In this document: positions 1 to 64,000 of the stretch, piece after piece
Layout: every line of letters begins with the position of its first letter
How positions within the stretch are numbered: position 1 is the first letter of the stretch
From: Oculina patagonica
Taxonomy: Eukaryota
Assembly (NCBI RefSeq): GCF_052425735.1
Contig: NC_135759.1
Span: 1,860,001-1,924,000 of the forward strand
Length of the DNA: 64,000 bases
Reading direction: 5' to 3'
Position numbers and translations under genes: made by a program
Notes under the pieces: generated by a model
Seen by the model: only the letters and a program-made list of their open reading frames with translations
Database searches by the model: none
What the model was told of the DNA's origin: nothing

Positions 1-13254: not shown

Positions 13255-13740
13255 GAAAAATGTCACAATGAAGTCATAACTCTGGCAAATCCCAGAGGAC
13301 ACAGACAATCCAGCAAACTAATAAAAACTCGAAGCAAATACATGTGGCCAGGACAAAGCGCGGGAAAACAGTGTGCGAACAAGTCACGATTGGTTTTTGA
13401 TTGGTTGAGGACGTGTTGCGAGAGTTTTAAACCAATCACTAAGCGCAGTAATGCAAAGCCAAAGGAAACGCGAATTACTTGCGACACTCAACTGAAAACC
13501 GTTCTACTACACTTTGTGATTGGTTTAAAAAATTCGCGCCACTTTCTCAACCAATCAAAAGTAAAACCAAAACCAAAGCCAATCGTGACTCGCTCATACA
13601 CGTTTTCCCGCGCTTCGTGCCGGCTTCGTGTATTTACTTCGAGTTTTGATTGGAACACTAGATTGTCCATGTCCTTTGTCATTGGCCAGAGTGATTACTG
13701 TCTTTTTGGCTTTATGACATTCAGTTGAAAACCGCTCTAC
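13255..13740. repeat. Interspersed repeat with internal inverted symmetry (CCAATCA/TGATTGG motifs), MITE-like; boundaries approximate
   Basis: The halves are partly reverse-complementary (AAAACTCGAAGCAAATACA vs TGTATTTACTTCGAGTTTT; GCGCGGGAAAAC vs GTTTTCCCGCGC). Confidence 0.5.
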
Positions 13741-16700
13741 TGTGTAACCAGTGACCAGTGAACTGATGTCGATTGATCATACTGAGTTAGAAGCGAACGG
13801 TGTGAAAAGGCAGAGGTTTAGTATCAGCAGTAAAATATTGGAAACTAGAAACCTGCTGTGGCAAAGGAGAATAAAAAAGATTCAGTTTGTGATATTTGTC
13901 TTTGTTTTTCGCTGCACGACACTAAAGTTTTTCGCCATTGGTTGTGGCAAAGGGTAAAAAAACCCTTAAGCACCTATTCGATTCCCCGCATTCAGGGTGC
14001 GTTAAAAAACCTTGTCGTGACATTTATTTTTTTTTACAAGTTCCGATTCATCGAGCTGTCATTGCAACAACAAAAGGCAATAATCAAAGAAAAACACACC
14101 TCTAAAAATAATAATTACAAAAGCTAACATATCCAAAAGGCTAGCTAGTAGCTTATCGGAAGGAGAATTTTTTTTAATTAGAAATAGTCATTAACCGAAT
14201 TTTAAAACCGCTAGAACAACGTAGAAAATCAGCGAAAATTTTGTTGCCAGGGAATAACAGTGATTTTAGATCTGACCCGATAGAATTTCTTCCGGAGTGT
14301 ATAAAGGCAAGTGAACTAATATCTGACTATACAAATGACAACAGTGGACAGCTTTAATTACATTATCGGGACAGTTAAATGAAAAGGAAAGCCACATCCT
14401 ACGGCTCTTACGTAAATCCGTTAAATAGCAAACACTACTGTGTATTCGATAGCCAATAGAAAATCTACCTTTTGACTAAGAGATGTTTCCCTCTGTGAAG
14501 ATGTACAAACAGCATATGTCGATCAAATCAATTTTGATCGCTTTTAACCGGAAGAAAATGCTTCTTAGTTTCGTGTACATTATCAGTGGTTTATGGTGCT
14601 TTCCTTGGAGTGAATTCTAGATAAATACGGCGGAAAACTGGCGTGAGGCTTTAGTATTATTGCTTTTAATTGAATTGGATTAGACGGTGTTAACTACGGA
14701 GTTTTTTTTACATTTTTCACTGTTTACTGAGGGATTTTGACGCAGTTTTTATATTCGTATCGATTTGAGAGCGGTCATGGTAAGTACATTGCATACATTT
14801 CTCTTAAACGAGTTATTTTTGAATCTGTGCTTATAAAATAGATTTCTTCCTTCTCTGTTTACTGCGAGGTGTTTAGCTTGCCTGTTACGAATTAAAAAGA
14901 GTACTGGGACGCGAAGACCAGAAGCCATTTGCGTGCATTCATGAAGAGTACTGTTCTAAAATATACGTGGAATGAGCGCGGTGCCAAAAATATTTCACGT
15001 TATTGTTTCTTATATCCGAAATTTATATATAATTGACAAAGTTTAGTTTAACTTTACTGCAGAAATGGCCGGGCTAGCCTATAAGTAACAGCCGCCTCTG
15101 ATCAGGGCTCCCAGCCACTTTGGCGATGCCGATACGGAGGTGGCTTTATTTCGCGGGCTAAGAAATGGCCAGTTCCCAAAAATTTATTTTTTATGTCGTG
15201 AGAGATTCATCACATGTATCCGCTAGCTCGTTAAATTCGCTCGAGCTCCGAGGTTCTTTGTTTCTAAGTTTGTTACATCGGTGCAAATGACTGTATGTTG
15301 CATTGTACATGATATGCGATTCACAACATGAATCACAGTGTTAATTTAAAATTGAAAAATTAAGGCAGCGCAGCGAGAAACGTTAACATAAAAATATAAG
15401 GCATGGAAAAAAAATGTTCATTTGTCCAACTGAGAGGACATGTTTACATATGCCTCTGGCAGAATTTTCCTCTTGGGCTAATATTACAGAAATACCGAGA
15501 TTTATCTCACGAGTAATTACCAAACTCGGATATTAAGGTGGACAGTGATTCCTGTCATTAAAAGCCTCTCGAATTTCAATTGAAAAAGCCGATATTTTCT
15601 TATCAAAAACAAATCTTTCACTTTCAGAATTCTTATAACATGCCGCCAACTGAAAAAGGGAGGAAAAACACATCTAACACCTACAAATATTTGTCTTTTC
15701 ACGCGAGTGATGTCAGCTCTTTATGACAACATGTCATTAGATTTCCTTTTTTTGTCCATTACAGACCCATTATTTTAAACGATTTTTTTGAGGAAGAGAA
15801 GGGCTGACAGTTAAGAGTTTCCATCTAAAATTTATTTTCGGGCTTAGGTGGTGATATCAGAATAAAGTTATAATTATGGCAGACTTTCGAATTGCCTCGA
15901 GTCAGCTCATAAAAAAATAAATCTTTGCAGGGCAGTACTTTTTTGATGTTTTTAATAAGCAATTGTCATTTTCAAATTTTTTGGTACAAGCTAGACTGAC
16001 AGTTTATGTCAAATTTAAAACTTATCAAAATCTCAAATTCACGTGAAAATTTAGCCTGCGTGCAGCAGTTTTTGTTTAGTCACGCGAGGAAATCCGAGAC
16101 GGCTGCATGCAGAAAAGTGAAAAACATCCGCTTTTATTTTGACGACCACATCGATTTGCAGCCATTTCAAGTCGGAAGCAGTGTTGCTAACACAATGGGA
16201 GATGACATCTGTAATAAACGCTGTTTGGACTGATAAAGCAAAGTCGCGACGCCAAAAGGTCAGAGCATTCTCCGTTTTTTTTTTCTGTTTGTTTGTTTTT
16301 TTAGAAGGAAAACATAAGTGTGATGATCCCAATGTGTTTTTGCAAAACTGAAATTATTTGTAGTTTCTCGGCAAAACTTCCGAGTTTCCAAATTCCCGGC
16401 AATTTCTTATAGACTCCTACTTTAGATACGATTTCCAACAAAAAAAAATGTGCTGATCCTTCCCGACCGAAATAGCTTTTATTAGAGTTACAGTAACTCC
16501 CGAGTTGTTTTTTTCGCGCGCTCGCGCCTTTTTTTTTAAAGAGTGGGGTCCCCCCTTTTTAAACAGGATTTTACATTTTGCTTACTTTTTTCTCAGAATA
16601 GGATATATTCAACATTTATCTTAGCTCAATCAGTCACCCTGTTTCTATCAGCTATTTATCTGCTTCAAGGTATTTTTTTTAGCATGACCTATTTTAAAAG

Positions 16701-18723
16701 TTTAATTTAAAAAAATGGCCAAGGAAATTAAAATTGCTATCTGTCGGTAGTCCACAACTAACTACCTAAATTTCAGTACAAGAAAAACATAAAATTGATT
16801 CCGTGGTATAGGGTTTCTCGATTGCAAACAGCATGTGAAATCATTCTCGACCTCAGGGCTCTTCCCGCTTTTGCGTCTTGAGGGGCAGTCAAGAAAGCGA
16901 AGGTCTGGGATCGAAAATGAACGCCAAACAATTCAAGGAACAAAGCTTCGAAAAGCTTGCAACGTTCGAAATGTTGATTATCTTTAAGCTGAGTTTTCAC
17001 AAATTGATAAATGGACTAACCATTAGATAAAGCCCACATGGATTACTTTACTATCTTTCTAACTAGATTAGAGAGAAAAGCCGCCAGCATTAACGCTTCA
17101 AGCATCACATCGACTTCAAATGCATCGACTTCAATAAAAGAGTTGATCTAAAATACTAAAACCTCTCTTACAATAAATTTAAAGAATACTGCATCGACTC
17201 CAAAAATTTATCTTCTTAAACTGAATGGTCTGAATGAGAAAGGGCTCGTTTATATATAATTTATGTCCTTATTGAAACGAATGGACTATAGATGTGCTCA
17301 ATTTAATTAATGCCCCTGAAATATTGGTGCAAAACATCAAAAGAGAATCTGACGCCAGATCTTCCAAAATGTGACGATTTATCGCTTCAACCCACCTTTG
17401 ATTAAATATTTATTACTTATCAATGAACACAACGATTAACAAAACATTTTTTTCTCACGGGCAATCACCCTTTCTTTTTTTAATCGAAGTTTTTGACATG
17501 CGGTGGTTTTAACGATCAGCAAAAAGCATTTTAATTATTTTCGATCAAAATCAAACTAAGCCACAGTCAATCAAAAGCCCTTTTATCAGATAACAAATTC
17601 ACGCCTTTCACTTCTAAGCAAGATTTTTTATTTAGCCTAAAACTTTGTCATTTCAGTCCGACAACAGTCCGACAAAGATTTGCTGAGTAACGCATCGAAA
17701 ACAGTGCCGGGTAATGGATAAGAAATCATAGTACGGAGCAACTGCGCATGCTATAGGAGGGTGAGTTTGAGGTGGAAAGCTTCGCCTGACCCTACATTGA
17801 TTTCACTGTGATATTGAAGCTACAAACACTTACTAACAAGAAACTCCTCATTTTCGACAACTGGCCATTTTTTTTCGAATAAACCTATCAAAAAACAGCC
17901 GAAAATAAGCCGACCCAGTGGGAAATTGGCCAACCCAGTGACGTTTTATCCCTAAAACCCGGTGTAGATAAAGATTCCACTGGGTCTGTTACAGAGGGGT
18001 GTTTATAGGAACAAAGCCAGGTCGTCGAGAGGTATCCAGCTACGGGTTTATGGCTTATGTTTAGATAGTATTACGGTTATTAAGAAAGCCTAAGGGAACG
18101 TAGGGATGCATGGTCAAAGCTGAACGAATTGAAAGGCTTTTGGAGGAAGCGGTGTAGGAAACGTGGTTGTGGAGAAAGAGGAGAATTGAGGGAGAGAGGA
18201 CAGGAGTCTAAACTTCCCACTTCCAGTTTATTTTTCTCCCAGTTCCGCCCCTTTATTAATGATTCCCGCCTCTTATCTTTACGCCGCAATTTTGCGCATT
18301 TTTTTATTATTATTTTAGGTTTCGGCCATCTTAGGAATCCTGCTTCCCGCATCTCTTTTCTCGCAACTCGAAGACTTCTCGAAGACTTCCCTCGCCTCCT
18401 TCAGTCCGGGAATCTCTATTTCCCACCCTCACTCTACAACATCATATCATGATTTGCTCAATTTTTATGAAAACTCTGTCTACAGTGCTTACTTAAAATC
18501 GCTTTTTTCCTTAACCTGTAAAAAAGTCACTACAATATACGATACTATAATATATATATACTATAATATAGGCACTATTTCCATCGTTTTCTTTTAGCAC
18601 TCATTGTTAGATATTGTTACACAGGTTTAATAAAATCACTATATCATAGAAGGTGAGTTTTTTCCCTTCAATTCACAAATAGTTTTTTAATTTCAGACTT
18701 TGGACTGATCTGGTAAGCCATCA

Positions 18724-21174
18724 ATGACCATTCGACAGAAGATGACTAACTTCACTGCATCCAACAATCTGAACACCACAGCAACACCTGAAGCAGAAGA
18801 ACAGTCATTTGACTTCACGCTGAAATTCATTGCCACCTTTCTTTTGATTATTATCATCGTTCTCACACTTCTCGGCAATTCGCTTGTCATCCGGGCATTT
18901 GTGGCCTTCCGGAAGTTGCGTAACGTCACCAACTACTTTGTGGTGTCCCTGGCCGTTACGGACATCTTGGTGGCGGTGTTTTCGATGCCGGTATGGGCGG
19001 CCTATCTACTGACAGGACCACAATGGAAGTTTTCTTTGTGGTTGATGAAGATCTGGCAGTCGTTTGACATCTTGTGCGGCGTGGCGTCCATTTCGCACCT
19101 TCTCCTCATCAGCATCGAACGCTACATCTGCATCTCGACCCCGCTGAGGTACCACAGCGTTGTGACAACGCCCAAGACGCGTGTCGCCATCTGCGCGGCG
19201 TGGTCCTTTGCGCTGATCATGACTATCATCAAACTTGTGCTCTGGGGGGAGTCCCGTTCCACGGTTTATCAGCTGGTTGCGTTTTCGCTGTGTTTTGCTG
19301 CGCCTGTACTGGTCATGAGCTACGCGTATTTCATGATCTTCCGAGTCTCTCGCACTCAAGCCAAGAAGATGCTGCTGAAGATCGGAGAGAAGACCAAGAG
19401 GTTCTGTCTCCCGAAGGAGTTGAAGGCTGCCAAGACACTTGGGGTAGTGATGGGGGCTTTTGTGCTCTGTTGGTTCCCGTTCTTCTTTCTCAATATCTTT
19501 AATGCTCTATGCCGGTAAGTCATCAATAAGATAGCATGAAGCAAGTATAAGTTTGTCGCTCCCCTAAAAGACTTGATGCTACTCTATCACAGGTTATTCC
19601 TCACTGAGATAGCATTTTAACCAGGTTGTATTCCTGGGTGGGGAAAGACATCTATAGTGAGGGTTAACACACTAACCATTGCAACACCGTGTCTCAGACA
19701 ATTAGAGCGTAAATAGTGTAAATCCGCCACCGTCATTCGATTCATAATCACATTTACAAAACAAGTCCAAGATCCTAACTTATTTTTAGTAAATACCCTT
19801 TAACTAAACTTACCCTCACAGACCGAACAAAAGTCTAGTCAGACGACAAATTAATTTACTTTCAGACTTTTTATCTCTTTCCACTATTAGCACAATTTTA
19901 ACTTGAAGTTTTCCCCGGGAGCTGGAGGTGCTTGAAAACTCATTTTTTTTTTCTAATTAGCGTGTTTTGTTTTTGGCGATCTTAGTGGGACCTGAGTTGA
20001 GCCATTTTAAATTTTTGCACCTTCCCGTCGCCGGTAAGTGTCTAGCGCTTTACGCTCACTTTAAGCTCCACAAAGAACCCCCGAAAAATACCTTTTCTGC
20101 ATGTTAACACACCCGTGAGATTCTCTGGGATTTAGACAATTGTGTGAACTGGGGGGACTGGGAGAGCTAACTCTGGCCACTAAAAAATTCCCTGTTTTTA
20201 GCCAGGCTACAATGGTATATTGTAATTCCTGAGTTTTGATTGGTTAACTTAACAGGCAATGGTATATGAGCACATATACCATTGATCACAAATAAAGTAG
20301 CCGATACGCGTCAACGAAAACAGCTGGGGACCTTAAATATTGTAATTCTTTGGGCGTTTTTAATAAAAGAAATGGGGTTTTTTTTTTGAAAACAATTTTG
20401 CCAACTCGGCGGTACGTGCCTCGTTGGCTATCTGCCATCTTATATCCAACGCGTGCTCGTGGAATAATTGTAAGGACCAGAATGGCACCAAAAAGTATAC
20501 AAAAATTGTTCACTTCCCAACGTGTGCTATAACCAACAAAATCACCAACCGACACTGACTGCCCTTGGAGCGGAGTGTGACGCAAGAGCCAGCGAAGTGC
20601 GGAATTAATACCAAACCCGTTACTCGAGTGCTTTTGTTTGACAAATCCTGTGCCCCATTTGCTAAACAGAGCCCAAGAAAACAAAAAACAAGGCCGACTT
20701 CGTCCCAGGGCCCCGCTCCAAGATGGGGCGGGAGGGAAGGCCTCGTACTGGAAAAATGCGGAGTGAACTTTTCCTTTAAGTATACAGTTCATAGCTTTCA
20801 GACACCTTTAAAAAATCAAAACTAAATTCATACTTCTTTGAAATTTCAGTGAATGCCGCATTGACGTAGAAGCAGTGATGGTCGCAAAGGGGCTTCACTA
20901 CTTCAACTCAGTTCTCAACCCCATCATTTACAGTTTGATGAACCAGCAATTCAAGACTGCCTTTAAACACCTCTTCAAATTCACGTACTCCAACCTAACC
21001 GGGAGAGTTCCCTCGCTCACGAAATCAGAACTTGAACGACAGTTGTCGACATCGAGAACTCGGGGCTTCTCTTCACTGAAAAGCAGATCATCCACGCTGG
21101 AAAAAAACAACTGTGCAACAACTGAGCTATGCGTCAGTTGCCCAGACAAAACTGCGCACTCCACCAGCTCGTAG
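18724..21174 (+). CDS. Class A aminergic-like GPCR; exons 18724-19514 and 20850-21174 (start could be 18742)
   Basis: TM1 GN, TM2 SLAVTD, TM3 Asp (SFDILC) and ERY, TM6 CWFP, TM7 NPIIY. CG|GTAAGT donor at 19515 and TTTCAG acceptor ending 20849 join in frame. Confidence 0.9.
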
Positions 21175-24100
21175 ATGACTACATTTGCAGCGAAACATTT
21201 ATGAAAGGGACTCCTTGGCCATCCTGCTCTCACTATTTTGCACATCACTGCCTCACCTAGTACATTCTTAAGTACGAACTGAGAATGTTTTTATGCGATG
21301 ACTTTCTAGGTGACAGTTCAAAATGGCTGCCTTACTTTGGTAGAGCCCAGTTTCCTCGTGTCTTGTAATACGGAAGCACGAGGCCTGTGATTGGGGAGCC
21401 TTGGGAATCAGTTTAGGTCTGGCCGACGGGTATGTGTCAGTTCAGTCCAAAGTCTCATGTTCAAGCTCATCGCGAGGAAATTGTCAAGCCCTGCTTTGGG
21501 TTAAAAGCACCTTGTTCTATTCATCGCTGAACATCAAAAAGAGCGGGAAGTTTTAGCGGCAAAGTTCACAGCCATGGAGTGTCACGACAGATGAGGACAA
21601 GTAGTTGCTCTTTTGCTGTGGTTGTAAAAAAGAAAAGAAAACCGAAGCAGCAAGAATTACTTTTCACTTGACTTGTCAGATCTCATTAATCCGGAGGTAA
21701 ACTGCGGACAATTGAAGCCGTTTCTCACGAGGAGACTAAAGGGACGAGGAGACTACGGGAGTCCCGTAGTGAGTTCCTCTGTGTGCGGAATGATCCGCGA
21801 ATTTCTTGACAAAACCTACGTTCTGTTTTAAGCAGAGAAATACCAACTCGGGACAAATTGAGTAAATTTTAAAACAGTCTTGCCATGCCGAAACAGGAAG
21901 AAGGGTTGCGTGACGTCCCAAATAAATTTTTGGAAAGAAGGGGAGGGAAGAAGGTTGGTGGGGATTGAGTACAGAAGAAACCATATGTCTCTGCTACTGC
22001 AACAAAATCGCAGATCTCAGAAGCAACGACATTATTCAGGACTCGGGGGGATCCCATAGAAAGGGACGAGGACGCTCGTTGAAAGATTTAAGTTAAACCC
22101 CTATAAGGAGACCAATCTAGGCGTGGCTAAAGCTTTTTTACACCCCTATTATAAAAAGATACAACTTTTCGTTCCTGGTAGGTCTAGACCGCTTACACGG
22201 CATGACAGTGTTTTTATTACTTCAAGCGCAACTCTAAACGAGAGCTTTAAATATTGGCGTTGTGTCCTGAACACCCTCAGTGGAAGCAAAATCGGTCAAA
22301 ACCGCTAGCTTCGCAGGTTATAAGACGTCAAGCATCCACGTCCCCTAATTTCAGCAGTAACGACATTATTCTGAGCCCCGCATTTCCTAAAGCCGTCCGG
22401 TGTCCACCGCGGTCAAACGACAGAAATATGCAAAAAATAAGAAAAGTACTGTAAAGATAAGGTTTTAATTTTCACAGTGCAAAGTTCGATACATAACCGG
22501 TATCCTAAGGGTTTACTAAGTTTTTTGGAGCTTTACTAAAAAAGTTCTACGTGTTTGAAAATAGCAATATGCGGACTTGTCGGCGCCATTTGTCAAAGCA
22601 CTTTGGTTCGGATGCGAAACATTTAAAAAGTAAAAACACTGGTTTACCTGAGGGAATGGGAGAATGCTTTCACTCAGCAACTATTTTTATCTATCCTTGC
22701 TCGTAATAACACTTCAATTTGAACAAAAAACGGCGAAATGGAAAGAAAACCTGCCCGAGACGTTTGACCGCGGTGAACGTTCGGTGTAGCGGTAGGGATG
22801 GCGGTGTACCTAGTGTTACTGTTATAAATCATATAAACATGATCTCATAGTTTTGTCAAACCATTTGTATGAAACAATCTGCTGCCGAAACAAAATAACG
22901 ATGGTGTACATACAAGCTTGCTACTTTGATAATAAATATACGTTTTCATCTCTAACGACTGTAATCGTATCATACCTATAAAGCGTTAAAAATATCTCTT
23001 ATCAGTCAGTCTAAAATTGAAGTCAAAAAAGAATAAAAAACCGCCACGAACCGTTCAGTTCTTGGATTTTTTTTTTTACAATGATTTAAATAGGGGGAGA
23101 TTAGTAGTTTTGAAATAAATAGATAGAAAAGGAGGTTAAAATTAGAATTTAAGTTGATAATAGATGAACAGCAAATATGGGTAGTCTATTTGCTGCGTAC
23201 TTTTAAAAACGCCCCCTTATGTATGCCAACAGTACAGATTTGACTTCATCGCAAGTTTTATTTTATTTTTTTCAAGTAACAGCAGCGCTGATAAAAAATT
23301 TACCTCTCTGTTGTTGTTCTACAGTTAAACACAAAATCAACAAAAGCTGGGACAACTTTTCCCAGCGCTTTGATAATAGTCTACCCGATTTTATTATTGG
23401 CAGAATACAAGTTTGCAATTTGGTTCCTACAACACACATCAGTGGCTATCGGAACAGTACAGACAAAAACTAACCACAACAATTGTTTAAACATGATACG
23501 GCCTAATAAGCATAACAGTACATTAGCTTAAGAAACGTACAGCAAGCAGATAAATATTTTCTAAGCTGTAATATGTAACCATGGAAAATAATACGGGAAC
23601 ACATTGAATATTGAATGAAATATTGGCTCTTGAAACATGTCCAAAGTACAAATGATTCTCTTATAACGCATAGTTGTGAGGCTAAAATATACAAAAATGT
23701 TTGCAAACATTGACTTTAAGCATTGTCTAAATGTGTTTTTTTAACACCTTTTTTTTAAAACTAGACAACACGAATACCTTTAACAAGCTCTGTCTAGTTC
23801 TAATATTTGCTCGTCCTTGTCTGAGCTTATAAATTCTAAATATAACAATATTAAATATCATGGAACGATCAACCTAAACAAGAGGACGGTTTTATCAAAA
23901 TCATGCAAAAAAAAAAAACAACTCTTTACCAAATAATGGCTATGCCAACACAATACTCAAAGAATATCCCAGAATAGACCTTTTCAAAGCTTTTTCTCTG
24001 CCCATATTAACCCGGCGTCGCAAACAATGGCTCAAAAATACAGAGCTCGTTTATATAAGACTTTAATGTCACATAATTTTCTTTATGCACTACTATTCCA

Positions 24101-24739
24101 CGATATTTATCATTACTGATGAGGCATGACAGATATAGCTTTCCTAGAAGGGTGCAAATAGGCTTTTACGTTTTCCAGACATTTGACTCAAAGCCCAGTT
24201 AAATTCGCGGAAAAATTCTCAAACAGGCATCAGTTCGAACGAATAAAAAAAACATAAAATTGCGACCGCACACTTTTATAGCACAGCGAGAACCCCTAAA
24301 ATTTGATCCGTAAAATCCTTTGTCTGTTATTTTAAGTTTACCATTCATGGATTTTTCAAAATTCAATTTTTTCGTAAATCATTTGACTTCAAATCTGCTT
24401 TTTTGCGGCTGGCAATAGCGAGGTAGTAGGTGCGACATTCATAAGCAAACTTAAATCCAAATAATTAAATCCATCAGAAAAAAAAAGTTCACAACAAACG
24501 TTAAATAACTCGCCATCACGAACAAAATGCCAAAAGTTAGACCGAAATATATATGAGGAACTTTTGCCCTTTGCGGGAAAAAACAACGCGAAGTTTACAT
24601 ATTTATATGGCGGGAAAAAACTTGTAAAGGTCTATTTACCTGTTTAGTTAACCCTCATAACAAATGCAACTGTTCTAACTGGTTAAATGGAAATAATTTG
24701 CGCTTAATCTGCACATCTTTTCAGCCGGATTTATAGAAA

Positions 24740-26334
24740 TTAGTCGCGCTTGATTTGGACATCACAATTGTAGAAGTTGTACTTAGGAAGAGTGCTGGCT
24801 GTTTGAGCCACTTGTGAAGTTTGTGCTAAGTTGCTTGCTGCCGGGAGGATAGGTACAGGACGCTGGCTGCTGGCTACAGCTTGATGGATGCTGCCGGCTA
24901 CAGCTTGTGAAGCTTGTGCTAAGTTGCTTGCTGCCGGAATGCTGGCTACAGCGACCGACTGGTTGTTTTTCAACAGAACTGGGAATTTACGAACCTGTAA
25001 TACAATTTCACCGCTCGACTGCTGTTGTTGTTCAATCTCGACCATGGTACCAATGACTCTTTCAGCAGTTTCAGGGGCGGAGCTAGCTAGCGGGACTCCA
25101 AGAGGTGCTTCGTCGATTCCAACGAAACTGCTCAGCTGAGCGGACTTCTGCTGCAGTTGCTCAAAGGTTGGTTCACCATCGCTGGGAGATTCGACCTTTT
25201 TCACGATTCCGCGCGATTGAACAGCAACAGAAGTCGCCCTCAGGCAATGGTTGGTAAGATGTGGAGTAATTCCTGCGCGCTTGCTCATGTATTTCATAAA
25301 GGAGTTTAGTACAGTCCTTCCAACGGGAGAGAGGGAGTACCATACCAGGTCTTCAGGCTTGAAATGTGTACGCTGGCCGTCTTTTGGCCGTTGAAACAGC
25401 ACATCTGAAGCGGGATTCAGGTGCGAAAGATAATTCTTGATCGTATTAACCGGACACCTTGCAGATCCCGGTACAGCAAATATCTTCGCTTCAGATTCCT
25501 CTTCGCCGTCGTCCGAGGAAATAGCTGAGGGCAATGAACCAGGCATTTGTCTGTTAAGTTCATAGTACTCTATTCCTTGAGGTGTTTTTCCAAGGACCAG
25601 CATATCACGCTTAAGTAAGCGCTGGTTTTCACGTCCTCGTCGTCCAAAGAACAGCGCGACATAAAACCACGCCGTCCTCTGAAGTTGTGCAGGGTCGTTG
25701 CTGTCGGCGGGTCCAAGTTGACCGCTATCAAACAGCCTTCGAACTTGCTCTTTCGTGATGGCTTTCTTGTGAACAATATCCTCTATTTTCCCAGACATCT
25801 TGAGATCTTTAACGAAAGCACCCAGCACTTTATTTGCTTCAGTAAACGCAGCATCAGAGATCACAGAAAACGGCTTGTTGTGTGGCGCTGATCGAAGATG
25901 ACGGTCGATAGCAGCTCGAATTGACTTCAGCGATGAGGCTTTATAATACGAGCCGTCTTGTTTCCTTGCTGAAGTGTAGAAGCATTTTAAACAGGTATTA
26001 AGCTCCTCCTTCGACATTTCCTCAATTGGTTTCGGAAATTTAGCGCCTCCAGGGCTAGCAAGCCAGTCTGGATAAAAAAATATAAAAGCTTTCATTCAAT
26101 AAAATAATGCGCAGTGTGTGTATGTGATTTCAAACATTGTGCTTTCATTCAAGGTTGTTGAATTAAAACTTCTCAGCAATAATTACTTTCAAATTCATGA
26201 AAGCAAAACTTACCGTTAAAAATTTTCATCCCAAACTTTGTGGCTTTCACCGTTGACTTCGCCGTGGCATTGTCTAACAGTCTCTGAATTTCGTCAGGCG
26301 ACAACTCTCCAAACCTTGTGCTAACCGCCGCCAT
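24740..26334 (-). CDS. Crypton-derived tyrosine-recombinase-fold protein (DUF3504; ZMYM/QRICH1/KCTD1-like), about 482 aa; exons 26334-26214 and 26067-24740
   Basis: Exon 1 MAAVSTRFGELSPDEIQRLLDNATAKSTVKATKFGMKIFN splices through a 146-nt phase-1 GT-AG intron to DWLASP. Motifs RKQDGSYY..SSL..IRAAIDRHL, FGRRGRE, RCPV, LFQRP and NHCLRAT are present. Confidence 0.85.
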
Positions 26335-27855
26335 TTTCCTTCATACAAGCTCGCTTGCGTGAATGAAAGAAAATTGTAAACACGCGGTTTTTTTCCATAT
26401 AAGGTGACGTCGGAGCATATGTTCCAATAACCGTACGCTTTGAGCCAATAAGAAAACTAGAAATATAATAACCCGCAGTACATTTATAATTTACATATAT
26501 TAGCCTGACAGAAGATGATAAACTTACTTTCATTTTCATTCCATTTAAAACATAGCGCAGCTAAGAAACAAAAAAAAATTAAGTTTGCGGTGAAATAAAG
26601 TTGTACCGTATGTTGTGAAAACATTGGTCACCGAAATCTAGCGTTTTCCGCAAAATTTGTCGACATTTTCGCGTCGATCGAGCTTGACTGAAACCAAATT
26701 GTAAACACGAAGATATTTGCATACGGCGAAGCATATGGCTTGATAACCTTTAAAAGGTTTATGGTCAGTATGAATGCTGCCAATACAATCACTGTAATAG
26801 TTTGTTATTAATTTAATGCTAATGAGAACACTCAAAAGTCTTTTCTGTCACGTTTCGGATGAATAGGCTGAGTGATTGAATTATTTTTCACCTTAATTTC
26901 TGTATATATTTTCCGTACTATTCGTTGCATTTCAGTTTTGTTTTCATCTATTGTATCTCGATCTGTTTACTTTGTAGATGTTTTAAAATACGGCTGTTGT
27001 TAAAAACGTCGATGGTGAATATATATTTTGAACATCACCGTAGTACCTGATATAGCGAAGAAATATGGAATCATCTACAGAGAGGGCCAACATTGATATT
27101 GATCTTCATACAGACAATATCGACCCACAGCCGCAATATCGGGATCATCACGCGACGAAGCATTGCGTGACGATCCGAAAGGTCACGCAATTCTAGGCAA
27201 TTTTGACTCGGTTATAGTAACTGAAATATCACATTAACGGCTAAAACTTGTAGAAGAACTCAAAAGGAACACAAAAAAGCCGCGAAGGAGCATAGATGAA
27301 CAAAATTGGAGAAAATTGAAAACGGATCGACTTTTTCACAAGTTTAGTTTACTTTTATCTCAGGTTGAATAAAAATAAGTCCGCAATGCGTACAAGTGTA
27401 GCTGACGAAATACTTCTTACAACAGTATATTACTTAGCTTCTTCTCATCGATGTTTATAACACCGGTACAGCCTTCTTGACATTGTTCTTTATGGTTCGG
27501 TGGAGGATGTATCGGTCAATGTTGCTGACAATGCTGTTGTATGCTCTGCCAACTTATCCCTTTCAATCGTTAACTTACAAAGTTCTGTCCTTTTTTCGAA
27601 CTTTATTTTACATCGTTGCATTACATATTACTGGTTTACCTATACCACTGTATACAATCTTAGCTAACATAAGACAGTAGATGGCATTAAATAGACATTT
27701 TTATTGTCGTAAAGATTCCAAGGGGCGAGAATCATCACTTCCACCCCATTCTACTAAAGGGTTCCAGAGTCTCACAAAAATCATCCAAATCTTATAGTTT
27801 TGATCTTTGTTCAGTTTTTTTTACAAATGGTAAACATAGGTCACTTTCACTAAGA

Positions 27856-28112
27856 AGGGGCGGATACAGGGGGGGGGGGATAGGGTGGATATCCACCCCC
27901 CTTTTTTTCAGTAAAAAAAATCGAAATGTCACTTTATTTGAAATAGAAAATAAATAAAGAAAAAAAATAGCTCTCGCTCATGTCTGGTTGTTGTTACACC
28001 ACGTTTCGCCGTCTGCCGCCACTTAGGGTTAGGGTTAGGGTTAGGGTTAGGGTAGGCCCTAATGGTCTGCCATCCACCCCCCCCCCCCTTTGAAATCCTG
28101 GATCCGCCCCTG
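27856..28112. mobile_element. hAT-like MITE containing (TTAGGG)5
   Basis: TIR AGGGGCGGATACAGG / CCTGGATCCGCCCCTG; five perfect TTAGGG units at 28023-28052. Confidence 0.6.
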
Positions 28113-28477
28113 CACTTGCAACTGTAGCGTTTCTTATCCATCCGTAAACTTCCTATAACAGTCTAAGTGCAATAACATAGCCCTTACCTAGAAAATAGCC
28201 TCTAGTGAAATAATGCCAAAATAAACTACTTTGCCTGCTTGCCGGTGTACCACCCTTGCAATCTATTTAATTAACTCTACCTGTTCCTTTTTTATTTAAA
28301 CACACGTCCCATCACATCACATCACCTTTATTTCACATCGGATTTACAAGAATAGATGCATAGCTAATTTCTCCGAGAAAGAAAAAAAGACGAAGAAAAA
28401 AATAAATAAATAAAATATTATTCATAATAAAAGTGAAAATAAAATCGTATACTTTATATATATATTATATACATACA

Positions 28478-28625
28478 TTAAACTACTATGATGTTCGAAA
28501 GAAATTTGCATATTTTAGTTTTGAACTCATTCAAGGAAGTCAGTGATCTCAGGTCCTCTGTTAGTTTGTTCCACGTGTTTGCAGTAGTGTATCTGAAGGA
28601 AGAAGACCATAAATAGTTGTGTAAA
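28478..28625 (-). mobile_element. Short 3' fragment of a CR1/L2-type LINE
   Basis: SFRYTTANTWNKLTEDLRSLTSLNEFKTKI resembles the conserved ORF2 end (SF.Y....WN.LP...R...SL..FK). Confidence 0.5.
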
Positions 28626-28709
28626 ATACTTCTTCCAGCAGAGCCTAGTGTTCTTAGAAACAACAAAAAAATATTAAAACTTCAATCCACAGAGAATTCG
28701 CGTCTTCAG

Positions 28710-29690
28710 CTATTCCATCTGGAAGCCATTATTCACTTCGGTTGTTACTCTTGTTTCGGTGAATATTTCATTTTGAAGTCTTGGATCTCTGGAAAAAAGC
28801 AACGCTTTAAACGCTTTTCTAAAGTCACGGTTCATGACAGTGTATATAATAGGGTTGAGTAGTGAATTGCCGTAATGCATCCATTTGGTGACTAAGATAA
28901 CTTCCGGTTTCGTCACCGGACATTGCTGCGGCTCGCATAAGCTGTAAATCATGTTTATTACGACAAACGGCAGCCAACATATCACAAACGCGCCCACCAC
29001 CACTGCCAGGGTTTTGGCGGCCTTGATCTCCTTCCAGAAGCTTCTTTGACGTCTTGGACACTGCGCAGGCGTATGAGCGTTTATTTGTTTTATCTGGTGC
29101 AGTGCAACTTTCAATACAATTGAATACGCGGTGATTATGACCAGCAGTGGAACGCAGAAGCACATGACCATGGCAATCAGGTTGAATAAGGGCTCGGGGT
29201 AAATAAGGAAGCTTGCCACGGCCACGCCCAAGGAATAAATCCAAACACAAGTAATAATAAAAGTTACTTTTTTCTGGGTCATCCATAGAGAATGGCGATA
29301 AGGGTGCTTTATGCACAAAACACGATCAAAACTTATGGCCATGAGATTCATAATGGACGCTGTGCTTACCAGAATATCTACCATGGTCCAAGCACGTGAC
29401 AGGCCAGCGCCCAGTACCCACATGGGTCCTGTCAGTAGGTATGCCACCCATACGGGCATCGAAAATAATGCCACGCAAAGATCAGTGCAAGCTAACGATA
29501 CCACAAAGTAGTTCGTCACGGTACGGATGCGCTCGTAAAGTGAAAATGCGACAATCACAAGAATATTACCGAATATTGTGCCCAGGATAAGGATTATGGT
29601 GAATGTTGCTGTACCCGCGCGGAAGCCGTCTGAGAATGTTTGTGGTGTGGCACGTGTGCTTGATGAGTTTGCGTCGCTACTATTCGACAT
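28710..29690 (-). CDS. Class A aminergic-like GPCR with an intronless CDS; paralogue of 18724-21174
   Basis: ATG at 29690. TNYFVVSLA.TD..VA.FSMPVW.AYLLTGP.W is nearly identical to the other GPCR. TM3 Asp, DRV, CWLP and NPIIY are present. Confidence 0.92.
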   Translation of the reverse strand: MSNSSDANSSSTRATPQTFSDGFRAGTATFTIILILGTIFGNILVIVAFSLYERIRTVTNYFVVSLACTDLCVALFSMPVWVAYLLTGPMWVLGAGLSRAWTMVDILVSTASIMNLMAISFDRVLCIKHPYRHSLWMTQKKVTFIITCVWIYSLGVAVASFLIYPEPLFNLIAMVMCFCVPLLVIITAYSIVLKVALHQIKQINAHTPAQCPRRQRSFWKEIKAAKTLAVVVGAFVICWLPFVVINMIYSLCEPQQCPVTKPEVILVTKWMHYGNSLLNPIIYTVMNRDFRKAFKALLFSRDPRLQNEIFTETRVTTEVNNGFQME

Positions 29691-29754
29691 TTTCACTAGT
29701 TCTTTTGTGCTCTCTCCTATTCTGTTCTCTTCTGTACATGTATGTTACGTAATT

Positions 29755-29893
29755 TTCTCTCTTTTTTCTTCTCTTCTCGTCGCTTCTCTTCTCGTCGCTT
29801 CTCTTCTCTTCTCTTCTCTTCTCTTTTCTTCTCTTCTCTTCTCTTCTCTTCTTTTCTCTTCTCTTCTCTTCTCGTCTCGTCTCGTCTTGTCTC
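29755..29893 (+). repeat. (CTTCT)n-type microsatellite running into an assembly gap (N at 29894-30025)
   Basis: Read directly from the sequence. Confidence 0.9.
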
Positions 29894-32499
29894 NNNNNNN
29901 NNNNNNNNNNNNNNNNNNNNNNNNNNNNNNNNNNNNNNNNNNNNNNNNNNNNNNNNNNNNNNNNNNNNNNNNNNNNNNNNNNNNNNNNNNNNNNNNNNNN
30001 NNNNNNNNNNNNNNNNNNNNNNNNNTTAGTATCGTTTTTTTCTTCTTCTCCCTTCAGTTCATTTTGTTTTGTTTTCTTGCCGCTTGGCTTGTCTTTTGTC
30101 GTCTTGTCTTGTCTTTCTCTCTTTTTTGCCTCCCCTTATCTTCCAACCACTCAATTCCTAGCTATTCTTCTCTTTCTTCAGTAAGAGAAAACCAACTGCA
30201 CGGAGAGAAAACTTGATCTTATCTCAAAAATGAGTTCTGTGTCTTGATTTATAACGTCCAACTGCAAATTAAAACCATCCATTAGATAGCAGTTAGAACC
30301 TCAAAATCGCCTGATAATATTAATTATTACCTCACTCCCCCCAACCCACGGTACCACGCACTCATCAACCCAAGTGCACGCACGCATGCCCGTGCATGAT
30401 ACTTTAGTAAGCAGTAGAGATCAGAAATATAATGCCAAAAAAATATCAATAAAGACAGACCAAAACGTCAAAAGAAAGCCAAAAGAAAAAAACTTGAAGG
30501 GTAAAGAATAAAAAAAACTGAGTTTAAATGGATTACTTTCTCTTTTTTAACTCGTAGTCTACCGCACATGAAGATAACCTGTTTGAAACAAATTCCTGGG
30601 TAATAAAATGACAAATATGTCAAAATGTTCGCCCCCCTACTTCGAGTTTCGTGCGGATGCCTTTGTAAAGTTGTTAAATTTAGCAGATGCGAGAATCCAC
30701 TGACCACTTACCTCCCCTCCTGCTTTAAAAATTAATTGTTACTTTCGATTGATCCGGCCAAACGGAAAAGTATAATCTATTTTTTTTCTAATCTCAGTAA
30801 TATCTCTAAACTACGTCTGTAATTTTCAATAAGATTTCCCTCTATTAATTAGGACGAGATCTCGTGGTGAATGAACCTTTAAACCCATTTCAAAGAAATT
30901 AAAAGGAAGTGCGGGGAAAGAAATAAAACCTCAGAACTCTTTTAATGCCTTTTTTATATAAACTTATGGATATTTAGCCGTACAATTTTGGTAATGGTGT
31001 CGTAAGTGCTCATTTACAACTGCTATATATTTCTACATTTATATCAAAAGATTTATTACAAGGCTAATAAATGAGTCAAAATTTTAAAAGGAAAAAAAAA
31101 CAATTAAATTAGGTCATCATGTTTAATTTTAGCCTTGTAAAAAACGAACATCATGGGCAATATCAAAAGGTATTTGATTAAAAAAAATGGCTTTCGTAAT
31201 TTCGGCAATTCGGTACGATCCTAGCCATCAGGTCCACAGAATTTTTATCGTTGTGGAATCACTTACGATTTCGTAAATCCCCCAAAGAACATACGTTTTC
31301 AGCACGAAAACGAAGAAAAAATCATTTTCAAAATGTGTTCAAAAGAGAACGGAAATAAACGCCATAATGTATTACGACTAAAAGCCTTAGAGACATTTGC
31401 CACAAAATTGTACATATTACTTCCCAAGTAGCAGATTGAGGCTGTGGTAGTACTGTGAAAAGGGTGAGCAAATGAAACGAAAAATCGTGGTTAAATTCTA
31501 CTCGATAAGAATTGCAAAATATTATAATCCTTTTAAAACTGTAATCTTGTATCTGGAAGATCTGAAGGGGTGCGCAAGAATACAAAAATTGTTTGTAGAA
31601 GTTATACAGTCGAAGGAGATTGAACGCCGGAAATTTGCTGGAATAAACACGCAAACGAAACGCGGGCAACACGCAAAACAAAGAAGGAGCCGAGTCTATT
31701 ATACTCTTGCGGTTTGGCGGTTTAAGCCAATTTTGAGTGTCACTTTGCAGGTTTGTACTATTCTGGCAGTTTACGGTCAAGCAATTATGGCAGTTTTGGT
31801 CTTTAGGAGAAAAGTAAAGCTGTTTACGGTATAGAAAGAAAGAATATGGCGGTTTGCGGAAAGTACGACCTCCTATAATAGACCCTCAAAAAAAGCGTTT
31901 TACTGAAAAATACTCACCACGAATTGGAACTTGTAGAAGACTCAACACGTCCGTGACAGAAATACTATTAGCGACTTGAAGTCTTCCTTTTGGCTTGGAA
32001 GGCTTTTGCGTGCTTACAGGAAAAATTTAGTTCTATAAACACAAATACACTTCCAGTGGCTTTGTCGGAAACTTGAGCAATGTGGGAGAACAGCAGCTGC
32101 GATTGCAAAGACTGTAGTGTTTTATAATCGAGGCTAAACGAAGGCTTAAGGCCTTTTCTTATTACTTTCGTTGCACTTTCTAATTATCAGAATTTATGTC
32201 TTTTGTAATCCACAGAATTGAAAAGCTGTGGCTTTTGATAGGATCACTCAGTGTTTGAGCGATAAATTACTGTAACATGTCAGCTATAGATTAATGTTTA
32301 CCATTTTTGTTGGTCAATGATAAATATTGCCAGATATATTGAGATTATTATCACAATTTGAAATCGAAAAGTTCAACGAAATTTACATTTATTTCTTGCC
32401 TGTAAAGAATCTTTTCTATGTGAATAAATGTAATTACAGAAATCAGACAAACTAAATTTAAGAAATATGAAGTCCAAACAGCTTAAAACTCTTCGGAAA

Positions 32500-33990
32500 C
32501 AGCTAAAATTTCTTTCGGATCAAAAGAGCTCTCACTACCCATTAAGTCAGTGGCATGTTTTGTATGGTTTAATTAATGGTTTCCTTAAAAAAACGGAATT
32601 AGCCTTTTTGAATTATCGTCCCTTCTTTTTGGAGAAATGGAGATACAAGGTTGTACGTCATAAGGGTATTTTCATCAAATTGTCATCAAAAAGACAAGTT
32701 GTACATTTAGCTAGACAACTATTGACATTGAATTAATGAGCATGCTCTGTATGTGTGTAGTCAATGGCTTCCTAAAAAATACACGAATCGCTAGGTATTG
32801 ACACGTAAAATTTTCTTTTCTTTAGAAAATGGAAATACGTGGGATTAATTGAGATGCCTCAAAAAGGAAATTTACCAATGAAATGGATTTAATGTCAATA
32901 CCAACATTTTAAAAAAAAGATTTTACATTTAATGTCACCAACAATCCTGTATTTTTCTGCCACCATATAGGTTCCGTCCTTTTATTTTTCTGCTATGCTG
33001 TTTTTGTGCTTATTACTTTTTTATTGCTAAGCAGTGAAGAGCTTTGTAAAGCATCGTTTCTTTTCGTTTCACTTATTTATTTATCAATGTACACTTTTTT
33101 TGTTTGTATTGTATTGGTTTGAGCATTAATAATAATAATAAAAAAGTTCTTTATTTCAGCTAAATATTTCTTTCGGATCAAAAAAGCTCTTATCACAAAT
33201 TAAGAGTCAGGTGCATGTTATGTATGGTCTAAGCAATGGTTTCCTTCCAAAAAAGGGAATTAGCCTTTTGAATTAATGTCCCTTCTTTTTTGGAGAAATG
33301 GAATTACAAAGTTTTACATCATGTGGGTTTCAGGAAGCTTCCAAAAAGCAAATTTTTTAATCAAATTGATTTTAATGTCAATATTAACATCTAAAAGACA
33401 AGTTCCGCATTTTCTGTTGACATTGGATAAATGAGCATGCCTTAGTGTGGTTTTTTCAATGGCTTCCATATTAGAAAAATATTTGAATAGCTAGGAATCG
33501 GCACGCAAACTTTTCTATATTTAGAAAATGGAAATACTTAGAATAAGGTGCTTCAAAAAGCGAATTTATCAATGAAATGGATTAAAGCAATTTCTATGTG
33601 ACAATTTTTATTTGCTCGTGCAGAGGAGAAAAATTGGCCAATTTTGTGACAAATATATTTGTTGGTAAGTTAGCTTTTATGTGACAAATAAAAGTTGTCA
33701 CATACGAAAATTGCTCGTGTAGTCGACTCGTCACATAAAATGTGGCAAATATTGTGTCAGCATATGTGGTCCCTAATCTCCCAAACTCCCACTGGGCACT
33801 GTGCGCGCGTATCTGTGTGCGTATCTCTGCTGTCCAAGGTCATTACTGGCGCATTAAACTTTGGACTGCTGACAAATAATTGTTGTGTCATCTACACGAT
33901 CAAATATATTTGTCACATAAAAATTGCCCGTGAAGACCCAGCTTTAACGTCAATGCTTACATTGAAAAGACAAGTTGTACGTTTCAGCAG
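32500..33990. repeat. Diverged ~0.4-kb tandem duplication; the second copy is followed or interrupted by a MITE-like insert (~33585-33946)
   Basis: TTTCTTTCGGATCAAAA...GGAATTAGCCTTTT...GGAGAAATGG...CAATGAAATGGATT occurs at about 32508 and 33167. The insert has internal ATGTGACAA/TTGTCACAT inverted motifs. Confidence 0.55.
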
Positions 33991-34173
33991 CTGTAAAACC
34001 CGTCATACCATTAATGTTTGTGCAAACACATGACAAGATTGTATACATCAGGATTGAATACATGAAATTGGAAAATTGCAAGAGCCTGATTTGTTTGAAA
34101 GATAAAAATCAGTCGTTGATACAAGCACAGAACTTCTACTTTAAATATTTTAACAGCTTCCTCCTCCCTCTTA

Positions 34174-34800
34174 GGCCCTATCCACACTGATTCTGGTAAA
34201 TTTCAAACGCATCTTTTTTTTCTTCCGATAGGCCAACCACCCACACTGAAAAGGCGTTTTCGGTCACCGAAAACGGAGCTTTTCAAAAACGCTCTCCAAA
34301 GTAGAAAAATTTGAAAACACACTAGTGTGGACGGCGAAAACGCATCTTTTTTTCTCTAAATAGACTAAAGCGGCGTTTTCGGTCACCGAAAACGGAGCTT
34401 TCAAAAACGCTTTCCAGAGTGGGGAAATTTGAAAACGCACAAGTGTGGACGGCAAAAACGGAGCTTTTCGAAAACGCTGATGTCAAACAGTCATGTGATC
34501 TCTGTCAAAACAAAAGGTTTAATTAACTTAACAATAGCTCCGTGCATGCGTTGTAACTCAACGTGCGATGAAGCGTATCGTTTTGAAATTTATCCGGATT
34601 AATGTGGACAGAAAACATTTTAAATACGGCGTTTTGAATTTCTCCGTTTCAAAATTTATCCACATTAATGTGGACAGGGCCTCAGGCCCTAAAAGCTCCG
34701 TTTTCGGTGACCGAAAACGCCGGTTCAGTGTGGACGGTTGGCCTAACCGGAGAAAAAAAGATGCGTTCTTTAATTTACCCGGGTCAGTGTCGACGAGGCT
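34174..34800. mobile_element. PIF/Harbinger-like MITE(s), compound
   Basis: GGCCCTATCCACACT / AATGTGGACAGGGCC ends; internal CGTTTTCGGTCACCGAAAACG palindromes repeated three times. Confidence 0.55.
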
Positions 34801-35771
34801 CAGTCTTCGTGATCTGAAATTTAGTCCAGTTGAGATAAAAATACTCACTGTGTGCAAACAGAATTTTAACGGCTAACACTTGAATTGCATTAAACGGAAA
34901 CGCTTTGCAAAAAAGCGATAAACGAACTAAAAGTTGCCGCTGGGGCTGTCAATAGAATTGCCGCCTTTTAATTGATTGCTAAACAAGAATAGCGCTTATT
35001 AATCACACGCAATCTTCAGAGCAGGATGTCTGGACGGAAAGTTGAGTTTCCGTTTGTGTGAGTCATCTCCACCTCTCTGCCGATAAAATAACAAGAAGCT
35101 TGAGTAGCTTGAGAAGCTTAAAATCGGGCGCTTAATAATTAGCTATCTGTTTTGACTTGAAAGGCAGGGTACAGTACAGTAAAAATCACTGGGAAAACAG
35201 TCACTTCAACCTATTCAGGCCGGGGGGAGGGGGCCTTTGAGGCCCGCGCTGACTATGGACGCTTATAACTTTTTCAAGATTCAACCAAACGCTGCCAAAC
35301 TTTGCGCGTTTATCTAAAATTTATCTCGCAATAATTTGGTAGGATTAGTTATTGTGCCAGTAACTTGAAATCACCATGGCAACGTCATTTTGACAGGCTT
35401 GTTTTCCCAAATTTGAATTTTTCGTGTTTCTATTTAATAATGAAAATCTGGAATGTTTTCAAAATTGCATTATTACTTAATGACATAATGGTCTCAATTT
35501 ATAAAAATATATTTCGCACAATACAAATAAACGATTGAACTAGACGTCTAGAAAATATAAATTTGTAACACTTAGCAAAGTGCAGCCTTTTCGCAATACT
35601 TAATAAAGGCGGAGTTTTTACCTGAAGACCAATTTTTCCAACGCTTTAGGTGGCTGACGCATTTCAGTATTTTCCAGCCCTTACACTTTAATGGAACAGT
35701 ATACAACTCCTAATCAGGTAACTACTATTGTCAAGAAAATGATCACAACTTATTGACCAATGATTAGGTAT

Positions 35772-37293
35772 TTAATACTCTTTATAAATTCCGACGCTGA
35801 CTTATTTGAGCGTAAACAACGCTCATAATGTACTCAAGACGTTTCGACCGAGAATCTTCGGTCTTCTTCGGTTGTTATCATGGCATAAAAAACGGCTTTT
35901 TAACGGTTTCACATTTGTACGCGTGCGCGAGTGACTAATACAAATACACGCGAACGCTGCGCGAGACTATGAACATTATGTAAGTGACTTATATACATCA
36001 GGGATGTCTATGTGTTCATTTCCCGCATTCTGGTCCCTCTGCGAATGCCACGCTTCTAGGAAAAGCCTCTTGTGGTAATCGCCTGCCTTGTCCACCACCG
36101 CTGCATGATTGAAATCCATATCATGGCCAAACGTGTTGGCGTGTTGCGCGATCTTAGAGTTTTTGTCGCAAACACGGACTGCTCTTTGATGTTCTTTAAT
36201 TCGAGTATCTAACGCTCTGTCCGTTTGTCCATAATAGGTAAAATTGCAGTCAAGGCAGTTAACTCTGTAAACTACACATCTAGACTGGAATGCTGTGAGT
36301 TTGTCTTTCGGTCTGGGGAAGCGTGTGCGTAACGTGTTAAGTGGTTTAAAGCCAACTTTGACCCCGTTGTTGCGTAGAACTTTTGAGATTCTTTCAGTTA
36401 CGCCTTTCACGTAGGGTAGAACAACAAACGATGTTGCGGCATCATTTGGAGTGTCGCTGCTGTCTGAGACACGACGATTAGCTTTGCGATGAGAATCACA
36501 ACTCTTGATAAACCGCATTGGATAGTTATTGTTCATCAAGACTTTAACCACATGCTCCTTTTCTTTGCGTTTCCCTGCGCTTGTTGATGGGATATTTTCC
36601 GCTCTCTCAAGGAGTGTATTCACCACTGATCTCTTGTGTTGAGTTGGGTGATGCGAGTTGAAATCTAGATATTTGTCAGTGTGCGTTGGCTTTCGGTAGA
36701 CGTTAACCTGTATGCGCCCGTTCACTCTAGTTGTTGCGGTGTCTAAAAATGAAAGGCCGTCGTCACCTTCGACCTCGCTAGTGAATTGTATGTGCGGGTT
36801 AACAGAGTTAAGGTGGTCATGAAACTCTTGCACATACTCCTTTTTTAGGCATACGTGGCTGTCGTCGACATACCTGTACCACCATCGTGGAGGATGCGGG
36901 GCTGTTGAAATCGCTCGGTCTTCTACAAACTCCATCACTAGATTGGCTATGGTTGCACTAACAGGCGAACCCATACCGCAGCCAAATGTTTGGTGATAAT
37001 GTTCTTGCTCATAGGTGAAAAAAAAACTGTTCCTCAAAACGAACTCTAGCAACCTCATGATATTGCTCACGGAAATGTTCGTGCGTTCCGTTAGAGTTAT
37101 ATCACGCTCCAATCTATCGCGAGTAACTTGTAGGGCCAACTCTACTGGGATTGAGGTAAACAGAGAAACAACATCGAAAGATACCATGACATCATCCTCT
37201 GTAATCACTTGGTTTTTTATCTTCTGGGCAAACGCGGTGCTATTTCTCACTGAGTATCTCTCCTCCAGCAGAGGGGATAAGATAGAAACCAAA
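35772..37293 (-). mobile_element. Penelope-like retroelement, 5'-truncated, left arm (RT + GIY-YIG ORF, 35976 to ~37293)
   Basis: RT motifs SFDVVSLFT, GCGMGSP and YRYVDD; GIY-YIG endonuclease VVYRVNC..C...YYGQT. Reverse complement of 37360-38881. Confidence 0.92.
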
Positions 37294-38881
37294 GGCCCAC
37301 ATACCTCTTCGTCCAATCACCAGCTGTATTAATGCACCAACATACAATTTGTCAAAGCATTTGGTTTCTATCTTATCCCCTCTGCTGGAGGAGAGATACT
37401 CAGTGAGAAATAGCACCGCGTTTGCCCAGAAGATAAAAAACCAAGTGATTACAGAGGATGATGTCATGGTATCTTTCGATGTTGTTTCTCTGTTTACCTC
37501 AATCCCAGTAGAGTTGGCCCTACAAGTTACTCGCGATAGATTGGAGCGTGATATAACTCTAACGGAACGCACGAACATTTCCGTGAGCAATATCATGAGG
37601 TTGCTAGAGTTCGTTTTGAGGAACAGTTTTTTTTTCACCTATGAGCAAGAACATTATCACCAAACATTTGGCTGCGGTATGGGTTCGCCTGTTAGTGCAA
37701 CCATAGCCAATCTAGTGATGGAGTTTGTAGAAGACCGAGCGATTTCAACAGCCCCGCATCCTCCACGATGGTGGTACAGGTATGTCGACGACAGCCACGT
37801 ATGCCTAAAAAAGGAGTATGTGCAAGAGTTTCATGACCACCTTAACTCTGTTAACCCGCACATACAATTCACTAGCGAGGTCGAAGGTGACGACGGCCTT
37901 TCATTTTTAGACACCGCAACAACTAGAGTGAACGGGCGCATACAGGTTAACGTCTACCGAAAGCCAACGCACACTGACAAATATCTAGATTTCAACTCGC
38001 ATCACCCAACTCAACACAAGAGATCAGTGGTGAATACACTCCTTGAGAGAGCGGAAAATATCCCATCAACAAGCGCAGGGAAACGCAAAGAAAAGGAGCA
38101 TGTGGTTAAAGTCTTGATGAACAATAACTATCCAATGCGGTTTATCAAGAGTTGTGATTCTCATCGCAAAGCTAATCGTCGTGTCTCAGACAGCAGCGAC
38201 ACTCCAAATGATGCCGCAACATCGTTTGTTGTTCTACCCTACGTGAAAGGCGTAACTGAAAGAATCTCAAAAGTTCTACGCAACAACGGGGTCAAAGTTG
38301 GCTTTAAACCACTTAACACGTTACGCACACGCTTCCCCAGACCGAAAGACAAACTCACAGCATTCCAGTCTAGATGTGTAGTTTACAGAGTTAACTGCCT
38401 TGACTGCAATTTTACCTATTATGGACAAACGGACAGAGCGTTAGCTACTCGAATTAAAGAACATCAAAGAGCAGTCCGTGTTTGCGACAAAAACTCTAAG
38501 ATCGCGCAACACGCCAACACGTTTGGCCATGATATGGATTTCAATCATGCAGCGGTGGTGGACAAGGCAGGCGATTACCACAAGAGGCTTTTCCTAGAAG
38601 CGTGGCATTCGCAGAGGGACCAGAATGCGGGAAATGAACACATAGACATCCCTGATGTATATAAGTCACTTACATAATGTTCATAGTCTCGCGCAGCGTT
38701 CGCGTGTATTTGTATTAGTCACTCGCGCACGCGTACAAATGTGGAACCGTTAAAAAGCCGTTTTTTATGCCATGATAACAACCGAAGAAGACCGAAGATT
38801 CTCGGTCGAAACGTCTTGAGTACATTATGAGCGTTGTTTACGCTCAAATAAGTCAGCGTCGGAATTTATAAAGAGTATTAA
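37292..38881 (+). mobile_element. Penelope-like retroelement, 5'-truncated, right arm (frame open from ~37292 to 38677)
   Basis: Same RT and GIY-YIG motifs. The 66-bp spacer between the arms continues this frame upstream as KAHIPLRPITSCINAPTYNLSKHL, typical early Penelope RT sequence. Confidence 0.92.
38779..38818 (+). ncRNA. Minimal hammerhead-ribozyme-like motif in the Penelope 3' region (mirror copy on the minus strand at 35835-35874)
   Basis: caa-CCGAAGA-a-GACCGA[agattc]TCGGTC-GAAA-C-GTC-ttg: CUGANGA-like box with U>C, stem II, GAAA box, GUC site and a 3-bp stem I. Penelope pLTRs are known to carry minimal type I hammerheads. Confidence 0.55.
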
Positions 38882-39249
38882 TGTCAACTCCTGACTGTAA
38901 TTTTGGTATTTTTCGTTTGATTAGGTATTTGTTTCATACCATTACTGTAATAGCAACTGGTGAAGAATAGTAGTACTGACCCAAAGTATAAGGGCTGGAA
39001 AACACTGAAAACCATTTCAGCCGCGTTTCAAGGAATCCAAAAAAGCTTTATCCCATATATATTTGCTTTGCAGTATTTTGTTAATTTTTGGACGATTTTG
39101 GGGGATGTCTGGGAGGCCATAGTTTTTCTCAAAGGATTAGTAAAATTTAGACAAATAAGAAATATTGGAGATTTAATGTGATTTTAAAATTTGAATTTGA
39201 AGTTAAAAATTGGTGGACGGACACCAAACAGTCTCCTGACAACCCGGAG

Positions 39250-39838
39250 TAGGGCTTTCCACAAGTTGCTCGGCAACTTTTTGGCAACTTTTCATGTTTC
39301 GAGCAACTTTTTCCCATTCGAGCAACTTTTTTCCTCTCGAGCAACTTGTTGCATTTTAAGCCATTTCCAGACCGAACGATCTCCGAAGATTATCCGAGTG
39401 TTGTTCAAAGGCAATACGAACGTTTCCGATGATTTACGAAGTTTGCCGAAGACTTAAGAGAAAGATCTGAAGACATTCCAACTTTCGGCTACAAAACTCG
39501 TCAGCAAACGTGACGTCATGGATATCTTGACGATTTTTCTCAGTTAAAGAAATCTTTGTTATTTAACAAATTGTCCCCTTAATATGTCATTTAGATACTT
39601 CTTTTGCTGTAAAATTGCATTAAACTGCTTAGAAATCTTACTCTCAAAGGGAAATTAGCATATATTTAGAGAAATTCTCGTGACTAGAAGCAGCGTTTCG
39701 GATATTTTGGAGCATCTTTTGAGCAACTTTTATTATCAGAAGCAACTTTTTTGGATTTTTGAAGCAACTTTTGAGCAACTTTTTGAGAAATTACGGGCAA
39801 CTTTTTGGGAAATCTCGAGCAACTTGTGGAAAGCCCTA
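39250..39838. mobile_element. hAT-type MITE
   Basis: TIR TAGGGCTTTCCACAAGTTGCTCG / CGAGCAACTTGTGGAAAGCCCTA; 8-bp TSD ACCCGGAG (39242-39249, 39839-39846); many subterminal GCAACTTTT repeats. Confidence 0.9.
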
Positions 39839-40467
39839 ACCCGGAGTGCTCTTGCGAGGGGTCAACTGTTTGGAGGTGTTTCCATTCTTTTCTTCAATCC
39901 CTTCTTTAAATCTCTTAAAGTTCCATTCAAATTCAGGTAGAACCCCACCTTAAGTTTTGTTCTTGTGAGAAAACAACAGAAGTCAAAGGTTGCGTGATAT
40001 AACCAAGCATGGATTTTAATTCTCCCTCCCTTTCCATCTCCTTAGCATTTCACCCCCACTTGTCCCTCCCTTTCTACTCTCATTCAATTTAATGTTTGTT
40101 TACATTTCCTAACCAATTCAGTATCGTACTAATCTGTACCAAGCAATCAGATAATAACAGAAATTTGCCTTAATTTTGATCTCCCATACCAAGACCTTAG
40201 AGTATAAACCGCTAATAAAACAAAACACACTTGATAATAATTCTCTGAGGTTAAACACCTTGCAGTATTAACGTACTAACGAACTTGATAACAAACCCCA
40301 TGTCGTACTAAGGATTTTTACTGATCAACATAGAAAATAAGTTCACAATGGTTTGTTCCCAAAACGTTTTTTACTGTACAGAGGGTCTGTATATTGACCT
40401 GTAACTTGTATACCGTATTGAAAAATTCAGAACGAACCGACTTCTGCCCGCTACCATGATATCATGT

Positions 40468-41700
40468 TGAAAAATTAGCTCGTTCGAAACAGCCGTTTAC
40501 TGGCAGTCTTTGAAAATCCTGAATTTCGTCAAAATGAGCCAAAATAAAGTTTTAAAATTTCCTTTATCAATATGGTTCTTATCTTTTTATTCAATTCTAT
40601 GAACTGCTTTTATGCAGTACTGCAGTCCACAAAGATTTCAATTTCCTCAAAGTTTCGGGACAAATGGATACAAAATATTTCGTGCAGAATGTAATTTGAT
40701 TAAGCGAATGTTTTCACGTCTATAAATACTTTAAGCAGTGAACGAAAAACCGTTTTGTTTTCATCGATGAGAACCACTTTCAAATAGTTAATGCATAAAA
40801 AATAACAATCAGATCAGAATACAATAATTATTAATGTAAGGTCTCGCTATTATGTCTCGGCAGAGATACTTCCTTTTTGCAAGTTCAAATGTATGCAAAT
40901 TTCGTGTGAAATGTAATTCGATTCCATTGTCTTGTTTACAAACTCTTTCTTAAGAAAGTTGTATTTTCGTGAATAAAACCCATTGGCCTGTTTTGTTTTC
41001 CTGATCATGTTTGTCTGTGATTTTTACAAAACATGTGGTCTTTTTTTTCGGAACTTTAAGTTGTACAAAAATTCCTATTTTGAACACAGATGTCACTTCC
41101 GGAATTTCTCATCTAAAATTCAATTGGTATTTAATTATAATTTTCATTCGATAGCTTTACTGATCTCGTAAAAAATTCCATTCAAGTTCACACCAATACT
41201 GTACATTGCCAATGTTTTGCTGCCGTCTTGAGAAGTGTCTTACTAACGTCACTAGTCAAATCTAAAATATATCCAAACCATCTTGTGCAAACATTCTACT
41301 CTTTGTGACAGGCGACTTTGACGCCCAACTGTGCGGAAATGAAAATCGACATACCCTTCTTGCTAAATATATAAAAAATAGTTTTAAAGTGGAGTCCGCC
41401 TCAAAAAAATGTACCGCCAGATCACACTGCTATTTGTAGAAACCAGCAAAGCGTCTAGTTTCAAAGTTTCCCACAAAAACATTGCGTGACATGAATGACG
41501 TTACCCCTTTTATTTACAAAAATAGCTTCAACTTGTCAAAGCAACTACAGTTTCACAATGGTGATTATTAGTACTTTACCCCTTAAGCTTTTTTTCTCTG
41601 TCCTCCCGCCGAAGCAAAGAAGAGAAACAGATTGCAGATTAGCCCAAAAGTCGACCCAGTGTTCCTACAACGATTTACTGTCAAAACTGAAATGAAACCT
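40468..41700 (+). repeat. Copy A of a diverged ~1.2-kb non-coding duplication; copy B at ~59557-61646
   Basis: Collinear shared blocks, e.g. CAGCCGTTTAC, CCTTTATCAAT, AAATTCCATTCAAGTTC, CAAACATTCTACTCTTTGTGACA and AAGCTTTTTT(T)CTCTGTCCT. Confidence 0.8.
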
Positions 41701-42287
41701 ATTCATCTTCGGCATCTTTCTCATCCACCTCTCGTTCTGTCCTGTGTCTGTCATCACACGAAAGAAAAGCTGATTCTCAAAAAATCTGCCACAAAAGGAA
41801 ATTGACCAAAAAAATATGAAAACCATATATCGAAAGTTTCTTATTCTAAAATTTTATCATACGTCTTAATTCAGAGCTACAAAGAAGTTCCTCCTTTTGA
41901 GTTATTGATACTGTTCTTACAGTACCTCTTTCCACTAGCGAAATTTTACAAAATTCCTTCGCGGCGAAAAGGTAGCGCGAATCCAGAACAGACTCCAATC
42001 GAGAGTGGGTTAATTCTAGATTACTATTAATTAACTATTACAACATTCATTTTTAAAATAGTTTCCCAAGCCGACTAAGCTAACTAAACGTCGAGTGTAT
42101 CTTTCAGTAAACAAAACATGCCGTTATGACGCCGGAAATCCAGCTCACGCATACTATACCCCGTGACTCACGCAAACCTCCGACTTACGTGCTACTTCAG
42201 TCATTCCTTTCTAAACATTTTTTTTTACCACCACCGTACCTTTCTACCCAAAAAACTCATGAAACCGCCCGGTTTTAACCTGTTTTA

Positions 42288-42858
42288 AGTAGTATAGGAG
42301 TTGGGGGTACGAGATCATAAAAATTTTTATAATCTCTTACATCCCCAACTCCTATACTACTGCACAGCACTGGATTCAAAAAATAGAATCAAAAATAGAA
42401 TCAAAAAATAGAATCAAACATGGAATCAAAAATGAAATCAAAAATAGAATCAAAAATGGATTCAAATATTGGAATCAAATATTGGATCCAAAACTGAAAT
42501 TCAAACCCTAGAAAACCAAGCCTGTAAAACCAAGCCTGAAAAACCAACCCTAAGTCAACCCTAGGTTCAAAATAAAAAAAACTTCTTATACTCTTTTTCA
42601 AACTTTTTTTATACTGCGTTCGAATGGGATTGTCTTATATGGGTCCACTTGCTACCAAGACTGTACTACATTGCTCACAAAACCATCGTGTATTTCGCAT
42701 ATAACGGGCTTTTGTGCGCCTTATAGCTTTCATTTTGTCTTCTTTGGTAAACCATCTCTGGTATCGGCCATTAACAATATTATCATTCCAAAACATCAAT
42801 TGTTATATATTAATGACACAATATATTAATTTCTTATATCATTAATAGTGCGTTTAAA
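42288..42858 (+). repeat. Left terminal inverted repeat (571 bp)
   Basis: Reverse complement of 58981-59545 apart from a few substitutions, a 7-bp deletion and one extra AAACCAAGCCTG-type unit. Contains a terminal hairpin and AAAAATAGAATC-type repeats. Confidence 0.95.
42609..42796 (-). pseudogene. Frameshifted left-TIR copy of the small zinc-finger ORF
   Basis: Mirror of 59043-59237 but lacking 7 bp (AAAAAAG) between 42667 and 42668. Confidence 0.7.
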
Positions 42859-42872
42859 ATAAACTTTGAAAA

Positions 42873-43139
42873 TCAACCCTTGCAATCAAAATCTGAATAC
42901 AATTTCATCAATTTTTTGATTCCTTCAACTTTATCATTTTTAATCATATCATTTAAATTAAAAACAGTATTACTGTTTGATTTATCTCTGAAATAAACAC
43001 CTTTAAAACAAGGAATAATTTTCCTTAAATCATAATCAATGTCTAATATTAGCAATTTATTTTCATAAATGAAATAAATATTATCATCCGTTTTACCTAA
43101 AATTTTAAAAGGATCAAGCCTCGCTCCATCTTTATCCAT
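42873..43139 (-). CDS. Polinton hypothetical protein (88 aa)
   Basis: ORF with ATG preceded by TAATATATAG, like other starts in the element; no recognisable domain. Confidence 0.55.
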   Translation of the reverse strand: MDKDGARLDPFKILGKTDDNIYFIYENKLLILDIDYDLRKIIPCFKGVYFRDKSNSNTVFNLNDMIKNDKVEGIKKLMKLYSDFDCKG

Positions 43140-43408
43140 CTATATATTAACTTAAGATTTTAATTTTTTAAGTAGAATATTTTTGTATTAAAAATGAAAA
43201 TATGTAAACCAAGCAAAGCAGATTATTTTTGACAATATTTAAAACCAAAATGGAATCAAGTTTGAAAACCAAAATGAAAAAACCAAGCCTTAAAAACCAA
43301 CCCTTGCTAAACCCTTTAATCAAAATAAAAAAATCTCTTATACTCTTTTTAAAATTTTGAATTCAAGGTGCGTTTAAAAATCTCTTATACTAGAAATCAT
43401 AATGAAAA

Positions 43409-46400
43409 TTATTGCTTTATATTATAATACCCGTAAGCATAACTTGTTAAGCCATCATCAAGTATATACCGTTTATCATCAAAACAGCTCAGTGATATTT
43501 TATTAATCTCATAGCTTCCAAGTTGATGGCCTTGACTTCTGATGGTTTTCATAGTATGATGCATCTGTGTTTTATTGAATAAGGTCTCTTTGTAGTTTTC
43601 ATGTGTGATATCTTTTTTGATAACGGATTTCTTGATTCCTTTGGCAGTCTTTCCTACTTGTAGATTGTCTTTAATATAAGAATACATTTTTGATCGCAGA
43701 CCGATGAATTCTAAAATAGGAATAAAAGAAGCTTCATCTTTGAATTTACCAATGACTTTCTTGTTTGTTTTATCAAAGAATGGTGATTTTTCAGGGTAGT
43801 CACTGTTATCGAATTTCTCTTTATCATTAAAAAAGTCTTTATATACATCTTCAGCCTGAATTTCATAAGTTAAACTGTCTGTATCTGTAAATAGTAGTTT
43901 GGCTTTGTTTACATACTTCTTTTTTATGTAGTTATAATGGAAATCATACATTAGTGTTTTGCTTAAATCTAATATAGCCATTCCTACATATGAAGGTCGA
44001 TTGAGGGTTAATGTTTCTTTGATTTTATGGACAGCTACTAAGTTTTCATTAAATATTTTGCTACTGACATATGTTGGTTTTGAAGCTAACTTTAATAATT
44101 TATTTTTATTAGTCACTAACCTAACGTCGACTCGCTTCCTCAAATTCTCCATGGTTTTGCCGTATACTGAATTATTCATCAATTTAAAAAAGTCTTTTTC
44201 AAAAGCGTTTTTAGAATTTTTACGTTTTTTAGTATTGTAATCGATATATTGCTTCAACCATGGGGATTGATTAAATTCTAACACTCGATAGACTTTTGTG
44301 AGCTTTAATCCTAGATCTAAATACAACTGAAGATTCCTGTAATGTAATACATATTTTTCTTTATTGTTTAATGTAGGTATCAGTTTATGTACTAAACCTG
44401 ATGATATATTGTATTTTTTAGCAATGTTTTTGCAATAATCCGATAGCATATCTTTAGTCACCTTAACTTTTTCTGCACCCAATGGGTAGTCATTATGATG
44501 ATTATGCAACTCCTTGGGATATTCAAGATCAACCTCCAGTATCAAGCCTTTTTTACTGTCTTCTTTATACTTGGCCAAGTTTGTTTCATCAATTTGTTTT
44601 TGTGTTAACCATCTAAAGCATCCAGTTGGTAGATATTGACTCATAGCATAACCGTATAAATTATTAGCATCAAGATACATGATATACTTTGAGGGCGCCT
44701 TCTCATCATATTTTTTCATATATTTGTTATTAGCTTTCCCATATCGATGAGCTATATACGATATACCTCCTCTCATTCCTTTTTCGATGAATTGGTACAT
44801 ATCAACGTCAGTCATTAGCTCTAATTTGATATCAGTCATTTTAAGCATAGCATCCCACGATAAACCTGGGCTTGTGAAGTAATGACATGGATCAAGTTTA
44901 TAGTATTCTAGGCATGTTTTTCTAAAGCTTTCAAACACATCTGCTAATAATAAGACATCTGATTTTAAATATAAATCATGGTACTCACCCATATTTTTGA
45001 TCTTAAACGTTTTCCACACATTTTCTGCATGCTTATAGTCTTTGTCTGATATATGCTCATTATTTAATATACTGTAAAATTCTTCTTTAGTTGGTAGCTC
45101 TGCATTAAATTTATCAAAGCTATCCATATAGTCATACGGATATATTCCTTTTCTCGACATAAGATTAAGCTTATCACCCTTAAACATTTTAGAAGTATAT
45201 ATTAATTTTTCTCTCGGCAGATTACTTACTAATTTATCAAGACTGGAACTCATAAACTGGAAACTATCAAGAAATGTTAAATGATTACCGAGCATAAATG
45301 CCATATATTTCTCAATGGTATTGGGTATAGCATTGATATTCATCTCTTTAATCTCTCCTTTTTTATTTTTGTATGTATGATTTTTGACAATAGCACCAAT
45401 CTCTTGCATTATAAAATGACTGTCATAACCTCTGAGATTGTGAAAAATTACAGGTATCTTTATTTAATCTGGTTCTATTCTCAATTTAAGATTACAGTCT
45501 TGGTGTGCTGACCCTCTGTATTTACCAGTAATATGGCAATGATCTCTCACTCGTACATCATCATCATTATACACTTTATCACAGATATGACATACTTTTG
45601 CTTGTTGAAATTCTTCTTCATCATCTTTAGTCATCTTTAATGGTTTGTTGAAATGTTTTTTCATTGTATTTTTACAATATTTAACCTCCCCAAGCATCTT
45701 TTCCATGAATTTGTAAACAGCTTTTTCACCTCTGTAAATTTGTAACGGCCTAGTGTATTTATCATCATAAAAACAAACTACTTTATAACCATAACCACAG
45801 TCTGTATGCCTTTGATAAGCTTGAGTATAGGATTTATCATCTTTAGGCTTGCAACCGGAAATCTTTTCGGTTATAGCTTCGAAATCAGCATATATCACAA
45901 ATGGGACGGCTTGTTGCTTATGAAAGTTGTTGAATTTTAGTATATTATTGTCTTTATCAGGCATTTTAACTGCTTGTGTCCCATTGACTTGAATGCAATT
46001 ATCTTTGTGATCGTTTAATACTCTTTCAGAACTGAAACATTGCAAACAGTGCATACAGAAGTGTTTCCTCTCTTTATGCTTTGTTTTAATTTGGTTATAC
46101 ATGAATTTATTGAAATCCTTTATTAGAACATAATGCTTGTTTCCATTTTCAGTTATCAATAATAAATTCATCTGATTGTCATACTTTTCTTTTGATATAT
46201 AGATGGGATATGTTTGTTTGTTTTCATAACCGAAAACATTAATATTAATCTCATTTTGCTTCTCAATTTTATTGTACTGCTTTATTGCTACTGGGAATTG
46301 AACTCCATCATAATTTAGATTCTCAATGTATGATTTATCAGATTTTTTAATACGTTGAGGATATTTATCTTGAGGATTTATGTGTCTGATATGACACCAT

Positions 46401-47170
46401 CTAAAGCATTCATTGTCTTCATTTTTCATATTAATCAATCCCTTAGCACTATTCCTTAGTTCTTGGGGTAGCTGAATATATGATGAGCCTTTTATTGGTT
46501 CATATTTTACAATATTGATATAATGACCATCAACAGATTGTAATACCCAACCTGAGCCTTCTGATATCCATTGTGCAACAAAATTTAATATTTGTTGTTT
46601 AGATGATTGTAGTGATTCTGCAATCTCCAGATTATTGATGATTGTTTGTGGTTTGCAATTAAAATAAGCTGTTTTATATATTACACCATCGCCAGTCATC
46701 TTTGAAAATGTAACCTTAAGAGTTTCAGCAAATTTGAGTCCTTTCATTGCTGATAGCTCTTTTATGATGTGATTTTCTACAGCTTTTCTTGTGTTTTGAA
46801 GCTGTAATAACGGGTCTTTATTATTTTTTATACCAATTTCAAAAGACTTTGTGTAGCCTTTCATAGCTTTAGCGACTTCCTCTATCTTTGTCCTTGGTAA
46901 TGGTAGTGGGGCTGTTTTTATAGTCCGTGGCATGGGTTTAGGCTTGTAATCATCCCTAAATTCAGGAGGTGGTTGAATGATATTTTCCTCATAATCTTGA
47001 ATCATTTGTTTAACGTTTCGTCTTGGGGTAGGCTTCGGAGGCCGTGGTTTGTATATCCTTGGTTGGTTTGCTTTTAGTGATAATATGAGTTGTATAAGCT
47101 CGATTTTAGATAGTTTGTTGAGATCAAATTCGTCCATATTAATATTGGTTGAGATATTTTTTTGTGTCAT
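43409..47170 (-). pseudogene. polB: Protein-primed family B DNA polymerase (pPolB), ~1253 codons, interrupted by one in-frame TAA at 45464-45466
   Basis: ExoI YADFEA; endonuclease VII-like Zn insert CHIC...RDHCHITGKYRGSAH..CN; ExoII HNLRGYD just after the stop, in the same frame; polymerase motifs LDANNLYG, KLMNNSVYGK and TDTDS. Confidence 0.93.
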
Positions 47171-47353
47171 TTTTTGTACTATATAGAATTACCATTTCTT
47201 TAAGTGTCTATAGTAAAAATTATTTTTGAGATTTTTGGTGCGTTTAAAGATAACCAGAAATAATAATATTTTTGGTCACCAATGCAACAATAAACAGCAA
47301 TTAATATACTGTGCTATACAATATATAATTACATAATTTTGCTTTATATGTTT

Positions 47354-47581
47354 TTATTCATCAGCAGGTATCATTTTAAATCTTTTATCTTCTTCAATGG
47401 CTTTAATAACAGTATTTAAAATATGTTTTTTGGTTTTTAAATGGCTCCACTTACCGGCCAAACAGCTATTATAATCACTTATTTCACAAACCCATGGTTT
47501 ATTGAGCATGTATTTCGTCTTTGATTTAGTAATAGCGTTACGTCTGTCTTCATCATTATCGTATTTAAGATTCCTTCCCAT
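47354..47581 (-). CDS. Small C2H2-like zinc-finger protein, paralogue of the TIR ORF; second Cys missing
   Basis: EDRRNAITKSKTKYMLNKPWVCEI...KWSHLKTKKH aligns by eye with EDKMKAIRRTKARYMQNTRWFCEQC...KWTHIRQSH. Confidence 0.65.
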   Translation of the reverse strand: MGRNLKYDNDEDRRNAITKSKTKYMLNKPWVCEISDYNSCLAGKWSHLKTKKHILNTVIKAIEEDKRFKMIPADE

Positions 47582-47670
47582 TAATATAATACTATATATT
47601 ATTTCTTTATACCAGTTATAGTGCGTTTAGATATAAACAGATAATTATTTTCTTTATTAATATATATAGA

Positions 47671-47919
47671 ATGAGTGATATTACATTAAATATTAAACAC
47701 CTACTTGAAGATCAAAGCTCGAACGATATAGCCTTCATTAATAAAATGTGTTGTATTCAGAGCATCCTTGAAGCTAATATTAGTATTATTAAAATGCTAT
47801 CTTCAGACCTTAACAGCCGATCTGAAATATCAAATGAAGACAAAAATCATGCATGTTTAGAGTGTATACCTGAAGACCAGAAACGACGACGTGGAAGGCC
47901 TCGTAAGGATCAACGTTAA
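47671..47919 (+). CDS. Small protein with a C-terminal AT-hook
   Basis: RRRGRPRK motif; ATG preceded by TAATATATATAGA. Confidence 0.6.
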   Translation: MSDITLNIKHLLEDQSSNDIAFINKMCCIQSILEANISIIKMLSSDLNSRSEISNEDKNHACLECIPEDQKRRRGRPRKDQR

Positions 47920-48397
47920 ATACATATTTATTCAGTTTACGGTTTTAGCCATAAGTTATAAATGATTAATGACTAAAAGATGGTTCCACAATGTTCTATT
48001 ATGATAACAAAAACATAGCAACGCAACTATTTACTTTTTGATAGCATAAGGAGATTATTGTATGTTTTTTTTAACCAATCAAAAGCTACATATTTTGATT
48101 CACAATTGTGAAAATATTTTGTGAAACTTTATTCATTTTGTGAAATATTTTTGTGAAATATTTTTTTGAAGATGTAAGAACTATAGGGGTTCCCCATGAA
48201 AATAAGTCATCATTACTTTCCAAGGTCATCATGCAGTCGTGTGATTTCTATTGACCAATCATATTTCAACAAGTAAAAAGTTTTTTATATATAAACTTTT
48301 TGAGTAAAATTTACTCAAAAAGTTTACTCAAAAAGTTTATTCTAAAATTTACTGCCAAACACAGCTGTGCCGTGAAGTTATGTGTGTTATATATATA

Positions 48398-48961
48398 ATG
48401 GTTTGTAATTCTGAAATCCACGATGAATTAAAAATTTTAAAAGAACCTATATGCCCTTATTGTGGTCAACTATTAGCAGAAGGTGATAAGGCTGAGTTGG
48501 CTGAGCCATGCTGTAGTAAGCAGGATATGTCAAATCAAAACGGTATAAATGTTTGTATTAATTGCGGTTTGGTTCATGGTTCTATTTATTACAATGAGTA
48601 TTTCGATTTTTACGAGAACATACACAAGATATGGCGTAAAAGCATCTATCATCGTAAATACCACATTGAGGCTGTTTTAAACGATTTATGTATTAAAAAT
48701 GGAGTTCAATTGTCTCATAATCAGCGCGATAAGATTTATAAAGTGTTTCATGAGATCGATACTATTCTTCCATCTATAAATAAAAGAAGAAAGAGGATGA
48801 TCTCAACGAAATATATTATAAGACAGCTGTTTAAAATGCTCGGTATCCCATACAATTTCATCTGTGTTACTAAATCAAAAAAAACACAAGCTTTTAATGA
48901 TAGATATTGGGCTGAAATTTTAGCATTAAAATCGTCCCAGATCGCACGGTTTATTTGGTAA
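48398..48961 (+). CDS. VLTF3-like (poxvirus A2L/NCLDV late transcription factor 3) protein
   Basis: N-terminal Cys clusters (CPYC, CC, CINCG), then YHRKYH, RKRMISTKYIIRQLFKMLG and KSKKTQAFNDRYWAEI, resembling VLTF3 blocks. The likely start is ATG 48398 after TATATATA. Confidence 0.7.
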   Translation: MVCNSEIHDELKILKEPICPYCGQLLAEGDKAELAEPCCSKQDMSNQNGINVCINCGLVHGSIYYNEYFDFYENIHKIWRKSIYHRKYHIEAVLNDLCIKNGVQLSHNQRDKIYKVFHEIDTILPSINKRRKRMISTKYIIRQLFKMLGIPYNFICVTKSKKTQAFNDRYWAEILALKSSQIARFIW

Positions 48962-49439
48962 ATTTATCATCATACTTGAGCAGATACCTATCGATTATTG
49001 GACCGGTATCGCATATGTAGTCGTCAATGCTTTTCATTGTATTTAGGATGCTAGACGGATTATAATCACCACTTCTCATAGCGCCTTTAATAGAGTTCAA
49101 AAGGTGTTGATAGCTTTGGTAAGCATATATGGAGTTATGAATTTTTAGTTCGAGATTCTTATGTATCATCAAAGCCTGAATCAATAATGAAATTGTTGAT
49201 ATTGTGATCAAAGCAATACCACCAGTCGCTATAGAGGAGGCGAATCCGCTTGATGCAAATATGATAGACAATGAATTCCCTAATAATTTCCATTTTTTGA
49301 AACGTTTAACAGCCTGCTTGTAAGCCCAACATTTTCGATGATATGTTTGATAATAAGCTTTCAATTCTATAATTTGGTCTTCAGTAAGTTCGCTTGATAT
49401 ATGGTTCCATGTAAATATGCATTTTCGATGTTTAGTCAT
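48951..49439 (-). CDS. Predicted two-transmembrane protein (162 aa)
   Basis: Hydrophobic hairpin LLGNSLSIIFASSGFASSIATGGIALITISTISLLIQALMI between predicted helical regions. Confidence 0.7.
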   Translation of the reverse strand: MTKHRKCIFTWNHISSELTEDQIIELKAYYQTYHRKCWAYKQAVKRFKKWKLLGNSLSIIFASSGFASSIATGGIALITISTISLLIQALMIHKNLELKIHNSIYAYQSYQHLLNSIKGAMRSGDYNPSSILNTMKSIDDYICDTGPIIDRYLLKYDDKFTK

Positions 49440-49471
49440 ATATATTAGTTATATATGATTTTTTTGTTTTA

Positions 49472-49588
49472 TCATTTTGTCATTTTAGCATTGCGCTTGT
49501 TCTTTATTGTGTAATACAGCTTCCTAATGTTTTGAATTAATCTCTCAATAGAATCAATAATATTGCTAACCAATTTCACTGTTTTCAT
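49472..49588 (-). CDS. Putative 38-aa basic amphipathic peptide, below the ORF-track length cutoff
   Basis: MKTVKLVSNIIDSIERLIQNIRKLYYTIKNKRNAKMTK* fills the intergenic gap and has ATCTAA at about -14. Confidence 0.45.
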   Translation of the reverse strand: MKTVKLVSNIIDSIERLIQNIRKLYYTIKNKRNAKMTK

Positions 49589-49625
49589 ATAAGTGAATTA
49601 GATAAAATCGTTGGAGTTAGATAAT

Positions 49626-51764
49626 TTATTCAAAGAATACATCGTATGTTTTATCTAAAAATTGAATTTTATGATAGATGGGCCCATTTATCGGGTATGT
49701 ATTTTTACTAAAACCGATTCTTTGTACAAAGTAATCTGAAGAAATTTTAATGCTAGATGTATTGATATTAAACCCAGAAAATGTTTGATCAATACTCATA
49801 ACATTATTGCAAACAGCGATTCTAAATTGATCCTGTATCTTTGTATACCAGAGATTCATATATTTACCTATATAACCATCTCTAATTTGCTCTGTATATG
49901 AATCTAGATCATAATCGAGGAATAGCTTATTATGCTCCACTTTAACCCACGGAAAACTAAAGCTATCACCATCGATAAATTCAATTTTAATCCTTTTATT
50001 ATCACTGGGCTTATAGTCATATTTAAATGCCATATATATAGTCCAGTCATTGGATTCAGTGATATTTTCATTTAAATTAATTTCAAAATCATTCATAAAC
50101 CCCATATTTGGATTAAAATCGTCTAACATTTTGGTGTTATTAAATACGAGATTACCAATTAATCCAGAAACAACAGCTCCGTTGCTATCTGACATTATGA
50201 ATTTAGAGGCATCCGTTAGATCGAAATAGTACTCAAATATTTCACTATAAAAACTCTTGGACTGTAATAATTTAATCTGATTTTCAAGAGTTGTTTTGAG
50301 AATATTGATTTGACTTACCAACTGTTTATAATTAACAGCTTGATCATCGGTAGTACCTTCTGCAATACCATGAATGGCTTGTGTTTTCATATCAATTGAT
50401 GCATTGAAAGCTATTCTATCATTTTCAACATAATATAGCTGATCGTATATACTGGGTTCAACATTACTTTCATAATTCTTAATCCCATATATTATAATAT
50501 AAGTTTGCAGTTTTGGTACATACAAGTGTCCTGACTTCATTTTTAAAACGATATCGACATAGAGATAGTTGTTGTTATGTTGTTGATACTTATGAACTTG
50601 AGCTATTGTTCGACTATAACCGTTATAAACTCGTGTAGTTACTTTATTAACAGTATCAATCAATGACACAACACTGATATCAACACTATTCTCATTTATT
50701 TCAACTGGAAAATAGAGTTCAAATGCCATTGTATAATAATTAATTGGTATAGGGTACATGTTGATACCTAATCTGCTTGAGTAGTAATTTTTCGAACTAT
50801 CGAGAAGTAATTTTGTATCTATTACCTTTTTATTGATTTGATGAAGAGGATTTGGATGATGAATTAAATCTCCAAGCTCGATATCATTCTCTTCACTAAG
50901 TTGATTATCACTGTCAATCATTATATTATTGAAAACGTTTCCTTTATCAATAGAGGTAATATGTGAAATGTCAACATACAATTTATTTACACCATCGGTT
51001 CCATATATTGGTTTGCTTAGATTTGTTATGCGATTATCGTTCATATGGAGATTTGCCTGCATCATGTTACTACCGTGAATATTTAGCCTATTTTGTATGC
51101 TCTGAGCTAAGCCATTACCAACGGATTTAGTTAGAAAAGTACTGTCCACATATACCTTCGAAGCCTTACTCTGAATACTGCTGGCTAAAATAGCACCTGT
51201 TTTCTTCGTTAAATATGTATCATCAGCGTACGATTTGTCCGCTTTAAGCGCGTCTCTGGAGTCAATATATTCTTTATTCATTACGTTTGACATATTGCTG
51301 TATCCTTGATCGAAATTCGGAACATTTATTATGCTGTTAAACGTTTGTTCGTCGTTGGTACTTAGATCAGCTTTATCAGCGAGTTTGTTGTTGAGTTCTG
51401 CTTTGACTTTGTTGTCTTCCAACCTCACGTATTCCACATTTGGCAAAGATGTATCGTTATACAAACCGGGATAAAAGGGCTCACTATTGAATATATTACA
51501 CTGGCCCAAATCAAAGTCATTGCCCTTAGCGTCTTTAGTAAGACATTGACGTTTAACGTACCCCTTATTAACTCCAGACGAAAGATCAAGAGCATATGTA
51601 TCGAGATCAGCATCGATAGCTACATCAGCTTGTGTATTTAACCTGAATATCTTTTTGTTATCCATATCGAAATCAGCTCCCAGTTGTTTAAAACCAATTG
51701 CAGGTTTTGCACTTTGAAAATATTTGGTATGCATAAAATCATTTTCGTCATTAATGTACCCCAT
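49626..51764 (-). CDS. Putative trimeric fibre / receptor-binding protein (712 aa)
   Basis: Repeated DM...I..L...D.VN..Y/Q neck-like motifs (e.g. HMNDNRITNLSKPIYGTDGVNKLYVD, DMKTQAIHGIAEGTTDDQAVNYKQL), KADKSYAD/KASKVYVD repeats, a coiled coil and a beta-rich C-terminal domain. Confidence 0.65.
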   Translation of the reverse strand: MGYINDENDFMHTKYFQSAKPAIGFKQLGADFDMDNKKIFRLNTQADVAIDADLDTYALDLSSGVNKGYVKRQCLTKDAKGNDFDLGQCNIFNSEPFYPGLYNDTSLPNVEYVRLEDNKVKAELNNKLADKADLSTNDEQTFNSIINVPNFDQGYSNMSNVMNKEYIDSRDALKADKSYADDTYLTKKTGAILASSIQSKASKVYVDSTFLTKSVGNGLAQSIQNRLNIHGSNMMQANLHMNDNRITNLSKPIYGTDGVNKLYVDISHITSIDKGNVFNNIMIDSDNQLSEENDIELGDLIHHPNPLHQINKKVIDTKLLLDSSKNYYSSRLGINMYPIPINYYTMAFELYFPVEINENSVDISVVSLIDTVNKVTTRVYNGYSRTIAQVHKYQQHNNNYLYVDIVLKMKSGHLYVPKLQTYIIIYGIKNYESNVEPSIYDQLYYVENDRIAFNASIDMKTQAIHGIAEGTTDDQAVNYKQLVSQINILKTTLENQIKLLQSKSFYSEIFEYYFDLTDASKFIMSDSNGAVVSGLIGNLVFNNTKMLDDFNPNMGFMNDFEINLNENITESNDWTIYMAFKYDYKPSDNKRIKIEFIDGDSFSFPWVKVEHNKLFLDYDLDSYTEQIRDGYIGKYMNLWYTKIQDQFRIAVCNNVMSIDQTFSGFNINTSSIKISSDYFVQRIGFSKNTYPINGPIYHKIQFLDKTYDVFFE

Positions 51765-51783
51765 TTTCTGTTAATATGTTAGA

Positions 51784-52419
51784 TTAAATCTTCTCATCGA
51801 AATTTTTTGTTATGAATTTACGTGGTTTATCAATATATAAAAAGCTGAATGGGTCTTTAGTTGCTTGCTCGTATAGCTCTTTTGGAATACTGTTTTCACG
51901 GCATATCAGTGCCCTCTCATTAGCACTTTGGAATTCGTAAATACAGAAATGCGAACAGTTAAGTCTTATGTCTTTTTTCGTTTTAAAATAGCTTTGAGAC
52001 AAATATATCACGCTACAGTTTTTATGTCTCCCTTGTATAAAATAATCGATTAATGGTTTTTGATTTTTATCACAAACATAATCGTCAAATATCACGAGCT
52101 TTTGATTATCATCATTTAGTTTAGAAACAGGAATTATTTGGTCGTTACTAGCTTCAATAATGTTATAACCAGCTTCATCGCTTATTGGTTGGAACACATT
52201 GATAAGATTCTGGTATTTAGACTGGTCTAAATTTTTTGCATATAAATATATTTTATCGAAATATAATAAATTGTAAATCATATGCATTAAAGTATTAGTC
52301 TTTCCCATATTACTCGGAGCGCAAAGTAGCATACGAAAACATTGATTTGGCATGAAATCGTATACTTGTTTAAAGTTCGAGACTATATCGTCTTCAGTGT
52401 CATAATTTGGTATTTTCAT
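51784..52419 (-). CDS. A32/FtsK-HerA-type DNA packaging ATPase
   Basis: Walker A APSNMGKT, Walker B LVIFDD, and QGRHKNCSVIYLSQSYF (Arg finger / sensor Gln region). Confidence 0.93.
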   Translation of the reverse strand: MKIPNYDTEDDIVSNFKQVYDFMPNQCFRMLLCAPSNMGKTNTLMHMIYNLLYFDKIYLYAKNLDQSKYQNLINVFQPISDEAGYNIIEASNDQIIPVSKLNDDNQKLVIFDDYVCDKNQKPLIDYFIQGRHKNCSVIYLSQSYFKTKKDIRLNCSHFCIYEFQSANERALICRENSIPKELYEQATKDPFSFLYIDKPRKFITKNFDEKI

Positions 52420-52443
52420 ATTATATATATCAGTTATATAATA

Positions 52444-52531
52444 TGAAAGACGCCTGAAAGACTAATGAAAGACTGATGAAAGACTTCTGGAAGACTAATG
52501 AAAGACTGATGAAAGACTTCTGGAAGACCGA
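52444..52531. promoter_or_regulatory. 8 x 11-bp tandem array TG(A/G)AAGACNNN in the divergent intergenic region
   Basis: Units start at 52444, 52455, 52466, 52477, 52488, 52499, 52510 and 52521. A regulatory role is inferred from position only. Confidence 0.6.
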
Positions 52532-52556
52532 TAATAATCTACACTAATATATATAA

Positions 52557-53642
52557 ATGAGTCTATTAGCTTGGCAAAAAATTGCTGACCAAAAAGAAGA
52601 AGTTGAGAATCAAATCAAAAATATTAATAATCAAATAATGTCTTCAAAATTGCAAGATGAATTAGGACAAATCAAATTCATAAAAATGTTTAAACCAGTA
52701 ACATCTCGTCTCGACACACAAATTGAAGCAACTAAAAAGTTGGAAAATAAAGGGGTAAAAGAGGGTGATCCTCTTCCAGAATATCCAATTGAACCAGAAG
52801 ATGGGGGTGATGAAATGCCCGATTTTGAACCACCGCCACCAATTAATGAAACTCAAACAGAAGATGAAGATGAATATGAAATGCCCGATTTTGATCCACC
52901 GCCACCCATTGATGAAGCTCAAACAGAAGATGAAGATGAAATGCCCGATTTTGATCCACCACCATCAATAGAACGGAAGAGAAAAGAATGGTCACCTAAC
53001 TCTATCAATAAGAGTAAGCAAAAGGAATTAGATAATGAACGCAAATATCTAGCCGAAGAAAGACGCCGTGTCAATGTTTTGCTTGGGAAATTAAATAAGA
53101 GTGGAAAAAATTATGTTAAAACGGGAAAGTATCGTGGGCTAACATATGATGATCTATTAAAACAATCAGATAATTTTACAAAACAAATTAACAATATTGA
53201 AAACCAGTTGTTATTAACTAAGCAAAAAATACAACGTATGGAGTACAAACGGGTTCCCTTCACATCATTTGATTTACAAGAGAGTTCAAAGAAATTAAAA
53301 AAGACCCCAAAAAGTAAATCTAAAATAAAATCAAAGCCAACTATAGTCAAATCATTATTTGATAAGATAGATGCTATCAGGAAGGACACAGTGCCTGATT
53401 CTGATTCTGATAGAGAAGAAGAGTGGGAAGGTAGTGGACTAGCCCATAATTATAAGGCTATTTATTACAGAGACCCTGAAAAACTTATTGAAAAATTGGA
53501 TATAATTTGTGGAAGCATATCCGCTGGAAATACGAGTTATGAATTAAAAAACCAAGGTCTTACAATAATAGATGAACTGTTAAGAGTGAAAAGAATTACA
53601 AAGCGTCTATATGAAAAAATTTATAACAACTATTTTATCTAA
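52557..53642 (+). CDS. Polinton protein with three acidic/proline repeats (EMPDFxPPP) and a C-terminal AGN-type domain
   Basis: First ORF of the structural block; WEGSGL precedes YYRDPEKLIEKL...SAGNT...IIDELL. Confidence 0.75.
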   Translation: MSLLAWQKIADQKEEVENQIKNINNQIMSSKLQDELGQIKFIKMFKPVTSRLDTQIEATKKLENKGVKEGDPLPEYPIEPEDGGDEMPDFEPPPPINETQTEDEDEYEMPDFDPPPPIDEAQTEDEDEMPDFDPPPSIERKRKEWSPNSINKSKQKELDNERKYLAEERRRVNVLLGKLNKSGKNYVKTGKYRGLTYDDLLKQSDNFTKQINNIENQLLLTKQKIQRMEYKRVPFTSFDLQESSKKLKKTPKSKSKIKSKPTIVKSLFDKIDAIRKDTVPDSDSDREEEWEGSGLAHNYKAIYYRDPEKLIEKLDIICGSISAGNTSYELKNQGLTIIDELLRVKRITKRLYEKIYNNYFI

Positions 53643-53654
53643 ATTAAATATATA

Positions 53655-54422
53655 ATGGAGAAACATTTAATACTTAGTTCATTCAGGGCGAAAAGACAAG
53701 CAAATAATTATAACCAAAAAGCAAATGATTTCACTATTTATCTTGAACAGCCACCTTTTTTGGATCCAAATAAAAATTATGAAATGGCACTGGATGAGAT
53801 TATAACGATGACATATAGTTGGTACAATATCGCATCCTCATTCACTAATACTAAAATAAGATATCGAAAAACCGTTAGTAGTGATACAAGTTTTAAAAAT
53901 ATTGAATTTCCTAATGGAATGTATTCATATACAGACATTGATACTTTTTTAAAAAATACAACTGGTAAAGATGGTGATAATTATCCATTTTCAGTTACGT
54001 TTGATTTATCATTATTTAGAACAATAATAACCATAAAGCCAAATTATGAATTAGATCTATCTGTATCAGACTTTAATTTGATTCTGGGTTTTGAAAAGAA
54101 AATTTTAACTTCAGGGAGTAATATAAGTGACAAAATACCTGATTTAACAAGGAGCGTTGATATGATATGTATTCATTGCGATTTGACTAACAGATCCTTG
54201 ACAGATGAATCCAGAGATGTATTATTTTGTTTTAGTATCATAGCACAAGGCATTCGTAGATCATTCCCTTTCACTCTTCAACCAAGACGACTGAATTTTT
54301 CACCAATTAATAAAAATAGTATTGATTCAATCAGACTATATATAACCGATTCGTATAATCGTCCCATTGATTTAAATGAAATCGATACGGCGTTTCATAT
54401 CGTTATCAAAGAGGTGAATTAA
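53655..54422 (+). CDS. Minor capsid protein (penton, single jelly-roll)
   Basis: 255 aa, beta-rich; YEMAL, GMYS..DI, ILGF, IHCDL and ITD...RPIDLN motifs; lies upstream of the MCP. Confidence 0.8.
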   Translation: MEKHLILSSFRAKRQANNYNQKANDFTIYLEQPPFLDPNKNYEMALDEIITMTYSWYNIASSFTNTKIRYRKTVSSDTSFKNIEFPNGMYSYTDIDTFLKNTTGKDGDNYPFSVTFDLSLFRTIITIKPNYELDLSVSDFNLILGFEKKILTSGSNISDKIPDLTRSVDMICIHCDLTNRSLTDESRDVLFCFSIIAQGIRRSFPFTLQPRRLNFSPINKNSIDSIRLYITDSYNRPIDLNEIDTAFHIVIKEVN

Positions 54423-54441
54423 TCTAAACTAATAATATAAA

Positions 54442-54687
54442 ATGAATCGAGTATACGAATGGTCAAAATTTTATAACCCTAAAAAAGGTTTATATCAATA
54501 TCGCCATAAAGGATCAGGTTTAATAACTAATGATTTATCAAATATCGGACAATATTCTAAAAAAATGATAAAAGATATCAATAAATCACCAATAATCAAA
54601 GCACAAAAGAAAAGTTTAAAAACCGTGTTAAATAGAAGTGAAAAAGCTGGGGATCTTATTTTGAAACGATTAGCACAATTGAAGTAA
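54442..54687 (+). CDS. Small basic putative core protein
   Basis: 81 aa, Lys-rich, YRHKGSGL motif, own TCTA upstream box. Confidence 0.65.
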   Translation: MNRVYEWSKFYNPKKGLYQYRHKGSGLITNDLSNIGQYSKKMIKDINKSPIIKAQKKSLKTVLNRSEKAGDLILKRLAQLK

Positions 54688-54709
54688 ATTATCTAATCTA
54701 ATAATATAA

Positions 54710-55993
54710 ATGAGTTTCAGAAGCATAGAAAATGTTGAAAAAGTTGATTATCTCAGATTCAATCTGCAAACACCCATTATTCAGCCGGCAAATGGCTTAT
54801 ATCAGGAAAAAACAGGGTATATATTCAATATGACCGATCGCTCTTCATGGTTCGATTGGTATAACGGATACTTTATCGTCAAATACAAACTTCAAAAAAA
54901 GGCTGATGGTACAGCTATCGATGCCAATGCTCTACAAACACCTGTGCTAACGTCAACGATAAATGATAGTACAAGTATCATCAATCACATAATGATAACT
55001 TCAGGGGGTAAAAAGCCTTACGATAGTAATAGCCTGCATAAAATCTGTTTCATAAAAGGATTGCTTGAATTTTCTGATGACTATAGCCGTACAGTAGCTA
55101 CCAATTTCAATTGGTATCTCGACGATAGAGCTGTATTAGCGGGCGATTTAAGAACAGCCCCAAAAGTAGGAGCAATTAAAAGAGCTGAATTGTGTTCACA
55201 ATCAAAAGACGTATACGCAATCATTCCGTTAAATAGGTTTTCCATTTTTCAAGAACTACGAGATAAAATGATACCACCTATGCAAATCGAACTAAACATA
55301 ACACTAAATGATGATAGAGAATTTATTTACAGAGTTGGTGGTGCTGAAACACGATATGTGGTTCTAGATTTTCAGTTATGGTTACCACGTTTGAACTTTA
55401 CATCAGCAGGACAAAAATTAGTAAATAATACCTTTTTAAGGCCATCAAAATTTACATATTTAAGAGAGTTCATCAAGCATTCATCACCGACAACGTCAAT
55501 TTCCGGTATATATCAAATTACACCAGCTATTAAAAATGCAAAACATGTTTTTGTATATCTTCAGAGGAACAAGACTAATAATGAATTAGAAAACCCCTTT
55601 ATTTTTGATACTTTTAAAATAAATGCGGGTAATGATGCATGTAAACTTTCTACTTGTCGTTTGCAACTTGGTACTTCGTTTTTTACTCCGGAACTTGAGT
55701 ATGATTGTGATTTTAAACCAAGATTATATAATGACATTCAAGAATATGCATACAGAACCAACGACTACAATACAGGAACTCAGTTAAATTTACAAAATTA
55801 TTCTGAATTATTTCCTGTTATCTATTTCGATTTAAGAAATCATAAGGAATCGGTTACTGATGATCCAAAACAGTTATTGTTTCATTATCGATTAAATGTA
55901 CAAGCTACTGACAATTATATGATTTACGCTGTAGTTCTTTATGAGGAAAGTATCGTAGTTGATAAAATTGGGAATGAACTTATTTTTATGTAA
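54710..55993 (+). CDS. Major capsid protein (double jelly-roll)
   Basis: 427 aa, beta-rich; IPLNRFS.F, LWLPRL, HVFVYLQ, NPFIFD and IYFDL motifs; size and position typical of Polinton MCPs. Confidence 0.85.
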   Translation: MSFRSIENVEKVDYLRFNLQTPIIQPANGLYQEKTGYIFNMTDRSSWFDWYNGYFIVKYKLQKKADGTAIDANALQTPVLTSTINDSTSIINHIMITSGGKKPYDSNSLHKICFIKGLLEFSDDYSRTVATNFNWYLDDRAVLAGDLRTAPKVGAIKRAELCSQSKDVYAIIPLNRFSIFQELRDKMIPPMQIELNITLNDDREFIYRVGGAETRYVVLDFQLWLPRLNFTSAGQKLVNNTFLRPSKFTYLREFIKHSSPTTSISGIYQITPAIKNAKHVFVYLQRNKTNNELENPFIFDTFKINAGNDACKLSTCRLQLGTSFFTPELEYDCDFKPRLYNDIQEYAYRTNDYNTGTQLNLQNYSELFPVIYFDLRNHKESVTDDPKQLLFHYRLNVQATDNYMIYAVVLYEESIVVDKIGNELIFM

Positions 55994-56029
55994 TATTTAA
56001 TCTAACACTATTATATATAGAGCAAGACT

Positions 56030-56533
56030 ATGAGCACAAAATATATTTCAACATATATTCCTCTAACAGAAGGCCAAATAAAAAAGCTAGCCAGAGCAAT
56101 CAAAAATTCAAGTGAAATCAGTTTATTAATTAACAAGAATCAGATCAAAAAGAAGGGTAATACTGAGTTATACCTTACAGAAAGACAAATAACACGTCAT
56201 AATAAAGTAAAAAGTGAGGGAAAAGGCATTACATTGAGTTTATCTAAAGCACAAATAAGTAAAATGCGAAAGGTGATTGGAAAAGGAATTCAAGTCACTC
56301 CTGATAATCAAGGAGGGACAGGAATGCAAATAGAATACCCTTATTATTCACCACAAATCATTAGGAAACAAAGATCAAAAAACGGTGGCAAAATTAAACT
56401 ACCAAATAAGAGAGATGCATTATCTTACAGACCGCCACCATTCATCGGTTCTTGGGGTGAATATGATAAATTTCTTAGAACAGGTGGATTGGTGCTTCCA
56501 AAAAAAAAGATCTTGAAATCAAAAAAAAAGTAA
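56030..56533 (+). CDS. Basic putative core protein immediately upstream of the protease
   Basis: LTEGQI/LTERQI/LSKAQI repeats, several GxG/GG sites, RPPPFIGSW and a poly-Lys end. Confidence 0.7.
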   Translation: MSTKYISTYIPLTEGQIKKLARAIKNSSEISLLINKNQIKKKGNTELYLTERQITRHNKVKSEGKGITLSLSKAQISKMRKVIGKGIQVTPDNQGGTGMQIEYPYYSPQIIRKQRSKNGGKIKLPNKRDALSYRPPPFIGSWGEYDKFLRTGGLVLPKKKILKSKKK

Positions 56534-56996
56534 AAAAACCTACATTTATCAAAAAAGCTCTAAGTAACAATGATCTAATGAGATGGTGTAAGTATTTAAA
56601 TATTAATATCACAGGGATATATAGCAGAGATGAGCACACGCCCAAAAAGCATAGCCCATGCATTATTAATTTAGACACCTATGAAAGTGTTGGTACCCAC
56701 TGGACTTGTTGTGTTCCAAGTGTTAAAAAAGACATATTGTGGTACTTTGATAGCTTTGGAATGCCATACCCAAATGAATTTAAAATGAGAGCTGAGAAAG
56801 ATGGATAAAACAAGTTTTGTATAATAACACACAATATCAGAATATCAAATCAGTACTTTGTGGCTATTATTGTATTTATTTCTTGCATCAAGCATTGGTT
56901 TATGATAGAGAGTATCATGATATATTAATGCAATTATCAATGACTGACACAATGTACAATGAACGTTTTATAAGCAATTATTTCAAAAATATGTAA
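56521..56996 (+). pseudogene. Adenain-type cysteine maturation protease with a 1-bp frameshift near 56805
   Basis: ALSNNDL..W, IINLD...GTHW (catalytic His) and YFDSFG (Asp) in one frame; QYQNIKSVLCGYYC (Gln, catalytic Cys) continues in the -1 frame to TAA at 56994-56996. Confidence 0.85.
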
Positions 56997-57007
56997 TCAT
57001 ATTATAT

Positions 57008-57448
57008 ATGAAATCGTATTGTGTGAAACAAAGAAAAATAACAAATTGCGTACCTAATTCTGAACAATATGTAAAATCAAAGAACGGAAGACTTATGTTG
57101 CGTTGCGTTTGCTTAGAATGCAAAATCATTAAAACCAAATTTGTCAGTGAGAAAAAAGGACGAGGAGTTGGACAAACCATTAACAAAAAGATTGGTGATA
57201 AAATTCCAGGGTTTCAACAGGCTCAAGACATGGCGTCGGCTATCATGGCAGTTACGGGAGCTGATAAAGATCTATTTAAAAAATATTGGCGCGGTGACTT
57301 TGCTAAAGGTATATTTAATAAAAAAAGCGGGATTCAGACATCTAATTTTTGGAAGCCCGCTGGAGCATATAAAAATGAAAATCTCGACCCAAAATGCAAT
57401 TTCAGTGAGTATAAAAATGGAAAATGGATAAATCATTATTGCGATTAA
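57008..57448 (+). CDS. Protein with an N-terminal DUF5679-like zinc ribbon
   Basis: YCVKQR..T...KSKNGRLM....C..C...K.KFV, paralogous to the N-terminus of 57471; KKGRGV follows. Confidence 0.7.
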   Translation: MKSYCVKQRKITNCVPNSEQYVKSKNGRLMLRCVCLECKIIKTKFVSEKKGRGVGQTINKKIGDKIPGFQQAQDMASAIMAVTGADKDLFKKYWRGDFAKGIFNKKSGIQTSNFWKPAGAYKNENLDPKCNFSEYKNGKWINHYCD

Positions 57449-57470
57449 ATATCTAATCAATATATATATA

Positions 57471-58973
57471 ATGTGCCAATCATATTGTCTATCATGTAAA
57501 AAACAAACCAAATCATTAAAATCTAAAAAGGTAAAAGCTAAAAATGGTCGGCTTATGGAAAAATCAGTTTGTCAAATATGCAGGAAGAATAAGAGTAAAT
57601 TTATTAAAGGAGGTGCTATTTCAAAGCGTAAGCCCCCTTCTGCTATTGAATATGACATGAGAGGTTCTGGCATTGATATTCAAAAACACTTATCAAAACT
57701 TGGAGAATTACATATGAGAACACCTACAGGAAAAAAGTACAATTATTGTGGACCTGGTACTAAATTAGAAGAAAGATTAGCTTCTAACGATCCTAAATAT
57801 AAAAATCCAATAAACAATCTTGATAGCATATGTCAACAGCATGATATTGACTACAGTAATTCAAAATCACTAGCTGATAAACATAAGGCAGATGATCTTA
57901 TGCTTAAGAGAATATCAAAAATACCATTTAAAGACCGTCCGTGGGGAACAACAGGGGTACAAGCTTTAATCGCTAGTAAAAGAAAAATCGGATTGGGTAT
58001 AAAAAAAAAAGAAGCCAAAAAACGGAAAACGGCGTTGAGTAAAAATGATTGGTCTCAACAATTAGCCGATGAGTTACATAAACCAATCAGACGAAAATTT
58101 AAAACTAGAAGAGTAATATCAAATGGAATTGACGAGATATGGTCTGCTGATTTAGTTTTTATGGATAAACTTTCAAAATGGAATAAAGGTTATAAATATC
58201 TATTGACTATAATTGACGTATTCAGTAAATTCGCTTGGGCTATACAATTGAAAGATAAGAAAGGTGCATCAATAACTAACGCTTTCAACAATATTGTCAT
58301 TAATGACAAGCGTAAACCTGAATATCTCTGGGTCGATAAGGGATCTGAATTTTATAACAAAACATTCAAGGAATGGCTAAAGCAAAATGATGTTAACATA
58401 TATTCCACTTTTAATGAAGGTAAAGCTGTTGTTATTGAGAGATTTAATAGAACTTTGAAAAATAAAATGTACAAACAGTTTACTATTCAAGGTAATACAC
58501 AGTATCTTGAAATGCTACCAAAAATAGTAAAAGAATATAACAATACAAAACATAGCTCTATCAAAATGACACCCATAGAAGCTTCAAAGAAAAAGAATGA
58601 AGGAACTGTTTACTTTAACCTATACGGTGATATGGAGCCATTATCAGCTAAACCAAAATTTAAGGTTGGTGACAAGGTCCGAATATCTAAGTATAAACGA
58701 ATTGTTTTCGATAAGGGTTATACACCGAATTGGAGTGAAGAAATGTTCGTAATTACTAAGATCCAACATACTAATCCCATTACATACAAATTGAAAGACT
58801 TCAGAGATGAGGAAATACAAGGTAGCTTTTATGAACCTGAATTATTAAAAGCAAAACAGGATGTATTCAGAATTGATAAAGTGATCCGTAGAGACTACAA
58901 AAAGAAACACGCTCTTGTCAAATGGAAGGGATATAATGATGACTTTAACAGCTGGATTCCAATGAAAGATTAA
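57471..58973 (+). CDS. Zn ribbon + parvovirus-type phospholipase A2 + retroviral-like integrase + chromodomain
   Basis: YCLSC...CQIC; PLA2 YNYCGPGT and NNLDSICQQHDIDY; DDE triad in WSADL, WVDKGSEF and IERFNRTLK; chromodomain VKWKGY....NSWIP. Confidence 0.92.
   Translation: MCQSYCLSCKKQTKSLKSKKVKAKNGRLMEKSVCQICRKNKSKFIKGGAISKRKPPSAIEYDMRGSGIDIQKHLSKLGELHMRTPTGKKYNYCGPGTKLEERLASNDPKYKNPINNLDSICQQHDIDYSNSKSLADKHKADDLMLKRISKIPFKDRPWGTTGVQALIASKRKIGLGIKKKEAKKRKTALSKNDWSQQLADELHKPIRRKFKTRRVISNGIDEIWSADLVFMDKLSKWNKGYKYLLTIIDVFSKFAWAIQLKDKKGASITNAFNNIVINDKRKPEYLWVDKGSEFYNKTFKEWLKQNDVNIYSTFNEGKAVVIERFNRTLKNKMYKQFTIQGNTQYLEMLPKIVKEYNNTKHSSIKMTPIEASKKKNEGTVYFNLYGDMEPLSAKPKFKVGDKVRISKYKRIVFDKGYTPNWSEEMFVITKIQHTNPITYKLKDFRDEEIQGSFYEPELLKAKQDVFRIDKVIRRDYKKKHALVKWKGYNDDFNSWIPMKD
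58017..58089 (+). promoter_or_regulatory. Putative -1 programmed ribosomal frameshift signal
   Basis: AAAAAAC (58017-58023), 6-nt spacer, stem 1 CGGC-GTTGAG / CTCAAC-(AATTA)-GCCG, stem 2 TGATTGGT (58046-58053) / ACCAATCA (58082-58089). Confidence 0.7.
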
Positions 58974-58980
58974 CAACATA

Positions 58981-59545
58981 TTTAAACGCACTATTAATGA
59001 TATAAGAAATTAATATATTGTGTTATTAATATATAACAATTGATGTTTTGGAATGATAATATTGTTAATGGCCGATACCAGAGATGGTTTACCAAAGAAG
59101 ACAAAATGAAAGCTATAAGGCGCACAAAAGCCCGTTATATGCAAAATACACGATGGTTTTGTGAGCAATGTAAAAAAGAGTACAGTCTGGGTAGCAAGTG
59201 GACCCATATAAGACAATCCCATTCGAACGCAGTATAAAAAAAGTTTAAAAAAGAGTATAAGAAGTTTTTTTTATTTTGAACCTAGGGTTGAGTTAGGCTT
59301 GGTTTTACAGGCTTGGTTTTCTAGGGTTTGAATTTCAGTTTTTGATTCTAATATTTGATTCCAATATTTGAATCCATTTTTGATTCTATTTTTGATTTTA
59401 TTTTTGATTCCATGTTTGATTCTATTTTTTGATTCTATTTTTGATTCTATTTTTTGAATCCAGTGCTGTGCAGTAGTATAGGAGTTGGGGATGTAAGAGA
59501 TTATAAAATTTTTTATGATCTCGTACCCCCAACTCCTATACTACT
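58981..59545 (-). repeat. Right terminal inverted repeat (565 bp)
   Basis: Reverse complement of 42288-42858; begins 8 bp after the integrase stop codon. Confidence 0.95.
59043..59237 (+). CDS. TIR-encoded small C2H2 zinc-finger protein (64 aa)
   Basis: WFCEQCKKEYSLGSKWTHIRQSH = C-x2-C-x11-H-x4-H preceded by a basic helix; internal paralogue at 47354-47581. Confidence 0.65.
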   Translation: MFWNDNIVNGRYQRWFTKEDKMKAIRRTKARYMQNTRWFCEQCKKEYSLGSKWTHIRQSHSNAV

Positions 59546-60462
59546 GTTTTAACCTTTCAAAAATTAGAGCGTTCGAAACTAAATAAGATCCGTAATCACA
59601 AACAACATACAGCCGTTTACCAGCACTCTTTAAAACTCCTGAAACCCTTCAAAATCAGGCAAAATAAATCTTTGAAATAACCTTTATCAATGTTTCTTAT
59701 TTTTTATTCAGTTCTATAAAATGCCTTTCATACACTACTGTCAAACAAAAATTTCCTCAAAGTTTCAAGACAAAAGAATAACAAATATTTCGTGCACAAT
59801 GTAATTTGATTAAGCCAATATTATCACGTCTAAAAATACTTCAAGCAATTCAGTGAAAACCCGTTTTTTTTTCGTATCAACGAAAACCACTTTCGAATAA
59901 TCAATACATGAAAATAACAATAAGATCAAAAGGAAGAAAGGAACCTTTCTAATTATTTGAAGACTTTCAAAGCCGTGATATTATGCATCCAATCCGCGAT
60001 AAAATTTAATTACAACAAAATCCAAGTTCTCATTTTGAAGTCCATTTTTTTCAGTTGATACCTTTATCCAACTTGTGAAAAATTCCATTCAAGTTCCTAT
60101 TAATACTGTACATTCCCAATGTTTTGCTCAGGTCTTCAGAAGCGTCTTACTAACCAAATCTAAAATAATTCCAAAACATGCTGTACAAACATTCTACTCT
60201 TTGTGACAAACGACTTGACGACCAATTGTTCAGAAATGAAAATCGACACAGTTTTTGCTAAATAAAAAAAAAAGTTTTACGGCGGAGTCAGGCTCAAAAA
60301 ATATACCGCAAGATCACACCCCCATTCATAGTCAGAAACCAGCAAACCATCTAGTTTGCTAAAAAAAACACTGCGTGACATCAATGACGCTACCTTTTTC
60401 ATTTACAAAAATAACTTTAACTTGTCAAAGTAAGTGCAATTTCACAATGGTGAATATCAGTA

Positions 60463-61517
60463 CAGTATGGGGCCCAGTTCTCGGCCGGGTCCAGTTCTCG
60501 GCCACTTTGTGTTTAACGCGTTTTTTCACACTCCAGTTGAATTAAAAGAAAAAGGTATTTCCTTCAAACGATAGACTGATTCATGTGCTTTAAGTATCTT
60601 GAGTTTGATCGTTCAATTCGATATAGAAAGCTCACACGTCGAGTTTACGCGGAGGTAGGTGAATTTGCATTCCCGAAAAATTTGTTTGTTTACGGCTCCT
60701 TAAAATTCATGGATGTAGTTAAATTCGTATTTTATCCAAAAGCCCCCACCATACGAGCTAATTTTTGGCATGTAAAACGTAGAATAATTCAGCTTTCTGC
60801 TTTAGTTAACTTTTCGTTGAACCGTTGTATTTTTTGGTCTTAATTTACTTCGAAAGTTTTTCTTGCGACGTTTGCGTATTTGCCAGTTCTCGGCCACCCT
60901 GCTCGCTATCACAGCTTAGCGCTTGGTTTTTAATATAATTTCATCTGCTGCTGCCAGAATGAAAGAAATAAATGTTTTAAAAATAAAGTTCAATCTTATC
61001 TCTAAGTTTTGAGCTGACTCTTGTCTTGTCTATTATTTCTACAACACCTAAATCTTTCAAGACCTTTTCACTGCAAAATAAACCATCTAAATGCACGGGT
61101 CACACAATGCGGTTTTGCCAGAACCTGCACATAGGCAACTAGGCGCGTTGAAATCCTTCTTTTCTAAAGTAAAACAAAGCCTCATAAAAATAATTTGGGA
61201 TCGATATAACATAAATAGGTTTACAGAGTGATTTTATGACTGTGAAAATTAATTTAGCATTTTTTTTTTACAGATAATTACGCACAAGCTTTTTAGTCGC
61301 CGAGAACTGGGACAAGGTGGCCGAGAACTGGGCCCACAAATGGAGCTTTTATTTTTATTATTGCTCGGGCAAATTAATTTTTGACCGGTCGATAGCTTTA
61401 CACCAAAAAGCTGAATAATGTAGCTAGCTCTGGGAGAAATTTCAAGTTCCTGCGGTTCTTCTGAGATAAGAAATACAAGTTTACGTCAAAAGTGGCCGAG
61501 AACTGGGCCCCATACTG
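60463..61517. mobile_element. Tc1/mariner (pogo-like) MITE
   Basis: TIR CAGTATGGGGCCCAGTTCTCGGCC / GGCCGAGAACTGGGCCCCATACTG; TA duplication (60461-60462, 61518-61519); paralogous empty site with a single TA at 41572-41573. Confidence 0.92.
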
Positions 61518-62047
61518 TACTTTGCCCCGTAAGCTTTTTTCTCTGTCCTTCCGCCGAAGCAAAAAAACACAACCTGATTACACATTAACCCAAAAGTCGA
61601 CCAAGTGTGCCTGCAACGATTTCCTGTCAAAACTAAAATGAAAACCATTGCGGTATGCGTCACCCGTAGCGGTTTTGTAGCAACCCCAAGCTATCCCCGT
61701 CTTTTTGGCCGACAGGAGACTATGCTCTAGGACGACCAAAGGGTAAACTATAAATCGGCCACGCCCGATTAATAAATGCGAAAATTTACTCAGTTGTCTC
61801 CAAACTAGAGAGAAAAGAATATTACAAATTCTACGTTAGAATACATCGAGGGTTCTAGGTGACCGGATAAATGCATTCGATGAGACCGAAATTCTGTTCT
61901 ATTTGCAGTATTTGTAACGGCATTTCTTCAAAAGGGAGACATTTGAAAATGTCTATTTCCGTACGTTCTCCCTGATGGCTGTATTTTCCCACAAATACCG
62001 GTATCAATCATGCACGAAGAAGCAAAATGAAACTTCAGTTGTAGCTA

Positions 62048-62538
62048 CCTTATTATTTACTAATTTTCGCGATTTTCGCGATTTCAAAGTAATCGCGAAA
62101 TTTAGTACGCGCGAAAAAAAAACATTGCGCGAAATTTAAACACGCGAAAATTAATACCATATTTTATATCAAAACAAAAAAGTTTTAAATGTTTGGAACT
62201 GCAACTATCTACCTTTAAAAATATCTTTCTGTCTTGTTTTTGACTAGCACCCTTCCTCTGATTACTGTTTCGAGCTTGTAAATTAGTTCAAAACCTCATT
62301 AGTATAGTCGATTTGAGGTTTCTATTTGAAAGCTCCTTGTAATGGGCCAGACCTGTGTGTCTCAGGTTGTTTTCTGAGTCTTTGACGGCATGACTGATCC
62401 ATAAAACACTGACAAAGTCGCGAAATTTAATACATTTTTCCTCTAATTCTTCTTGAAATCGCGAAAATTAATACTCTCGAAATTCGGCTCTCGAATTTTC
62501 GCAAAATTAAGTACGCGCGAAAATTAGTAAGAATAAGG
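62048..62538. mobile_element. TA-flanked MITE with CGCGAAA(A/T)TT subterminal repeats
   Basis: ta-CCTTATTATTTACTAATTTTCGCG ... CGCGAAAATTAGTAAGAATAAGG-ta. Confidence 0.75.
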
Positions 62539-64000
62539 TAGTCCACTACAACTTCGTTTGAGCGGGCACTGCTGACTAGTAATCGCTTTTTTTAAAAACG
62601 TGATTCATCGGGAAGAGTATATTTTCTAAACTAAACAAACGATTTTGAGCAGAGTATTTTAAAGATTCGATACAACCAAGTATACAAACGAGGAGGAAGC
62701 GGAAATGATTGACACCCACCAAAACTCCACTTTCCGTCTACACTTTTTGCTCCGAAGACTTCGTGTGATTGACTACCGCAGTACTTCTAGAATTCACGAT
62801 TGGGAAAATAATCCTTGTATTTTTTTTTGAAGAAAACAGGCTTCAGAATTCGAAGTTTAGAAAAAATATAGAGAAACTTTGACCAAAGTTATTATATACA
62901 AAGACGTTTGATTCTGAATCTTATTCTTAAAGTGTCCTTCATTCGCTCTATGGTTCGTACAGAAAATAGCATGTCAGTTTTCGTTTAATCAAATGACCAT
63001 GCAGTTTTCGATAAAAAGGAAAACAACTATTATTTTTTTAATAACCACTTTTAACTGTGTTGAATTAGTTCTATCATAAACATTTCACAACTGAAAAAGG
63101 TACACAGTTTATGTTCAATGATAAAATATAGGAATTTCAAACGCATTTTGTTTACTTGTAAGCGGTGTTTGCAGAGAAAACATTTACATTTGACTGTACT
63201 AATCGATAACCAATTTTTCGTTGGCAAATGCGATAAGTATTTTGTTTGTGGAAGAAAATACATTCTTTTCTGTTAGGATTTTTTCATAGGAACGTTGAGG
63301 ATGATATTAATCTCTGCTGTAGAATGCAAATAGAGCCACATTATTACAATAGGCGAAGCTGTTGATTGATTATTTTTGCGTCGATTAAAATTAGTGACCA
63401 TAAACTTCTTCGTGACTGTTCTTGGTGTTCAAAGCAAAGAAAATCTACTACTTTTTAAATTTGTGCCATAGCCCAACAAAATAAACAAAATAAGCAATTA
63501 AGAAATAACAGCGAATGAGGCTGGCTTTGTTTTACGCAAATGGCGCTGAGCGGCGGGTAGAAAGCAGGGTCGGGTAGCGGCTCTCACAGAGTCTCGCATG
63601 ATGGCTCGCACTTCTTCGAGAGCGCAAAGAACAAACAGCAGCAGCAATGTTAGTAGCTCCAAAAAGCAATAGCAACTGCCACACTAGAGGACCGGAAGAA
63701 TTAAAAGCTTACGCCGGGGGAGTTGCTACACTATTGTAGCCCCTTAAATAGTTGCTGATTAGCGTTTTACGTACAAGAACCTTGAAACGTTCGCGGTGCT
63801 TTTCTGCTTTCCTTACATTAAGTTATCTGTTCACATGCAAATTAAGTTTGATAAAACTGAAGCCGGAAACTAGTCAAATAGGAAGTTAAGAAGATAGAAT
63901 GTGTAACTCTCAGATGACGTCAACGTAAAGTACAATGCAATGAAAGAAATCCTCTATATTTTCTCTCAGTGCTAACAAAGTCTTTAAGACTTGTCGCGCG

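Follow-up and report, generated by a model that had tools for sequence, protein, structure and literature searches.

We report that each end of a Polinton/Maverick element in the stony coral Oculina patagonica is formed by a near-perfect palindrome of 74 nt, and that this palindrome is an inverted duplication of a terminal module of approximately 35 bp with the canonical copy on the outside. Because several relatives have such a palindrome while many close relatives are without one, it is an optional, lineage-specific add-on and not a parvovirus-style hairpin telomere. As to what it does, we tentatively favour an optional snap-back end in a protein-primed replicon, by analogy with the adenovirus panhandle and the fold-back of Streptomyces telomeres, a reading to which we give somewhat less than an even chance.

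The element spans positions 42288-59545 (17,258 bp) of the window, i.e. of the whole stretch of 64,000 nucleotides that was analysed, and no second Polinton piece was found elsewhere in the window. Its left terminal inverted repeat (TIR; about 570 bp, 42288-42858) is 88-99% complementary to the right TIR (58981-59545; inverted-repeat comparison), and the hexamer GTTTTA stands directly outside both tips as a 6-bp target-site duplication (42282-42287 and 59546-59551). A 10-nt motif, CAGCACTGGA, lies just inside the left palindrome (42365-42374, plus strand) and is mirrored by TCCAGTGCTG just inside the right one (59459-59468, plus strand); subterminal arrays of 12-bp units are located at 42379-42493 (about eight units) and at 59327-59462. 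Since TIRs, the 6-bp duplication and 5'-AG...CT-3' tips are combined with genes predicted to encode a protein-primed family B polymerase (pPolB), a VLTF3-like protein, an A32-like packaging ATPase and an rve integrase, the element is classified on its sequence as a Polinton/Maverick of the adintovirus-like kind, and the Polinton identity proposed in the first-pass annotation is thereby borne out.

The pPolB gene (43409-47170, minus strand), assigned through its identity to the pPolB of the related locus L043, is interrupted once by an in-frame stop, intact relatives being 1202-1295 aa long. Compared with the 1202-aa L043 protein, which carries PF03175, its two pieces show 82% and 75% identity; in the Pfam search this family was not matched directly by the pieces themselves. 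The window pPolB also includes an endonuclease VII-like HNH piece (PF02945, E 6.6e-5) with a score of 23.2 bits, which is below the cut-off of 23.6. Next follow a VLTF3-like zinc-ribbon protein (48380-48961, plus strand; PF04947, E 1e-7), a 712-aa protein with weak fibre-like or decoration-like matches (49626-51764, minus strand), whose relatives show a faint YadA_stalk match, and the A32-like genome-packaging ATPase (51784-52419, minus strand; PF04665, E 4e-11). Four ORFs of 361, 255, 427 and 167 aa (52557-56533, plus strand) presumably constitute a virion module, judged from synteny with L002-L011, and their lengths are kept in the relatives; searches against Pfam, PHROGs and PDB sequences gave no significant family for any of the four, and no capsid or protease family was detected in the element with the same three resources. 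The right part is made up of a 146-aa ORF with a weak match to the DUF5679 zinc ribbon (57008-57448, plus strand) and a 500-aa integrase ORF (57471-58973, plus strand) in which Pfam predicts DUF5679, a parvovirus-VP1-type PLA2-like domain, an rve core (PF00665, E 1.8e-12) and a chromodomain. Among the ORFs of at least 100 aa of the element no HUH nickase (Rep/NS1) or telomere resolvase domain was found, and Pfam scans of its ORFs gave no member of the Tap/Tpg family.

The PLA2-like domain (PF08398) and the DUF5679 zinc ribbon thus share one ORF with the rve integrase and the chromodomain. In L004-L010, L011, L047 and L048 the PLA2-like part and the integrase are two adjacent genes, and the fused form is also present in P0002 and L043. 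A PLA2-like gene has already been described for adintoviruses, and we noticed no mention of the fusion for them in that work (PMC8502044). Outside the element, two reverse-transcriptase ORFs (446 and 442 aa) are arranged head to head at 35976-38677, ~4 kb from the Polinton; their PF00078 scores are just under the cut-off and they are probably remnants of retroelements. Positions 29894-30025 consist of 132 N.

The left palindrome (42288-42361) and the right palindrome (59472-59545), both given for the plus strand, are the outermost portions of the TIRs and abut the target-site duplication. Each begins with AGTAGT and ends with ACTACT; the outer stem of 19 nt pairs perfectly and the inner stem pairs as far as an A/T tip, interrupted by two mismatches and a 2-nt bulge. 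At the left end the outer arm corresponds to ~42288-42324 and the inner inverted copy to ~42325-42361, and at the right end the inner copy is followed by the outer arm, which ends in ACTACT. As single-stranded DNA both are imperfect terminal palindromes that fold stably, with energies of -24.4 kcal/mol at the left end (z -9.5) and of -26.7 kcal/mol at the right end (z -12.3). A chance origin was rejected, with 0 of 200 shuffles matching the palindrome fold and with the 19-mer present four times in the window (in each arm of each end) at an expected count of 0. An assembly artefact is unlikely, because equivalent palindromes together with host flanks are found in independent assemblies. Read from the tip inward, the two ends are identical except for one base in the A/T centre (on the plus strand A5T5 at the left and A4T6 at the right end), and the asymmetric core is therefore oriented alike at both ends. 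These data confirm what the first-pass annotation had read from the letters, namely a nearly fully paired 74-nt hairpin at the left end with a matching structure at the right end, a perfect 19-bp outer stem, an inner stem that reaches the A/T tip despite two mismatches and a 2-nt bulge, and an inverted internal copy of the AGTAGT terminus. Each end has two head-to-head copies of the terminal module.

Relatives were collected as loci around relatives of the integrase and the ATPase, supplemented with a metagenome scan for the terminal 19-20 nt. An exact-protein look-up of the window ATPase returned no recorded copy, and neither the ATPase nor the terminal motif gave a match in IMG/VR; the closest copies of the element are L001 and L049, both from Oculina patagonica. 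About one third of the 31 metagenome matches to the 19-nt terminal pattern were set aside on account of unrelated contexts (L014/16/38, L015/41, L021, L024/25, L026, L031/35 and L034 seem to be chance matches in unrelated sequence). L018 and L037 were rejected as Polinton ends, being solo palindromes in a ~300-bp repeat with no Polinton interior, and were retained solely as extra sequences in the alignment. The degenerate type-A palindromes (see below) of these two loci (L037:385-1120 and L018:369-442) are positioned in the middle of the repeat unit, of which L037 has two copies that are 77% alike; both flanks are conserved in the repeat and a target-site duplication is not visible. They may be solo palindromes, or else Polinton ends may have given rise to a small foldback-type element.

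Many coral Polinton ends, including those of the window, have in common a module of the last ~34-35 nt, here referred to as type A, which ends CCCCAAYTCC(N)TATACTACT and is usually preceded by AAAATGYGC. A second terminal type, type B, is unrelated to type A and ends GTAGTACATTACTACT. In total, a terminal or near-terminal palindrome is present in 6 of 11 lineages that have Polinton genes beside the end, and absent in the other 5. The type-A lineages with a palindrome are the window, L003/L006/L010 (three insertions with differing flanks) and L004/L005 (one insertion), the latter two groups having a terminal palindrome of 70-72 nt on the type-A module. Type-B palindromes are found in all three type-B lineages seen, i.e. 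L011 (58 nt), L049/L001 (62 nt in L049) and L002. At L001:17664-17710 the L049-type palindrome is present minus its outer 17 nt, and this end is thus truncated. In L002 the palindrome starts after the first 6-7 nt and a second palindrome adjoins it. Overall, the palindromes are 56-74 nt long and the fold z of palindromic ends is about -6 to -12. The two adjacent L002 palindromes (11979-12009 and 12021-12056, at one end) give a two-armed fold in which the terminal AGTAGT is unpaired or shut only by a weak 5-bp helix.

The inner copy is absent in the type-A lineages L043, L045, L047 and L048, although the integrases of L047 and L048 are 89% and 87% identical to that of the window. Approximately eight end families from coral metagenomes likewise have the same module and no inner copy, and several of these occur as multiple copies with different flanks. 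L051/L052, which have a third terminal type and an integrase that is 60% identical, are also without a palindrome. In 13 ends lacking the inner copy, folding of the terminal 80 nt does not exceed that of shuffled sequences (z -3.7 to +1.5). The palindrome recurs in related Polintons, with different sequences and some mirrored changes, and it is consequently not a one-off. Absence from relatives, which the first-pass annotation had named as counter-evidence, holds for five of the eleven lineages and not for the other six. In three of the ends without a palindrome (L047:17460-17540, L043:2608-2690 and L048:12100-12193) the subterminal direct-repeat unit CAGCGCAAAA recurs in inverted form as the inner part of the module, TTTTGCGCT, which can form a weak stem with the nearest such repeat (L047, z -3.7).

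Comparison of the two arms shows which copy is canonical. In all five type-A lineages tested the outer arm is closer than the reverse-complemented inner arm to the 13 non-palindromic ends, and the outer 32 nt of L003 are identical to one such end. Between lineages the outer arms are more alike than the inner arms in 10 of 10 pairs, and the type-B ends of L002, L011 and L049 agree in the outer arm but not in the inner one. Since the outer arms agree better with other ends and other lineages than the inner arms do, the conserved terminus is always outermost; it is presumably the working one, and the inner copy would be freer to change. The same orientation was seen in all nine ends in which flip/flop of the mismatched core was looked for, as the first-pass annotation had proposed (both window ends, L003, L006, L010, L004, L049, L001 and L011; a small sample from six lineages, within which L003, L006 and L010 are independent insertions). 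Ends that hairpin transfer never inverts would be expected to keep the canonical arm outermost, as they do here.

There are also signs that the palindrome is not mere debris. When six type-A palindromes were aligned, standard pairs made up 91.7% of the pair cells compared to 86.3% after shuffling (reached in 0 of 500), pair cells changed on both sides numbered 9 with 3.5 expected (again 0 of 500), and pairing fell below 50% when the partners were slid out of register; these statistics rest on few and related sequences, and independent duplication by each lineage of its own module would give the same counts. In L004 an outer-arm substitution (a G>A/C>T pair) and a 1-nt insertion are mirrored in the inner arm. 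The two copies are separated by 0 to about 8 nt, and arm length ranges between about 28 and 37 nt. Counted from the tip, 6 of 7 hairpins, covering both terminal types, have their first imperfection at 8-9 nt (a bulge in L003, L004, L018, L037b and L049, a mismatch in L011), the exception being the window with its 19 perfect pairs, and this recurrence argues against random decay. A strand-asymmetry test, i.e. whether G:T wobbles favour one strand, gave no consistently better-folding strand, and hence no sign of selection on one particular single strand.

For the snap-back end that we tentatively favour, the outer copy of the module would be the working terminus: its 3' end would be joined to the target by the rve integrase, and it would be the template start of protein-primed synthesis, with AGTAGT providing a 3-nt repeat for jump-back after priming. 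The inner inverted copy would make the end self-complementary, so that a single-stranded end, e.g. on the strand displaced in strand-displacement replication, could snap back and rebuild a local duplex terminus. This duplex end could serve the polymerase/terminal-protein complex as a start site, and a snapped-back 3' end could gain a template for restoring eroded terminal bases. Such an end would be optional and lineage-specific, and neither covalently closed nor a self-priming hairpin telomere. All copies examined are integrated. The variable spacer and arm lengths would be tolerable in a hairpin and not in a rigid dimer site, and the occurrence of palindromes on two unrelated terminal sequence types and the mirrored arm changes also speak for a snap-back end. 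On the other hand, L047, L048, L043, L045, L051/52 and the metagenomic end families do without a palindrome, the ~570-bp TIR could already form a panhandle, the faster evolution of the inner arm is also compatible with decay of a useless copy, and the mirrored changes, seen in a small sample of lineages, could stem from independent duplications of different modules. With respect to precedents, Streptomyces has linear replicons whose ends are capped by protein and bear palindromes that fold in the 3' single strand, and a truncated end is repaired there by being extended on a folded-back palindrome (PMC4513846, PMC5449611). Coexistence of protein priming with terminal hairpins is consequently possible, and the contrast that the first-pass annotation drew between protein-primed replicons and those with terminal hairpins is no real dichotomy.

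As the main rival reading, the inner copy could instead be a by-product of copy-back, in which the strand-displacing protein-primed polymerase occasionally switches template at the end and leaves an inverted duplicate of the module; such a duplicate would be harmless because the outer copy stays intact, and would later decay or be lost. We regard this origin as possible, if rather unlikely. It would account for the patchy distribution among close relatives, for the identity of the L003 outer arm with an end that has no inner copy, for the inner arms diverging faster in every pair compared and for the existence of degenerate examples (L037b, z -2.9), and the palindromes on two unrelated terminal types suggest repeated origin. 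It is less easily reconciled with the recurrent imperfection at nt 8-9 in both terminal types and with the presence of a palindrome in every type-B lineage seen. Moreover, the same 1-nt bulge is present in L003, L004 and L018/L037 despite arms that differ greatly, which points to persistence with mirrored changes or to a non-random process.

It is improbable, in our view, that the two inverted copies are paired duplex sites for two protomers, either of the integrase or of the polymerase/terminal-protein complex, without a hairpin ever forming. The strong conservation of the outer module is what one would see in a protein-binding site, the two strands show no consistent difference in folding, and the adjoining subterminal repeat arrays suggest further binding sites. 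However, the inner copy is usually defective 8-9 nt from the tip and many relatives have a single copy of the module, and the idea of paired integrase or terminal-protein sites, also raised in the first-pass annotation, is weakened by the variable distance between the copies (0 to about 8 nt, with arms of about 28 to 37 nt).

Cruciform-assisted excision, where the chromosomal palindrome would extrude and the endonuclease VII-like pPolB domain would cut its base at the element/host boundary, has in our estimation only a slim chance of being right. The A/T-rich centre (A5T5 in the window and in L049), the position of the palindrome exactly at the boundary, the HNH piece in pPolB and the solo palindromes without a Polinton interior in L018/L037 are compatible with it. 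Yet this HNH piece, the Pfam score of which is just under the curated cut-off, is found with a palindrome in L003-L006 and L010 and equally without one in L043, L044/45, L047 and L051/52, and among the relatives compared the palindrome was associated neither with the endonuclease VII-like piece nor with integrase architecture. The piece, taken in the first-pass annotation as a pointer to cruciform resolution, is therefore no evidence for it; furthermore, the L018/L037 solo palindromes have no visible target-site duplication and are located inside a larger repeat of ~300 bp.

A true hairpin telomere, with 3' self-priming as in parvoviruses or covalently closed ends as in poxviruses and asfarviruses, and with nicking and hairpin transfer, would fit the imperfect, terminal and stable window palindrome, and the virophages and Polinton-like viruses with palindromic ends in Halocafeteria have been proposed to use hairpin priming (bioRxiv 10.64898/2026.07.28.741278), but this rolling-hairpin reading and the parvovirus/poxvirus/asfarvirus analogy of the first-pass annotation are disfavoured and very improbable, since the conserved copy is always the outer one, no flip/flop was seen in the nine ends, no nickase or resolvase domain was found in the ORFs screened, a protein-primed polymerase is encoded together with an AGTAGT tip that fits jump-back priming, relatives carry the same module without the inner copy, and the endonuclease VII-like piece occurs with and without palindromes.

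More broadly, there is a small chance that in some animal Polintons protein-primed replication is accompanied by a functional hairpin or cruciform step at the end, be it self-priming, repair on a snapped-back 3' end, or cutting of an extruded palindrome by the HNH piece. If true, such Polintons would be a hybrid of adenovirus-type and parvovirus/poxvirus-type end replication, and their terminal modules would be portable cassettes exchanged between co-resident elements.

Further differences among the relatives concern their ends and neighbouring genes. Over the integrase gene and the inner TIR, the Oculina sibling L049 shares 94-97% identity with the window element, and its last ~250 bp are unrelated to the window (window:59216-59545 compared with L049:13068-13397), with other subterminal repeats and a type-B palindrome instead of type A. 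L051 and L052 have, beyond pPolB, only the last ~30 nt in common. From these comparisons terminal modules seem to have been swapped between close relatives. The reverse complement of TCCAGTGCTG is found at L049:13326-13335, directly against the palindrome and in an orientation opposite to that in the window, and TCCAGTGCTG itself resembles the subterminal repeat unit CCAGCGCAA of L043, L047, L048 and L001. In L007 (1-1742) and L008/L009 (1-1767) a superfamily 1 helicase and a GIY-YIG nuclease gene are positioned in the place of pPolB; these loci are 92-95% identical to the L003 family over the virion module and their opposite end also differs, which looks like replacement of the replication module inside one element family. 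No such palindrome was found at the expected place in these helicase/GIY-YIG variants. A small GTPase gene (GTP_EFTU/Ras-like Pfam matches) at L043:19086-20006, L044:14603-15532 and L047:15219-16154 adjoins the pPolB or the VLTF3-like gene and appears to be cargo. Extra genes between integrase and pPolB are present at L045:2773-3603, L051:11561-13091 and L052:11568-13107, among them a Bro-N domain gene in all three, a weak VRR_NUC match in L045 and an HNH_3 endonuclease gene in L051/L052.

Our data show that pPolB-encoding animal Polintons also have terminal palindromes, a feature whose first report, in July 2026, concerned virophages and Polinton-like viruses of protists. To our knowledge no free genome ends of animal Polintons have been characterised, and their replication and exit from the chromosome are still only a model. 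That the palindromes come and go among close relatives in one orientation, and that a module of ~35 bp acts as if portable, narrows the possible mechanisms; the orientation, the position of the bulge and the solo palindromes are signatures that can be looked for in public long-read data. The earlier report concerns Halocafeteria seosinensis, in which 52-nt palindromes are present at the TIR extremities, beside the duplications, of endogenous virophages and one subtype of Polinton-like virus, mostly together with non-pPolB replication genes, and its authors offer hairpin priming or an accidental origin as explanations (bioRxiv 10.64898/2026.07.28.741278). Full-text literature searches gave no further report of palindromic Polinton termini beyond this preprint. 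Since the palindromes described there are from a protist and mostly non-pPolB, and no other report was found, the animal host, the presence of pPolB, the patchy distribution and the single orientation are what is new here.

Compared with known systems, the Halocafeteria elements are alike in that the palindrome occupies the extremity of the TIR and adjoins the target-site duplication, in having an rve integrase and in belonging to the same virus supergroup. They differ in having a protist host and a preference for non-pPolB replication genes; here the host is a stony coral, pPolB is encoded in the window, L003-L006, L010 and L011, the palindrome is patchy among close relatives and its single orientation argues against hairpin transfer. 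Adintoviruses and animal Polintons as described previously share with the window element pPolB, the rve integrase, the packaging ATPase, the parvovirus-type PLA2-like domain, an integrated state and inverted terminal repeats (PMC8502044); the word hairpin is absent from that paper, and the PLA2-like domain is here part of the integrase ORF.

The hairpins of parvoviruses, poxviruses and asfarviruses are likewise imperfect palindromes at the terminus, comparable in size and containing mismatches or extrahelical bases. Their ends, however, flip and flop and require a nickase or resolvase, whereas here one orientation was seen and no such enzyme was found in the element, and unlike those hairpins the palindrome is optional among the Polinton relatives.

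Adenovirus is a protein-primed replicon with a family B polymerase, in which the displaced strand forms a panhandle and priming proceeds by jump-back on a 3-nt terminal repeat. The window element is alike in its predicted protein-primed family B polymerase and in the short tandem repeat at its tip (AGTAGT), and in both cases complementary ends can restore a duplex origin on displaced strands. In adenovirus it is the far ends that pair together and there is no local terminal palindrome, whereas here the partner lies within 74 nt of the same end; in addition, the window element integrates via an rve integrase, unlike adenovirus. Finally, about 170 nt at the end of Streptomyces replicons are tightly packed with several palindromes whose loops are G:A-closed; these replicons start from internal origins, patch their ends and possess the Tap/Tpg proteins. 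Such packing of the terminal ~170 nt is not seen in the window, and L002 has two adjacent palindromes; the window element has instead one palindrome followed by direct 12-bp repeats, and presumably, unlike the Streptomyces replicons, it replicates from its ends.

Follow-up and report, generated by a model that had tools for sequence, protein, structure and literature searches.

How a Polinton expresses its integrase is the question raised by this locus. In the window (the whole stretch of 64,000 nucleotides from Oculina patagonica that was analyzed), a phospholipase A2 (PLA2) gene and the integrase gene behind it form a single open reading frame. A preliminary description, made from the sequence alone, had read this state as a homopolymer mutation or assembly error and had proposed that the integrase is normally reached by −1 ribosomal frameshifting. 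Most copies of the element have two overlapping frames at this junction, a slippery heptamer whose phase matches that of the upstream frame, and no AUG ahead of the first catalytic aspartate of the integrase. Judged from this sequence pattern, it is very probable that programmed −1 frameshifting yields a minor Zn-ribbon/PLA2-integrase polyprotein in this Polinton.

The gene pair lies near the right end of an endogenous element with the following boundaries.

42288–59545, no strand assigned: endogenous Polinton/Maverick element, 17.3 kb, with ends AGTAGT...ACTACT
42288–42858, no strand assigned: left terminal inverted repeat (arms I1–I3, 88–99% complementary)
58981–59545, no strand assigned: right terminal inverted repeat, paired with the left repeat, ~570 bp

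The available text of PMC8097293 gives terminal inverted repeats, (AGT)2//(ACT)2 ends, and a 6-bp duplication as the end features of Mavericks. All three are present here, with the target duplication GTTTTA on both sides of the element (42282–42287 and 59546–59551). The integrase is of the rve type with a chromodomain at its C terminus (Pfam), and an A32/FtsK packaging ATPase is encoded at 51784–52419 (PF04665, E 4e-11). Calls for the capsid, polymerase, and protease are weaker than those for the ATPase, integrase, and PLA2, and profile searches of the element's ORFs identified neither pPolB nor capsid proteins. The ORF at 54710–55993 has no Pfam match; its Atlas look-alike cluster (0.97), with PF21738 on 65% of members and a recognition value below threshold, provides a lead. 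The family B polymerase candidate (43409–45409) contains the motifs DANNLYG, NNSVYGK, and TDTDS, which are taken to be those of a protein-primed family B polymerase; searches of Pfam, PHROGs, and the PDB gave no match for it, and in the window copy it is split from 45464–47170. The adenain/Ulp1-type protease candidate (56578–56808) is just a 76-residue piece in the window copy, with a Peptidase_C57 hit below cutoff (E 0.023).

Several other features of the element were observed. Its polymerase (45409–45464) and protease (56500–57000) regions are disrupted in the window copy, with A-rich runs close to the protease break. Both termini (42288–42361 and 59471–59546) can be folded into an imperfect hairpin of 36–38 bp. 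Ahead of most intact genes between 52527 and 57470 is an AT-rich TCTAA...TATA(T)A-ATG motif, possibly a common promoter or start signal, and a second small Zn-ribbon (DUF5679-like) ORF sits at 57008–57448, immediately 5′ of the Zn-PLA2 gene. G-x-G motifs (e.g. GSG, GKG, GGG, GRG, and GLG) recur across several ORFs within 52557–58000 and are candidate sites for a maturation protease. Elsewhere in the same genome, two co-oriented integrase genes (C2:19109457 and C2:19113306) are 3.85 kb apart and may represent a tandem or nested copy.

The junction is organized as follows in the window copy.

57471–58973, + strand: Zn-ribbon/PLA2 and integrase region, a single 500-codon ORF in the window copy and two overlapping frames in most siblings
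57483–57602, + strand: DUF5679-like Zn ribbon (E 3.9e-5, below the Pfam cutoff)
57735–57920, + strand: parvovirus-type phospholipase A2 domain PF08398 (E 2.5e-9)
57990–57998, + strand: Gly-Leu-Gly motif, a candidate viral-protease site; GxG is kept right before the junction in both frameshifted and fused lineages
58001–58010, + strand: run of 10 A, at which the window copy differs from its siblings; potentially a further place for slipping or sliding
58017–58023, + strand: slippery heptamer A AAA AAC; −1 copies have it in phase, whereas the window copy has it out of phase
58024–58029, + strand: 6-nt spacer between the heptamer and the predicted pseudoknot
58030–58089, + strand: predicted H-type pseudoknot with loops of 6, 0, and 13 nt
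58036–58038, + strand: TGA that terminates the PLA2 frame in −1 copies, inside stem 1
58134–58400, + strand: rve integrase core (Pfam match)
58869–58967, + strand: C-terminal chromodomain of the integrase (E 6.4e-6)

On re-inspection, the positions assigned in the preliminary description to the heptamer, spacer, stems, TGA, and the 10 A at 58001–58010 were all exact, and the ORF reads through its 500 open codons as had been described, leaving the heptamer out of phase as assembled. Stem 1 pairs 58030–58039 with 58054–58059 and 58065–58068, with a 5-nt bulge; in stem 2, 58046–58053 is the exact reverse complement of 58082–58089. The putative catalytic triad, assigned from the known DDE motif, is presumably D227 (58149), D289 (58335), and E323 (58437, just past the rve match). 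A −1 frameshift signal is defined in the available text of PMC7618472 by an X XXY YYZ heptamer, a spacer of 5–9 nt, and a 3′ structure. Here the heptamer is in phase with the upstream frame in the −1 copies and in 20 of 21 lineages, the spacer to the predicted structures is 6 nt in the window and 5–7 nt in relatives, and the downstream ORF is in the −1 frame without a start of its own.

Which frame is normal can be read from the window's own family, in which the length of the A-run at 58001–58010 varies between copies and determines the apparent frame. The integrase is in the −1 frame in 16 of the 29 closest siblings, in the third frame in 11, and in frame with PLA2 in 2. In those 16 natural copies, the PLA2 frame stops at TGA 58036–58038 and the heptamer is in phase, as had been postulated for a shorter run. 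For the family as a whole, 70 distinct copies were collected, of which 68 could be assigned a frame. With an upstream run of at most 5 A, the −1 relation holds in 28 of 29 copies; with a run of at least 6 A, the 39 copies divide into 19 in the −1 frame, 16 in the third frame, and 4 in frame. Nearly all copies that depart from the −1 relation (20 of 21) have a run of at least 6 A, and the in-frame state occurs in just 5 of the 68, four of them at such runs. Of the 128 integrase matches in the same genome, 118 have a stand-alone open frame of 321–339 residues; in 10, the open frame is of sufficient length to take in PLA2 as well. A degenerate 30-nt pattern matched that genome 149 times, and 98 of the 100 matches listed are identical to the window.

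Contigs from other sequencing runs also bear on the A-run. Those from X3, X14, and X2, which come from three studies, each have the shorter run, and the window's form across the site is in none of them, with only X3 satisfying the 31-base bridging rule. In contigs from X10, a sequencing run that may not be independent, the A-run is reduced by 1, 2, and 3 A. At 58001–58010, the window copy is thus an outlier. Given the sibling and family frames and the shorter run in X3, X14, and X2, its in-frame state is more likely a homopolymer error of assembly than a working state; it may be a real mutation.

More distant relatives were drawn from 80 metagenome and 3 viral loci, together with loci from the same genome, and were grouped into 35 integrase clusters at 85% identity that range down to about 50% identity. 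Among viral contigs, a scan with a single protein found nothing, and an alignment scan gave the 3 loci. The cluster counts are for loci that have the anchor motif (16 of L001–L173 lack it, 7 of which were read by eye) and at least 100 open integrase codons (a further 16 loci have fewer). Members in the −1 relation are found in 23 clusters; 9 are in frame only, 1 is in the third (+1) frame only, and 2 are unclassed. Heptamers were counted in the 21 clusters in which at least one −1 member is intact, referred to here as lineages.

An in-phase A AAA AAN heptamer is present at the junction in 20 of the 21 lineages, with L105 having no in-phase heptamer. The specific form A AAA AAC is found at the junction in 12 lineages, and it occurs in phase 0 times in 17,622 nt of control integrase coding sequence. 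The other 8 lineages carry only long runs of 7–10 A. Where a run comprises exactly six A, it ends in the slippery phase in 12 of 14 cases at the junction versus 5 of 26 in the control (Fisher p 1e-4, a value that overstates independence because the clusters are related to each other). Locus L208 has an in-phase G GGA AAC ahead of a retained stem; according to the available text of PMC5009743, A AAA AAC, like G GGA AAC, is among the most shift-prone heptamers on mammalian ribosomes. Because both frames are coding at the junction, these motifs are partly due to protein constraint on Lys, Arg, Trp, and Pro codons.

At two loci (L159:11–168 and L169:2343–2512), a Zn-ribbon ORF without PLA2 is immediately 5′ of the integrase; the two are in the −1 relation and an A-run is present, and the shift would thus be retained despite a changed upstream partner. 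Four Polinton-like PLA2-integrase loci (L204, L205, L207, and L208) are within bacterial MAG records and likely represent eukaryotic or viral contamination.

The predicted pseudoknot in the window, 6 nt downstream of the heptamer, has an energy of about −20 kcal/mol in a simple, unvalidated helix-enumeration stacking model. It is the best H-type fold after the heptamer, and its score was reached by 0 of 300 dinucleotide shuffles (best −13.5) and by 0 of 414 segments taken elsewhere in the element (best −17.6), in agreement with the fold originally drawn. The nested fold of the cassette is ordinary (z −0.71), and Rfam returned no family at the cassette, only a chance match. Synonymous variation in the pseudoknot is low (1 of 17 versus 62 of 200 third positions, p 0.027), which is not specific to the pseudoknot because the quiet block extends to 58209. 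The pseudoknot is nearly invariant within the family, so covariation is not demonstrable, and the pattern for a second pseudoknot subfamily had 0 matches in the same genome. Siblings and distant relatives repeat the −1 frame and the in-phase heptamer of the layout proposed in the preliminary description, and their integrase likewise has no AUG. The siblings are thus not consistently fused, with only 2 of the 29 closest in frame, and the proposal withstands the comparison. The pseudoknot part does not extend as far: it is predicted only in the window's family and is without covariation, and some lineages are fused without an A-run.

Other lineages have other predicted structures or none. One group of relatives has a long-range stem of 10–14 bp that begins 7 nt 3′ of the heptamer; across 11 sequences, 96 of its 98 cells are paired, and two pairs are changed on both sides. 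Compared with 500 shuffles, its percent paired and covariation score were each reached by 0 of 500 and its number of pairs by 154 of 500. Another group has a hairpin of 9–12 bp located 5 nt 3′ of the heptamer; all 36 of 36 cells are paired in the 4 rows of this alignment, a result no better than shuffles. Stems of −14 kcal/mol or lower starting 5–7 nt downstream are found at 9 of 12 A AAA AAC sites versus 6 of 100 control positions, the stems having been derived from the same sequences on which they were counted. Such a strong stem is absent from 3 of the 12 A AAA AAC lineages and is found at 0 of the 8 bare A-run lineages, which may rely on unstimulated slippage. Three unrelated predicted folds at the canonical distance of 5–9 nt would be hard to explain by protein constraint alone. 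On these models, the stimulator appears to have been exchanged at least three times, with some lineages having none.

The integrase frame itself offers few places to start. In 18 of the 21 intact −1 lineages, the first in-frame Met comes only after the first catalytic Asp. The same holds for the window, where the first in-frame AUG after the junction encodes M231 (58161), downstream of D227. Near-cognate codons are present at the junction in 6 of 21 lineages, and the window's family has an in-frame ACG and a TTG (UUG at 58035). In many database homologues, gene callers have placed the start at the junction or past the catalytic Asp. Most intact genes of the element have an AT-rich TATA(T)A-ATG context, which is absent from the junction. 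Two copies (L031 and L047), from a family in which the long stem has decayed, have an integrase-frame ATG immediately 3′ of the heptamer.

Natural fusions also exist. At nine loci (e.g. L127, L128, L136, and L165), PLA2 and integrase are joined in frame through a short linker, and 17 fused proteins are among the 120 homologues listed. On a 45-row tree with a midpoint root, in-frame fusions appear to occupy at least four positions: a 7-row clade and, interspersed with −1 lineages, L126, L152, and L156. A search of 10 fused loci, covering 1.8–4.9 kb of each, revealed no additional free PLA2 gene. These natural fusions suggest that the polyprotein may be the functional form of the integrase. Among free PLA2 homologues, the tail retains Lys-Asn in 47 of 58 at the protein level, and 9 terminate exactly there. 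The fused clade (L127, L128, L136, L144, L165, and L166) lacks the Zn ribbon and begins with M-D-I-H, the sequence just past GxG in frameshifted lineages. At L142:668–730, PLA2 and integrase are in frame with A AAA AAC, and the 5′ arm of the hairpin seen in L134–L139 is lost; this locus, which one of the alignments (A4) leaves out, could be an intermediate toward a fixed fusion.

Fusions such as these could indicate that the in-frame state of the window is the working one, with split copies decayed or mis-assembled, and nine in-frame-only clusters, mostly with a short linker and no A-run, the 17 fused homologues listed, and the 10 of 128 in-frame matches from the same genome all fit that picture. 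Within the family, however, just 5 of 68 copies are in frame, four at runs of at least 6 A, and the contigs from three other runs (only X3 bridging) show the shorter run and the window's form in none, so that we give this reading very little credence. The long A-run itself provides another way to fuse the two proteins, if the polymerase were to add an A or the ribosome were to slide on poly-lysine codons, the heptamer and stems then being incidental. Ribosome sliding on A-runs is noted in the available text of PMC5009743; a long run is also present in the window's subfamily, the L031 family combines its decayed stem with a 9-A run, and in the 8 lineages with only 7–10-A runs and no strong stem slippage may be a real route. 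Against slippage as the general explanation, the 29 family copies with runs of at most 5 A keep both the heptamer and the pseudoknot, and the −1 relation holds for 28 of these copies; polymerase slippage would be independent of phase, yet six-A runs are phase-locked in 12 of 14 cases; and the G GGA AAC of L208 is not a homopolymer. As a general account, slippage on the A-run is therefore unlikely.

Separate translation of the integrase, from a non-AUG codon (UUG 58035 or the ACG) or a weak AUG further downstream, reached by leaky scanning or on a short transcript, would suit the in-frame ACG and TTG of the window's family, the gene-caller starts at the junction in many database homologues, and the ATG in the two L031-family copies. 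It is quite improbable given that near-cognate codons are in just 6 of 21 lineages, that in 18 of 21 the catalytic Asp precedes the first AUG, that the element's own start context is absent from the junction, and that the phase-locked heptamer and stems are left unexplained. A small intron or alternative splice connecting PLA2 to the integrase is conceivable in a eukaryotic host, where transcription of the element is presumably nuclear. No pyrimidine tract precedes the integrase frame, however, and a phase-locked heptamer would not be maintained by splicing; of the four joints seen in four putative RNA runs, 0 are at the junction, a weak result because contigs break at the A-run. We regard splicing as scarcely credible.

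If programmed −1 frameshifting is the mechanism, ribosomes on one mRNA would initiate at the Zn-PLA2 AUG (57471), and the majority would terminate at UGA 58036–58038, producing a basic-tailed protein of ~188 residues. A smaller share would pause at the pseudoknot, slip −1 on A AAA AAC, and continue through the integrase and chromodomain to give a product of ~500 residues. The PLA2 of parvoviruses is thought to disrupt membranes at entry, according to the available text of PMC8502044. By analogy with parvoviruses, PLA2 would be a virion protein, and a fusion to it would package the integrase. The abundance ratio of PLA2 to fusion, virion packaging, and the role of PLA2 in entry are all inferred. 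The PLA2 moiety could take the integrase into the virion, where the element's own cysteine protease would cleave at GxG to release it, as in Gag-Pol; we would put this delivery and release at about an even chance. We are similarly divided on a broader proposal, namely that a Gag-Pol strategy evolved independently in a wide Polinton lineage, present in corals and in metagenomes of freshwater, soil, and sediment, in which Zn-PLA2-integrase would be made by a −1 shift, few integrases would be packaged and freed by protease, the stimulator (pseudoknot, long-range stem, hairpin, or bare A-run) would be swappable, and moves to a fixed fusion would be repeated.

Polintons are regarded as ancestors of many eukaryotic double-stranded DNA (dsDNA) viruses. 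If correct, the proposed shift would add a rare recoding case among eukaryotic dsDNA viruses, convergent with the gag-pol logic of retroviruses, and it would make a route for the integrase into the virion testable. Annotation would also be affected, as copies scored as frameshifted and hence dead at this junction may have the normal arrangement. The set of lineages would represent a natural series of exchangeable stimulators after one heptamer. The mechanism is a known one, −1 frameshifting, in a gene pair and virus group for which no earlier report was found: our literature search, whose coverage leaves out most subscription papers and GenBank and Repbase annotations, found none on a PLA2-integrase frameshift, and the available texts of PMC8502044, PMC11131425, PMC11161782, and PMC3671162 do not mention one. 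In the literature surveyed, as far as its text was available, expression and delivery of the Polinton integrase are apparently undescribed.

Among known systems, the closest in gene content are alpha-adintoviruses and Polintons with PLA2X, which, according to the available text of PMC8502044 and PMC8097293, share with this element terminal inverted repeats, (AGT)2//(ACT)2 ends, a 6-bp duplication, an rve integrase with chromodomain, a packaging ATPase, and a parvovirus-type PLA2; the same text treats the integrase as a separate gene and mentions no recoding. The PLA2 domain here is the parvovirus-like PF08398. Adintovirus PLA2X has a C-terminal pX-like domain (PMC8502044 and PMC8097293, available text), whereas the window protein has an N-terminal Zn ribbon instead, and its PLA2 frame stops ~12 residues after GLG, compared with an extension of ~100 residues in three PLA2X sequences from the paper supplements. 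Hypothetical −1 frameshifts have been proposed for the adintovirus penton and hexon-adenain (PMC11071296); they concern the same virus group but other genes, and in the available text they are software predictions without cross-lineage evidence and with no mention of PLA2-integrase. In tailed phages, which are also dsDNA viruses, the −1 shift of the lambda G-GT tail chaperone is conserved and sets the ratio of short to long virion-assembly proteins (PMC5009743, available text), but on bacterial or archaeal ribosomes and in unrelated genes. Retroviral gag-pro and gag-pol and astrovirus ORF1a/1b differ in that the Polinton, known here from sequence, is a dsDNA virus-like element without reverse transcriptase and its upstream partner is Zn-ribbon/PLA2 rather than Gag. 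They nevertheless have in common an A AAA AAC or G GGA AAC heptamer, a spacer, and a 3′ pseudoknot or stem-loop, and in each the enzyme is read in the −1 frame after a presumed structural protein; with gag-pol, the likeness extends to the enzyme being an rve integrase.
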